This document shows, one piece after another, positions 1 to 64,000 of a stretch of DNA of 64,000 nt. How positions within the stretch are numbered: position 1 is the first letter of the stretch; every line of letters begins with the position of its first letter. Made by a program: the position numbers and the translations under genes. The stretch is from Amphiscolops sp. MND2022 (Eukaryota), in assembly GCA_964187785.1 (NCBI GenBank), contig OZ076409.1, forward strand, positions 50,532,001-50,596,000. Reading direction: 5' to 3'. The notes below the pieces were generated by a model. That model was not told where the DNA came from and made no database searches. It saw nothing but the letters and a program-made list of their open reading frames with translations.

Positions 1-3000
1 ATGTGGTTGTCACTTTTGATAAGATTTATATCTTTAGAGGAAATTTTTTTGATGTGAGGATTGATAGCCGAGAGCTTGTGGTGCCTGCTTTGCAAACAGG
101 AGGTTGTGCGTTGGAATTCCGCACAGGATTGGAAGATTTCTTCCATGTTTGCAAATCGAAATAGTTTTAGAAAGGTTTTTTTGTCGGCACAGTGCGGACT
201 TTCTCGAAAGTGGCATTTTGCAAACCCAAAGGGCCCCTCTTTCGAAATTTGGTACTCCGACTTCTAATAAAGTCTTTTTTCTCATAAACTTGTGTCTTTT
301 GATGACTTTAGTCAAAGAAAAGCAGTTTCTAAGTCTCGGGGTGCCCCATTTGTGTAATTTTGGCACTGAGATCAATGAGAATTTCCTCAAGAATGGACTT
401 CAAAGATATTCCGAAGACCTTTTAACCTTTGGTTTTTAAGAATCAAATTTAACCGCATTCCTGTTTGTAAGAAAATTGGACGATGGGGATTTTCGTGGAA
501 TGACTGCAAACTACCAAAGAATCCTGGAAAGTTGAAAGTTTTGAGGAATTTTTGTTAGAGCTTGTTTGTGATTTTTATAAATTTCTTGGATTAAATTTAC
601 AGGTGACAATGAATACCATTTACAGGTGACAGGATATAAACCCATCAGAATTTCCTCTGTTTCAGGATACGTCGTGGTATAATAGTTTTCAACCAAGAAA
701 TCAACACCATTGTTTGTATTTACATTATTTTAGCTCAATTTTGTTCCGTGTATCAGAGAAACGCAACATTTCCTTAGGAACATGTAACGTATATTTTTAG
801 TCAGAACTTTCAGTGAACCAAAATCGCCACACGTTTTACAGTCAATTTCTGTATTCAAGACAGAGACGAGTGCGACGAAACGGATAGGGCCGATCTGAAT
901 TAGCCTAAGATCTGACGTGTTTTAACAAATGCTAAAGAGTCATGCCTTCATATTTTCCCCAATTTTGCATCGACTACGAAAAAAAAGAGTAAAGGATCCT
1001 CGTTTTAGTTTGTTCCAACACTGTGCGACTGCATTCTGGATTTTTTAAAAAAATCAGAGAGTTGCCCCTTTAGTTATTTCGAAAATTGGATGTGAGAAAA
1101 GACTCTTTGAGGACCAAGAAGTACCCCTTGGGCACAATGCGACTCATTCAATTTTTTTGCTAAACCTAAGCGTCCCCTTCTATTTTCTTTGTTATTTTCA
1201 GTCAGGAAAAGCCTTTTTAAGCCCAAAGAGTGTTTGGCGGCATAGTGAGATTTTTCAGAACAGCTTTTTAGCGAATTTGAAAGGCTTGAAAATTTTGGAG
1301 CCTTCAGCGGTTCGCCAATTGAGACGCCCCGTTTTCTTTCAATTAAGATGTCGATGAAACTTATTTGAACATCACCGGGGAGCGCAAATATTGTGAAAGA
1401 TTCAGTGTTTCAATATAATATTGTAAAGTAATGAAATGATACAATGGAACATGTTCTATTGAAAAATTCGTCACACACTAGAAGGAAGACCTTTTACATG
1501 TAAATTTGTTCGTATTTTGCACTTTTACATGTAAGTGTTTTTGAGTTGTAACAACTATTGCTCTATCCCATTGCAAATAGCAAGTGTTTTTTCAATTTCA
1601 AGAAGCAACAAGTATAGTTCGAATCATTAATTTTGAAAAAAATGCCCGGAACATTCAACACTTTTGTATTTTAGTACCGCATATTGACAATGTATTGATT
1701 CGAAGTGCTACCAAGTGGCTTTAAGACTGTAAAAACTGAGAATATTCCAATTTTTAAGACAAAATGGATCGGACTTTGAGCAATCTGTTTTCTCGCAGTG
1801 TTTCATGACCTTTCTATAGCTCCAGACAGTCGTCATCCTGTCAATATTGTGTACTGTGATTAGTTTTTAGTTTTTTAGTTTCTTTCCATCGCACTGTTAA
1901 TGCTGTGTTTAAGGATCTGTAAAACTCTGTTATCAATCAAAGTTGTTTTCTAACTGATTCGCAACCCTAAAACTATATTGCATTTTTCCGAAAAATCTTC
2001 TTCAGATATATATTTTCCACTGACTCAACTTCAAACCTGAAATACCCGAAAAGAAGAACAGAAAAGTTTGTTCCCAGACGACCCTTGTTGAGTACCGGCA
2101 TTATTTGTTTGAATTATTCTAGCGATATCGTTTCTAGGGCTCGAGTGTAGCCGATACACTTTGAACTTTTTGACACGTTTTAGGTTTTTGGTTTGCCTTT
2201 GGCACTTTCTTTGAAAAATTTGTAAATCAAAATGTTGCTTAGTTGGTAATTATTGTTTTTGAACTTTTTTTGAAGTTCAAATATCTCCACGAAATTTTTG
2301 TCTCGAACCTAATGTTTTGGAAGTTTAATTTTGGGGAAGAATCTCGAATTTTTAAGTATAAATTGTAACTTGGCAAAATTAGTTTTTAAAAGTGGCTGAG
2401 AGATTTATTTTTTGTCTCAAATTAAATATGAGGGGAAAATCTTATTTCGTACCTGTGGTCCTCTAGGAATGAAACACAAAAAAGGTACCTCATTTGGTAG
2501 TAGATGGAAGATATATGAGCGAATTTTTTTGTTGATGTTCGGTCAAGATGTTCGGTGAAGTATCTTGACGTTCAAAGTATCTTGACCGAACATCATATAG
2601 TCGGACTTCTTGAAAATCGTTAACACAATTTTTGTGTAATACTTTAAGAGTATCGAAAATGTTTCAAAGAAAAAATGAGTACCGGGACTATATTCTGGCG
2701 CAATCATTTTGGCTACTCAGTGCTACTACAGGAATCTCGTATTCTAGTGAGGACTTTTTGCTGACTCTTACCCGCGAATCATAAAATACAGCTGCAACTT
2801 TCAAAAATTAAAAGACGTTTTGCATTGGGGCGCTTATAACTGTGTAAAATGGGCGCTTTTGACTGGGGTGCTTTTGTCTGGGGCGCTTTTGTGTGTACAC
2901 GGATCAAATGTTTGTATTTTAATGCCTGAACTTTTGGACTAGTGTCAAATATTTTTGACTTTTCTCAAGGATTAGATTTTCTGGCCGCTGTGTTTTCACT

Positions 3001-3622
3001 TGTTCGCTAAAATATTTAATGGCGGAAAATATCCCGCTGCTACTATACACAATCGCTAATATATTTAGTGGCGGAAAATATCCCGCCTTTCAGTGCGCGC
3101 CTCGGGTTTTCCATGCACAGTATAAATATATAAAAAGGCTTCCCTAATATTTCATTGTAATGTCATAAAGTCAAATCATTTTCCCACATCGAAGCGTGCC
3201 GAGGCAATCTGCTACCGTAAAGGAGTTTTCATTCTCCATTGAAGCAATCCCTTGCAAAATTCATCCCAATGTTGTAGACCTCTAGTCGCACTTATCCTCA
3301 ACTAAGTCGGAGATTTTCATTTCTCAAAAGACATGATACGTTTGCAGCATCCTTTGTAGTCCGGGATTTGTTCTTGATTAAAGATTTTGAATGGTCGAGT
3401 CTAGACCTCCTTTGCTTTTCCTTTGCTAATTTGAGGTTTCCGTGAGATTGAATCATATTAAGAAGGTATAATTTCAATATGTATACACCTTCTCGTTTGA
3501 AAAACTGTCCTTCTAATCAATTTCACTCCACTTCGTGCGTCTATGGCTATCTACATCCATAACCACTAATTAATGAATGGAAATTAAACTAATTAAACCA
3601 GCAGGAATCAATGAAATCTTTT

Positions 3623-3862
3623 AAAAGGAGAAATTTCAAGCGTGGACAAAATAATGGGGACGACAAATGACCAAAATTTCTATCAAATTCATACCTCCGG
3701 GAACCTGTTAAGGTCATTAACTTGAAATTTTCAAATAATGACCTGAAAGGCTGAAAATTTTCAATTAATGACCTCAACACGTTCTCATGAGGTTTGACTT
3801 TTTTTGGGAAATTCGGTCAATTGTTTGTCCCATTATTTTGTCCACGCTTGGAGCTTCCTTTT
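3623..3862. mobile_element. MITE-like inverted-repeat element
   Basis: CAAGCGTGGACAAAATAATGGG(G)AC and its reverse complement ~200 bp apart, with internal AGGTCATT...AATGACCT hairpins. No clear TSD. Confidence 0.55.
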
Positions 3863-5336
3863 TTCCAAACGTTTTTAATTCAGATTTATCAGTAAGCAGT
3901 GTTTAATTTAATGAGCACTTTATATTAAACAGTTAATTTTACGAGCATTTGATTCAATAATAAGCAGTGTTGGCAAAACGTGGGTTATTTTCGAGAAAAA
4001 CAGATTTACTATAATTTATCTTTAAAAAACAAGTTATTCACATCAGAAATGTTATATTTCAATTGACAATCACACGACAATTACAAATTGAATTGCCTGA
4101 GAAGAGAAGCCAATTTTTCTGCTTTCTCTACTCCGAACTTCTATCCTCTCAAATTGCCATAAGTAAATCGGAATGTCGAAAACATGCGTTCCAAGTCAGA
4201 TCACGAAGGAGTCGCTTTCGCAATAGTTCCTGCTAACGAAACAATTTGAATTGAAACCTAACTATCCACCCGATTTCCACCAAACCTCTGGGGACTTTCG
4301 CCAGAGAAAGAATACAAAAAATGTAAGGAAAAATAAATAATGTTGTTAGCTAAATTGAAATTTAATAACATGCCAACCTTGTTATTAAGTCTGCAAAATC
4401 GTACGCAATGCATACTTGAACGACTAAAGAGTCTTAAACCCACGTAGAACATTCTAAAAAAATTTTTTGACCATAACAAGGAAACAACTTAATAGTAGAA
4501 ATTCTACAACCAACTTTCCTTGTTATGGTTAAAAATCACGGGTTTATGCATTATTAAACTTTTTCGAGCTTTGGTTAAGTACCGGGTCTAAAATATTTTA
4601 GCCCTGAACAATTTTAGAAACAAACATCCAAACAATTGGTCAAAGTTGCTCAAAATTATCTAAATTCGAAGCAAATATCGTTTTAAAACGGTTTGACTTT
4701 TCGACACTTTCAGACTTTAGACACTTTTTTGATAATTGCATATGTTATGATCTTTATTTCTGGTCGTTGAATTCTTTGGAAGAAGCTCTATTTTCGCAGC
4801 GTGAAAATGGTATAAAACCATGAAAATGACTAAATTAATTAGAGAAACAGCTGAGATTAAATGTCAGTTTAACCATTTCGAAATTTTCTATGGAATAAGG
4901 GCAAAAAGTTACAAAAAGTACAACATGTGTTTGAGTTCCAATTATCCTAGGAGATCATGCAACAGGAATCAAGCGTACGTTTAACGTAAACTTTCAGAGT
5001 CTCTTGCCGTCAAAAATGATCTGCAACTATGAAAAAAAATGTGATGCACTTGGTGCTCTCATTTCAATGAATAATAAATTCAACTTCACCAGTAGATGAT
5101 TACGGATTTCTATTAATGATTAAGCAGAAGCGTATACAGCACGACAACTTCCATCAATTTTTATGACTTCTCAATTAAAGTAATTGCTTGGACGCCATTG
5201 AATTGATGTTCTCGTATAAACCTTCGATTACTGCCCACCACGTGATGCGGATGCTGGGCAATTAGACCTATGACAAAGTCGCCAGGTTTTAATTTGCTTG
5301 TTCTCATAATTTCCAGCAAAATTTCTCCAGAGACTG

Positions 5337-6351
5337 CCCGGGTTGACCCTCTTACTAGCATCTTGGCTGTCTTGGCAAGATCTTGTCAAATTCTTAGTAC
5401 ATCTTGGCAGCCATGGATCCCATGGCAAGATTCTTATTAAGATCTTACTAAGATAATACTTATTCCAAGATCGTATCTTATCACGATGGACAAAATTTTA
5501 AGATTATTAAAAAACACTATACCTTCGGTACAAGCAGCCGAGACTCAATCTAAAGGCTCATTTCACCCAACAACGACTATTTCTACTCGTTTTCATAATC
5601 AAAATGCTTAAACCTGCTGAAAAAATTTTGCATGCAAAAATGCGTGAAAAATTACGATAACGTAGTCTGGCTGCAGAAATTCTGACAAGAATCCTAATAA
5701 TTCCTCACCTGTTTAAGACTGAAAAATGCCGAATGTACCAAATGAAAGGTAATTTCAAGGGCTTTTCAAAACTTGTAATTTATCATTCCTGCCGATTCCA
5801 GAGACGGAGAAATATGCTCTCAAACGTCCAGATCCACTATCGGAAAGTTAAAAAGGAAAGACCTTAAAATCCTGAAATTTTTGTAAGAATCATATTTCCA
5901 GCTTTCTTTGAGCCTGTTTCAGCAGTCTTATTACTGCTAGAAACGGCGGTCATTGCTCTATTTTGGGTAATCATTCAGCTCAAGGCTTATCTGACGCCGT
6001 TGTTGGCGACAGTTTTGCAATTGAAAAAAAGTTGATATCGAAATGGTTGTAAAAATCATTCAGTAATTTTGTTTTGAGTGATGTCTTGATTATTTTTGCA
6101 TAACTCTTAATTTAATGGTTTTCTGATTCTACTTTTTCTCGATATCGAGCAGTTCGTAGCAATTTTTTTCTTGCCATATTCGGCTTCTTAGTAAGATTTT
6201 TCTTGGAAACATGGCTCTCTTGATAAGATCTTACCATGGCATCTTGCAATTCTTGGCAATATCTTGTCACGATCTTAGCTAAGAATTTTCCAAGATCTTG
6301 GCAAGATCTTGCCAAGATCTTACTAAGATATCCATGGAGGGTCGACCCGGG
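5337..6351. mobile_element. Non-autonomous DNA transposon (MITE) with CCC...GGG termini and 2-bp TSD (EnSpm/CMC-like)
   Basis: TIR CCCGGGTTGACCCTC / GAGGGTCGACCCGGG, TG on both sides, many CAAGATCTT subterminal repeats. Homologous to 23766-24750. Confidence 0.8.
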
Positions 6352-7510
6352 TGCATTCTTAACAAGAGAAGCATTTCCAATCATATTTGAACGCTGAATA
6401 CGATACGTTTCACAAGAAAACGATTCAAAGCACAAACTGTCCCGGAATTGCCGACTCATTTTTTTCTGATCATTTTGTAGAACTTTTCAGAGAATTGTTC
6501 TACATTGAATAGCACCGTTTACGAAAATGAAAAAACATATTCGACTTTCGGTAATCTTCGTTATTTTTCAACTCAAAAACTGACTGGCTTAGAAAATCCA
6601 CTTTTCCGAAGTCCAAGATGAAGTTCTGAATTCTTCAACTAGATAAGGTTTCTTTCAAATTATAAAGTTGGCCAATGTTTCGTAATTAGGAAATTACGAT
6701 TTCAACTGAATTGCAGCATTTTGAATCATTCAAACCATATCTAATAAACTTTATCAAACCGGCAGCGGCGTACAAAAGTTTTCATATGTACAAAATATTC
6801 ACACCACAATTCTACCGAACAATATGTACCTTGTCAAAGCTGTAACGGTTGTCCTGGAGTATATTTATAGGGTACCAAATATTTATAGCAACTACCAAAT
6901 ATGCTCCAAATACGCTCTACTAAAATTTAGCGTCGGGATATGGCTAGTTTGCCACTTTAAGGTTAAACAAGTCGGGAACGGCATAAGTCGGCGCCATATC
7001 TAAGGCTCAAAAATAGCAAAAGGACATGAAAGGGTCAAAAAACTCAAAGTATCACACTCACAAAAAGAGTATCAAACTCACGAAAAGCCCAAACGACCGA
7101 ACTGGCGCGCCACGAATGACTATTTTCCGATTTCTTGACAGCCTCTCTTTACTAAAGAATTCTTTTAGACGTGTCATTCAACTCAATTTGCAATAGATAC
7201 AAATGTAGTTGGAAATTCGGACTTAGTATATTTCAATCTAAAGTGAAAAGTTGGATGGTGTGTGCTAGTATTGTAAAGTGTTTTTGTGAAAGTAACAAGT
7301 CGAGAACAGCCTTCAGTCGGCGCCCCGCTTTACGCTCAAAAACAACAAAAGTACTTCAAAGTGTCAAGGATTTCCTTTTGAATGAATTCTCAATTTCATA
7401 CTGCCAAAAAACTCCATAGGACTTCAAAAGGGACTTTTGACTCAAAAAGTTATTCTGCTTGAACATCACCAAACACATCAGAAAACCAAAGAGTTTCTGC
7501 TTTGTTCCCA

Positions 7511-8088
7511 ACTTCTTGTTTTACGGTTTGCATTTTCGTATTTCGTTCTTTCGTCCGAACATTTTCATCTCCTATCCACAATTCTCACAGCGCAGCGGGG
7601 GCTGTGACGCCTACCCTATGGTGTTTTTGATATTTTTGAACAAGAAAAAGTGCTTTCAAACCCCAAGGGTCTCCCGTTTAATAATTCTACACAGTGCGAT
7701 TTTTCCAGGAAATTTCGAAATTTCTCATTTCAGCAAATGGTTCTCGATTCGGGTTTTTTCTGATGACATTTTTCCAGGAAATTTCGAAATTTCTCATTTC
7801 AGCAAATGGTTCTCGATTCGGTTTTTTCTGATGACATCAGAAAAAACCGAATCGAGAACCATTTGCTGAAATGAGAAATTTCGAAATTTCCTGGAAAAAT
7901 CGCACTGTGTAGAATTATTAAACGGGAGACCCTTGGGGTTTGAAAGCACTTTTTCTTGTTCAAAAATATCAAAAACACCATAGGGTAGGCGTCACAGCCC
8001 CCGCTGCGCTGTGAGAATTGTGGATAGGAGATGAAAATGTTCGGACGAAAGAACGAAATACGAAAATGCAAACCGTAAAACAAGAAGT
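7511..8088. repeat. Long inverted duplication (254-bp arm, 1-nt spacer at 7834) with a ~69-bp tandem duplication in the left arm
   Basis: 7835-8088 is the reverse complement of the left arm. The same peptide appears in ORFs 7459..7869(+) and 7799..8083(-). Confidence 0.93.
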
Positions 8089-9913
8089 GCAGTATTCGCT
8101 CATTTTTGTGAACATTTCAGTTAAAATAACAAGAATAAATGATTTACTAGAAGATAACAAACCAACAGTGGAAACAAGATGACACACATTTGCGATGCAA
8201 ACAAAACAAGACGCCTGTTATGCACCGGGAGATTTTCCGCCTTCAATTGGCTACCTATAGACGCTTCATCAAAAACTTACCTCCTCCTTGGTAAAACTTC
8301 GAATATAACGTGAAAGTTCGGATATAGCGCAATAATTTTGAAAATCTGCGTCCTCCTTAGTAAAACGCAATTTACTTCGGATATAATGTCAAAAGTTCGC
8401 AAATAGGGCTTCACTCCGGATGTTGCGTCAAAAATTCGGATACTATGTGAATAGAAGCAATCCCATGGACTCAAATGGGACATCCTGTGTGGCTGTTGCA
8501 CGATACGTGTAAGTAAGTAACTATCTGTGAGTAAGTAAATGAAGCAAGTATAGAATGGAGATTTGGCAGAATTTGGAAAAAAAAACGCAACACAGATCAT
8601 GATTTTCCTCCCCCATTTATGTGGGCGGAAAATAACGACTGGGAATTCCCAGCATTATGTTAGCAAAGCGAACCAGTCCATTAGTCGATAGCTCAGCCAA
8701 TCAGGAGCATGCAGGTTTTAATGGTTTGAAGCTAAATGAATGAAGTACAACAGTATTTGGATGGAAAAGGTGCTAAACTAAATTAGTGTTGGAAGAAAAG
8801 ACAATTTGCTGTCCCGTTTTACCTTATTTTCATTCCATTAGCAAGACGAATTTCCTTTACCTGAGTTGTCATCCCAGTCAACGTTGTCAGAAGTTGGCTG
8901 AGTTGCCACCCAAGCAGATTACTTCGTAGGATATAAATTTGTATTAAAACAACGCAATATTTTGTCGATTTTAGGGCTAGAAACAGCTTGATTTCTTATT
9001 AATCAATGTGCTAGAATGTGAAACGTGAATTGATTTGTCTGTGTTGTTTGCAGTGAATTTATTGTTTTGTATCCTGAAGAGAAATCTTGTTCTTTGGTAA
9101 ACGAACTGAGAAGACGTCCCGAGATTTTATCCTTTTCTATTCTTCGACAAAGCGTATTTTCTTTCTTTGTCCAGCTTTCTGGGGATTAGTGATACAAATT
9201 GTCCAATTCTTTGCATCCAAATTATCAAAACCATTTCATTATTTGTTTAAACAGTTGTTGATTTGAAAAACTCGATGGTAAATACTTGGGAGAATAAAAA
9301 GAGGGAACGATAAACAGGGGTTCAAGCATGAAGTGGAATCCCAGTTTTCTTTGAAGTCTTTTGAAATCGAAAGCTTTAATCCGAAAATTTTTTCCTAACT
9401 TCGATTTTCCTACCCTGAAGGGACGCTGAACTAAACAAGCTGTGAAGTATGCGTGCGGGATTTTTCTCGTGCGCCTAGTGGATAGTATTTATAGTTGATG
9501 CAGGATTAGGTCGAATTATATATTTGCAGTAATTCTATCTAGTTAGTTGTTGCCTATTTCACTTAACCCTTAACCTTGTTGATTTTACAACAAAAATCTT
9601 GTTGAAAAAGCCAAAAAAAAACGAAAAAAACGAAAACTTTTTGACTACAATCTCGAATGGATACCTGCTACATCCAATATAAACGAGAGGTCTTTCTGTC
9701 GAGGTAAGTAAATTTCAACGACAACTTTTTTCAATGCACATAGGTAGAGGAATTGATGTTTTTAAAGTCTGACGCGAGTGAGTTTAGTTTCAACTATTCA
9801 AACTGAGTTTTGGGTTTCGATAGTCGTAAAGAAATTTGAATAATTGTTTGAAGGTTTTTTCAAAAGTTCGATGATTTTTTGTCTAGCTCGAGCAGTGAAA
9901 CTAATATATTGTT

Positions 9914-10686
9914 TGTAACGGCAAGCTGTTATCGGTCGCTTAACGCGTTAACAGAGGTGGAGGAACCTGCAGAAATGGGTGAATCGCTCGGGACAGGCGC
10001 CCATCGCCACAGATCCATTTTGCCTCCAGGGGTGAAATACGTCCCGAGGCCGCGGGTGCTTCGACGAATACTGTCCAACCGGTCCCAGTCTTTAATTGCT
10101 AATAGTAACGGGCATCTTTCTGACTCTCTAAAGACCACCGCCTAACTAGCATATAAAAACAATGCCAAGAATAAGGTAAGTTTCCAGTTGCAGGGTGACA
10201 TGTGAATAAGATCTAAAATTGGGGAATAAGATCTAAATTAGCGCTAGCGCTACTGAATACAGCCAAAATCACTGAAAATACATGAAAACAGGCACGAATA
10301 TGGCAAACCACACAGCTAAAAAGCTGGGGCGCAGGGACTCCAAGCACCAAACAGTGATCTTTAGGCGAAAATACTCATTTTTACGGTTTCCGCTACAGAG
10401 TGTAGCATAATGCTGAAAATCGATAAAACCGGTGTTAGCACCTCAAAAAGAGTCTATTTTCAGTCGTTCTTGCCGTCTCTGGCTTCTGTCATGGCGGCGC
10501 GCCCGTATTTTTGCTCATTCTTGCTCTTTGTTGTCGAAGTACTTGCCAATTTCGTGGAAACAGCGAAAAGAGCAATCACATGCTCAGTGCCACGTCACAC
10601 ATCGGATTAGAATTTTTGACAAAATTTCTGAACATGTCAAAGTTGCAAAATCGGTTGATATTGCTGTACCAGAGCTTGCCGTTACA
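9914..10686 (-). repeat. 3' LTR of element A
   Basis: TGTAACGGCAAGCT...AGCTTGCCGTTACA. Direct repeat of 17708-18480, adjacent to the PPT. Confidence 0.93.
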
Positions 10687-10699
10687 TCACTCCCCGGGC
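10687..10699 (-). promoter_or_regulatory. Polypurine tract of element A
   Basis: GCCCGGGGAGTGA on minus, directly before the LTR start TGTAAC. Confidence 0.75.
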
Positions 10700-11759
10700 T
10701 TTATGCATGACGTCCCTGTCATGCGGAGAGGCTGGCATTGAATACATCGCCACATCATGAGTGCAATCCATGGGGGTATCAAACTGGTGATGTTGCAACG
10801 GTCCAGTGGCACTGTCATCTTTTGCTGATTCGGCAACCATGAGGTCTTGCTTCTAGCCATCCAGAGAACCTGCATCGTCCAGAAACTGTTGAAACAGAGC
10901 TAGCTCAAGAGCTAGAAAACCAGTACTCAAAAATGCACCTTGAAATTGATCAAATCTAAGATTCCATACATCAATCAAAAAAGCACCAGTTTTTTTAGCA
11001 CGAGTTTCCTGCAAAAGTCTGAATAGGATCCTGCTAGCACTTTGGTTTTTGGACGTCTAAAATTTCTTTTACGGAGCGCTCACGCTCCAAAGCGCACGTG
11101 GTCTTCAGCAAAAACATCTTTTCCACAGCAATAAAACTTCAGTTTGCAGCACAGTTAAAAGTTCTTTTCGCTAAAACTTCTTTTCAGCAGTAAAATCACT
11201 GTTTAAAAGGAAGACAAGCTGTTTCTTTGATTCTTTTTTTTACAGTTCGGCTTGGTTTGGGCAACACGCACTGATGTGCAGCTCCATACCTGTATAGAGT
11301 TCAGTAGCATCTGTCAAGGAGCGCATCAGAAGCAAACTACGAACTGCTCGTAAGAGTAAGCACTGGGGTAAAGCAGACAAAGGTAGATCAAATCCTGCTA
11401 TTTGCAGATCAGGAGCGCGCGCGCTCCTTATTTTTCTGGCTATCACGTTGGAATCTGGAGGAAACTTCTGGAAATCTTGGGAAAAAAATAGCACCTTTCG
11501 GGCGTAGCAATACATGTAAAGTTTTTTGGGTTACTTATTGCATTTATAGAAGTCACACTTCTCAAAGAAGCAGAGAAACAAAAATACGACGTTTACATGA
11601 CTAAAACTAAGGCTTTGACGTCAAGATTGAGTAATAGCTGCTTGAAGGTAGTCACACTGCCAAGTGTCCATTACCAAAGGTAGCGAAATCCTCAGGGCGT
11701 TGTCCGTGTACATTGAGTTGGAAGGAAGTGATATTATCCTCCACTGGGCTCCCCGGGCC

Positions 11760-13190
11760 TTAATCGACTCCCCGGGCCCTAATCGTTTGGTACCCTCTTT
11801 CACATGATGATATTGAGGTATGGACAAAATTTAGGATATTGAATGCCTGACACAAAAATGCAGCAGTAAACATTAAGCGTTGACGACACCTCCTCCCCCT
11901 TTGAAAAGAAGTGGAGTGTGGTTTGGACTGGATAGACATCACCATCCAATAGCAGCAGGACGTGCATGAAGCATCAGGAAATGAAGCATCAGGAAATCCG
12001 ATAAAGAAAACTGTGGAGACTGGGTCTGTCTCAAGACTGGAATAGTTGTTCGGAGGACGGCCACGCCTATGTCCCTTCGGTCGAAGCGACCATGGTAGAA
12101 CTTGGCGTGGTGGACAGCCACGGCGACGTCCATCGTGAAGGGACAACAGAACTTTTTTCCATGAGTGCTCAAAGTCTGTGCGGGGTGGTTGGCCACGTCT
12201 ATGACCAGTTGGTCGAGTTTTAGCTGAACCACCAGGCAACCAATTGATAAAGACTGGCGGGTCCACCTGAATAAAGTCCCGTAGCCCACCTTTAGCAGAA
12301 TGTGGCTCAAAGGAGTCTTTCAGCAAACTCGGTAGCAACTTCGTAGTTGATATTAGGGACTTTGTTCCAGGGAAGTGAGAGTTGCTTAAAGAATCCTGCG
12401 ATAAGGAAATGGAGGATGAGATAGATATTCGTTCATTCTTCGTATCACTTGAGTAGAGGTTGCGCTCGCGCAACCCATTATCACCGGCGTGATATTCAGG
12501 CAAAGTATCAGTATTACCTATAGTTGTAGTGTCCAAAGATATTGGGTCCACCCCCATGTCTTTTGTTAGCGGTGTCAATGGTTCTGATTTGACGTCGTTT
12601 GAAACATTGATAACGGCATTTCTGAGGTGTGCCTGCACTTCTGCATTTATCGACTGTATTTGTGCTAGCACTCGTGCTAACAATTTCTCCATACGTATCT
12701 CACTTTGTACCAACGAGATTGATATTCCATCCATCTGTTGCTCCAGGGCCTCTAATTGTTGATCCTGTTTCTGATAAAACTGAATACTGGCTTCATGGAG
12801 AGAAGATCTTTTAGACGACGATACTAAACTAGGACTGGGAGTCCTTATGCTCCTCTCCGGCTCGGTATCCTGAGAGTTAGATGACATTGAGTCTAGAAAA
12901 TTGGAGACAGGTTTGAAACTATCCTCCAAAGGCCAATCTTTCAAGTTCAAATCCTCTAACTTCGTCGATCGGTCATGTTCATCTACCATTTGGGATTCAT
13001 TTTGAGGTTGAACATTATGAACATCTATTGGTTGTGCTGCACTGACACTCTTTTTCCCTTTAAAAAAACGGAGGCGGTGGAAGATTTTCCAACGTTTCAT
13101 TTCAGCTTTACAGGCTTCCAACTGCTTGACTAGAACCACCAGTGTACCCAAGTTCAGTGTCAGGGTCAAAGTCAAGAGAATTTCTAGCAA
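11760..13190 (-). CDS. Orphan 476-aa ORF inside element A (N-terminal hydrophobic segment, basic patch, coiled-coil-like and Ser-rich regions)
   Basis: The only long ORF in the element, and sense to it. The track start is TTG right after a TGA; the first ATG is at 13100. No recognisable domain. Confidence 0.55.
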   Translation of the reverse strand: MLEILLTLTLTLNLGTLVVLVKQLEACKAEMKRWKIFHRLRFFKGKKSVSAAQPIDVHNVQPQNESQMVDEHDRSTKLEDLNLKDWPLEDSFKPVSNFLDSMSSNSQDTEPERSIRTPSPSLVSSSKRSSLHEASIQFYQKQDQQLEALEQQMDGISISLVQSEIRMEKLLARVLAQIQSINAEVQAHLRNAVINVSNDVKSEPLTPLTKDMGVDPISLDTTTIGNTDTLPEYHAGDNGLRERNLYSSDTKNERISISSSISLSQDSLSNSHFPGTKSLISTTKLLPSLLKDSFEPHSAKGGLRDFIQVDPPVFINWLPGGSAKTRPTGHRRGQPPRTDFEHSWKKVLLSLHDGRRRGCPPRQVLPWSLRPKGHRRGRPPNNYSSLETDPVSTVFFIGFPDASFPDASCTSCCYWMVMSIQSKPHSTSFQRGRRCRQRLMFTAAFLCQAFNILNFVHTSISSCERGYQTIRARGVD

Positions 13191-14089
13191 TCACAGCGTG
13201 CTGAAAACTGCTCAACACTTTGCACACTGCTCAGCGGACTAGAAAATTTCGCTCTAGAGCAGATTGCTGCAGCCAAGTTGGATAGTGCGCACCAAACAGA
13301 CAGTCGAGCGGTTTGTCGACCTCTCAACCTCAAGAGATTTGGGTAATTTGCAATTGCCCAAAAGAGTTCTCTGCAAATTTGGCGTAATATTCGGCGTTGA
13401 TGCTACTCGATACAGCGGAATAACACCAAAATGAGGCACCAGAGCGTTCAAAAAGGTGACACACTCGGGCAATCCGGTCAAATTATTGTCACTAGGAAGT
13501 TGCTCCTCTCAAAATCTCGTGATTTTGGCTAAGTCGGAACACTCAGGGTCTCTTTTGGATATCGAAAACCCTGCTCAAGGTAATTTCTAGAGATTTTCGT
13601 TTGGAAAAATGTAGTCCAGAGCGCGTCGCAGGCACTTAAAACTGCTGCGTTGAACTGTTCAGGATCAAATTTCAAAGTTCCAGAGGAGTCCAAAATTTAT
13701 GACCCCTGCCGGCAATTTTTTTGAACCATGGGATTTACCTCGTTTGCACACAGGAAGGTCTACTGGGCCCTTTTCGTTGGAAAATGAAGGCTTTTTGGGT
13801 CTGCCTCCTATACAGCGGAAGTATTGAAGGTTTACAATGATAGATTTTCTGGTGCTTTTTGAATTTTGTTCAAGACGTGTGTCTGAACAGAGTCAAATTC
13901 AGTTTTATCAATCGTACTGGGTACAAAATGACACAGCACAATTTGTCAGCCACACAAGTCAGAAAAATAACCTTCCGTAGCTAATAATTGCCTCCAGCTA
14001 CAAGCTAGAGCCTTTTTCAACGATTTTTGGATTTTTCAACTTTTTTCGAAAATCACTCAGATGGCTTTTACAAGTGCTGGAAACGTGGT

Positions 14090-15960
14090 ATCGGGCTCAA
14101 AATTGGTCACGCGATCACACGTACAGCCAGCTACACTTTAGTAACAACCAATGAGAATTCAGACCACTCGGCAAGATTTAGATCTGATACTGGCGTTCCG
14201 TATCACCGTGTCTCGATTGACACGATTTTTCACATGCAATCAAAGACTCTCGTCCACAGTGCTGAGCTCTCGAGCTCACTTTTTTCAGCAACGGTGCACC
14301 AAATGACACTAATAAGAATTTTCCAGGGCAATGTAATTCCAACTTCCCAATGAAGTGCGCCGACAATTCCGAAAAAGAGATCCAATTCGTTACAATACAC
14401 AGGATATTACAACTTCAAGTAACAAAATGCTATGATCCAGCAAGGCAGCCCACTCGATACTGATCAAATATTACACGCACAGCAATGAACGAACTACTGG
14501 GAGTTCAAACTAGGGGTTTCCACAGGTTTCCAACACGTAGAACTGGCTTTTTTCCCACTTCCCCAGTTTTCGTCTCGGTGAAACCTTAAACTGAAACAAT
14601 GACCCTGCACGTCCAAGAAGAGTCGAAATTAGTTCCAAGTGTTGTAGCGTGCTGGAAGGTATACAGCACTTCCGGCTTGATGCACTGACCTAAAAAGTGA
14701 GTCCAGAATCGGGGTATTAGGATCCAGTAACAGGTTAGAGGTTTTTCAGGTATTTTTCGTGTTTTTCAGATTCACTTGAAAAAATCTCAAGTGGCCAGCG
14801 CTAACGCTAGAAACGCAGGATCGGCTTCAAAATCAACCACACAAGCTCACGTTTGCTGAGGTACAAGGGAGTAATAGCTGATTTGTGCTGAGGTGACTAG
14901 GTGAAAATTCAACACAGTACAGACGTTCGATATCACTGTGTTCCAATATGCACTGTTCTTCACGTGTCAACCCAGATTGTGGCGAACTGCAAAGAGCGCT
15001 CACGCTCGTTTTTTCGGCAACAATACGATAAACTTGCACTGGTTACGATGGTGGGCAGCAATTTGGCCCCACTCTTTGAATAAGGTGTTCAGGCAATCCC
15101 ACAAGACTTCGTAGAATTCGCCTTCTTGCGCACCTTCTTGTGCAGTTTGTTTTAGTCAATTTCTTAACAGATATAGTAGCACTTGACACCAAACTTGGCA
15201 GACGCTGTCAGTAGACACCAATCACGCTGTTAGAGTAGTGAAATAGACGGTGGTAAGCTTGCAGGGGGTCTTCTCAAGGATTTGGACCTCTGCTCGTCTC
15301 GGTGAGGACTTAAGAAAATTGATGTTTTTTCAACGTCCAAGCTTTTTCAAAACACGTTCTAAGGCTCGTAAGCTGTTCAAATTTGCACAGCGCTTTCCCA
15401 CAAGCACGCTGGGCCAGAAAATTAACCTGGTTTGGGGCAAGAAGTCTCCAGTCACCCACAGGAAGAATTTCACAGAATTTTTGGATTTTCCAAAAATCGC
15501 ACAACAACTCTGCAGAGGCTCGGGTGTGCACTGGAATCGCCGTATCCAGCCCAAAATTGACCAGCAGATCTTAGGTACCCATAGGTTTACGAAAATGAAC
15601 ACAGAATTGAGCTGCACCCCTTCTACACAGTTTCAACTAGGTACAGACGTGCGGTACCACTATGTACCAAAATACACTGTTTTTCACGTCTTTTTCAAGA
15701 TTGCGGTCCACTGGAAGAAGCTAGCAAGCTCTAATTCTCTGTAGCAACGTGGAAACTAGCACAGGTTACAATGGTGGGCTGCAATATAGCCCCACCCGTC
15801 AGCTAAGGTGCCCGGGTTACTTGGAAAAATTAAGAAAAAACTGCCTTTTTGCGCACTTTTTTGGGTGCCACGTTTTTCCTATTTTCTCAACAAGTATCAC
15901 ACAGATTGGCACTAAACTTGGTCGTTTATGCCAGTGGGTACCTACAATGTCACTGATATG
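14090..15960. repeat. Three diverged direct repeats with a ~725-730 bp period in the 5' internal region of element A
   Basis: Alignable blocks at ~14092/14821/15546 and ~14188/14918/15643, e.g. TACTGGCGTTCCGTATCACCGTG / TACAGACGTTCGATATCACTGTG / TACAGACGTGCGGTACCACTATG. Confidence 0.7.
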
Positions 15961-17674
15961 GTCGAATTGAAGCGCGAGCGCTTATTTGAGGTTTCGACCT
16001 ACTATGTACGTTGTACACGAAAAAACACTGTTTTGACGACTTTTTTCACAAATTGACCAAGAGGATCACCTCAGAAAGTGATACGGCGGGCAAAATGGGA
16101 CCAACGTGTTGCCTCACTATCCGTAGCACTGGGATAAACCCTCAATTGGTGGTGCCCACTAGGTGTAAGGCACTGACAGTACTGCAGTTTTGGATTTTTT
16201 CGGTCCTTTCACGCTTCTCTGAAGTCGAAACGTCACAGAGCTTTTCTCGACTTTGGTGAGCGATACGCCCACCAAATTTTCGGCACTAACGTTAATTTTT
16301 GTGCTGGTTACGAAAATGCAACCACTTTTTGGCTAGGGTTCAAGAATCGATGACCCGACCTTAGCTCAGAGACAGTCCGGTTTTGTGGAAAATTGATCAA
16401 ATCCAGTGCGTTTTTCCACTTTTCTCAGCACTGAAAAGGAATTTTTGCACGCGGTTTTCACCACAATGCGTTATTTTTACTATAAAAACAGAAAATGAGA
16501 GCGCGCGGGCTCCCAGGTCTCGAAAACACTGAGTGCCCCAGAGGTTTTAATGATGCACTCTGGCACTTCTGAAAGTGGCCAAAAATCAAGGTTTTTCGAC
16601 CTGTTCTCACCAAGAAAACGTTACAAACTCTCTTAAATCCTATTTTCGGTACCGTGGAGTGTGCCCCAAACTAATAGCAGCACGGAAGAGGCAATTACAT
16701 CACAATCCAGCACTCTCCCAGTGGCATTTCATAGTGGTCTTTGCCACTTTCGCCAAAAACCGGGTTTTTTCATGCAAAATGTGTTCCAAAAAGGACTCCA
16801 ACGGCCTTTCTGGTTGTCGTTACAATATGTAGCATAACCCTCAAGGTCTTGGGCTGCTTTCTATTTTTTTTGCAACTGCTGTGGCTAATACTTCGAGCGC
16901 TCGCGCTCGTACCAAGAAAAGTACTCAAAAATGCCAAAAATCACGTTTTTGCGACTTTTGCACTAAAAGTCGCACTTTTTTCACTGAAAACAGGTGCAAA
17001 AGCACACACTCAGTTGCAACAGGGTAAAACTAGCATGCACAATGGATTCCCCGTCAAAAAAAACACAATCTAAAATTTTTTTCATACCATACTCCAAAAA
17101 ACCGATTCTTGCGGAATGAGGGGTGGTACCTTCGCCGTCTTTTTTCTCAACAACCAGACCAGCCAGAGAGAAACGGTTTGGACCGTCGGCAACGTCAGTG
17201 TTTGTTCTAGCTTTCCATCAAAAACAATGCTTCTAGCACGTCTCCACGTGAAATGGGAAAGGAGAGTCGGGAACACTCGTTTCAGCTCATCTATCGGTCA
17301 GATGGAACATGGCGCATCCATCAACTGAATACCTCGTACATAGCCAAAAACGCTGAAATGAGCTGTAAAACATCTGTTACCACATGCGTAACGGCTTTCT
17401 AGCGGTTCGCTAAGCCATTACAAAGGTACCCGCTGATGGGAACGTGCAATTTTAGACGATACCTGTCAACGATACCTGTTATCAAAACATACCATAGGTA
17501 TTCGGAAAAATCCCCCGAAAGACTGGAAAAATACCAAAATATAACGTCATAACATCTAAAAAATTTGGAAAAACTCTGGGTAAACGTCTCCTTCCAGAGT
17601 CCAATCGTTCTTGGCGTCCAATACCAGGGGGTCGGAAATTTCAAAACCATATAATAGGGCAGTAATCGGAAGCG

Positions 17675-17692
17675 ATCCCTCTGTGGTCGCCA
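17675..17692 (-). promoter_or_regulatory. Primer binding site, tRNA-Arg(TCG)-like
   Basis: TGGCGACCACAGAGGGAT on minus is near-complementary to the 3' end ...UCCCUUCGUGGUCGCCA of metazoan tRNA-Arg(UCG) as I recall it. It lies 15 nt from the LTR end. Confidence 0.7.
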
Positions 17693-17707
17693 AAAAATGA
17701 GGTCTCA

Positions 17708-18480
17708 TGTAACGGCAAGCTGTTATCGGTCGCTTAACGCGTTAACAGAGGTGGAGGAACCTGCAGAAATGGGTGAATCGCTCGGGACAGGCGCCCATCG
17801 CCACAGATCCATTTTGCCTCCAGGGGTGAAATACGTCCCGGGGCCGCGGGTGCTTCGACGAATACTGTCCAACCGGTCCCAGTCTTTAATTGCTAATAGT
17901 AATGGGCATCTTTCTGACTCTCTAAAGACCACCGCTTAACTAGCATATAAAAACAATGCCAAGAATAAGGTAAATTTCCAGTTTCAGGGTGACATGTGAA
18001 TAAGATCTAAAATTGGGGAATAAGATCTAAATTAGCGCTAGCGCTACTGAATACAGCCAAAATCACTGAAAATACATGAAAACAGGCACGAATATGGCAA
18101 ACCACACAGCTAAAAAGCTGGGGCGCAGGGACTCCAAGCACCAAACAAGGATCTTTAGGCGAAAATACTCATTTTTACGGTTTCCGCTACATAGGGTAGC
18201 ATAATGCCGAAAATCGATAAAACCGGTGTTAGCACCTCAAAAAGAGTCTATTTTCAGTCGTTCTTGCCGTCTCTGGCTTCTGTCATGGCGGCGCGCCCGT
18301 ATTTTTGCTCGTTCTTGCTCTTTGTTGTCGAAGTACCTGCCAATTTCGTGGAAACAGCGAAAAGAGCAATCATATGCTCAGTGCCACGTCACACATCGGA
18401 TTAGAATTTTTGACAAAATTTCTGAACATGTCAAAGTTGCAAAATTGGTTGATATTGCTGTACCAGAGCTTGCCGTTACA
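17708..18480 (-). repeat. 5' LTR of element A
   Basis: Direct repeat of 9914-10686, with the PBS following on minus. Confidence 0.93.
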
Positions 18481-19876
18481 GTTCAACTCAATTTTATTGC
18501 GATTAAATATTCATCAAGCCTGCCACCGAGGACGTTTTTAAAAATTGAAAACTCTTCCAAAAAATTCTCACAGGATCAAATAACTAAAAATGACCCCCAC
18601 ATTTTAAAATCTAATTAGTTTTGTCAAAACACCACGAACATTTTGCTCTTTTTAAAGATGTTCGTAAGCGTTTCACATTCGGTATGAAATGGTCACTTCG
18701 ACCGGATGGAAAAAAAACACGACAAAAGGTCACTATAATAGCCACGATTTGTTTCATAAAGCGCCAACTAAAAAAGTAATGATCGATTCGAAAATTGTTA
18801 AACCTGATTTGTTCTACTCCAACTTGAACCCTTTGATGAACCAGCCAAAATGCAACAATGTTTGAGCCGGTTATTGTTTCTTGGGCTTTTTTTAAAAAAA
18901 TGAACAATTACTGTTTCGCTTGCTACGCACGTACATCTTAATGCTTACACATGTATGGTGTTGCCTGTACAACGCAACTCGGTATTAGAGACCAATCCTT
19001 ATTTCATTATGGATCCTTAAAAATGCATCCTCATTTCTCAACATGTACAGCTTCATGAATGATTATCCATAATTGAGAATGAAATCGAATTACCCATGAA
19101 GTCGAATATGAGGACATGAAAAAGTTGAGATAATGGATGGAATGACAAAAATGAGCTTTGATGATCAGGCTTGAAGGGGTTATGTTGGGAAATTGGGTTC
19201 TTGCTACTCAGAGATGATCACTATAATGGATCTATTTAATGTCTATTATGACGCTCTGTTGAGTTTTCCATCAATCGAAGTATTGAAACCCATCTGCGAA
19301 TAAAATGTCTCTAAGAAAGAGAATATTGCGGCTAATAGTACAAAACGTTGTGTTCTAATAAAATTTGGATACTACAGTACAGTACTTGGATCTAATAATT
19401 TCTTGCTCTCGATTCGTAGTTCAATCTAAGTTTTTCTAAAATATAATAATGTAACAAAGTAGCATCGACATTATGCAGGTACTCGAAAGAGAATAACTAA
19501 TTGAAGTAATTTCATTCAGGTTAATTGACAGGTGGTCAAAGATTCTTCCCGAAGCCCCCTTGGATCTTTTCTGATAATTCCCACCCTCCTTTGACCACCA
19601 ATTTAATTCTCCCAGTTAAGCAGTCAAGTGAAATTATCATTGAATTAATAGTAACAACCAATCAAATTGAAGTATTTTGTAACTCTAGCTGCAACTGAAA
19701 CTCATCGCTGATAGTGGTGGGGAATTAAAATAAATCAACAGAAAAGATCCGCCCTTTTAGTCTATTTGTGAGCACAGAAAGAGCTTTAAATGTAGCGAGA
19801 ACGACCTTTCACGTTTGTGATGACTTGGTGTCGGTTTTGAAAACGAATAGGTTTTAAACATCTTCAATTTAAGGTA

Positions 19877-20064
19877 CCCGGGTCAACCCTTTTACTAGCA
19901 TCTTGGCTGTCTTGGCAAGATCTTACCAACTTCTTACAACATCTTGGCGACCATCGAACCCGTGGCAAGATTCCTAATAAGATCTTACTAAGATTATACA
20001 TTATTTCAAGATCGTATCTGATTACGATGGACAAAATTCTAAGATTATAGAAAACACCATACCT
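19877..20064. mobile_element. Truncated left end of the same MITE, cut by the duplication breakpoint
   Basis: Identical to 23766-23953 and ends at the junction. Confidence 0.8.
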
Positions 20065-21596
20065 ACAGTCCTGCAGTTTTGGATTTTTTCGGTCCTTTCA
20101 CGCTTCTCTGAAGTCGAAACGTCACAGAGCTTTTCTCGACTTTGGTGAGCGATACGCCCACCAAATTTTCGGCACTAACGTTAATTTTTGTGCTGGTTAC
20201 GAAAATGCAACCACTTTTTGGCTAGGGTTCAAGAATCGATGACCCGACCTTAGCTCAGAGACAGTCCGGTTTTGTGGAAAATTGATCAAATCCAGTGCGT
20301 TTTTCCACTTTTCTCAGCACTGAAAAGGAATTTTTGCACGCGGTTTTCACCACAATGCGTTATTTTTACTATAAAAACAGAAAATGAGAGCGCGCGGGCT
20401 CCCAGGTCTCGAAAACACTGAGTGCCCCAGAGGTTTTAATGATGCACTCTGGCACTTCTGAAACTGGCCAAAAATCAAGGTTTTTCGACCTGTTCTCACC
20501 AAGAAAACGTTACAAACTCTCTTAAATCCTATTTTCGGTACCGTGGAGTGTGCCCCAAACTAATAGCAGCACGGAAGAGGCAATTACATCACAATCCAGC
20601 ACTCTCCCAGTGGCATTTCATAGTGGTCTTTGCCACTTTCGCCAAAAACCGGGTTTTTTCATGCAAAATGTGTTCCAAAAAGGACTCCAACGGCCTTTCT
20701 GGTTGTCGTTACAATATGTAGCATAACCCTCAAGGTCTTGGGCTGCTTTCTATTTTTTTTTGCAACTGCTGTGGCTAATACTTCGAGCGCTCGCGCTCGT
20801 ACCAAGAAAAGTACTCAAAATGCCAAAAATCACGTTTTTGCGACTTTTGCACTAAAAATCGCACTTTTTTCACTGAAAACAGGTGCAAAAGCACACACTC
20901 AGTTGCAACAGGGTAAAACTAGCATGCACAATGGATTCCCCGTCAAAAAAAACACAATCTAAAATTTTTTTCATACCATACTCCAAAAAACCGATTCTTG
21001 CGGAATGAGGGGTGGTACCTTCGCCGTCTTTTTTCTCAACAACCAGACCAGCCAGAGAGAAACGGTTTGGACCGTCGGCAACGTCAGTGTTTGTTCTAGC
21101 TTTCCATCAAAAACAATGCTTCTAGCACGTCTCCACGTGAAATGGGAAAGGAGAGTCGGGAACACTCGTTTCAGCTCATCTATCGGTCAGATGGAACATG
21201 GCGCATCCATCAACTGAATACCTCGTACATAGCCAAAAACGCTGAAATGAGCTGTAAAACATCTGTTACCACATGCGTAACGGCTTTCTAGCGGTTCGCT
21301 AAGCCATTACAAAGGTACCCGCTGATGGGAACGTGCAATTTTAGACGATACCTGTCAACGATACCTGTTATCAAAACATACCATAGGTATTCGGAAAAAT
21401 CCCCCGAAAGACTGGAAAAATACCAAAATATAACGTCATAACATCTAAAAAATTTGGAAAAACTCTGGGTAAACGTCTCCTTCCAGAGTCCAATCGTTCT
21501 TGGCGTCCAATACCAGGGGGTCGGAAATTTCAAAACCATATAATAGGGCAGTAATCGGAAGCGATCCCTCTGTGGTCGCCAAAAAATGAGGTCTCA

Positions 21597-22369
21597 TGTA
21601 ACGGCAAGCTGTTATCGGTCGCTTAACGCGTTAACAGAGGTGGAGGAACCTGCAGAAATGGGTGAATCGCTCGGGACAGGCGCCCATCGCCACAGATCCA
21701 TTTTGCCTCCAGGGGTGAAATACGTCCCGGGGCCGCGGGTGCTTCGACGAATACTGTCCAACCGGTCCCAGTCTTTAATTGCTAATAGTAATGGGCATCT
21801 TTCTGACTCTCTAAAGACCACCGCTTAACTAGCATATAAAAACAATGCCAAGAATAAGGTAAATTTCCAGTTTCAGGGTGACATGTGAATAAGATCTAAA
21901 ATTGGGGAATAAGATCTAAATTAGCGCTAGCGCTACTGAATACAGCCAAAATCACTGAAAATACATGAAAACAGGCACGAATATGGCAAACCACACAGCT
22001 AAAAAGCTGGGGCGCAGGGACTCCAAGCACCAAACAAGGATCTTTAGGCGAAAATACTCATTTTTACGGTTTCCGCTACATAGGGTAGCATAAAGCCGAA
22101 AATCGATAAAACCGGTGTTAGCACCTCAAAAAGAGTCTATTTTCAGTCGTTCTTGCCGTCTCTGGCTTCTGTCATGGCGGCGCGCCCGTATTTTTGCTCG
22201 TTCTTGCTCTTTGTTGTCGAAGTACCTGCCAATTTCGTGGAAACAGCGAAAAGAGCAATCACATGCTCAGTGCCACGTCACACATCGGATTAGAATTTTT
22301 GACAAAATTTCTGAACATGTCAAAGTTGCAAAATTGGTTGATATTGCTGTACCAGAGCTTGCCGTTACA
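21597..22369 (-). repeat. Third family-A LTR copy, created by the tandem duplication
   Basis: Same LTR, PBS and right flank (GTTCAACTC...) as 17708-18480, offset by 3889 bp. Confidence 0.92.
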
Positions 22370-23765
22370 GTTCAACTCAATTTTATTGCGATTAAATATT
22401 CATCAAGCCTGCCACCGAGGACGTTTTTAAAAATTGAAAACTCTTCCAAAAAATTCTCACAGGATCAAATAACTAAAAATGACCCCCACATTTTAAAATC
22501 TAATTAGTTTTGTCAAAACACCACGAACATTTTGCTCTTTTTAAAGATGTTCGTAAGCGTTTCACATTCGGTATGAAATGGTCACTTCGACCGGATGGAA
22601 AAAAAACACGACAAAAGGTCACTATAATAGCCACGATTTGTTTCATAAAGCGCCAACTAAAAAAGTAATGATCGATTCGAAAATTGTTAAACCTGATTTG
22701 TTCTACTCCAACTTGAACCCTTTGATGAACCAGCCAAAATGCAACAATGTTTGAGCCGGTTATTGTTTCTTGGGCTTTTTTTAAAAAAATGAACAATTAC
22801 TGTTTCGCTTGCTACGCACGTACATCTTAATGCTTACACATGTATGGTGTTGCCTGTACAACGCAACTCGGTATTAGAGACCAATCCTTATTTCATTATG
22901 GATCCTTAAAAATGCATCCTCATTTCTCAACATGTACAGCTTCATGAATGATTATCCATAATTGAGAATGAAATCGAATTACCCATGAAGTCGAATATGA
23001 GGACATGAAAAAGTTGAGATAATGGATGGAATGACAAAAATGAGCTTTGATGATCAGGCTTGAAGGGGTTATGTTGGGAAATTGGGTTCTTGCTACTCAG
23101 AGATGATCACTATAATGGATCTATTTAATGTCTATTATGACGCTCTGTTGAGTTTTCCATCAATCGAAGTATTGAAACCCATCTGCGAATAAAATGTCTC
23201 TAAGAAAGAGAATATTGCGGCTAATAGTACAAAACGTTGTGTTCTAATAAAATTTGGATACTACAGTACAGTACTTGGATCTAATAATTTCTTGCTCTCG
23301 ATTCGTAGTTCAATCTAAGTTTTTCTAAAATATAATAATGTAACAAAGTAGCATCGACATTATGCAGGTACTCGAAAGAGAATAACTAATTGAAGTAATT
23401 TCATTCAGGTTAATTGACAGGTGGTCAAAGATTCTTCCCGAAGCCCCCTTGGATCTTTTCTGATAATTCCCACCCTCCTTTGACCACCAATTTAATTCTC
23501 CCAGTTAAGCAGTCAAGTGAAATTATCATTGAATTAATAGTAACAACCAATCAAATTGAAGTATTTTGTAACTCTAGCTGCAACTGAAACTCATCGCTGA
23601 TAGTGGTGGGGAATTAAAATAAATCAACAGAAAAGATCCGCCCTTTTAGTCTATTTGTGAGCACAGAAAGAGCTTTAAATGTAGCGAGAACGACCTTTCA
23701 CGTTTGTGATGACTTGGTGTCGGTTTTGAAAACGAATAGGTTTTAAACATCTTCAATTTAAGGTA

Positions 23766-24750
23766 CCCGGGTCAACCCTTTTACTAGCATCTTGGCTGTC
23801 TTGGCAAGATCTTACCAACTTCTTACAACATCTTGGCGACCATCGAACCCGTGGCAAGATTCCTAATAAGATCTTACTAAGATTATACATTATTTCAAGA
23901 TCGTATCTGATTACGATGGACAAAATTCTAAGATTATAGAAAACACCATACCTTCGGTACGAACAACCGAGACTCAATCTAAAAGCTCAATTCACCCCAT
24001 ATTGACTGTTTATACTCGTTTTCATAATCAAAATGCTTAAACCTGCTGAAATAAATTTGCATGCAAAACTGTGCGAAAAATTACGATAACGCACTCATCT
24101 ATTCGTGCTATATCTATAACGTGCTATTCTGGCTTCCGAAACTCTGACGAGAATTCGAATAACTCCTCACCTGTTTAGGACAGAGAAATACAAATATACC
24201 AAATGAACGCTCATATCAAGGACTTTTGAAAACTTGTAACTTATCACTCCTGTCGATTCCAGAGACGGAGAAAAATGATCTCAAACGTCCAAAGCCACTA
24301 TCGGAAAGTAACACAGGGAACACTAAGAAATCCGGTAATTTTTTGTAAATTCATATCTGTTTTTCTTTGAGCCTGTTTCAGCAGCCGTATTACGTCCCGT
24401 TTTGGGAAATGATTCAGCTCGAGGCTTTTCTGACGCCGTTCTTGGCGGCAGTTTTGCAATTGAGAGAACAATTTAATCAGTGCATCCCTAAATGAACAAC
24501 ATAAGGACTCTTCAATCAAATTTTATATCTTGCAATTTTAATGTCTAACAATATAAATCTGCAAAAATTTTGATTTTTGTTGACTTCCTTTCAGATTTTT
24601 TTCTTGCCAAATAGGATTTTACAATAAAATTATTCTGGGAAACATGGCTCTTTTGATAAGATCTTACCATGACATCTTGCAATTCTTGGCAATATCTTGG
24701 CAAGATGTTGCCAAGATCTTACTAAGATTTCCATGGTGGGTCAACCCGGG
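23766..24750. mobile_element. MITE, same family as 5337-6351
   Basis: TIR CCCGGGTCAACCC / GGGTCAACCCGGG, TA TSD, collinear with 5337-6351. Confidence 0.82.
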
Positions 24751-27700
24751 TACAGTATTGTAATTAAGAAATCATCGCCCTATGCACTGAGCGTCATTAT
24801 CAACCAATTAAAGTTGCTTCTTTGCTCTCATTTTCAATTTTGATTGATGCATCAAGTGAAATCTCAGATTTTTCAAGAAAGAAGCCTTCAGTTTTTTTCT
24901 CAGTTCTTAACAGGTTTTTGAAATTATCGAAAAACAAAGAGGTTTGTCTGAAGCAAGAAAAAAACAAATTATCAATGTTTCCAAGGGTGAACTGAAGGAA
25001 TATGTAAGAAAATGCACGGTCTTGTCAAGAGTTTCGAGATAATTTGGACTTGGTAGTTGCTACCACATTCAATTTTAGTGGAAAGGTTATTCTTGAATGC
25101 ATCATTCACTCAGGCGATACGTTTTCGAAATTTCGCGTACGCTCAACAACATTTTACCAGATTACAACAAATAGGTTCGGGGTCTGAATGCAATATTTCA
25201 GAGCAACATCATTTCGAAAAAATCCAACTGTTGTATCATTCGTCAAAGTTGCTTTTGACAAAAGTTTACATATACGCAAGTAAGATTTCAAAACAAGTCG
25301 CCATTTGTTGTTTCTTTTAGACACTTTTTGTCTAATCTAAAGGAAAACTCCTGAAAGATTCTTCCCCTTACAGTTTCTAGCATAGTATGAAATTCTCTTC
25401 TATTTTTTCTCAGAGACGCGCCTATTCTACAGACTACATCTGCTATTTAGTGGCAGTTGAAGTATATCAGTGTAAAAATAATTTCCTTCGTTTCTATTTT
25501 TCTGGAACATCTCATTCCTGTGCATGTAGTGATTCAACAACATACTGTTGGAATCCTTGCGGAAAGGTTTAGATTTTCGAGTTCGTCTATGTTGACAAAT
25601 ATTGTGAATGCTCAACACTTTCATGTAGTTTGCAGCATCGCTTGAAACTTAGCAAGGATACGCGCATTTGTTATTAAAGCTTTTATAAATATGTTTAAAG
25701 TTATTAAAGTTTATGCTCGGAATACTTTTCTAATATCATTGTAATTTTCTGTGATGCAAGCATGTACTGGAAAAAGTTTCACGTGAAACAGTGTCACGTA
25801 AAAAATTGCTTTACCTACCATTCTCTAACGACTACAAGAGTGGCTTCAATATGCACTTTTTATGTTTTCGCTGCATTTGCGTTCCCAAATATGGACAGCA
25901 CATAATTTTTTGGCTTCATGATACAACACGTGTATTGACTACATTGATTGATTATAATTGATGAATTCTACAAAATTCATTCCGGGGTCAATCAACTTGA
26001 AATAGTTTTCAAACAATATGATTTAAAGATTTTAGCAAGAATAACCTGATCATACTTTCACAAGCCCCTGTTATCTTGTTTCAATACCTCTAAAACTCAT
26101 GAATAGTTCAAGCATTGGAAACAAAATCAATTTTCAGAGTAATCAAAACACGAGAAAATGTCAAAACTTTAAAACTTTTGTTTGTCAATCAATGTCATCA
26201 TTTCGAACGAAACCAAAATTAAGCCAGACGATAACAAGTCCACAATGGCAACCGTGTTGCGTCTTAAACACTGGAAGCTTGCAAATAGGAACTTCTGAAA
26301 TTTCGTGGAAAATAAGTTGGAGAAACTCTGACTACGGGATTGCAAAATTTTTTATTTGTATCTGGTTGGTTACCAACTTGTTTCGACTGCGTTTGGAATA
26401 ACGAGGTTGTTTTTTCTTCTAGGTTTCTAAAGATTTCTTTGTTGGGTATACGCCGCGGCGTAGAAGTTATATATGAGCAAGCATTCGATCAATGAGCCCA
26501 AATTTTTTGAATATTACACACTACATGCCTTCATGCTACAAAGGCTTATGAACCTTGAATGTTGTGAGCATTCATAATGACTGTGGTATTTATCGAGAGT
26601 TATTTTTCAAAAACGTATCCGTTTTGTTGTTTCAGGCCTAGCCGAAGGTTGAATATGAAAGAAGCTGGTATTTTAAACCTCTTTGAAGTTTTAAACACCA
26701 AGAGTCACAATTGAAAATATTTCGCTTTAAAAACATTGTTTGTTCAGTCAGTAATTAGAGACTGCGACTCGTTTAGCAATTGGTTTCTGAAAAATTTCTC
26801 CACCTTTGGTAAACTGTCTTGATTTACCAAACTGACTTTTACCAACTGACAACCAAACTGATGTGATATTGTTTTCAGTCGGCGCTTTTTGTACAAAAAG
26901 TGCTCGATTCTTATAGTGGCAAGCTTTGTTCGTCAGACCTCAGACCTCACACTTTATGGTTCACTTTTTACGGACGTTACGGCTAAGTTCTAAAAAGTAA
27001 CCAAGGAAGCTGAAAGGAACTCATTTTGAATTTTTCATAGTATCTAACATATCCTCTAAACCAGTCACTTTCAGGGTTTTTCGCCACTGTGCGACTTTTC
27101 CGAAAAATTTTTGTATAACAACAATGTTTGCCAATTTTGCTTTTTTTGATGTTGTCAGTTAGAAAAAATCATTTTCCGAAAACGATAGGTTCTTTTTTTG
27201 TATTTTCGGCAGTCTTATATTGGTGAGATTCTCCGTAAAAAATCATATGTAGATTTTAAAACTCTGCGCCTATTGAGCCTTGAACGGCGCGCCGACTTAA
27301 GACATCTCGTCTTGTTCAAGATTATCTGAAAAGAAACTTGATACCCAACTATTAACGTAATCGTTCATGTCTCAGCAGTGCTGGTAATGAAAAATTAGCA
27401 GGAGTGATAATCAAAATAGTTTAAAAGAGGTATGAGTCTAATGCTGGTTTTCTGTAAGATCGCAGTTTCGGTAATGGACAAGAGTTTACTTCATCAACTC
27501 TGCAAAGTGGACGCCAAAAAAGTTTTGCTTTTCTTAGTCGGCGCCTTGTTGGATATTATCCTCTCTTGTGCTATATTTGCAATCAAGTGGTCAAGCAATG
27601 GTCTGCCTAAAGCTGTAGTTCTAATTTGACTGCTCAATGTCATCAATATACCGTTGATCACTGACAGTGATTCACTGTAATATTTTGATTTTGCTTTCTC

Positions 27701-29985
27701 TGCCAAATACGTTGCTTGTAGTCAATACATTCTAAAAGAAATGTGCACGACCATTACTGTGGTACAGTGACCAATGGTTATCTTCCGCCCCTGCTAATTA
27801 TTGCGTAGGGGGAGAAAATCACTTTCTATGTAGCGTTTTTTTTTACAAATTCAGCCAAATCTCCACTTCATTACTCCATTTAGAATGTGGATATTTCAGT
27901 CACCTTCGCCCAGTTGGTAGTGTGTTCCCCTGGCAGACAGGAGGTTCGAACACGGGTTGGGGCCTGAAGTTTTTGTAGCGGGAAATATCCCGTGCTTTGC
28001 GGGTGTCATGTTGTTCACAAAATATTTCTGATTGCTCAATCTTTTAGAGACGTCTGGCTTGAAATCTAAACAATTCCGAAAAGGTAAAAAAATTCCGTCT
28101 TTTTTAAATATATTTCACTGAATCGTACTAAATTGGAATGAAAATCGACCCAATCAACCAGACCCCATTTGGGATTTTTGGGCATTTTGCATTTTTATAG
28201 AGTTTTTCAATTTCACTGTAGGGTTCCGTTTTGTTCTTTTTTGGATATTTTGATTTGGAAAAAATTTTGAATGTTTTTCATGAACGAACGATTTTCCAAT
28301 TTTTCTTATGAGTTTGTTCGCTATACTAGTTTCAACCTTGATGAATGACTTTTCCTAATACATTGCTGAGCCTTAAGTGAAAAATGTATGTTTTTCTTAA
28401 GGTAACAGTATACGGAGAATATTGCATTGTATCTGCGCTTCTTGTTTCCATCTAAGTTTCCAGATCATCTTTTTAGGGAAAAATCTTTCCAATCTGATTT
28501 TCTCTGATGAACCGAGATCTAAATTTACTTGGGACCTTGAGTTATTCTTCGATAATTTTGAAAAGCTTTACATAAAAAATTTTCGGAACATAAAAGTACC
28601 TGTTTTCAACGCCCTTTTCTTTTGAACTCAAAGTGTCACATTAGCAGTCAGCTCTTTAAATGATGAAATCCGAAAATTTTGAGCGCTTCTTTCTTATAAT
28701 TTCGCCCTGTACACTGAGGATGAAAATTCCAAAAAAGCTGAAAATTAGCTAAGTGACATTAAAAATCAATAAATCCTAAAACATTTTTCAATTTTGTCAG
28801 GCAAATTTCTCATTCATGAAAGAAATTTTTTCCTGCAAATTGATTGTAGCTTGTATCTGTTATGCAATTCATTGATGTCTGAAAATCCCCTATTACACTT
28901 TTTGAAGTTTACAGCAGACTCAACAGCTTTGTTAGCGATCATCAATTGTAATCGACACCTTCGAAAGATGAGGAGACAGGCAAGCGTTATTCAAATTCAC
29001 GTATTGCTTGCCAAACGCCAGTAAAAACTAAACTTTCCAATCGCGAGAATTGAAAATTTTCTGGAATTACTTCTGACATAGAGTTAACCAATGAATGCAA
29101 AATTCTTGTGAAAAAATTTAAGAGCATGGTATTTTAATATAGATCAAAAACCAAACTTCATGTTTTCGAAAGATTAACTACGTGGTATACATTTGCAAGA
29201 TTTGGTACGTGGGCATGTTATTGTCTGTGAATGGCTTTGTGTTGATTGCAATAATGGATCATACATGTGTATATACATATGCATAATACATATGTGTCAT
29301 ACATATGTATTTATCATAATTATATATACGACATGGACCATCAATTTCAAGTTTTCTTCTCAGACATTTTTGCTACACTCTGTTTTTTTTACAGAATCGA
29401 ATTTGTTGATGTACATAAACAATTTTTGACGAAAGTTCCACATAATATTCTTCAAAGAAACAAGGATTTCAAAAATCAGCTAATTGTTCTATTCTAATAA
29501 AAAAATACTTGATTGAAATTACTATAATTCAAGTACCTTTATGCATCCAAAAGCACCTGACACATGCATCGCAGCTTTTGACTACAATTCAATATTTCCA
29601 ATAATGATTAATGAGGACCAAAATTCTTCAAGTCTTGAGGCAAATTAATATTGAATTTTACATCTACTGTCCATCTCAAATCGTGTCTTTCATGGACATT
29701 ACTAAGGAAAATAAAATTTAGGCAGCAAATGGCGGAAAAAATACTATTAAGGGGAAGAAAAAGCGGAATAAAAAAGTTACGTTTTTAGCAACTTTAATGC
29801 TATCCAAAAACCAATGTGCAAGTCAGAATTATGTATCTCTTAGAAAATTTGTGAAGTTTTTTTATTTAAAAACAAGGCAAAGAGTACAAAACGCCCCCTA
29901 AGCACCGGAATATTTCCGCTAAAAATGTAACGCATCAGCACGGGTCTGCTAGGAAGTCGCACTATCAACTGAGCCAAAGTAACTA

Positions 29986-30763
29986 CCCAGTGTCCGAAGC
30001 CCTGAAACGCTTGCCATGATCATGATTATTCTTGCTAAAACATGGTTAACCGTGGTCCCTTTGTCAAGATCATGGCAAATCATGATACATGGAATACTTG
30101 TCAAGCTCATGGCAAGATTATGGCATGGCAAGATAACCATGGTAAGACATGTGAGATGCTTTTAATTGTATGATTTTTTCTTTTCACAAAAATTTCTTGT
30201 CGTCTCCAATTTCTGAATAAGCCGTTGTGATAACTTCGGACATAACCTTTATTTATCGAAAAAAGTTTTTTAAGTGAAAAGTATTCAACACTTCTCAATA
30301 ATTTGCACCTATTGACCTAGTTTTGGTACTTGCGAGCACGGCTATGTTACTACTATCATAATTTATTATACAAAACAAACTCCACATCAAGTTATTGCAA
30401 CTCGCGGGTTTGCGATATCGGCGTGAAAACCATCTTTTCTAGCTATGATTTGTTAATATTGCTGATAACTCACCTATTGATGTAACGTGTTAAAATTACT
30501 GAAGTTCAAGAATGCAATAGAAACTAGTGCAATAAAAATATATAGAATTAGAAAATAAGAGTTACCAAACAAAACGAATTTGGTGGGGTGGAACCCTTGT
30601 CAAGAACATGGTTAATCTTGGCATCCTTGCCAAGCTCGTGGTTAGCCTTTGCACAATCTTGCATGGTCATGGTATCGTTGCCAAGATCATGGCAAGATCT
30701 TGGCAAGGCTAGCAAGGAACTTGCCTGGATCTTGGCATGGATAACATGGCTTCGAACACTGGG
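29986..30763. mobile_element. Related MITE with CCC...GGG termini and TA TSD
   Basis: TIR CCCAGTGTCCGAAGCC / GGCTTCGAACACTGGG, TA on both sides, CAAGATCATGG-type subterminal repeats. Confidence 0.78.
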
Positions 30764-31185
30764 TAAAGTAGGTACTGGGTAAAGTAGGTACTAGCTGGAG
30801 TGGATGGAGATCGTGAAGATTTGGCAGAATTGGTAGACAAAACGCAACACAGATTATGATTTTCATCCCCCATTAACAAAAATATTTGTGACGGCGAAAA
30901 ATAACAACATTTTGCCGATTTTGTTTAGAAAATGTGCCAAATTTCCCAACTATATAGCCACCTATCTCAAAAATAAATCTCTGAAACATTATTCAAAAAG
31001 GACCCAAAATTGGACGAAATAGACGGAAAGGCAGATTTAGGTGCCACCTAATTGTTACTTCTCTAATAATTGTGCAACTTACACAGCACAGCTTTGACTA
31101 GATTTTCATTCATAGTTGACAAAATGTTTTTAAATGGTAACATTCATATATGAATGAAATATGATACGAAACCTGGCAAATATTT

Positions 31186-31677
31186 AAACAAGCTGGGAAC
31201 GTCCCAATTCGGCGCTATATTTAAGGCGCAAAAGTAGCAAAAGGAGTTCAAAGTGTCAAGTATTCTTTTCTACAGTACCCAAATGATGAACATTTTTTTG
31301 AAATCTCCGGTAAGTCGCATAGTGCCGAAAAATGTAAAATGGTGCCTCTGAGGTTTTGTGAACATCCATTCGTTTCTCAAAATAGAAAAAAAATGAAAGG
31401 GACCCTTTGGAGACAGTAAAAAAATTTGCGAAAAAAAGTCTCACATTTCCGAAATAACATGCACAAAAAAACTTTGGTCAAGGGCGAGATTTGAACCCAC
31501 GTCCTTCTGTTTAGCACACCTCAAAAATTTTAATTCACCTCTGTGCACAACTTACCTTAGTGTGGCAGTTAAAAGAAGCCAGCTTATAAAGCTTATATAA
31601 AATCTGTCACTATTTGATCTTAAAAATTTTTTTTAAAAATAAAGAAAAGTCTCTACGAAAAGCGCCGACTATAAAAT
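31186..31677 (+). mobile_element. Copy of a dispersed AACAAG...AGCGCCGACTAAAA repeat family (DINE-1/HINE-like) with an internal tRNA-like B box
   Basis: 5' AACAAGxxGGGAACG..TCGGCGC..ATAT.TAAGGC.CAAAA and 3' AAAAGCGCCGACT form an inverted subterminal pair. Related ends at ~6965, 7295, 26875-27316, 40366, 40797-41144 and 48690-48733. GGTTCAAATC on minus at ~31490. Confidence 0.55.
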
Positions 31678-34625
31678 CAAACATTGCTACCATAAGGCAA
31701 GGAAAGTACATTAGAACTCACAACCACGTTTCGAAGAACTTGCTCGGTTTGATACTTTTGGATTAGTTTTCTTGTCGGTATGAACATATGCTTGAAATGC
31801 GATAAATCTCAAGTATACACAAAGCGCGTTGTAAATTAAAGCTAACTATGAATGACGTAAACTTAGGTTTAACATCTGCTTAATGTTTACTACGCGCCAA
31901 ACCCCCGGAATTGACCAGAAGCTGAAACTCAATGGAGACCCTAATGTTTGCTTCTATAAGAAGAACGTTTGTTTCTCCAATTTCTGCTTCTCTAAGTCGG
32001 CGCCATTTTTGGATTGTATTTCTCCATGAGAAGCTACTGTTCCATATTTGCTGGAAAGTGGTCTGGCACTGGCCGGTTTGAAGCTGTGGTTTGAAATCTA
32101 TTCTCTCATGTTCACAAAGATGTGACTGCTAGCCGTTACTTTTTAATTTGTTTTTCTCTGCCAAATGTTCTCTGTGGAGATCATACCACTAAGCTAGAGT
32201 TGAATGACTTATTAGAGGCTCAACAATGAAGAGTGGAGAGAGATTCAAACCTGGTGTACAACTACACCATGCTCCCTTACTGCCTAGTTGCAAAAATCAA
32301 TACATGAAAAACGACCTTTTCAGAACATGAATGCTTTCACAAAACTAGCAAAAGGGGATCTTTTTGTTCTCCTAACGTTTAGGCAGCCTAAAATTCTGAA
32401 ATACTGGCGTTACTAAAAAAGGATCTGCAGATGCTTTAAAAATGTACAAGAGATAACTGTGAAAGGTGAACCATTCAGCGCGAAGTCTGTGTTATTGAAA
32501 AAAATAGTGGCTGTATTGAGGAGAAGCTTTTTTATTTTATAACATGTTTGAAAACAAGCGCATGGTGATGTTTTCATAAACGAGAATCTGAATAAAAAAT
32601 GCTATGAAGAAAAATGTTTCTAAAAGAAAAAATACCAAGAACCATTGGAGCAAGTTTAAATCAATTTACTTTTGTTGATAGCTATAGCTATTAGTATATT
32701 AATGATAGCTAGCGGAAAAAATTTTATTGTAATGATTGTTTGATTCCACAGATGATTTGAAAGATTGAATGAAGCGCTATATTTTTGTTTTCGGAAGATC
32801 GATTTTGCAAAAAAAGGTTTTCACTCGATATTGAAACCAACTGATAAACTGCAGTCAAATCACAAAAAGATTGCACTTTCTCCCATTTTTACTTCACTGC
32901 CAAAGCTGATTTATTTGTGCTGTTAAAATTGGAAAATGTCATTAAAAGCGTACCAAACACATTTGAACCAAAAACAAATTTTTAGCGGGACTGTTGTTAG
33001 TTTCACGGGTTCATTGGTTTGACTGACATCTAATGCAAGGAGCGCCCTCAAACAGCGTCATAAATTTTATAATTTGGTGGTGGTTTATGCATGTCAACGT
33101 TAGACATTTCAGTGGAAAAGCCGAGAACACTTTTACTGAGAGTGTTTGTAAAAGAAAAGCAGCGCTTCATTAATGAGGAGAAAGTGAAATTAAGCTAGCT
33201 TTATTAAAAAACCGTTGAACAGCTTGAATACAATTAAACCCCCTCTTAGCATTTTTAATATGATTCTACGCCATCGAAATTTCCACCAACTTGAGTAGAA
33301 AAATTATAAAAAAAACTTTAACAAAAGGTAGCTTTTTGAATTTATTACTCGATACAATTAATATGCCTCCATGGATAAATCCCTCCATTAATAAATGCAT
33401 TTATTAATCTGTAAAATATTTACATGAAACTTCCGTTCGTTCATATTTTATGGTAATCATAATTGCTAATGATATTTTTAATTCTCAGATTTAGCTTGTT
33501 AGCAGTAGAAGCTGATTTTGCTGTTTTCAAGTTTTTCAGCTCAGAGCCCAATATTTCTTGCTTGGCAATAATATATAGATTGTAAACAAGCTACTTGTTT
33601 TTTTTTCTAAAATTTTTCCTTGATTTATTAACACGACTGAAATACGTTTCCGTCGGTTTCATTAAATGTTGTTGCATTATCTCGAAGCTGTTTTAGTGTC
33701 GTTTTACAGAAATGTGTTTTTAAAGCTTCAAATACATACTTCGGAGCGTTTCAGAAAAATGTACCCAAGTCTCTCTTATGATTAAAAAAAATTACAAAAA
33801 AGAATTTAAAGGGAAAAAACTGATGGAGAAATTATGAATTAAAAACTGAACGGTGTACTTTGTGCTATAGTTAACTTTACGCTTGAATTTTTTATATAAT
33901 TTTATGCAAACTTATAAAATAGAATATAATAACTTTAAGTCGGTTATCATGCATCATATACTTGATTGCATGGCTTGAAAAACACCTAAAGGAAAATTAA
34001 ATTTGTTGAAACTCGAAAGTCTTTTCGAACAGAATGTTGGGAATAAAAGTGTCTTCATTGAATAACTCAGAATCCAGAGCTGTTCCAGCCTCTCCAAAAT
34101 TAGGTAAAATTTAAGAGCCTGTTTGATCTGAATTTGAAAATGACATCTTCGATTGCGCTTCAGTATGCAAAAGGCAATAATGTTCAAAATGGATGTTCAT
34201 AATCAGGCGAATTACCATGCATTAGAAATGTAACATAGAAGTTTTAGATATGACTGTAGTTGCAAGAACAGTTAATGATTAAAGGTCTGGTTTCATCTGA
34301 TAAGCCACGGAATAAAAAGTAATAAAAACCAGAAATTGTTTCTTGGACTCCCGGTGCACGTCAATTATGTCCTACATGTAACTCAATGCTCATCAGAAAG
34401 CAATTGAGACTCTATTTTTCCTTGAAAACAGTAACTGCATTGGATCAGAACGATGGGAAGTCTGTAATGTAATAACTTCGAGGTATTTGACTCATTGTTC
34501 AAATGACAGCTTCATTAATCTTTCGAGTACTCCAGTGGTTTTTTCGTCTTTAGATGGATGTTTTCCAGCAGCGTTGAAGACCTGACATCCCTTAGATTGA
34601 CTAAAAATCAAGTTATATCCTAAGT

Positions 34626-34722
34626 AAAAAATAATTTGGCCTTTCCCCATAACATATACTTCAATTACTATAGACTATAGTAATTGAAATATATGCTATG
34701 GGGAAAGGCAAAAATTATTTTT
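34626..34722. repeat. Imperfect ~97-bp palindrome
   Basis: ~48-bp arms with a few mismatches, centre CTATAG-A-CTATAG at 34674. Confidence 0.85.
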
Positions 34723-36718
34723 TATAAACTCGCCAAACATTTTATAGTTTATAAACTCGCCAAACATGCTCTTCTGTTTCTGTCCTAGTTCAGCTATGAC
34801 AAACGAAAGCCCGAAAGCCAAGCACGATGCTTTGAAAATGAGTATCTCCATTCAAACTGTGAAACAAATGCAAGCAAAGAACTATATTAAATTAACTTGA
34901 GTGTCCATCAGGCTTAATCAGAGGTGTACATTCAAATGGAAAATGATTTGTTATTACTGATGTTGGCAACTGTTACATATACGAAGTCTACCCAGAAACA
35001 ACCTCAGGCTTATCAAGTTGCCCTTGCAATACTCTAAATAAAGAGACATTATCATTTCCTGTTCGCCAACTCAAGAGAGTTTGTCATATCAAGAACCTTA
35101 CCATGTTCATGTTATTATAATAACATATTGTGCATTACTATAGTGCTAATCATCTTCCAAGAGAATTTTATAACCGTTTGCTTACCTGTGGTATGCCTTG
35201 GTAAGCCTAGGCTATTAACGAAACTTTCAAGGTTTTTGTACAATAATACAAAAACCGTGCTTCCATCAAGACTCTATTGTCTATTGTTTGGCACGCTAGT
35301 ATTTCAGCCGTGCTATCTGAGCTTGAAACCTGATTGTTTCGACTGGGTTGTACTTGCTCTCCAAAATGGCCTACACGAGGACTCCAAGATATGCGTTGAC
35401 GAAATGCCTCCTAAATATAACGCGTCCCATAATAAAGGTTTCCGACTCAAGTGCTGCACATTGCAACTAAAAATCGATGCTTGCTAGCTAAAGAAAATTT
35501 GGATTCGAAATTTGTCATCGATGGTGGGAAAACTCACTTATGACGCAAATTTGTCTTCAATGGTGGCCATTTGTTGCCCATGTATGGCCAACGGTTGTCC
35601 AAAGGTCAGCAACAGATTTTACAGTATTCGGTCTATTGCAAATCTTTCCCGCTACCCGGTTCGTTGAAAAACAATATGTATTTAAGCCATCTTGTTTGCA
35701 TGTGAAGAAAATTGATCCTTTGACTTCACCTGTTGATAAGCCAGGAGTAGTATATTTTTGTGGAAGTACCCGGTACGTTTTATCGCTATTGCGAAAATAA
35801 CGAAGTATCTTTGATTTTTGATGCGTGCGTAAACTTCTGGAACTAGAAAAGAGTTTTGAAAAATCGAAGCGTTTTTTGGATTGATTTTAGCAGGTGTTGA
35901 AGCTAGCATGATTTATCAAAAATTACATTATCAGCCCATTCTAATCCTGAATTACACGTGGTACAATTGGTATCTTCTATACAGAGAAAGTTCTTCATTT
36001 TGAAATGGGACTTTCCTTCTGAGTTATTCAAGAAACGCTGCCTTCATGTCTAAATTTTTGGAAAAGACAAAAATGGCGGTTTCAATTTTTCGCTTCATTC
36101 ACATATGTATCATATGTTTGTCATAACGACGAAACCAATAGTATTTCAAGGACTTTTAGCTGACTAATTTTGTACACGAAACAGCGGGAAATAATCTAGT
36201 ATCTTTTTCCTATAACAAATCTTGTGAATTTTTTCGAAGATGGATGATGATTCGATAGCTCATTCCTCTTTGGTTTTGGACAAAGTGGTGGTTGCTTAAG
36301 TTAGTTCTTGGATCGCTCTTGACCCAAAACGGTTATTCAGACATTCGTAGTTCAGTTCCAGTCCCAAGGACCTACTGTCACAACGTACATTAGTTGTATC
36401 CATGAGATTGACTAAGGATTCCTGAATCTGTGGAATGACTCTCTCATGTATCGCTGGGTAAAAAAACTTTCTGTATTTGGAGGTCTAACGCGTCCCTTAT
36501 CACATCGAGTATCTGCGATATTTAATTTTTCATTTCTTCAGTTGGGATTGCTATGTTTTTCATAAATCTCTCACTATTTTCTTCGCAAGTTGTATTAATC
36601 ATCGATCAAAACTCTTTTATATTCGATATATTGGACTCTAAGTCGGTATCAATTTCCCCTGTTATCTAACTTTTCTAGATTCAGTTCTATTACACTTTTT
36701 AATTGAACGTCCATGTTT

Positions 36719-37450
36719 TGTAACGGCACATTCTGGTACAGCAGATTCAGTCGATATTGGAATTTAGATTTTGGACATGTCCGGAAAATTTTAAAAAATT
36801 CTAATTCGTTCTTTGACGTGGCACTGAGCATGTGATTGATCTTTTCGCAGTTTCTACGAAATTGGCAGGTACTTCGACAACAAAGAGCAAGCACGAGCAA
36901 AAACATGAGGGCAGCCGCCAGAACAGACGCCAGAGACTGCAAAAAACCTCTGGAATAGACTCTTTTACAGCTGCTAACCTTGATTTCAGCAGTATGTAGC
37001 GAAAACCGTAAAGATGAGTTTTTCTGTCTAATTCACGAATCTGTGTCTGTGGTGCGAGCTGAATGTGGACATTGCCAAATAAATGTTATCAACGCGATTG
37101 TTGCATTTTGTTGTGATTTTTTGGCTACATAGCAGTTTTGGATATTATTCTCCAAGTCACCCTGAAAGGCAAAATTTACATTTATACTTCCTTTTGGATC
37201 GTTTTTAAAGGCTGTCTAAGCGGTAGTTTTGAAGACAAAGTTAAATTCACGTTACTGACAGCAATTAAAGACAGGATAAAGCTGGCGAGGGCTCCTTAAG
37301 AGACGACTACCCCCTCCTGACGGGACAACTTTTACCCAAGAGGCAAAATGGGCCTATGGCTATGGGCGCCTGTCCCGGGCAATTACCCATATAATAGGTT
37401 CCTCCATCTCTATGATGGAACAGCGACAATGGTGAGAGCTTGTCGTTACA
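36719..37450 (+). mobile_element. Diverged solo LTR related to families A and B
   Basis: TGTAAC...GTTACA, 732 bp. The left part aligns to the family A U3 end and the right end matches the family B U5 end. Flanks GTTT/TTTT. No PBS or PPT. Confidence 0.85.
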
Positions 37451-40287
37451 TTTTCTAAATTTGAAATTATCTCCGATTGGCGAGACTTTGTTTCTCTGGC
37501 CTTTGGTCTCATAATCGAAGACATTTAAGTAAAACATTTTTCCCTTAAAAACTGATTTTGGGAATATATAGGATGTCAAACACGCTCTCCACTACAAGCT
37601 CTATGAACTGATCGTTTTTATCAATTACCAAGCAATAACAATAACACACAAGCTGGGAGGGGCAGAGGTCGGCGTCCTGCTCAAGTTTCTTCAATATGCA
37701 AAAGAAACGTTTTTTTTTTTAAAAAAAAACAGTAACTAGAATGGGTCAAGTAACTAAAATAGTCAAGTTACTCTAAGTGAGGTGAAACTGGTATGAGATT
37801 TGGCAAATATTGGAAAAAAACGCAACACAGATCATGATTTTCATCCCCCATAAAACTGCTGCTCGGTTAGTTTGAAAAAAAATACGGTCTCACAATACCA
37901 AAAAAACCAAAGGGGGGGACCCGGTGGCTTCAAATGATTTTGAGTCAACTCCAAATATCTTGAAAATCAGAAGGGGACCCTTTTGTATTATTGAAAAAGT
38001 CTCCAAGGCACGTTATATCCGGTATACGTTATATCTGAAATTCGTTATTCCAGCTTCGCAATAAGTCCGGTATGGCTGTGTTATTGTCGAAGGGGGTTCC
38101 TTCACTGTTCAAAGGTAGTATATAGATGATCAAAAGAGACTTTGCCAAAATTAAAGAACTTTTGGTAGAACTATTTTGGATAGTTCAGGTGTATCGAAAA
38201 CAAAGTGACGAAAAAACCATAATTATAGTCGACTCATAAAAAAACGCTGACAAAAATGAATAGTGAGTAATATGAAAAACTGAAGGTCTCGTATCACTGA
38301 CAGGGATAAGATTGGAAGTAAAGAACTGTGTTTCAAAGCACTAAAGTTCCAGTATACATACGCCTGTTTGCATATATGAGAAGCAAAATAAATGTTGTGG
38401 TGTTTTTAGTCGGCGCTTTTAAAGAAAAGAGCCCGACTCTTACAGTGGGTAGTTTTTTTAGACACATAAGGTCCACTTTTTTGTTCATATTATTCAACTT
38501 AATGCTGAATTTGTTGGTACTTGGTCAAATACGTGACTCTCAGTCTGTATGAAATTGTCACATTGAGTAAAAAAACATATACATAAGAGTTTGTTGTACA
38601 TCATGAATATTGCCTGAGGTTGGGTGGACAGAAGGTCCATTGACAGTGGGAGCACTCCTTCGAGTGAGTAAAATATTGTTGTTTTGGGGTGTTACGTCGT
38701 ACGATGGCCTGCGACCCTAGACCATGGGGTAGAGAGGTACACTTATGAGCAGCATCGAATCGTTTGTTTCAAGGGTCAATTCGCCGATTTTAGTTTCCAC
38801 TGATGTTATTCAAGCGACAACCACGGTTCATTGCTCATCCGTATAGGCTCCAAAAACGCATTTTATTAGCTGATGAATCAAGAACTAATGAATAGAGCGC
38901 CTTTTGTTAGTTTTAAGAAATTATATAGTGCAAAAAATGAAAATTGGGAATACAGTTCGCAATATGAACTCATCATTAGTGAAAAGTGCATAAAAAAACC
39001 GAGGGCACTGGAGCACATCCGGATGCACTTCAAATCGTTTTTCGACAAAAACTGCAAAAACAGTGTAGAAAAACTTGAAGGGGGCGCTATTGCAAACCTA
39101 AAGAAAACTAGGTCAAGTGGATGAATCTCTATTGTAGCCTTGCTTTGCAGCCCCGGCCACATCTTAGTGGATGTACGTCCCAAAAATCTAGTCATTTCAG
39201 GCAGGGATTGATAGAAAACGATTAATACGACATTAATTGCTCCAAAAGTCAGCCTTTTCACTTTCTCAACAAAACGAAATTAATAAATCCAAAAACGATT
39301 TCACAGATATCGAAAACATTAGCCATCGTTGGGTTTTTTGATGTAACAGTTTAGGTGAAAAGCAATTTTAGAATCTTAATATATACCTCTTCTACTTTTT
39401 GGAACTGTGAATATAATGAAATTATCACAAAAGTAGTACTTTTGCTTAATAAAAACACATTGAATTTCCTTATTTGACACATATCAACCGAGAAAAGGTA
39501 TGTTGCCCAAGTGCATGGTTACAAATCCAAATGTTCTTTGAGGTTGCTGTTTAATGTAATTCGGGGTGAACCAATTCACGAAAGTTTAGTAGAAATCTAT
39601 GGAGATGGCTATTAGTTCACAGGGTGTTGTACCCACCCACCTTTAAAAATGTTATTGCGACTGTTACAAGAAAAATACGTCAAGCAGCTAATTGACAGAG
39701 GAAATCACTCTAGTTTTTACAATCAATTTCGCGGATCCCAGATTACTATAATGCAACCACTTCGATACAACATTCCAAACTCGGGACGCTACAAAGAATC
39801 CAGGATATCCACTGTCAAAAGGAATTTCAAACAGTCTCCGCAAAGGTATAGTCGGGCTTCCACTTAATCTGTGTCCGGACCCCAAACATTTCCCGACTGT
39901 AAATTTAATCCGTTAAAATGACCCTCAACCCCAATGCTAGTCGGCTACTTTCCCCGCTAGAGTCTTTGAAAGTGTTTAAACTGTAACTGCGGCTCAAAGC
40001 TAACAGGTCGATAATGATGCTATTGAAGCACTTGAACAAATCGCTGTTTCGGTTTCGACTGAGATTGACTGGAGTCTCGTAGTATTTATATTAAGACTGT
40101 CTTAGTCTAACTGTGGTGAGAAAGCAAACAGACCAAAATCAACCGCCTCAAACCAAGCTTCCAGAGTGAAACTACCGTATTAAAGAAATCAGTTACAGGA
40201 AATACCTTAAATATCAATGTTGATAACTACAGCAGTTTGCGAGAGAAAAGGTTCTGCGTTTTTCGAGGGCGGCCCCACTAGGAAGAA

Positions 40288-40289
<2 letters not shown>

Positions 40290-40326
<37 letters not shown>

Positions 40327-40358
40327 GTGAGTGAGTGAGTGAGTGAGTGAGTGAGTGA
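40290..40358. repeat. Compound microsatellite (GA)n(GAGT)n
   Basis: Read directly from the sequence. Confidence 0.97.
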
Positions 40359-40796
40359 GAAAGAGAACAAGACGGGAACGTTTAAAATCGGCGCTATATC
40401 TGAGGCTCAAAAAGCGCAGTGTTTGAAATATGCGTAGGATGTTTCCATGAAAAACTCATGTTTTCGAACCTGCGCCCCTCCTTACTAAAAGGCAATATAG
40501 TTTGGATATACCGTCAAAAGTTCGGATATAGCGCTTTACTCCTGATATTACGAGAGAGGACTTCAATAGAACTGAAGGGGGACCCTTTGGAGACAAAAAA
40601 ATCGAAAAAATGTTTCACTGCGCCTTTTGTCTCGTCCGGTTTTTATGTCAACTTTAAAAAGGTAAAAATGAAAGCTTATTCGCTATAACTTAGATTCCTT
40701 TCCGAGGTATTCGTTTAGTTGAACAAGCTGAACAAAACTTTCGTCGCTTCGAGTCTGTCTTAAAGAAAAAAAAGAGTGGCGGTAAAAGTCGGGCTC

Positions 40797-41144
40797 TTTT
40801 TTAGTCGGCGCTTTTCGTAGAAAAACGCAGACTATAGTAGTGACTTTTTTAAAGACCAACGAAGTGACAGGATTTATAAGCTTTATAAGCTGAGTTGAAC
40901 TAACAATAAATGCCACACTACTTCTACTGGCACTTGAGATAGAGGTTAATTAGGCTTTTTTGTGGTCCCCTTTTACATTTTTCGGCGCTATGCGACTTAC
41001 CGGACCAAAAAAATTTTGAAAAACGATTTTTTTCAATTTTTTCCTCATGCGGGTACTTTAGAAGAGAATACTTGATACTTTGAAGTCCTTTTGCTATTTT
41101 TGAGCCTTGGATATGGCGCCGACTTGGGCCGTTCCCGGCTTGTT
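40797..41144 (-). mobile_element. Second copy of the AACAAG...AGCGCCGACT repeat family
   Basis: Reverse-complement 5' end at 41075-41144 and 3' end TTTTAGTCGGCGCTTTT at ~40797-40815. Confidence 0.55.
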
Positions 41145-42926
41145 TATTAAAAGCGCCGACTAAAAACACAAAAAAAGTAAAGTAGGTACTTGAGTGCCTC
41201 GGGGGTCCGCGAGTAACTCCGTAGTTCGTCTTCTGCATTGAGTCCTACTCTGTACTATTCCATGAATTCTTCGGCTCATAAACAGCTGGTTTGCATACTC
41301 TGTTTCTGTTGGCCGATTGTCACATCTACATAGTATCATTCGCATGTTACACGTGCTTGACGTTTTCCCATGCATTGATCGGCCAAATTTACTCTTTCAA
41401 CTGAAACACTTCAAAAGTGGACCTCACAGTGTCAAACGTGTCCGCATTCAGACACCTTTTAGAACACTTGTCATATGTCACTGTTTCGATTTGTGTCATG
41501 TGCAGACCTGTTCTACGAAGTGTCCGCCGAGTCTAACAGTTTTCTTCTATCTCAGCTATTTTTATTTGCATCACATCTTAGACGAAATACTTTTGTAATT
41601 TTCATCAAGCGGAGAAGACGGTTCGATTGAACTCTGATATCTTTCGAAACATTTGGTAAGTTGAGATTCATTTTTCATATTTTTTATGAGTTGAATTTGA
41701 GTAGCCTAACACAATCGAAATATTTTAGCCCAGTCGAATGTTCAAGTATGAAAGCAATAGAAAAAGCTCGAGGTTCTGCCTGAATTAGCTTTAAATTACT
41801 GTTCAAACACAAATTGGCGTTTGTTAGGAACGACGTTTTTGAAATTCTGTTAGTTATACTTTTATCTACAGAATTTTCGATATAACGAATTCGGTTACTA
41901 CTATCAATCTCGCAGTTCTTTTTGAAGCTTGAACGGGTGATCATTCCCGGCTGTTCGATGTAGGAGTTCTTTCAAGTGTTAAAACACAGAAATAGCCATT
42001 TTTGACGCACTCACAAAGAATTGCAACATATCACAAACAACGTTCAACTGGTTTTGAGTCAACAAATTGGCAACTACCACTTCAGAATATTAGTTGCTAA
42101 TTTTTAGCGTAGGAGCTCTGAAACAAATGAAAATGCCAAATTGAAAGAATGCCAAACTGAAACTGCTTCAGGGTTTAATTCTATTATTTTTACGTAACTA
42201 AGCGTCTTTGCTATTACACCATTCTTGTCAAATAGAACGTTAGCTGTAGAAGTCCTGTTTATTGCGGAGCATCAGCGACACTTTTCAAGACTCATATGAG
42301 CAGTTCCCAGAGCAAGGCTGATAAAAATAGTTGTTGAAAAAAGTGTTTTTCCATTGCGGTAAATTTTCATAAGGTTCCGAATATGTTCTATTTTGAAATG
42401 GCCCGTCTCTCGACAAAGTTCATAAATTCTTCGCAGGAAGAATCATCAAAAGAGTCTATATGTTAATTAGTTTTTCTTCTAATCGAATTTTAATGAAATG
42501 TATCTCAGCAAACCCTATAATGTTTTTCGCTTGATTTTTCGTCCCTCTTTTCCACCTATCGTCTCCTCAAAAACCTACAGTTTTCGGATTGAATTATAAA
42601 AGTATAAATGATCTGCAACATTGAAAAAAATATACTTTCCACGCTACTTCATGATAAAATATAAAACTATATAACTATGATAAGATATTAAACTATATCA
42701 CACAGCTCATGCACTTCAAATTAACCTAGTTAACACAATTGTCTGAAAAAAAACAACGTCCAAGAATGTTGTCACAATTTGATGTCGAAAAGTTTTCCCA
42801 GGAATTGGTTTCCAAAGCAAAAATTGTTGGAAACGTTTGTTTCATACCTCGGCTTTCCTCCTTCTGGTGTGGTCCCCGCTCCTTATTATTGGCCTTCGTG
42901 AAAACCAGCTGCTATGTAGTAATAAC

Positions 42927-43819
42927 CAGGGCCTGGAATTTATTGCGTACGCAATTTTTTCTAGTTTAACGCAATTTTCGCCGATTTGTCGTTTTCACGC
43001 AATAACGCAATTTTTAGCGCAATTTCTGGGTATTTCTGAGAAAAACCACGCAATGTTGTTGTAAAATCCAGGGCCATTTCTAAGAGATATTGTATTTCTG
43101 AGAAATAGGCTAACATGTAATAGCGTTTTACGTGCCTGTCGCCACTATACACTATAGCTGGCTACACCATAGTCCTCTCTTCTACAATTAATTCATATTT
43201 TACTTATTTTCAGTTATTTGAAATGGGAAAAACTAAGGAAAGTGGCAAGGTTTTCGTGCGTGGTTTAACAGGTGGAGAATCTGTTTGGGAATACGACGAA
43301 ACCACCGACCAAGTCAGTTGCAAAGCATGTGGTTCTGACTTTCCATATGGCAGTTCGAACATCAAATGGCGCATCAACGAACATTTAAAATCTGGAAAAC
43401 ATCAGGCGAATGCTGAACTGAAATTTCGACAACAAAATTTGAAATTTAGCGAGAATGTTCATAACCGAGAAATGACAAATATGCTACTCAAGTGCAACAT
43501 TCCATTGAACAAAGTTGTTAGCCAATATTTTCGCGAATATTTCGAAAAATACACTGGAAATAAATTACCCAGCTCGTCAAGTTTACGCAAAACGTACTTA
43601 CAGCGCGTAATAAGCGTAATAATTTAAGAGCCCATTTCCCATTTATGTATTGGTTGGAATAATTACGATGATTTTTGATTTTGAACTGCATATTTCAATA
43701 AAGATATTCGCCTATAAACTCTTTATTTTTACGCAATTTTTGACGCAATTTCGAGGTATTTTTGGCGCAATTTCCTGCGCAATTTCCATAATTTTTGACG
43801 CAATAAATTCCAGGGCCTG
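42927..43819 (+). mobile_element. Small non-autonomous hAT-type DNA transposon (893 bp)
   Basis: 22-bp TIRs CAGGGCCTGGAATTTATTGCGT (1 mismatch), perfect 8-bp TSD GTAATAAC (42919-42926 and 43820-43827), ACGCAATTT subterminal repeats at both ends. Confidence 0.92.
43223..43627 (+). CDS. 134-aa CGGBP1-like zinc-finger / hAT transposase N-terminal DNA-binding domain protein (no DDE)
   Basis: CKAC...HLKSGKH zinc finger followed by CNIPLNKV...FEKYTG..LPSSSSLRKTYL. ATG start, TTTTCAG acceptor-like site just upstream and AATAAA downstream (~43697). Confidence 0.75.
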   Translation: MGKTKESGKVFVRGLTGGESVWEYDETTDQVSCKACGSDFPYGSSNIKWRINEHLKSGKHQANAELKFRQQNLKFSENVHNREMTNMLLKCNIPLNKVVSQYFREYFEKYTGNKLPSSSSLRKTYLQRVISVII

Positions 43820-46800
43820 GTAATAACAACGAAGCTCCGTTTCCCTAGAGCGTTCAGTGCTCTAACGCGTTCAATGCATTCTTAATCCTAAACTATTAAT
43901 AATTTACTCAATATTCCCGTTACGATGTTTTGGACTTCGTTTACTATCTGACATGTCTGGACATCATTTCTTTCGACGTTTTCACCTCATGCCCATTCTG
44001 ATGGCTGAACGAATACTTTTTTGTACAAAATACAGTGCTGATTTTGAAAATTGAAGCGGTGAAACTCCGTGTGTGCAATAATGGTCTTCGGTTTTGGAAT
44101 TGTTTCAAAGTTCACGCTTCCGGTCGCGTATCATGCTCTATGTATCGCAATATCTTGCCAATCTTTAGAATTGATTTCTTCTTATCAACACTGTTATCGA
44201 CACTGTAAATTGGGTCTGACAATTACAACAGATAATTTCCGTTACCATGGTTTGGAAACATACTTCAGGTTAACATGGTTTGGACCCTCTCAGTTTCTTA
44301 CAATCCAATTTTTGTATTTGCAAATAACGAACGAAGAAGGAGTAAAAACGGCCCCTGTTCAAGTACACGTGACTTTGTAACTTTTAATAATTCACACTCA
44401 ATTCCAAACGTCGAAACTAGAGCATGCATAAGGAACAGGCCGGTGACGCCTCAAAAAGAGCAAAGTCTTTTGATAATACACAGCGGCTGTACTTGTTTAT
44501 TCCTAATGAAAACATGCGGCTTTGTAATTGACGTAAAGTTGTACAAAAATTGCGTAATATCAAGGGGGATCCTTGATATCCTCTTTGGATCGTTAATATC
44601 TGATGAGTCGAACTTCCTAAATATCGAGACATTTGTGTACATGTTGCAACCATTCGCCATGTTCCGTCGGAGTGAAAAAAACGACGAGAACATAATATAA
44701 TAGTCGATTTATATTTCATATCGCGCCAACGAAAGCGCCAACTATAAAAACGTGTCTATTTAAAATACGTAGTGCAACATACCATGGCACTGACCGCGTT
44801 CCGAGTTAGCTGGTCTAACAGTTAGCTTACCTAGAAACATAACTCTCTAAAGACTACCGCATATCACACATGGCGTTATTTTACGCTTCACACTTCACTT
44901 CATTGTCTAAAAGCCAAATATTACAAGCGTCTGACAGTTTGCGAACCCTTTCAAAGAAAAACTTATTCCAAGTGCATATAAGGAAGTGTAATTGGCCAAA
45001 GTGTAACAGGAAAAAAAACAAATAAATCGCCATGCAGGGATAAGCGACTTATAGGCAAGAGCTTTACAATTTTAAACGACAAATTGTATGAAAAATTGAA
45101 ATTATTAAAGCAGTGTGGTTCAAACAATGTGCGCCTTTATTATTCCAGTTTTAGTTCGAGAAACTTCGGAAATTTTTAAACTAAAACAAAATCAAATCAA
45201 GTGGCCCAGTGGCACTGCGATATTTTGCGAATAATGTTACTACAGTAAATTTCTAAGGGGGTCATTTCAATATTCCCTGCTAAAACTATGATTTTTAGTT
45301 TCTCAAGCAAAGGAAAAACAATAAAGCTTTCAAAACTACTATAATATTTTTTCCAGTTGACACTCACATATTTGCTAGACATCTATTCTTTGTTGATGTT
45401 TCATACAATTCAACTGTGCATGGCATTGGTATGAACTAATGAAGCTTGAGATTGCGGTTATGAACTTGGGTTGACAAAGTGTTGCATTTATTTGTACGAA
45501 CAATGCAGTACCATCATGCGTTCAATATGCATGAACAACTGCCAAGGATTCTGAAAGACTGAGAAAGACTAGTCAACTGAGTCATTAATCTCAACAGCGA
45601 GACCAACTGTGGGTCACGAATTGCTTTTTGTTTATTTTGCAAACTTTTGTTGGTATCATGGTATGGTATGTAAGGTTTGGTTTGGTGTGCAAACTTAGAT
45701 TTGAAATTTAAAAAGTTTTTTCAAAAAATTGAACTGTCCTCCAGGGTTTCAACACTGGCTTCCCGTGAAAAAACTTTGAAGCTCCTTGGATGCAATACTT
45801 TTCTTCTGAGGTACTTCAAGGTGAATACATACCTTAGAAAGTCGTTCAAAGTAACATGCTTTTTCTTAGAAGTCATAAAGTTATGATAACGTAATTCATC
45901 CAAAAACTAGACCATCAGATGTCCAGAACTCGTCAAACAATGCAAACCCAGCTAAAGGTAAAATATGCACTGAATCATGTTTTCAAGGCGCTTTCACTAA
46001 CGTCTGAACAATTCCATAAATTTGCGGACATTGAAACACCATAAAAAACAGTCGGCGCAGAAGTCAGAGCACAATGTTCAAGTCTGAGCGTGTGAATCAG
46101 CGAAAGTACATTTCACGAGGGAGCACCTTTGTATGACTTCAAAGTAGAGAGCACATCAAATGGAAAATTCCTTGAAGTATGATTTCGTACGCCGAGTTAT
46201 TGAGATAAAGCGAACGAGCGTTAATTGTTCCTTCGCCGAGAGCTTAGTCTGCATTCAAATGCGAATGCGAAACTTTGTCTACGCTTAGTAGTTATATTTG
46301 GTCCAAGAAGAATTAAAGGCGGTGTAAACTGGTAGAGTGATTAATTGTGCGCTATATATATGATCAAGATATGCTTCTTTTACTGAACATGAAAGCCTAA
46401 AAGCAGAAAGAATACTGTGCCCCGCTTCAAGAGATACCACTGAATATCAATGGAAACCATCAAAAATCTTTTGACCGTTAATGGAGACTTTTAAAGGACT
46501 ATTCTAGGAATCCATTATTGTATTGCTAGGAATAGGAAAAAGTAGATGTTGAAAAGGCAGAAAATAGTTTCGAGGAAAATAGCTGAAGATTGTTCGAAGT
46601 ATGAAGTTAGCGCTACTCGTCAAGTCCAACAGAATGGTGGTACAGGTAAAATTGTACTATGGCATCACAGTGATTGTATGACGAACCGATCATTGCTAAA
46701 TTTGTTTGCCGAATCTCACTACGACCTACCGGGAGAAAAATCTGCAACTAGGCATTTTATGAAACTTTTCAGAGAAGAAAAAATCAAAAATACTGGGTGT

Positions 46801-49800
46801 TAGTCAAATTAGAAAAAGGACGGTAGCACTAACAAAAAAAAACGTTTTCAGAAACTTGAAAAACAACATGGTTTGATTTTACTATCAACATGGACTCTTC
46901 TGTTTGTTGTTTTGATAAGTAATGCTGAGGTACTTTGAGATTTTGATTGGTTTCTCAGTGACTTGATTGTATGCCCTGACACGACACCTATGGCACCTCA
47001 GACCTTGAGAAATTTTACAGTGAATTCCGATCAAGCTTCAATGTGAATATTCAAACCCTAGTCGAATTCCGAATATGCAAACCCTAGTCGAATGTGCATT
47101 AACGTTTGGCATGCATGCAGGCATTTTTTTCGAAAAACAGCATGAAAATTTCAAGTACTCTGTGCAAAAAAATTGTAAAACTTTCAAGTGCTTAACGGAA
47201 ATTTCCAAAAAAAGAAAGAAGCAAGCAAACAAGAGTCTGAGCAATCTCAAATCTCCAGAAAAACGTGGAAAAGTTATTCAAACGCTTTCTTTGTATTTTA
47301 AAACATTCTGTACTCTACCAAACTTTCAATTTAGAGAAAAATTTATTTGAATCAAAACCAAATCAGAGAGATAGACATACAAAACGACTGTTCAGAAGTT
47401 TTATATTTTTGGCATTCATTTTTTGAAGTTTTCTAGACTAAAGCTACTTTCTCGTTTGTAGCTTCAGAGACGTGAAAGACCTTTGACTCTTCTAAAACTT
47501 CGACTAGAACTCTGCCACTTTTGAAGCACTCCAACTGAAAGACAGCAAGATAAGAAAACCACCATGATTTAAGAGTCTGAAAAAAAGTTCCCTAATCAAA
47601 TGATTCTTTTCTTCAAAGGAGGGAAGAAGATATCAAACCTTTCTAAAAGTGTCGAACAACTAAAATCGTTCAAGATAGGAAGCGAAGTTTGTCCTGAACT
47701 TTTTAATGCCTACTTGCCCAAACAGGAAATCGATAAAAATTTCGGTAACCGGAAAACCTGGTTCCTATTTTCCAGAAAACAAAACTTTCTGAGACGTTTG
47801 TGAAATGCGCTCAAAAATGCGTTTCAAAACGTTCTAGTGAAAATCAAAAAAAAAGATTTCAAACAAAAATTTCACGGATTCCGAAGACCGAGATCTGAAA
47901 GACCAGATTGCACCTTTCAACCTTTAGCTTCAACTAGAACTGTTACCACGCATGTAGCACTCCAACAGCAAGGACGGCAAGACCAGAAAACCACCAAGAT
48001 TAAAAGTTTGTGGCAGAAGTTTCTTAAACTTTCGAAGGTTCTATACAAAACAAGACAAAAATCATTTTTGAAAAAAAATGCCTAAACACTGGAATAAGTA
48101 CTGAAGTTGAAGACAAAACGTCTACACTGGAAAAGCGACGAGCGGAATTGCATCAAGGGAATAACGCTGGAGGGAATGATTATCTAAAATCCAATGTACT
48201 AGGAATGGGAAGGAGCATGAGTTGGTTTTGCACGTTTTTCCTCAGGAGTTATTCCTGATCGCAGTAAGGTATAACGTCTAAGGAAGAACACCTTAGAAAT
48301 AACATCTGAAGCCAAGTCATGCTCATTCTCAATAATGTATTAACTTTCAGATGGTGGTATCGTTTTAAATATATTCCCGGAACACTTTCAAACGTTGTTC
48401 TTTGAACGTTATTCGCGCTTCTTTGGAATATCGACTCAACCCATGAAAAAAGGCACCCGAGTGTTTTGTGAGGACAATATCGTAAACTCATGAACGAATA
48501 ACGTGAATGGATTACAAAATAGGAATTCCGCCAGAATTCAATACGCTTAGGACTTGTTCAACCTGAACACAGTAAGTGAATTCTGAGCTATTTGAAGAAA
48601 CTTGATCGTATTTAGATTTTTGTTCGGATACCACGTTTTCATTTTTCCCCAATTTTTTTTTGATTTTTTCTCAAAATTTCACAATTTATTGAGCCTTAGA
48701 TATGGCACCGACTTGGGCCGTTCCCGGCTTGTTTCTCATTTTGCCACCCCAGAAAATGAGGAGTTTTGAGTTGAATTTTTCAACAGTTTGCGTGTAAAAA
48801 TTTCTTCATGAAAAAGTTCGTTTAACAATTTTGTTTGCCACTTCAGCACTTCTTGACTGTTAGTTTATGTCATATTGTAGCGTCTGCACTGACAAAAGTT
48901 GAGGTTAGCCAGCAAAAATCTGCAAATTCTCCTAGGTATATGTCTTTATTTTCCCTGATGTTGCTTTGAGAACTCACCAAATTGTAGAGAAATTCTTGTA
49001 ATTACCTGAAAAAATAGTGACGCACGAGAAATTAACACTAAAATTTTAGCATAAAAGTTTCACTAAGCAGCTTTTGATGTAAAATCAATATTTTCGCAGT
49101 CAATATGAGCTATTTTTGAGTGAATTTGACATTTCCTTGAAGTTTCCTCCGAAGGGTTTCTGACAAGTCCTTTTATCAAACCATTCATCGATTCTACGAC
49201 CAAGACTGTCAAAAACATGATGAAAAACATTTTTACCAAATTCATAACCTGTAAATTCGAACCAAAACATCCTGAATGGACCGCCAGTTTTGAAGTAGGA
49301 CGGAAGTAAGCATTCAAAAAATAATAATGAAAAAGATGTGACATATATAAAGTGTCATATTCCATTTGTTTTGTACATTTAGAGTATTCAATCAAAAATT
49401 CGCTGCGGAAAGAGGAAGTATGGAAGCTTGAAAGTATAAGCAAATACTGTTGAAACATCAAATAACTCAATTTTTTGGTCATGTTTTTGCATTTTTTTGA
49501 AATTTTCCAATCAAACATTTTTGAGATAATTTTCTCATCTCATGCCCGTTGTTTCTACAAAGATGTTAAATATTTGGAATAACTTAATCCTAACAACACT
49601 TGAGCAGCCGAGTGTTACATAGTGTTCATTTTTTGGTATGTATTTCAAAATCCGTTGGATGAATCGAAATTCAAGATGTTATTTTTCATTTCGAGAAATA
49701 AACCAGAATTCTTATGCAAAAAAATTAAAGTTATTTAATGAAGTCAATGAAAAGTGCTTTTCCGTCTCACAGTTCGTTCTACACAAATTAACCTGTAAAA

Positions 49801-50864
49801 TAAAAAGATCAACGGAAATCAGAATTTTTGAAAGTCAAACTTCTGAAATACCAAAACCCAGCTAAATCAAACATTGGGTTATTGAATATATGCGTCGCCA
49901 CGTCTAATAAATATATAGCTAACTTTATGCATACGTTCTTATGGACAGGTGCATGTTTATGATTTTGGTAACTTTTCTTCAAAATAAAGGAATTAATTTT
50001 ACAGCTGAATAAGAATTCAGTTTATAACCATTATTCGAACACGATAAGAACCAGAGATTGTTATCGCATTCTGATTTGAACAGATTTTATCACACTATAG
50101 AGAGCTAGTTTTTAGTCGGCGCTTTTAGTTCAGATTAAAATCGCCCGACTATTACAGTTACAAATAAAGCAGTCGATAAGATGTTTTTCCAATTTTTTTG
50201 AGCCAACTTTAAACTGTTCTCCGCTTGTTTATACCTCCAGTTTCTTTTACAAGTCTTAAACTTTTGTCGATGTTGATACCTCGTACTGAAGTTCCCCCTC
50301 ACAGCGTGTTGAGACACGTGACTTGTTTTTTTTGACATGACACAATTATTTCGAGTTTAAGATTTGAAGCTATCAAATGAACAATTAGATTCGAAGGAAA
50401 CGGCCTTGTCAAAGTAGTAACACAAATATATGCCTTTGTTCAACTGAAAAGGAGGTTCAAGTAACTTTCCATATCAAAATTTCCTATTCTTACAAATTCC
50501 CAGAAGCCCTAGAAACAATCTTATAAAAAATTGCAAAAGCACAAAAAAGCAAAATGAAAGAAAAACGAATAATTTTGTGGCATCATGAATGTAACTTTTC
50601 GTCAAACAAAATAAATTCCGAGAAACTAAATTTTTGAAAGAATCGGGTGTTTGTTTTAATTTGTGGCCAGTGGAATTTGAATGTAACGTGGGCGAGCTGG
50701 CCGCTTCATAACATCATTTCTTCTATTGGGGCTATCGATTCTTCCAAAACGAGTTGATAGATAAAACGTTAGGTGGTAAAAGTCTTTGGACCAAAAATGG
50801 GAATTTATCAATGGCTATCCAGTGTGAAATTTCTTAAAACCTTTGACAAGAATCTTGCATATTA

Positions 50865-51060
50865 ATATTTTTCCTGGATGGTTTTGGTCTTTAAAAAGTC
50901 TTGCCCAGATTCATTTATAGGTTTCCAAGGTTTCTGAGCATTTTATATCTACAGTTTCAAAATTTTGAAACTGTAGATATAAAATGCTCAGAAACCTTGG
51001 AAACCTATAAATGAATCTGGGCAAGACTTTTTAAAGACCAAAACCATCCAGGAAAAATAT
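50865..51060. repeat. Perfect 196-bp palindrome with no spacer
   Basis: 98-bp arms, centre TTTCAAAA|TTTTGAAA at 50962/50963. Confidence 0.95.
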
Positions 51061-51190
51061 GATCTTGCAAGAGTTTGCCGAGAGCTTCAAAAGGAAAACC
51101 AGCGAAAAATAACGAAAAGAGCCAAAATCAGTTGCGAACAGCCGCTTGGTTAGTGTACTTATTATAGATATTATACAGCAGTGGGAGAAA

Positions 51191-51926
51191 TGTAACGACA
51201 AGCTCTCACCATTGTCGCCGTAACCATAAGAGTTAGAGGAACACATGATATGGGTATTTGCCCGGGACAGGCGCCCATGACCATGAGCTCATTTTGCCTC
51301 TTTCGGGTAAAAACTGTCCCGTCAGAGGAGGATTCCGCTTCTTGTGAAGTGCTCGCCGGCCTGATCCAGTCTGTAATTGCTATCAGTAGTGCGCATTACG
51401 CTTTTTCTTCGAAATCAACACTTAGATAGCCTTTAAAAAAATGCAAGTGGTGGAAAGGGAAAAATCAAGTTCCTTCGAAGTTACACAGGAGATTGAAATA
51501 AGTAGCTCACGAGCTGTTACAACAAGAAAATACGAAAATTACTACATAATTAGCACTTTTGAGGCAGCAATTAGCCGGGGACACAAGCACGGATGCTTGG
51601 TCAAGCTAATTGACTCATTTTTGGTAATCACAGCGTCTTGTAACGCTTCGCTGAAGAAAGCACTGGTTAGAACAAAGTTCAGTCCGTTTTGGCAGAAATT
51701 TGAGTCTTTTTCTGACAGTGGCCGTGTTTTTCTGCAATCTTCTCGTTCGGTTGGGGTCTCTCTCGAGTCTCTTGCTCAAATCCTCTTCAATTCCGTGGAC
51801 AGGTACTTGAATAAAGACACGCTACCGTCTGGCGGAATATGACTCTTTAGTAGAGGAGATATAGTCCCTTGAACGAAATTTTCATCGAAATTTTCGAAAT
51901 CGTACACTCGATAGGTAATCGCTACA
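51191..51926 (-). repeat. 3' LTR of the Gypsy element (family B, 736 bp)
   Basis: On + it starts TGTAAC and ends GCTACA, followed by TACACTCCCCGGGG (PPT complement). It shares the blocks CGGGACAGGCGCCCAT and CATTTTGCCTC with the other LTRs in the window. Confidence 0.85.
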
Positions 51927-51940
51927 TACACTCCCCGGGG
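51927..51940 (-). promoter_or_regulatory. Polypurine tract of Gypsy element B
   Basis: CCCCGGGGAGTGTA on minus, immediately 5' of the LTR start TGTAGC. Nearly identical to the PPT of element A. Confidence 0.75.
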
Positions 51941-52942
51941 TCTAGTCTTGACGTCCCCGTCAAGTGTGGGTTGGCGTCATTGAGTCTGTACCCAGAGTCA
52001 TCTGTGTCCCACTGAGGAGGTAGAGTGCACATCAAGTAGCGCTGGACGGTTCATTGGGACATCGTCAAGTTGGCCTCGTGGAAGTGTTTTTGACCCAGCG
52101 TTGCTGCATTTTGATCAAATCAATACAACTTTGTATACAAATCTTATACGGCAAGGTCATTGCTTTTTGTAGCCTGTCGTGAGCAATTCAGGCGTTAAAA
52201 TTTCTTTTCGGCCATTCAAAAAAAGTTTTTATTTGCCGTTAGTGTTAAAACTTGTTTTAAGGTCAACGACCATCACATGACTGTTCGAAATATATTTTCC
52301 GAAGCTCGGGAGCTTCGCACTGCTTGGCGTTTGATAAAAGTTCTTTTGGTAAGCAGTTGCCATAAAATCAATTAATTAGTACGGTCAATTTAAAATTTCT
52401 TTTGCGAGACTTACTCTCGATCCTATCAGGTAGCTCAAGAAAAACAATGGTCGAGGTTCATCAATCTTTTTATTCTATTCATTTCTCATCTCTCCCTCCT
52501 TGTTTCCTTTTCCTTTTCCTTTATCTTTTCTTTTTGTCTTTTTCGACAATGGCAACAGTGTAAACGATAACTAGCAACTAAAAGGGTGTAATAGCACCGA
52601 AAATTTAGAGCACGGAGTGCGCACAGCGCATCCACATGTAGCATAAAGTAGCATGAAAAAGCACTAACTGCAAACACAAATTGCAAATTGAATATTGCAT
52701 CTAACTAAGGCAAGGCAGGAACGCAGTTTCATGGTTGGGTTGCCGGTCCCAAAACGGAATAACAAGGAAGATGAAGCCCGGGGGCTTCATCTCCACTTGG
52801 AGATTTTTACCCATGACCAATTGGCATTTCCATAATCGAAGTTTAGCAACAACAGAGATTGAAACCATGAGATTTCGCAAAAATTCATCTAGCATAAGAC
52901 TATTGAAGTTGGAAATCGAATGACGACAAAGTTAGGTCTGTT

Positions 52943-55534
52943 TTACTGGGTGGCGGAGGAGTGACGCGCTCTGGGGGAAACGTCTGCCTTTGGTTGCAGT
53001 TCGGACAGAGATCCTCTTCGCGTATTTCCTCCTCGCAGGACTGGCTTTGGTTCGGCGCTGGCAGTTTCATGGGTCCTAGGAGCCGTGTTTGAGCCACCAG
53101 GGCCATTTTCTGCGGCTACCGGAGTTGATGCTTCTGGCGAATGTTCTTGCGCTGCATTGGCTGAGCCGCTAACATTGGCAGAACTTGTGGTTGACGTGGA
53201 GATTGGGATCTGTACATCCAGTCTACTAGCATTAAACAAGTGCGGTAGATCCAGCGGTCTATTGCGGGTGGCAATGGGTCGTTTCTGTTTCGCACTGAGT
53301 TTCGGGCGTAGATCAGGTCGGCCCCAGAGCCCGCAGGCTCTGGACCAGTTGTCCCTATTCGCATGTTCTATGATTTGCCTAGAGGCTTCCCATTCGGGTC
53401 CGAGGGGATCACTTAGCAATTCCATGACGTGGTAGCAAGTCTCCGCTGGCATGTCGCTTCCCATAGTAACCCTCGCCTCTGGATTCCAAACAGGCATTGT
53501 CAGTGGGGGGATGATCAAACCTTTTAGGAGTCCTTGGCGCTCCTCCAGGGTCCTTGACATCCACACGCCAAGTTTGTAGTGGTCGCGATAGGAATACTGC
53601 TCATCAAAGCCCTTCTCGACCATACTGATTGGCTTGGCCCGGATATAACCGATGGGTCCTCGCCAGTACCTGGCTGGAAGCTTAATCATTTGGAAATTGT
53701 ACTCCTGATTCATGTGACCGCCCATGGTTTGCACACATTCGGTCACGTACTTCCTGAGGTGTGCGAAACTCCAATTGAATCGCTGTGGGATTCCGAGGTG
53801 GTCTAGGGGAGAATTATACCAATTCACCGGGCCGTATTCGCGAGGTAAAGGGCACGCCTTCTTTGTTCGGGCTTTGAGAATACCGGCCAGGTTTTCGTCT
53901 TGCTGCGTCTCATTCTTTATTGTGGTATACATGCGTGGTACTAGCAGAAACAGCCCACGTTCAAGCATCTGTTGATAGTTGTGTGGTTTCACGTTCTTCA
54001 GATAAGTTAGGATGGATACCGTTAACGTCTCCGAGGCCAGTCTCAGAGGCTTGGTGGGATATCGGAGTATCCCGGTTGGGCCAAATATCGGAGTTAGCAC
54101 GGGTGCTAACACCGGTATAAGATCTTCGACTTCAGCCAAAGTGAAATCTGCCAGCTGGTTGGGTGTCAAAAATCCAGCTACCTCGGTCACTAGCTGACGT
54201 CCATCATATAATGGTTGGTGCTTATCCACCCCCACAAAAAGTCCCGAGGCAAAGACCAGACTGCAATATATCCAGTGATATAATGAAGTTGTCATACGCT
54301 CCAGGTGAGCGGGATAATCCTGAGCGTCTTTCCGTTGCAACAGCTTGGCTAGGGCGGTGAGGCCTGAGATATTCCCTCGTGCAATCACTAAGTATGAAAA
54401 TAGCCATTCCAGATTACACTCGGTAACCAGGTCGGTCAATATCATCATTGGGCCAGCTACAAAGCGTTTCTGCCCGAAAGTGAGCATCAGTGCAAAGAGT
54501 TCGTTCACCTGCACGGTACCGATAATCTCGCTGATTTCGATCAACCAACTCTCCTCTAAATCGAACTCGACTCGAATAACATCGGGACTCCAACCCAATC
54601 CTAAACAGATGGCAAACTGGTCGGTTGACATCCCAAGCTCTTTTGCAATGTCTGCTACGGTGGTAGTTTGTAGCCGCTGGTACCAAGCGTCGTAGGTGCT
54701 GCTGAAGGCTTGGATTTCAGCCTGAGTTTCGCTCGTCAGTTTTGCAGCAATGTACTTCATTCCCACTGATAATTGATCGATTGTGAGGTCTTTGGCAAAT
54801 TGAACTCGCGGGATCGCTCGTTCTACTTCTCGGTCGCTGGGGACTTTGCTCATTGTGGCAGTGACTTCTGCTAGATCGGTTTTGATACAAGTCTTTCCAC
54901 CGGAGGAGCGCGCGCGCTCTATCCAGTTATTCAGGCGGATTGCCTCGCATTCAGCCGTACTGGGCTCTGGGACTCGCCTTTCTCCGTCCTTGTTGAATAC
55001 CAACAAGCCCATGCGAGTGCCGTGATCAAAGTAGATGGCATCGTCGATTGTCAGCTGCGCGTTCCCTGTCTTTTCCACTGACTGTAGCACTTTAGACACT
55101 GAGGCAATATACCCCATGTAGGACAGCCAGGAGGGACGAAAGTCATTGGAGCTAATCCGCATATTGGGCGCGCAGATCGCAAAGTCTATTTCTCTACACT
55201 TGCAAACTTCTGTCACCATGTATACAAATCTCTGCAAGGCGAAGGGCCATTGGCAAAAACCTGGGGGTGTCACGAACAGGGCTGGCACCTTGAGTTTGTC
55301 CTTCAAGATGTTTTGGGCTTTCTCCATGGCTCGGGCCATGTTCAATGCTGCATTGCGTACCGTTGTTCGCTGAGCCGGACTTGGATTCATAATCTCAACG
55401 TTCGCGATCTGGGCCATTAGTCCTTCACAGGCCATGTGATCGAAAACGTTGCTGATGATCACTCTACGTGGAGGTGGCTCTTTGAAGGTTCCTGTCATCT
55501 CAGGGTCAAACATGGTGACCAACACTTCGGCCAT
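52943..55534 (-). CDS. Retrotransposon extra ORF, part b: remainder of the SGNH-like domain plus a large uncharacterised region
   Basis: 863-aa ORF with GC content like pol, between part a and the 3' UTR. No obvious env hallmarks. Probably the continuation of 55495-57561 across a -1 frame break. Confidence 0.85.
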   Translation of the reverse strand: MAEVLVTMFDPEMTGTFKEPPPRRVIISNVFDHMACEGLMAQIANVEIMNPSPAQRTTVRNAALNMARAMEKAQNILKDKLKVPALFVTPPGFCQWPFALQRFVYMVTEVCKCREIDFAICAPNMRISSNDFRPSWLSYMGYIASVSKVLQSVEKTGNAQLTIDDAIYFDHGTRMGLLVFNKDGERRVPEPSTAECEAIRLNNWIERARSSGGKTCIKTDLAEVTATMSKVPSDREVERAIPRVQFAKDLTIDQLSVGMKYIAAKLTSETQAEIQAFSSTYDAWYQRLQTTTVADIAKELGMSTDQFAICLGLGWSPDVIRVEFDLEESWLIEISEIIGTVQVNELFALMLTFGQKRFVAGPMMILTDLVTECNLEWLFSYLVIARGNISGLTALAKLLQRKDAQDYPAHLERMTTSLYHWIYCSLVFASGLFVGVDKHQPLYDGRQLVTEVAGFLTPNQLADFTLAEVEDLIPVLAPVLTPIFGPTGILRYPTKPLRLASETLTVSILTYLKNVKPHNYQQMLERGLFLLVPRMYTTIKNETQQDENLAGILKARTKKACPLPREYGPVNWYNSPLDHLGIPQRFNWSFAHLRKYVTECVQTMGGHMNQEYNFQMIKLPARYWRGPIGYIRAKPISMVEKGFDEQYSYRDHYKLGVWMSRTLEERQGLLKGLIIPPLTMPVWNPEARVTMGSDMPAETCYHVMELLSDPLGPEWEASRQIIEHANRDNWSRACGLWGRPDLRPKLSAKQKRPIATRNRPLDLPHLFNASRLDVQIPISTSTTSSANVSGSANAAQEHSPEASTPVAAENGPGGSNTAPRTHETASAEPKPVLRGGNTRRGSLSELQPKADVSPRARHSSATQ

Positions 55535-57561
55535 ATGGGAATACGTGACAGCGGTAGAGTAAAAACCATCACGTCTGACAACACGTTGTCAATGGGGACA
55601 TTCTTGAGGAATGTTGAGTCAATAAGTAAGGCGAAGCGCGCACGCTGCAACCTTTCTTTTGGCATTGGTAGCTGGGCTTCGAGATCACGGGCGTACCGTG
55701 GGTTGATCTCAAAGGTCTCTCCAGCGTTGAGGAAATATCGATCGGCGAATTGCCCACGAAGGTCAACGTTGAGGGCATCTAGGTAATTGTCATCCACGTT
55801 TGGCAGCATATTCATTGCCTTCCCTAGCCATGGCGGCTCATTGGTAGGAGTGTGGTCTGGGCGGATTGGACGATTCATGAATACGGGTACATTCGCCTTC
55901 TTCAGTTTCGCATGCTCTTCGTCATTTGGAGGACACATGTTTTTCTCAAATAGCCATTCGGGCGATACTATAACTGCCGATTCCCAGATACGTCGGGAGT
56001 CCTTGGTGACCAATGTGCCCTTTGTGTTCTGCATGGGACTCAGGTACGTCGGCTGTTTCGTAAAGGTCCTCTTAGTTGGGTGTTGAATCGCCTGTTTCCG
56101 GAGCGGGGTTCCAGTTGGACCACTGTTGGTCACTTTCAACCCTGGGTAATCACCCATTATGTCCTTGACAGTTCGCTGGGATACAGGGGTGCCTTGATAA
56201 CCCACAGTTTGCTCCGATTGTGGCTGTCCTGATGTGGAGGGCTTAGGAGTCGCTCGTTGAGCCAGCGACTCGCGTGTTGTAGACTGCGTGGATGGTGGTT
56301 GCGGCAGTCCTTGTTGTTCGCCTGTTACGTCCGGTTGTGATTGGGGTGAGGGAAGCACGCATGCTTCCGACACTTTTGACTTCGTTTGGTCTGGCGCTTT
56401 GGAGGTTGTGGCCTTCTCGTTGGAAATCTTTTTGTCGGGTGGTGGCTTGCTCGAGGGGCTGTCACGGGCAGTCAATGGTTGTTGAGTCTTTTTTGTTGGA
56501 GAAGGGTCGTTGCGCTTTCTGGAGGCAGGGCGGCTCTCTCCTCCCCCCTTTTGAGAAGAGCGGGAAGGCGAACGACTGCGTTCCACAGTCACGGTGCGAG
56601 AGTGTCCTGGCTGTTCAGACTGAGGATTGATGTGGGGAATAGTGATGACACCTTGACGTGTTTCAGTTGAAGTCGCATTGTCGTTGCGAATAGTGACAGT
56701 GGGCAGAGCAATTCGACGTAGTTCTGGCCAACACTGCTCCATGGATCGCATGAAATCATCGTAATTGGGATTGGCAGCCACTGCTTGCAGCGCTGAGATG
56801 ACTGCTTGCTCCGCCATAGATTGATTGGGCAAGCCAGGCACTATAGGAGCAGGAGTGCGCGCACGCACTACTGCTTGTGGTGTTGGTGCAGGAGGTGGCG
56901 GTGGAGGTGGAGGCGGGCAAGAAGGGATCTGTAAAGGTCTAGTCTGGTGGACTCCGCCATTCGCAGGACTATACGAGATCGCCGCACGATCATCTGTGAA
57001 GTGATGCGTGAGATCATGGCCGTGCCACACTCCATCTTGGTACGTCATGGATCGTTGGAATCCAGGAAACCCTGAAGTAATTGATATCGTCAGCATTGGG
57101 GCTTGCAATTGTGATTCCATTTGGGCAATGATTGCTGCTACCCCGGCAACTGCAGCTGGCGACAGACCTTGGTCGAGTCTGTCTCGAATAAAGGCAATTT
57201 GTGGGGTGCGTTGGACACGCGCAGTGTCGTAGACGCGTTGCCCCAAGGCAGGAGAGTTATCTGTAGACCTTGGCGGGACGTTGTTGCTTCTATCATTATC
57301 TTGGTTCATGACGACAATTCTGAAAGAGCGTAGGTCGATTGTAGCACACTTGATAGTAGGGCAACACCATAGGTCATTTAAGGGTAATACCAGGGAAAGT
57401 AATAGAATGTCACACATTAACATTAAAGAAAAAGATAACGTAACAGTCTCAAATAATCTTCGTGTCGATTCACTAAACTCAATCGAGCGGACAAAAAAAA
57501 ACGAAAAACAAAAAAAAAGCGGACAAACGAAAGCTTTACGGAAAGCTAGCGACGCTTGCAA
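55495..57561 (-). CDS. Retrotransposon extra ORF, part a: proline-rich/disordered protein ending in the start of an SGNH-like domain
   Basis: 688-codon ORF directly after the pol stop. The track start is TTG; in-frame ATGs lie at 57423 and 57309 (MNQD..., favoured). It has a poly-Pro tract and a Ser/Thr/Pro/Gln-rich middle, ends ...RFALLIDS...FTLPLSRIP and overlaps the next ORF in the -1 frame. Confidence 0.8.
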   Translation of the reverse strand: MQASLAFRKAFVCPLFFCFSFFFVRSIEFSESTRRLFETVTLSFSLMLMCDILLLSLVLPLNDLWCCPTIKCATIDLRSFRIVVMNQDNDRSNNVPPRSTDNSPALGQRVYDTARVQRTPQIAFIRDRLDQGLSPAAVAGVAAIIAQMESQLQAPMLTISITSGFPGFQRSMTYQDGVWHGHDLTHHFTDDRAAISYSPANGGVHQTRPLQIPSCPPPPPPPPPAPTPQAVVRARTPAPIVPGLPNQSMAEQAVISALQAVAANPNYDDFMRSMEQCWPELRRIALPTVTIRNDNATSTETRQGVITIPHINPQSEQPGHSRTVTVERSRSPSRSSQKGGGESRPASRKRNDPSPTKKTQQPLTARDSPSSKPPPDKKISNEKATTSKAPDQTKSKVSEACVLPSPQSQPDVTGEQQGLPQPPSTQSTTRESLAQRATPKPSTSGQPQSEQTVGYQGTPVSQRTVKDIMGDYPGLKVTNSGPTGTPLRKQAIQHPTKRTFTKQPTYLSPMQNTKGTLVTKDSRRIWESAVIVSPEWLFEKNMCPPNDEEHAKLKKANVPVFMNRPIRPDHTPTNEPPWLGKAMNMLPNVDDNYLDALNVDLRGQFADRYFLNAGETFEINPRYARDLEAQLPMPKERLQRARFALLIDSTFLKNVPIDNVLSDVMVFTLPLSRIPIWPKCWSPCLTLR

Positions 57562-60500
57562 TAGATACGTAAACGCGATCGTGAAGAACGACGGTCAGGG
57601 GGGTGTCGGCGAATACGTCCATCAAACAGGCATAAAAATCAAAAAGATTACGTATTGGGCGTTCAGGATCAACGATGGTAAAGTGTACTTCTATCGCCTC
57701 CAAGCGCTCGAGTAACGTTTTCAAATGATCAAGACATCCAAAGAGAATATCAGCGAGCATAGGGCAGCGAGGTGTAGCTCGTGTGATTAAAAGGTGGATA
57801 GTCTGAGGATGGCCGTCTATCAGAGATGTGGGTAGCGTTACAATATTGCCAACCTCCGGTCGAAGTTGAAAGATTGCATCTGCACCATGCTCACGAATGA
57901 CGTAACGAAGAGCGGCAGAACTAGTTTCCAGATTTGCGGGACAACATAAAACGATATGATGGGGAGTCTGCAGGAAATCCGTATTGGCATACTGCACATA
58001 GTCAACCAATTGAGGTCTCGCGGCTCCATGGTACACTAACTCTCGTCCGGGGTCCTTGAAGAGAGCATCGTCACATGCATTCGGGAGGAGGCCCTTGATT
58101 GCGCCCAAATCTTGCCATACAGATCGCGGCAATGATTGATTATCAATATTAGCCCTGGACCATGTATCCAGTGCGTGCAGGGCCGATTGGAGGGATACAG
58201 GACTAGGAAATGAGTGTGTCCATTCGTCCAGGAATCTGATTCGTGAAAAATTTGATAAAACTGCTATAATAAGTTCCAGCCACCATTCAAACTTAATTTT
58301 ACCACGATATAGGTCTATCGTGTGGAAACAAGTGATTTTATCAGGAGAGGCCATCGTCCGCAAACTCTCCAGACAGGTGTTCAAGTTAGTGGGATGAACC
58401 AAGTCGGATGCTTGTTTGGCCGTAACTAGTAGCCACCAGTTGCTTGTAGGCTGATAAACGTCTCCTGGTTTAGCTGTGACGTTGTATTTGTCGTACAAGA
58501 GGTCAGCAGGAATACAGCGTATCATTTGGATAGGCTCTCGCTCATAGTTGAAAGGACCAAAAACAATATTAGTAGGCAAAGGGGGAACAGTGATGGGTAA
58601 AGTGAACTCCAAACCAACAAGATCATAGGTCCACTCCTTGAACCTTGGGCACGGGGCCTTTGCTATCGTAGAATCGTTCATTTTGGATAGGATATAGTCC
58701 ACGGGATATGGAGTGTCACTGCGTTGTAGCCCAGTGTAGGTTTTCTCGGCTCGAATAACCAAACGGTCAACCATTCCGCTCGGAAGTGATTTCTCCTGTT
58801 CAAGTGCTAATAGGACTCCCTGGGATTTGATTGGGAAGCCCGCGTGGATCATGTAGTTACATTCGCAGTTTCTCAGGCCACATGTTCCGCAACGATATCT
58901 GGGAATGCGATTGCGTCGCAGTCCATAACGAGCGTTGGTCGATTCTGGCGGTGCTGCCTGATCTGAGGTAACCGCCGCGCTAGGGGCAGAAGAGTCAGTG
59001 TCCATTGATGGAGTGTTACGAACATGGGTAGGAGTGTTAGGTCTGGCGTGCGTTGTACGAGGAGGTCTACCTCTGGGACGGCCTCTTTTGCGAGCGCCTC
59101 TAATAGCACCTCTCCGTTGGTGACCACGTGGCAGCGAGGCTCGCGGCCTTGCTCTGCCTGGCGGACGTCCCCGGGGTCCACGCCCTCTAGGAGCATTGGG
59201 GAGTTTCGTGGTAGTAGCTGCATCATTGTTGATGGGATTTGTTGCAGGGGGAATTGATCCCTTTTCGTTATTGGTCGTTGGTGTGTCAGCACCGTCGTCG
59301 TCCAGGGTTGGGTTGAGGTCATTGTCATCGATTAGGGGCCAAATGGGAAAGTTACTCAACATATCCGTAAGAGATGGATTTGTCAATAATGGGGCGGATG
59401 TACCGGTCAAAGAAGTGGCGGCACTTTCGGTGGGTACGTGGATATCAGGATTCGGGGCGACATCTAATGCGTCTGGTACTGCTTCATTCTCTGAAAATAG
59501 AGCCTCCATAGCAGGTAGTGGTGATATTGGCATTTCGGGAATAGGCGCAGGCTCGTCTACTTGTGATGACAAGATAACACTTTCGTCAGGATTTGCCTGA
59601 GCACTCGATAGGAGTACATCAGAACGTTCATCGTCAGACTCAGTCGAAGAGTAGCCAAATTGTTGATAATACAGGCGGCTGCCACCTGCGCGCATGTGTG
59701 TGCGTAACCGTGTGTCCATCCAATGTCTTTGTCGAGAAGGCAAAGAGGCATTGCTGGCTTCTGAAATTGGTTCCTCTGCACGGTAAGAAGGTTGCGAAGC
59801 GTCGTCTCTCACCTCCTCATGGGATTGTTCTGGATCAGGGTCCATGATGATAGCAACCTCACCGTTATGCGCAGGAACAGCTGCCCATTCTGTTGGACCA
59901 CCATGATGCGGTTTCAATCGTTCAAAATGCACTTTCTGACCAGTGTCAAGTATGTAGACGCGTCCCTCTTGTAGCACTCGTGCTACCTTGTGAGGACCAC
60001 GCCACGCTCTCATCAATTTAGGGGATCCCTTTTGAGGAATGTATCGGCAGAATACCCAAACAGGTTCGCCCACTTCGTAGGCCTTAGCACGAATTGCTCT
60101 GTCGTACTTCAATTTTTGTCGTTGCTGGGCTTGATGCGTGTTGCGACGGACTAAGTCATGAATCTCTTGTTGTCGAGCCAGCACATGTTCCACATAGGCT
60201 TCGTGTGATTCGAATGACTGAGTTGCAAATTCCGGATACAAAAAAGTCAGGGGTATAGCTTTTTCCATGCCTCTGGTTAGCATATACGGGGAGAATCCAG
60301 TAGTGGCATGACGTGTGGAGTTGTATGCACCCATAACTTCATCTAGGTACTGATCCCAGTCACGCATTCGTCTAGAGCAGAATACACGCAGTAGGGTGAG
60401 TAGCGTTCGGTTTTGTCGCTCTACCAACCCTTGAGTCCTGGGGTGGCCAGCAGTTGAGGTTACTTTGGTCACTTGGGCTGCTTTCATAAACTCAGCAGAT

Positions 60501-63500
60501 ATTGCCGCGGTGAAATTGGGAGCATTGTCTGACTGCATCCTCGTTGGCGTTCCATGGCGGGCAAACCACTTCTGCAACAACAACTTTGAAGTGGTCGCTG
60601 CATCATACTCATCGTGGTTACACGGCACAGCTTCTGCGAGCTTAGAGAAATGATCGATAATAACCAATATCCCTGTGTTACCATCATCAGAGGGACAAAT
60701 TTTCATGTGGTCATATTGGACTAGCTCGTTGAAATAACCGCTTTGGATATTCTTCAAGTGAAAGCGTACATCACCAGGCTTGTCGCGTACTTGTTGACAA
60801 GTGATACATTGGCTGACGTATTGTCCAATGGTGCGGCGGATGCCTGGCCAAGTGTGGCGCTCTTGAATTCTGGCCAAGACTTTCGCGATGCCCTGATGTC
60901 CCATCGCGTCGTGGGCCTTGAATAGTATCTCATGCTGATACAATTGTGGCATCACTATCATGCAGGGGCGTTCATGCAGAGCTCTTTGAGTTTTGGAGTA
61001 TTTTACACACAAAATCCCGTTGGCGTTTATCAGTAGAAGGTTCTTCTTCTGTTTGTGGTAGTTTTTGGCAAAGGCACGTACATTTTCCGGAAAGACGTCA
61101 TTATCTATTGATTCTTGCGTTACCAATTTCTTGATAGCCAATATATGGACGTCACGGTTTTGTGCTAGTAGTAGATCCTTCAACCCATGGACTGTGTTAG
61201 CATGTTCATGCAGTTCCATTGATATGCTGTTTACCACAAACGCGGCTTGTTTTACGTGCTCTGGTGCAGTGCTAGTTGCTTGCTTTTCCGTCAGTGGGTA
61301 AGTGGTTCTCGATGGTACGTTAGCAGCATGCGTGGGGAGTAGATAGTCTCGTTGATATTCCTCGGTCAGTTCTAACCAATCCTCAGGATATTCTGGATAA
61401 AGTTCGACAGGCAGTGTCAATTCTGGTTTTGGCAACGTAGGTAGAGGCGCTCTCATGGCTTCCTCGCGTATGGTTGCATTTCGTTTGCTTCCTCCGCTCT
61501 TTCGCGTGGGAGCGGCAACTGTGGTCTCGGGTGAACTTTGGCTACCCAACCTCTGCAAGTGTGCAGGCAATTCTGGGTGATTTGGTATCACACGTCCGTG
61601 GACATCGAACCATGGGGCGAGCGGGAGTTTGTTATATTCCTCCTGTGATAGGAAATCCCATTTGTCTGCAATTGTGGGTAAACCCTTTAGTTGCTTTTCG
61701 TGTTTTTTGTAATCATTTGTTCGTTTGCTAAGACCGTCAGCATTTCGATGTTGCGTTCTGGGTCGATGCTCAATGCTGAAGTGATATTTTTCAAGAGCCA
61801 TAATCCATCGACCGATAATTGCCTGATCCATCGAATATGTTTTTAGCCAGGATAGAGCCTGATTATCTACTCTCAATGTGAACTTTCGTGGACAGAGATA
61901 ACTGTGGTTTTTCAAGATGAAATAGTATGCAGCATACATTTCCAATTTTGGGGCTCCATACTTTGCTTGCGTAGCAGTTAATTTTTTGCTTCCGAATACA
62001 ATCGGTCGCAGTTTGCGACTCTCAGGTGGTCCTTGCCATTGGTGCAGAATACCCGATATAGCTACACCACTAGCATCTGTGTCGAGAACAAATTCGCCTT
62101 CAGTGTCAGGTTGCGCCAGAGCAGTGGCTTCCATTAGTGCCACTTTGATGCTGTTGAAGGCTCGCTGCTGCTCCTCCCCCCATAAAAATGAAGAGGCTCC
62201 TCCCGTTATCGCGTGTAAAGGAGCAACTAGTTTTGCATGCCACGGGATAAAATCTCGATAGTAGTTGGCAAAACCCAAGAAACTTTGCAATTCAGTCTTG
62301 GTTCGCGGGATATCCCATTCTTTCAGCTTGATGACAGCTTTTGGATCTGGCTTGATACCATCTGCAGATACTACCCGGCCCAAATATTTGATCTCCGATT
62401 TCATGAAGTCACACTTGGAGACTCTCATTTTGAACCCGGCCTCACGCAGGCATTGGAATACTTCGCGTAGTCTGTCCATGTGATCCTCGATGGTCTCGGT
62501 AGCAATCACAATGTCATCGATGTAGGCCATAACCATACTTCCTTCACGGTTCACTATTCTTTGTAGCGCTCGCGCTATTGCCCGTTGAAATGTTGCTGAT
62601 GCGTTACACATACCAAAAGGCATACGCCGCCACTCAAATAACCCAAGTTCACAAGCGAAGGCAGTCTTTTGACGATCGGCTTTTCGGACAGGAATTTGCC
62701 AGAATGCCCACGCCAAGTCAATACTAGTATAGATTTTGGCTTTGCCCAATCTGGATAGACTTTCATCGATACGTGGCAAGGGATAAGCGTCTTTGATGGT
62801 CACTTCATTAAGTGGTCGAAAGTCACAACAGAATCGCAACTCACCACTCTTCTTTTTGACCATGACAATTCCACTCGCCCAAGGGGATAGGGAAGGTTGT
62901 ATCATTCCCAAAGCTAGCAGGTCACGGACTTCTTGGTTAGCACGTTCTGCCTTGTCAGGCGACATTCGTCTTGCACCTTCGCGGTGAGGTACAGCCCCTG
63001 GCTCTACTTCCACCGGGTGCTTAGCGATTTTACACTTGCCAATATCGGCTTTGAATTTCATAAACAAATCATCAAATTCATTCAAAAGTTTACTAAGCGT
63101 GTCGCTGGCGGTCGATCCCCACAAACCGCGCACTTCGTCGAGTTGTGCTTCCGGGCCCGGTATCGGAGCCATTAACGCCGGATCGGTTCGTTTTTTTACT
63201 TCGCGCTCGGACAAGCCTAGTTCTGACGGTTCGGTAGAGGACAAAAACTCAAATTCAGATGAAGAACTATATTCAGAAGAAGAATCAAGGTTCATCTGTT
63301 CGTAAACTTTACAAACATAATTTGCATTTGACTGCTGAGTTTCACTTGATTGTCCGGGGACAATCTGGGGGATGGCTTTATGAACCATTGTTACGGGTAC
63401 CGCGGTTCCTAAAAGGGTGCCCTTTTTAATCCGCTGCACGTTGCTGGTAAGATTTCCTAAACTGACGTAAAGGAAGCCAGTCTCCCCCACGGTCGCCACG

Positions 63501-64000
63501 GTGTCCTCTAAAAAGATGGCGTTTTTTAACATTCGGTTAGATGTTTGGAAATTGATTAGCACGGTTCGAAATATGAAAGGTTCTAAGTTGTCTACAAGCA
63601 ATTTAGCGCGTAGTATTGCGCGTTCAAAAGGTTGCAACACTACGTCCTGTGCAATCGCCACCGATGAATTGAGTGATTCGTTACTTACTTGTGTGTGGGC
63701 ATGGTACCACACTGGTTCAGACGGAGCTCGGACAATGACCTTCATCGCGGTTAAATCCACCAAGACTTGATAAGCTCTTAGGAAGTTTCTGCCCAGGAGG
63801 AAGTCTTCCACTCCCATGGCGTCATCGACTACCACGAAGTTAGTTTCCAGTTCGTAGCCTCCCAATTGGAACTTGACTTTCTCCGCTAGACCAAAAGTTT
63901 TGATCGTTTTCCCATTCGCGGCATACAAGTCAATACCATAAGGTCGTAGGAGTGTCCCAGTGCGCACAGCGACTCGATTGTAGGCTGAGAAGGTGAGGAT
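57536..64000 (-). CDS. pol: Gypsy Pol polyprotein: C-terminal protease half, dUTPase-like spacer, reverse transcriptase, RNase H, integrase and a long C-terminal extension
   Basis: ORF of >=2143 aa, open to the window edge (ILTFSAY...). Protease tail FLLGRNFL. RT motifs SPWASGIVMVKKK, CDFRPLN, YPLPRID, MPFG, YIDD (~62515). RNase H DTDAS (~62075) and RVDNQAL. Integrase HDAMGH...CITC (~60790-60915), D-D-E (QYDH, QSDN, VERQNR) and GPY/F-like WRGPHKV. TAA at 57536. Confidence 0.97.
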   Translation of the reverse strand: MLTFSAYNRVAVRTGTLLRPYGIDLYAANGKTIKTFGLAEKVKFQLGGYELETNFVVVDDAMGVEDFLLGRNFLRAYQVLVDLTAMKVIVRAPSEPVWYHAHTQVSNESLNSSVAIAQDVVLQPFERAILRAKLLVDNLEPFIFRTVLINFQTSNRMLKNAIFLEDTVATVGETGFLYVSLGNLTSNVQRIKKGTLLGTAVPVTMVHKAIPQIVPGQSSETQQSNANYVCKVYEQMNLDSSSEYSSSSEFEFLSSTEPSELGLSEREVKKRTDPALMAPIPGPEAQLDEVRGLWGSTASDTLSKLLNEFDDLFMKFKADIGKCKIAKHPVEVEPGAVPHREGARRMSPDKAERANQEVRDLLALGMIQPSLSPWASGIVMVKKKSGELRFCCDFRPLNEVTIKDAYPLPRIDESLSRLGKAKIYTSIDLAWAFWQIPVRKADRQKTAFACELGLFEWRRMPFGMCNASATFQRAIARALQRIVNREGSMVMAYIDDIVIATETIEDHMDRLREVFQCLREAGFKMRVSKCDFMKSEIKYLGRVVSADGIKPDPKAVIKLKEWDIPRTKTELQSFLGFANYYRDFIPWHAKLVAPLHAITGGASSFLWGEEQQRAFNSIKVALMEATALAQPDTEGEFVLDTDASGVAISGILHQWQGPPESRKLRPIVFGSKKLTATQAKYGAPKLEMYAAYYFILKNHSYLCPRKFTLRVDNQALSWLKTYSMDQAIIGRWIMALEKYHFSIEHRPRTQHRNADGLSKRTNDYKKHEKQLKGLPTIADKWDFLSQEEYNKLPLAPWFDVHGRVIPNHPELPAHLQRLGSQSSPETTVAAPTRKSGGSKRNATIREEAMRAPLPTLPKPELTLPVELYPEYPEDWLELTEEYQRDYLLPTHAANVPSRTTYPLTEKQATSTAPEHVKQAAFVVNSISMELHEHANTVHGLKDLLLAQNRDVHILAIKKLVTQESIDNDVFPENVRAFAKNYHKQKKNLLLINANGILCVKYSKTQRALHERPCMIVMPQLYQHEILFKAHDAMGHQGIAKVLARIQERHTWPGIRRTIGQYVSQCITCQQVRDKPGDVRFHLKNIQSGYFNELVQYDHMKICPSDDGNTGILVIIDHFSKLAEAVPCNHDEYDAATTSKLLLQKWFARHGTPTRMQSDNAPNFTAAISAEFMKAAQVTKVTSTAGHPRTQGLVERQNRTLLTLLRVFCSRRMRDWDQYLDEVMGAYNSTRHATTGFSPYMLTRGMEKAIPLTFLYPEFATQSFESHEAYVEHVLARQQEIHDLVRRNTHQAQQRQKLKYDRAIRAKAYEVGEPVWVFCRYIPQKGSPKLMRAWRGPHKVARVLQEGRVYILDTGQKVHFERLKPHHGGPTEWAAVPAHNGEVAIIMDPDPEQSHEEVRDDASQPSYRAEEPISEASNASLPSRQRHWMDTRLRTHMRAGGSRLYYQQFGYSSTESDDERSDVLLSSAQANPDESVILSSQVDEPAPIPEMPISPLPAMEALFSENEAVPDALDVAPNPDIHVPTESAATSLTGTSAPLLTNPSLTDMLSNFPIWPLIDDNDLNPTLDDDGADTPTTNNEKGSIPPATNPINNDAATTTKLPNAPRGRGPRGRPPGRARPRASLPRGHQRRGAIRGARKRGRPRGRPPRTTHARPNTPTHVRNTPSMDTDSSAPSAAVTSDQAAPPESTNARYGLRRNRIPRYRCGTCGLRNCECNYMIHAGFPIKSQGVLLALEQEKSLPSGMVDRLVIRAEKTYTGLQRSDTPYPVDYILSKMNDSTIAKAPCPRFKEWTYDLVGLEFTLPITVPPLPTNIVFGPFNYEREPIQMIRCIPADLLYDKYNVTAKPGDVYQPTSNWWLLVTAKQASDLVHPTNLNTCLESLRTMASPDKITCFHTIDLYRGKIKFEWWLELIIAVLSNFSRIRFLDEWTHSFPSPVSLQSALHALDTWSRANIDNQSLPRSVWQDLGAIKGLLPNACDDALFKDPGRELVYHGAARPQLVDYVQYANTDFLQTPHHIVLCCPANLETSSAALRYVIREHGADAIFQLRPEVGNIVTLPTSLIDGHPQTIHLLITRATPRCPMLADILFGCLDHLKTLLERLEAIEVHFTIVDPERPIRNLFDFYACLMDVFADTPLTVVLHDRVYVSIASVASFP

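Follow-up and report, generated by a model that had tools for sequence, protein, structure and literature searches.

Our analysis of a 64,000-nucleotide stretch of the Amphiscolops sp. MND2022 genome (hereafter the window) identifies the coding sequence that follows pol in a 19,237-bp LTR retrotransposon as a single real gene, ORF3 (52943-57309, minus strand), which is under strong purifying selection, shows no env signature, and has a core predicted to adopt the SGNH-hydrolase fold. The reading that we favour, with a probability of roughly 40%, is that ORF3 acts as an intracellular, non-catalytic adaptor, the pocket of which would accommodate a ligand bearing phosphate (a membrane phospholipid being the likeliest) and would thereby dock RNA-protein particles (RNPs) on membranes.

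A selected third gene in a Ty3/Gypsy element

The host element is a Ty3/Gypsy LTR retrotransposon. Its 736-bp 3' LTR, with TG...CA ends, lies at 51191-51926 (minus strand), while the 5' LTR lies 6 kb beyond the window (G000:C1:50601692-50602427) and is 99.86% identical to it; the polypurine tract ends 4 nt before the 3' LTR (51931-51936, minus strand). A single gag-pol frame, the 3' part of which occupies 57536-64000 on the same strand, encodes a Gag with a CCHC knuckle and then, in this order by Pfam, protease, RT, RNase H, then integrase, followed by a long conserved tail. The closest solved RT is that of Ty3 (E 6.5e-63; next 6.3e-41), ahead of retroviral and caulimoviral RTs; our own RT tree comprises 36 RTs, all of them unnamed rows, without named Gypsy reference elements. 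Pol extends beyond the integrase core by about 900 residues, through an acidic/Pro-rich arm, an RGRP-rich stretch which we take to be AT-hook-like, a CxxCxxxxCxC cluster and two conserved domains, and this tail (57539-58920) shows dN/dS of 0.05-0.17. The two domains, the macrodomains of the annotation, presumably resemble TARG1-type motifs, a macrodomain likeness seen by eye only, with no family or structure-sequence match.

In the window, ORF3 appears as two overlapping minus-strand frames (57594-55495, with the ATG at 57309, and 55588-52943) between the pol stop at 57536 and the 3' UTR. The initial annotation had joined them into one protein of about 1,455 residues, and a natural unbroken copy does encode 1,455 aa from the same ATG; the 4.6 kb of coding sequence it gave was an overestimate, the measured length being 4.37 kb. 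The split is due to a one-base frameshift near 55,540, which was absent from 29/29 other copies examined: the anchors flanking it are separated by 70 in the window, but by 71 in every one of these copies. Of the 29, 23 have a single frame that stays open for 1,426 codons or more, and the remaining six have stops or frameshifts of their own at other places. The family A copies were obtained from a DNA search of the 1.07-Gb assembly that gave 628 first-look candidates, of which 40 were scored and 30 fetched; the further copies that the annotation had proposed to look for are thus present, with hundreds of candidates, and most of those fetched are open. Because the split is private to the window copy and most copies are open, ORF3 is one gene without a programmed frameshift. 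The window element also has an in-frame gag stop (L031 3249-3251, outside the window) that is missing in three other copies, and with the gag stop and the ORF3 frameshift it is doubly broken despite its near-identical LTRs.

Selection on this gene was estimated by pairwise Nei-Gojobori comparison over the whole frame, with dN/dS of 0.060, 0.060, 0.069 and 0.134 within family A and 0.074 and 0.082 within family B, six pairs that share ancestry and are thus not independent of each other. All six values amount to the purifying selection that the annotation had proposed to look for across copies. By part, dN/dS was 0.04-0.09 for the SGNH domain, 0.06-0.22 for the linker and 0-0.34 for every ORF3 segment, next to 0.01-0.03 for RT-RH; against an 84%-identical subfamily, ORF3 gave a dN of 0.13 with dS saturated. 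That ORF3 might be no gene at all (frames open by chance, sequence inserted as a passenger, or an artefact of assembly) has next to no probability: it would fit the break in the window copy and the lack of any Pfam, NCBIfam, PHROG or Atlas match of the protein, but the frame is open in most copies and in four families, dN/dS is far below 1, and there are 452 relatives at E<=0.001 and a coherent fold. Open copies, dN/dS and fold searches together refute this reading.

The genome holds four such families, A to D, with a common layout, lengths of 18.9-19.3 kb and LTR pairs that are 98.9-100% identical. Relative to family A, ORF3 is 36-41% identical in B and C and 27-28% in D, and RT-RH is 87-89% identical in B and C and 74% in D. 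A distinct lineage, as the annotation had suspected, is thereby supported, and it comprises several families. The 452 relatives in the sequence collection are mostly fragments; one comes from an 816-bp contig of a bacterial MAG, where it is labelled a hypothetical protein, and is likely a contamination. Since at least one relative, P0093, has no match in this genome at E<=1e-40, the family probably extends to other organisms.

The insertion footprint of the lineage is short. A 3-bp target site duplication at 51188-51190 is repeated in the 3 bases that precede the 5' LTR, and such a duplication was found in 13 of the 15 family A elements (from 20 tried) for which both ends could be placed, and in 9/12 further elements from families A-D, where the misses include two elements with altered 3' LTR ends and one that shows a 3-bp match in a separate comparison. 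Overall, duplications were of 3 bp in 22/27 elements, of 4 bp in one and of 5-6 bp in none. In all twelve elements (12/12, including L031 7660-7692, L116, L117, L118, L173, L176 and L179), 15-16 nt separate the 5' LTR from the start of the primer site. In families A-C this site comprises 18 nt with complementarity to tRNA-Arg(TCG) of this genome plus CCA; it differs in sequence in family D. The tRNA-Arg(TCG) genes themselves form a tandem array from G000:C9:57537789 onward (L165-L167), with a period of about 174 bp and 255 pattern matches genome-wide.

About 120 bp from the insertion site, the window also contains a long near-perfect palindrome without spacer (50853-51072; 110-nt arms, 96%). 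Another lies at 7511-8088 (248-nt arms, 100%). A tandem duplication of 3,889 bp, recent in origin, spans about 16176-24060 within the region 9914-24700, which also carries a repeat in three near-identical copies (at 9914, 17708 and 21597); a 476-codon stop-to-stop frame (11760-13190, minus strand) falls within a stretch of 44% GC.

A predicted SGNH-fold domain with a changed active site

The SGNH-fold domain, likely a pseudo-enzyme, was delimited at 55060-55630 (minus strand) from a structure model, fold searches and column counts. The modelled core has the alpha/beta/alpha flavodoxin-like topology of SGNH proteins in the fold searches, an outcome that agrees with the fold expected from the initial annotation, and two of the motifs it had named, RFALLIDS (55638-55615) and NDFRPS (about 55147-55130), lie where it had placed them. 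Catalytic blocks were assigned by eye from the block table in PMC10792757, using a 41-row alignment that includes many decayed fragments and a cleaner set of 14 sequences that reaches down to 25% identity. Block I (D-S at 55620-55615) has Asp in 35/37 rows and then Ser in 29/37. Block II has Leu instead of Gly in 35/40 rows, at a position judged equivalent by eye, and is without a conserved Gly; in block III, with the register likewise set by eye, a hydrophobic residue precedes the conserved Asp, an invariant Asn stands three residues earlier and a conserved His follows.

At block V, which reads R-P (55138-55133) where enzymes read H-P, the catalytic His position is occupied by Arg in 14/14 sequences of the cleaner set and in 34/41 rows of the larger alignment, His being found in two of the 41, both decayed fragments. 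The missing block V His of the annotation is indeed absent, but a conserved Arg stands in its place, so this is not a simple loss. Because it is conserved, this Arg is a selected substitution rather than decay, and it would suit anion binding. Judged from these columns the catalytic triad is not intact and normal esterase catalysis has presumably been lost; with the Gly and His positions both changed, the domain thus looks catalytically impaired, as had been proposed. Given Arg for the catalytic His, ORF3 would likely bind membranes or RNA rather than cut. A fold kept under selection with Arg fixed in place of the catalytic His, over a divergence exceeding 70%, provides a natural test of whether selection maintains binding and not hydrolysis.

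We also considered a rearranged active enzyme, a deacylase or acyltransferase in which the kept Ser might work with the conserved His after the block III Asp, or in which Arg might stabilise the intermediate. The conservation of potential active-site residues (S 29/37, N 38/41, D 37/40, H 37/40 and C 35/41, with N and D invariant in 14/14) speaks for such an enzyme, but we find it rather improbable, as the post-Asp His is Tyr in P0167 and Asp in P0343, the oxyanion Gly and Asn positions are altered, and a His-to-Ser change abolishes the esterase activity of ZfL2-1 (PMC3905857).

Expression, flanking domains and possible function

The SGNH core is embedded in further conserved sequence. A domain of about 100 aa at the N-terminus (about residues 30-137; 56899-57222, minus strand), defined by alignment and bearing a W-x-G-x-D-L-T-H motif, is 33-43% identical across families A-D (9 copies aligned) and has no Pfam or PDB-sequence match, LOTUS included. 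The Pro-rich arm that the annotation had placed ahead of the SGNH blocks is present, but this conserved domain in front of it had been missed. The arm corresponds to a Pro/Ser/Thr-rich, basic low-complexity linker (55990-56898, minus strand; 15% Pro, 22% Ser+Thr, K+R 40 vs D+E 23), poorly alignable between families and presumably disordered. On the other side of the core, and on the same strand, follow an all-helical domain (54248-54817, modelled at pLDDT 75-98), a further conserved, mostly helical region of low to middling model confidence for which no match was found (53290-54247), and a low-complexity C-terminal tail (52943-53289). Searches of viral and PDB libraries gave no structural match for the C-terminal half, half of the model of which is below pLDDT 70. 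Both the N-terminal and the helical domain, being without a match, may be new folds.

As the annotation had remarked, a clear env signature is lacking: simple hydropathy and motif scans from the conserved ATG found no signal peptide, internal furin site or C-terminal anchor, and an in-frame ATG upstream of the start is closed off by stops in sister subfamilies. The best hydropathy window (1.74 in A, 2.1-2.3 in B) falls on a proline-containing stretch. Translation may proceed from a spliced subgenomic RNA by way of an acceptor-like signal, a pyrimidine tract plus CAG (57320-57335, minus strand) that ends 10 nt before the ATG; a pyrimidine tract with YAG lies 6-12 nt before the ORF3 ATG in 7/9 copies (A, B and C) and is absent in D, compared with 14/257 control ATGs, and CTAAY branch-like motifs occur nearby in B and C. 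Family B has a two-codon mini-ORF between this signal and the ATG, the stop of which overlaps the start (L091 590-607; L093 650-667). The position after pol and the acceptor-like signal match env expression, and together with one moderately hydrophobic conserved stretch they are what could be said for an unrecognised envelope or fusogen for cell-to-cell spread. This is nevertheless very improbable given the three absent features, the SGNH core and a C-terminal half without any viral structure match at E<=0.001.

In the adaptor model that we prefer, a spliced subgenomic RNA would yield a product residing in the cytosol; its SGNH pocket, with Arg for His, would bind this phosphate-bearing ligand, in the likeliest case a membrane phospholipid, while either the N-terminal or the helical domain, or else the basic linker, would contact Gag or RNA, so that the element's RNA-protein particles could be docked on membranes. 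The model draws on an analogy: the ZfL2-1 esterase still binds to liposomes when its active site is mutated (PMC3905857). The ORF3 SGNH domain is not net basic, which counts against it. An RNA-binding role like that of the dead SGNH domain of Oskar fits as well as lipid binding does, and ORF3 could then be an RNP scaffold that, with its N-terminal domain and disordered linker, gathers element RNA into germ-line or other granules. We regard this as a possible but unlikely alternative, as the N-terminal domain has no LOTUS or other match, ORF3 keeps the Ser that is Asp in Oskar, and the retroelement esterase tested in PMC3905857 showed no oligo(A) RNA binding. Taken jointly, the two non-catalytic binding readings, lipid adaptor and RNA scaffold, are probable.

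Countering host defence is a frequent role of large accessory ORFs in retroelements. ORF3 would fit this general pattern if it blocked host silencing (piRNA or chromatin) with the SGNH fold serving only as a protein-interaction scaffold, and the lineage is very successful, judging by its many first-look candidates and young LTR pairs. Even and strong purifying selection across all segments, where an arms race should bring fast evolution, and the lack of any known suppressor domain make counter-defence decidedly improbable.

Comparison with known systems

In the literature searched, a scope without Repbase Reports and subscription journals, we found no account of this combination of features. 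ORF3 itself is less novel, since SGNH/GDSL third ORFs have already been reported in LTR retrotransposons of bdelloid rotifers, and catalytically dead GDSL derivatives are known in Athena-L (Penelope-like) elements (both in PMC5408684). SGNH domains have been captured repeatedly by retroelements of three classes, for reasons still to be explained (PMC5408684, PMC3905857). What raises the novelty is the 3-bp target duplication together with the displaced primer site: a curation guide gives 4-6 bp for LTR elements (PMC8969392), and another source gives 4 or 5 bp, with a primer site immediately downstream of the LTR (PMC10886601). This combination points to unusual end processing and suggests that a large active clade may be under-annotated. 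We tentatively raise, as an unlikely whole, an old, undescribed Ty3/Gypsy clade in which env would have been replaced by an Oskar-like pseudo-esterase with one or two new folds, steering particles to membranes or germ-line granules, and in which integrase geometry would differ (a stagger of 3 bp, 15-16 nt past the U5 CA); standard LTR finders demanding 4-6-bp duplications would then miss it.

The TG...CA LTRs, tRNA primer site, polypurine tract, CCHC Gag, PR-RT-RH-IN order and Ty3-closest RT are those of Ty3/Gypsy (Metaviridae-type) elements, from which the lineage differs by its target duplication and primer-site spacing. The giant Burro and Ogre elements also owe their large size to extra coding sequence, though their extra ORF is of a different type (PMC6431247). 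The ORF1p esterase ZfL2-1 of L2/CR1/RTEX LINEs likewise places a retroelement SGNH domain behind a small N-terminal domain and binds membranes independently of catalysis, but it belongs to a non-LTR element, in the ORF1 position, with an intact triad and measured activity (PMC3905857); its structure 4C1B was not among the best 50 matches listed in either fold search. Oskar's OSK domain (PDB 5a4a) is a triad-less SGNH fold behind a small domain and linker (PMC10792757, PMC7250577), yet it is part of a host germ-plasm gene with Asp for Ser, whereas ORF3 keeps Ser, is 8% identical and has no LOTUS match. According to PMC5408684, the bdelloid element Vesta1 is also of Gypsy type and carries a separate, non-env SGNH third ORF after pol, which, like ORF3, is without coiled-coil or TM env features. 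In Vesta the ORF3 amplicons measure about 1.3 kb, with S, G, N and H all retained, in contrast to the 4.4 kb, the His-to-Arg change and the about 1,250 further residues seen here; Vesta has a dUTPase in pol and a low copy number, whereas our lineage combines a long Pol tail and a 19-kb length with hundreds of candidates.

Follow-up and report, generated by a model that had tools for sequence, protein, structure and literature searches.

The window (the whole stretch of 64 kb that was analysed), taken with the adjoining DNA, contains an LTR retrotransposon of 19,238 bp with an internal part of 17.8 kb. Its features within the window are the following:

57536..64000, minus strand: Gag-Pol frame, 3292 codons in unbroken copies
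62378-62860, minus strand: reverse transcriptase (RT), within the Gag-Pol frame
61784-62182, minus strand: RNase H, within the Gag-Pol frame
59993..60949, minus strand: integrase, with an H2C2 zinc domain, an rve core with D-35-E spacing and a GPY/F-like motif
59063..59182, minus strand: three RGRP sequence motifs, AT-hook-like
58859..58927, minus strand: basic Cys4 motif, conserved
58223..58579, minus strand: macro unit 1, a shortened TARG1-class fold (predicted) with the loop-1 region deleted
58013..58222, minus strand: inter-unit linker of ~70 aa, with two helices predicted at low pLDDT
57575..58012, minus strand: macro unit 2, a full-length TARG1-class fold (predicted) with a remodelled pocket
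52943..57594, minus strand: ORF2, here split over two frames, with the shift near 55495-55588
51191..51926, minus strand: 3' LTR, 736 bp, TG...CA ends
51188..51190, minus strand: target-site duplication, 3 bp

The order of the domains, a Gag with a CCHC knuckle followed by protease, RT, RNase H and integrase, matches Ty3/Gypsy (Metaviridae), and the TG...CA LTRs, a PBS-like sequence, a PPT and the GPY/F-like motif are all present as in this group. The PBS-like sequence is atypical, since it begins 16 nt beyond the LTR end in the family of the window; at L050, at the other 5' LTR loci and in all subfamilies seen, it starts ~15-17 nt past the CA end instead of directly adjoining it. In the window copy, the gag part is interrupted by an in-frame stop, outside the window, and ORF2, which in a different copy of the same family is a single frame of 1531 codons, is frameshifted. 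Its 3' LTR differs by one mismatch from the 5' LTR, which lies outside the window. Searching the genome with the macro pair as query gave 4537 candidates. The best 110 of these were scored and are 96-100% identical to the window pair; 108 have no stop in the pair region and 67 have frames of at least 3000 codons, in a ranking that favours unbroken copies. LTR pairs could be scored in 13 of 14 elements and show only 0-3 mismatches each. Hence, the family was likely mobile recently. ORF2 (1400-1530 codons) had no match in Pfam, PDB or Atlas, and no Env-like anchor was found in it. It aligns with its counterparts in two subfamilies (~960 aa at 41% identity in one, ~735 aa at 31% in the other), and a long ORF2 is missing from three related subfamilies. 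At one locus (L035:6500-9991, minus strand), the Gag region is unusually long, ~1100 aa upstream of the protease; its N-terminal part is a long stretch of low complexity, and it has two zinc knuckles.

Downstream of the integrase, Pol ends in two similar folded units. This had been noticed in an earlier sequence-only reading, which described them as tandem macrodomains of the TARG1/DarG type, and structure prediction agrees. Both units are modelled as minimal macro folds, with TARG1/OARD1 (C6orf130)/DarG, the ALC1-like macrodomain class, as the top fold match; how the two pack on each other is predicted without confidence (pTM 0.45). TARG1 is also the sole significant sequence-profile match in the PDB for unit 2 (E 6e-4). 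Unit 1 is linked to the TARG1 profile only via unit 2, in a profile-profile comparison with E 2.7e-5 and a probability of 74% (37% in the opposite direction; E 0.3 for the linker as a control), and its own profile scores the intact macrodomains carried by other elements (see below) at less than 5 bits. Human TARG1 scores 22 against the full A4 profile. The units are ~14-19% identical to TARG1/DarG, from which they differ in lacking Lys84 and Asp125, in having Gly121 and Gly123 replaced, in being tandem and fused to a Gypsy Pol, and in the shortening of unit 1. The two were likely duplicated from a single captured TARG1-class enzyme.

The pocket residues were compared with those of TARG1 across 27 aligned sequences, with the numbering of the TARG1 alignment (chain number + 6), by which Gly43, Ile44, Lys84 and Gly123 fall on their published positions. 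In unit 2, Lys84 is replaced by Arg (24/27), Gly121 by Asp (26/27), Gly123 by Glu (25/27), Leu124 by Arg (27/27), Asp125 by Pro (17) or Ser (10), and Gly43 by Ala. The equivalent of Asp20, which we take to be the adenine contact of TARG1, is retained in 27/27. Unit 1 lacks ~23 residues, loop 1 among them. It has Ala (18) or Ser (9) at the Lys84 position, Asp at Gly121 (27/27), Tyr at Gly123, Arg at Leu124 (26/27) and Gly at Asp125 (27/27), with no conserved equivalent of Asp20 (Asn in 17, Glu in 5, Asp in 2, others in 3). The loss of catalytic residues that had been read from the sequence is therefore borne out: neither unit keeps the TARG1-type hydrolase dyad, as catalytic Lys84 and acidic residue 125 are both replaced, nor the Gly-rich phosphate loops (Gly43/Ile44; Gly121, Gly123).

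Published mutants of TARG1 help to interpret these changes. The catalytic dyad is Lys84 and residue 125 (PMC7050489, where it is given as Glu125; it is Asp in the PDB chain), and K84A is catalytically inactive (PMC8501950). The substitutions G123E, G43E and I44E abolish ADP-ribose binding; G123E also loses catalysis and recruitment to damage sites while retaining RNA binding (PMC5928194). Because unit 2 has Glu at the position of Gly123, we infer that ADP-ribose binding was lost in the pair. The loop-2 signature Asp-x-x-Arg is common to both units, which suggests that loop 2 was rebuilt before the duplication. In unit 2, the loop-1 Ser-Ala and the Arg/Asp/Glu/Arg cluster are retained in nearly all distant homologs, and Glu stands at the Gly123 position in eight of the nine most distant ones. 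This pocket looks remodelled yet still under selection. The distant homolog P0231 has Lys at the Lys84 position of unit 2, and another, P0318, retains Gly123, which counts against the docking function proposed below.

TARG1-type macrodomains with intact catalytic motifs occur elsewhere in the same genome; like the 3-bp target duplication, they had escaped the earlier reading. A Pfam Macro search gave 24 matches among 150 scored candidates, and 20 of these loci were retrieved. Three have short frames of other macro classes; the other 17 have TARG1-type motifs, with the catalytic Lys in 17/17 and the Asp in 16/17, and 14 of them show Pol similarity within the retrieved locus. The intact macrodomains fall in three Gypsy lineages (L084-L100; whole elements in L127-L136), with one TARG1-type macrodomain each, at these positions:

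downstream of the integrase: L085 and L098 types, which are sisters in the tree
between RNase H and integrase: L094 type
between protease and RT: L095 type

These elements are only 23-34% identical to the clade of the window element (hereafter the pseudo-macro clade) over RT-RNase H, and therefore the clade does not descend directly from any of the intact-macro lineages. With the unit-2 profile, scores are 12-26 bits for the L085 and L094 types, 15 for L095, 2-3 for the L098 type and ~0 for the three strongest Pfam Macro loci of the genome (L081-L083). An origin of the pair among macrodomains carried by elements is plausible on these scores. An L085-type element (L127:3439-9213) has a weak dUTPase-like match in Pol (E 0.003), and the L085 and L094 types (L127/L128; L131/L132) carry additional 3' ORFs (783 and 805 codons) that have no relation to ORF2 of the window.

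The pseudo-macro clade keeps both units. Six further elements were retrieved whole (14.7-19.7 kb, with Gag-Pol frames of 2998-3303 codons), all ending in the macro pair, and together with the window family they form one clade in trees of RT-RNase H and of integrase (support 99/99 and 100/100; 11 rows, all from the source genome). The pair is present in 7/7 subfamilies, and the three without ORF2 still carry it along with the AT-hook-like and Cys4 motifs. Taken with the 108 stop-free copies, this supports the expectation of the earlier reading that the region is kept in frame across copies. Of the database homologs with 40-85% identity, many belong to the source genome or to one nearly identical to it (P0141 100%, P0066 98%). 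The distant homologs P0218, P0185 and P0318 have no close match in the source genome (at most 36%, 45% and 35%, respectively) and hence likely derive from other genomes; both macro units are present in P0218 and in P0337. The macro units are under purifying selection, but are far less constrained than the enzymes of the element: in the comparison with the 83% subfamily, dN/dS is 0.05 for unit 2, 0.05 for the linker, 0.006 for RT and 0.09 for the low-complexity tail, and for unit 1, dN is 0.10 and the synonymous sites are saturated. Identity in the two most distant comparisons is 44-48% for the macros, 83% for RT and 36-40% for the low-complexity tail. The macros thus diverge much faster than RT and integrase and somewhat more slowly than the tail, which also weighs against a docking function.

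What could such a pair do at the end of Pol? The chromodomain is the textbook accessory domain at this position, and the claim that the macro pair occupies the C terminus of Pol, where chromoviruses have theirs, stands. Pfam scans of Pol found no chromodomain family; its terminal domains are predicted to fold as macros. The pair is separated from the integrase by a tail of ~440 aa, mostly low-complexity, with one to three RGRP motifs per element, which presumably are AT-hook-like, and a Cys4 motif that possibly binds zinc; both occur in 8/8 elements examined. The linker between the units is conserved. Our preferred reading, which we hold tentatively, is that the pair consists of predicted TARG1-class folds without catalytic residues and provides the tail of the integrase with a docking module that recognizes a host chromatin protein and not ADP-ribose. 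A Gypsy ancestor would have carried a TARG1-type macrodomain in Pol, as is still the case in three other lineages of the genome. Loop 2 of this domain, which binds phosphate, would have been remade into Asp-x-x-Arg, after which the domain would have been duplicated, and the first copy, unit 1, would then have lost loop 1. The pair would remain attached to the integrase behind the long low-complexity spacer, where the AT-hook-like motifs could hold AT-rich DNA while the macros grip a protein partner, and the integration complex could thereby be tethered much as chromodomains do in chromoviruses. Net charge is -8 for unit 2 in the window copy (-9 to +4 in 25 sequences) and about neutral for unit 1, and hence a protein partner fits better than binding of nucleic acids by a basic patch. 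The closest functional analogy is the SUD of SARS-CoV, whose tandem macrodomains SUD-N and SUD-M swapped ADP-ribose for other ligands (PMC2674928). Chromoviruses also have an accessory folded domain at the Pol C terminus after the integrase (PMC12440569; bioRxiv 10.1101/2021.11.30.470311), but theirs is a chromodomain, whereas here there are two macro folds ~440 aa away from the integrase with a putative tether role. A docking function is harder to reconcile with the Asp20 equivalent, the loop-1 Ser-Ala and the Arg at the Lys84 position of unit 2, which resemble a ligand pocket.

Ty3/Gypsy target duplications are typically of 4-6 bp, a trait that is not the basis of classification and from which the pseudo-macro clade departs. 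All 13 scorable elements have duplications of exactly 3 bp, all different and all with A or T at the center. A 3-bp duplication is also found in one additional copy of the family and in five of six other subfamilies (in D3220, read by eye); in the sixth, B3193, no matching duplication was found. Three intact-macro elements have duplications of 4, 5 and 5-6 bp, with uncertain ends in two. The association of the pseudo-macro tail with a 3-bp stagger is a correlation only, within one clade. A recent description states that 3-bp duplications are made only by Troyka elements (Kojima 2025, PMC12440569). They share this feature with the window element but have CG...CG ends, LTRs of 100-400 bp, an internal part of at most 7.7 kb, no GPF/Y motif and a CX2CX8-10HX4C knuckle, against TG...CA ends, LTRs of 736 bp, 17.8 kb, a GPY/F-like motif and a CX2CX4HX4C knuckle here. 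The termini, the LTR length and the GPY/F-like motif led us to reject an identity with Troyka. A 3-bp duplication with TG...CA ends is outside the published range, and annotation tools that expect 4-6 bp therefore likely miss the clade. The flanks of the 13 insertions, on nine contigs, have no tRNA genes, a GC content at background (0.33-0.41) and no clear enrichment in repeats (shared-repeat matches in 9/26 flanks vs 9/36 control tiles). This lack of a targeting signal at 13 sites counts against a docking or tethering role. It also bears on the earlier proposal that the pair steers integration to ADP-ribosylated or damaged chromatin, for which no bias is visible at these sites.

That proposal came with a second one, a decoy against PARP-based defence. 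Both need ADP-ribose binding and are therefore weakened by the Asp and Glu at Gly121 and Gly123 of unit 2, and further by the missing loop 1 and the lack of a conserved Asp20 equivalent in unit 1. We still consider, as a rather unlikely alternative, that unit 2 reads ADP-ribose or PAR with a rebuilt pocket, steering integration or soaking up the signal of PARP defence. The ALC1-like class does include readers (PMC7050489), and unit 2 has conserved residues lining its pocket (27/27 for the Asp20 equivalent, Gln231 and Arg334, 26/27 for Ser248 and Ala249, 24/27 for Arg294), which are also kept in homologs that likely come from other genomes. It would have to accommodate two acidic side chains, one of which abolishes both binding and damage recruitment in TARG1 (PMC5928194), a partner unit without loop 1 and the absence of insertion bias at 13 sites. 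It is unlikely that the pair is instead cut from the integrase by the protease, or acts before integration, binding RNA of the element or a cytoplasmic host factor in packaging, translation or counter-silencing, as SUD does. The long tail before unit 1 would allow for this, RNA binding by TARG1 does not depend on its pocket (PMC5928194) and SUD binds G-quadruplexes (PMC2674928), but the units are neutral to acidic in the window family and the adjoining AT-hook-like and Cys4 motifs suggest DNA or chromatin. Even less probable is that unit 2 is a non-canonical hydrolase, able to strip ADP-ribose from proteins or from the ends of cDNA although it has no Lys/Asp dyad. Neither residue of the dyad is present in the ALC1-like hydrolase SCO6735 (PMC7050489), a new active site could be formed by the conserved Arg/Asp/Glu cluster, and the activity is plausibly useful to elements given its residues in the intact lineages, but the phosphate groove appears blocked by the Gly121 and Gly123 replacements and the domain changes at a much higher rate than the enzymes of the element. 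Finally, that the pair is a relic kept only for harmless folding at the end of Pol would agree with its moderate constraint and with the low dN/dS of the tail, but is largely refuted, as the pair is truncated in none of the seven subfamilies, although three have no ORF2, and both units, with the same residues in the pocket, recur in homologs of 30-45% identity that likely belong to other genomes.

Viral macrodomains are known as counter-defence enzymes, and in other animals, proteins of transposon origin are marked in domain databases as having Poa1p/TARG1-like macros, which makes the intact form less novel. The capture of a macrodomain by an LTR retroelement has a parallel in fish epsilon-like endogenous retroviruses, where macros are described as additional ORFs (Basta 2009 as cited in PMC4977317). 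In the open-access literature covered, we found no macrodomain in a Gypsy Pol, and the duplicated pseudo-macro form and its clade with 3-bp duplications look undescribed. The full picture, an undescribed clade of giant Gypsy elements (15-20 kb) with a 3-bp stagger, in which a duplicated and re-purposed TARG1-class macrodomain tethers the integrase and its rebuilt pocket reads a chromatin mark or partner, is doubtful as a whole. If it were true, it would, with the three lineages of intact erasers, make ADP-ribosylation a widespread and overlooked front of conflict between hosts and retrotransposons. The intact macros at three positions of Pol and the remodelled duplicate form a natural series within one genome, in which one can ask whether ADP-ribosylation restricts or guides retrotransposition. 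As the domains are small, purified proteins could be used to address it.

The window has other features of note. A palindrome at 50853-51072 (110-bp arms at 96%) lies ~120 bp from the 3' end of the element, and a second one at 7511-8088 has 248-bp arms at 100%. A minus-strand ORF of 476 aa (11760-13190) has only sub-threshold Pfam matches. The region 9914-24700 contains near-identical repeats 3889 and 7794 bp apart, which could be a tandem unit or a local duplication.
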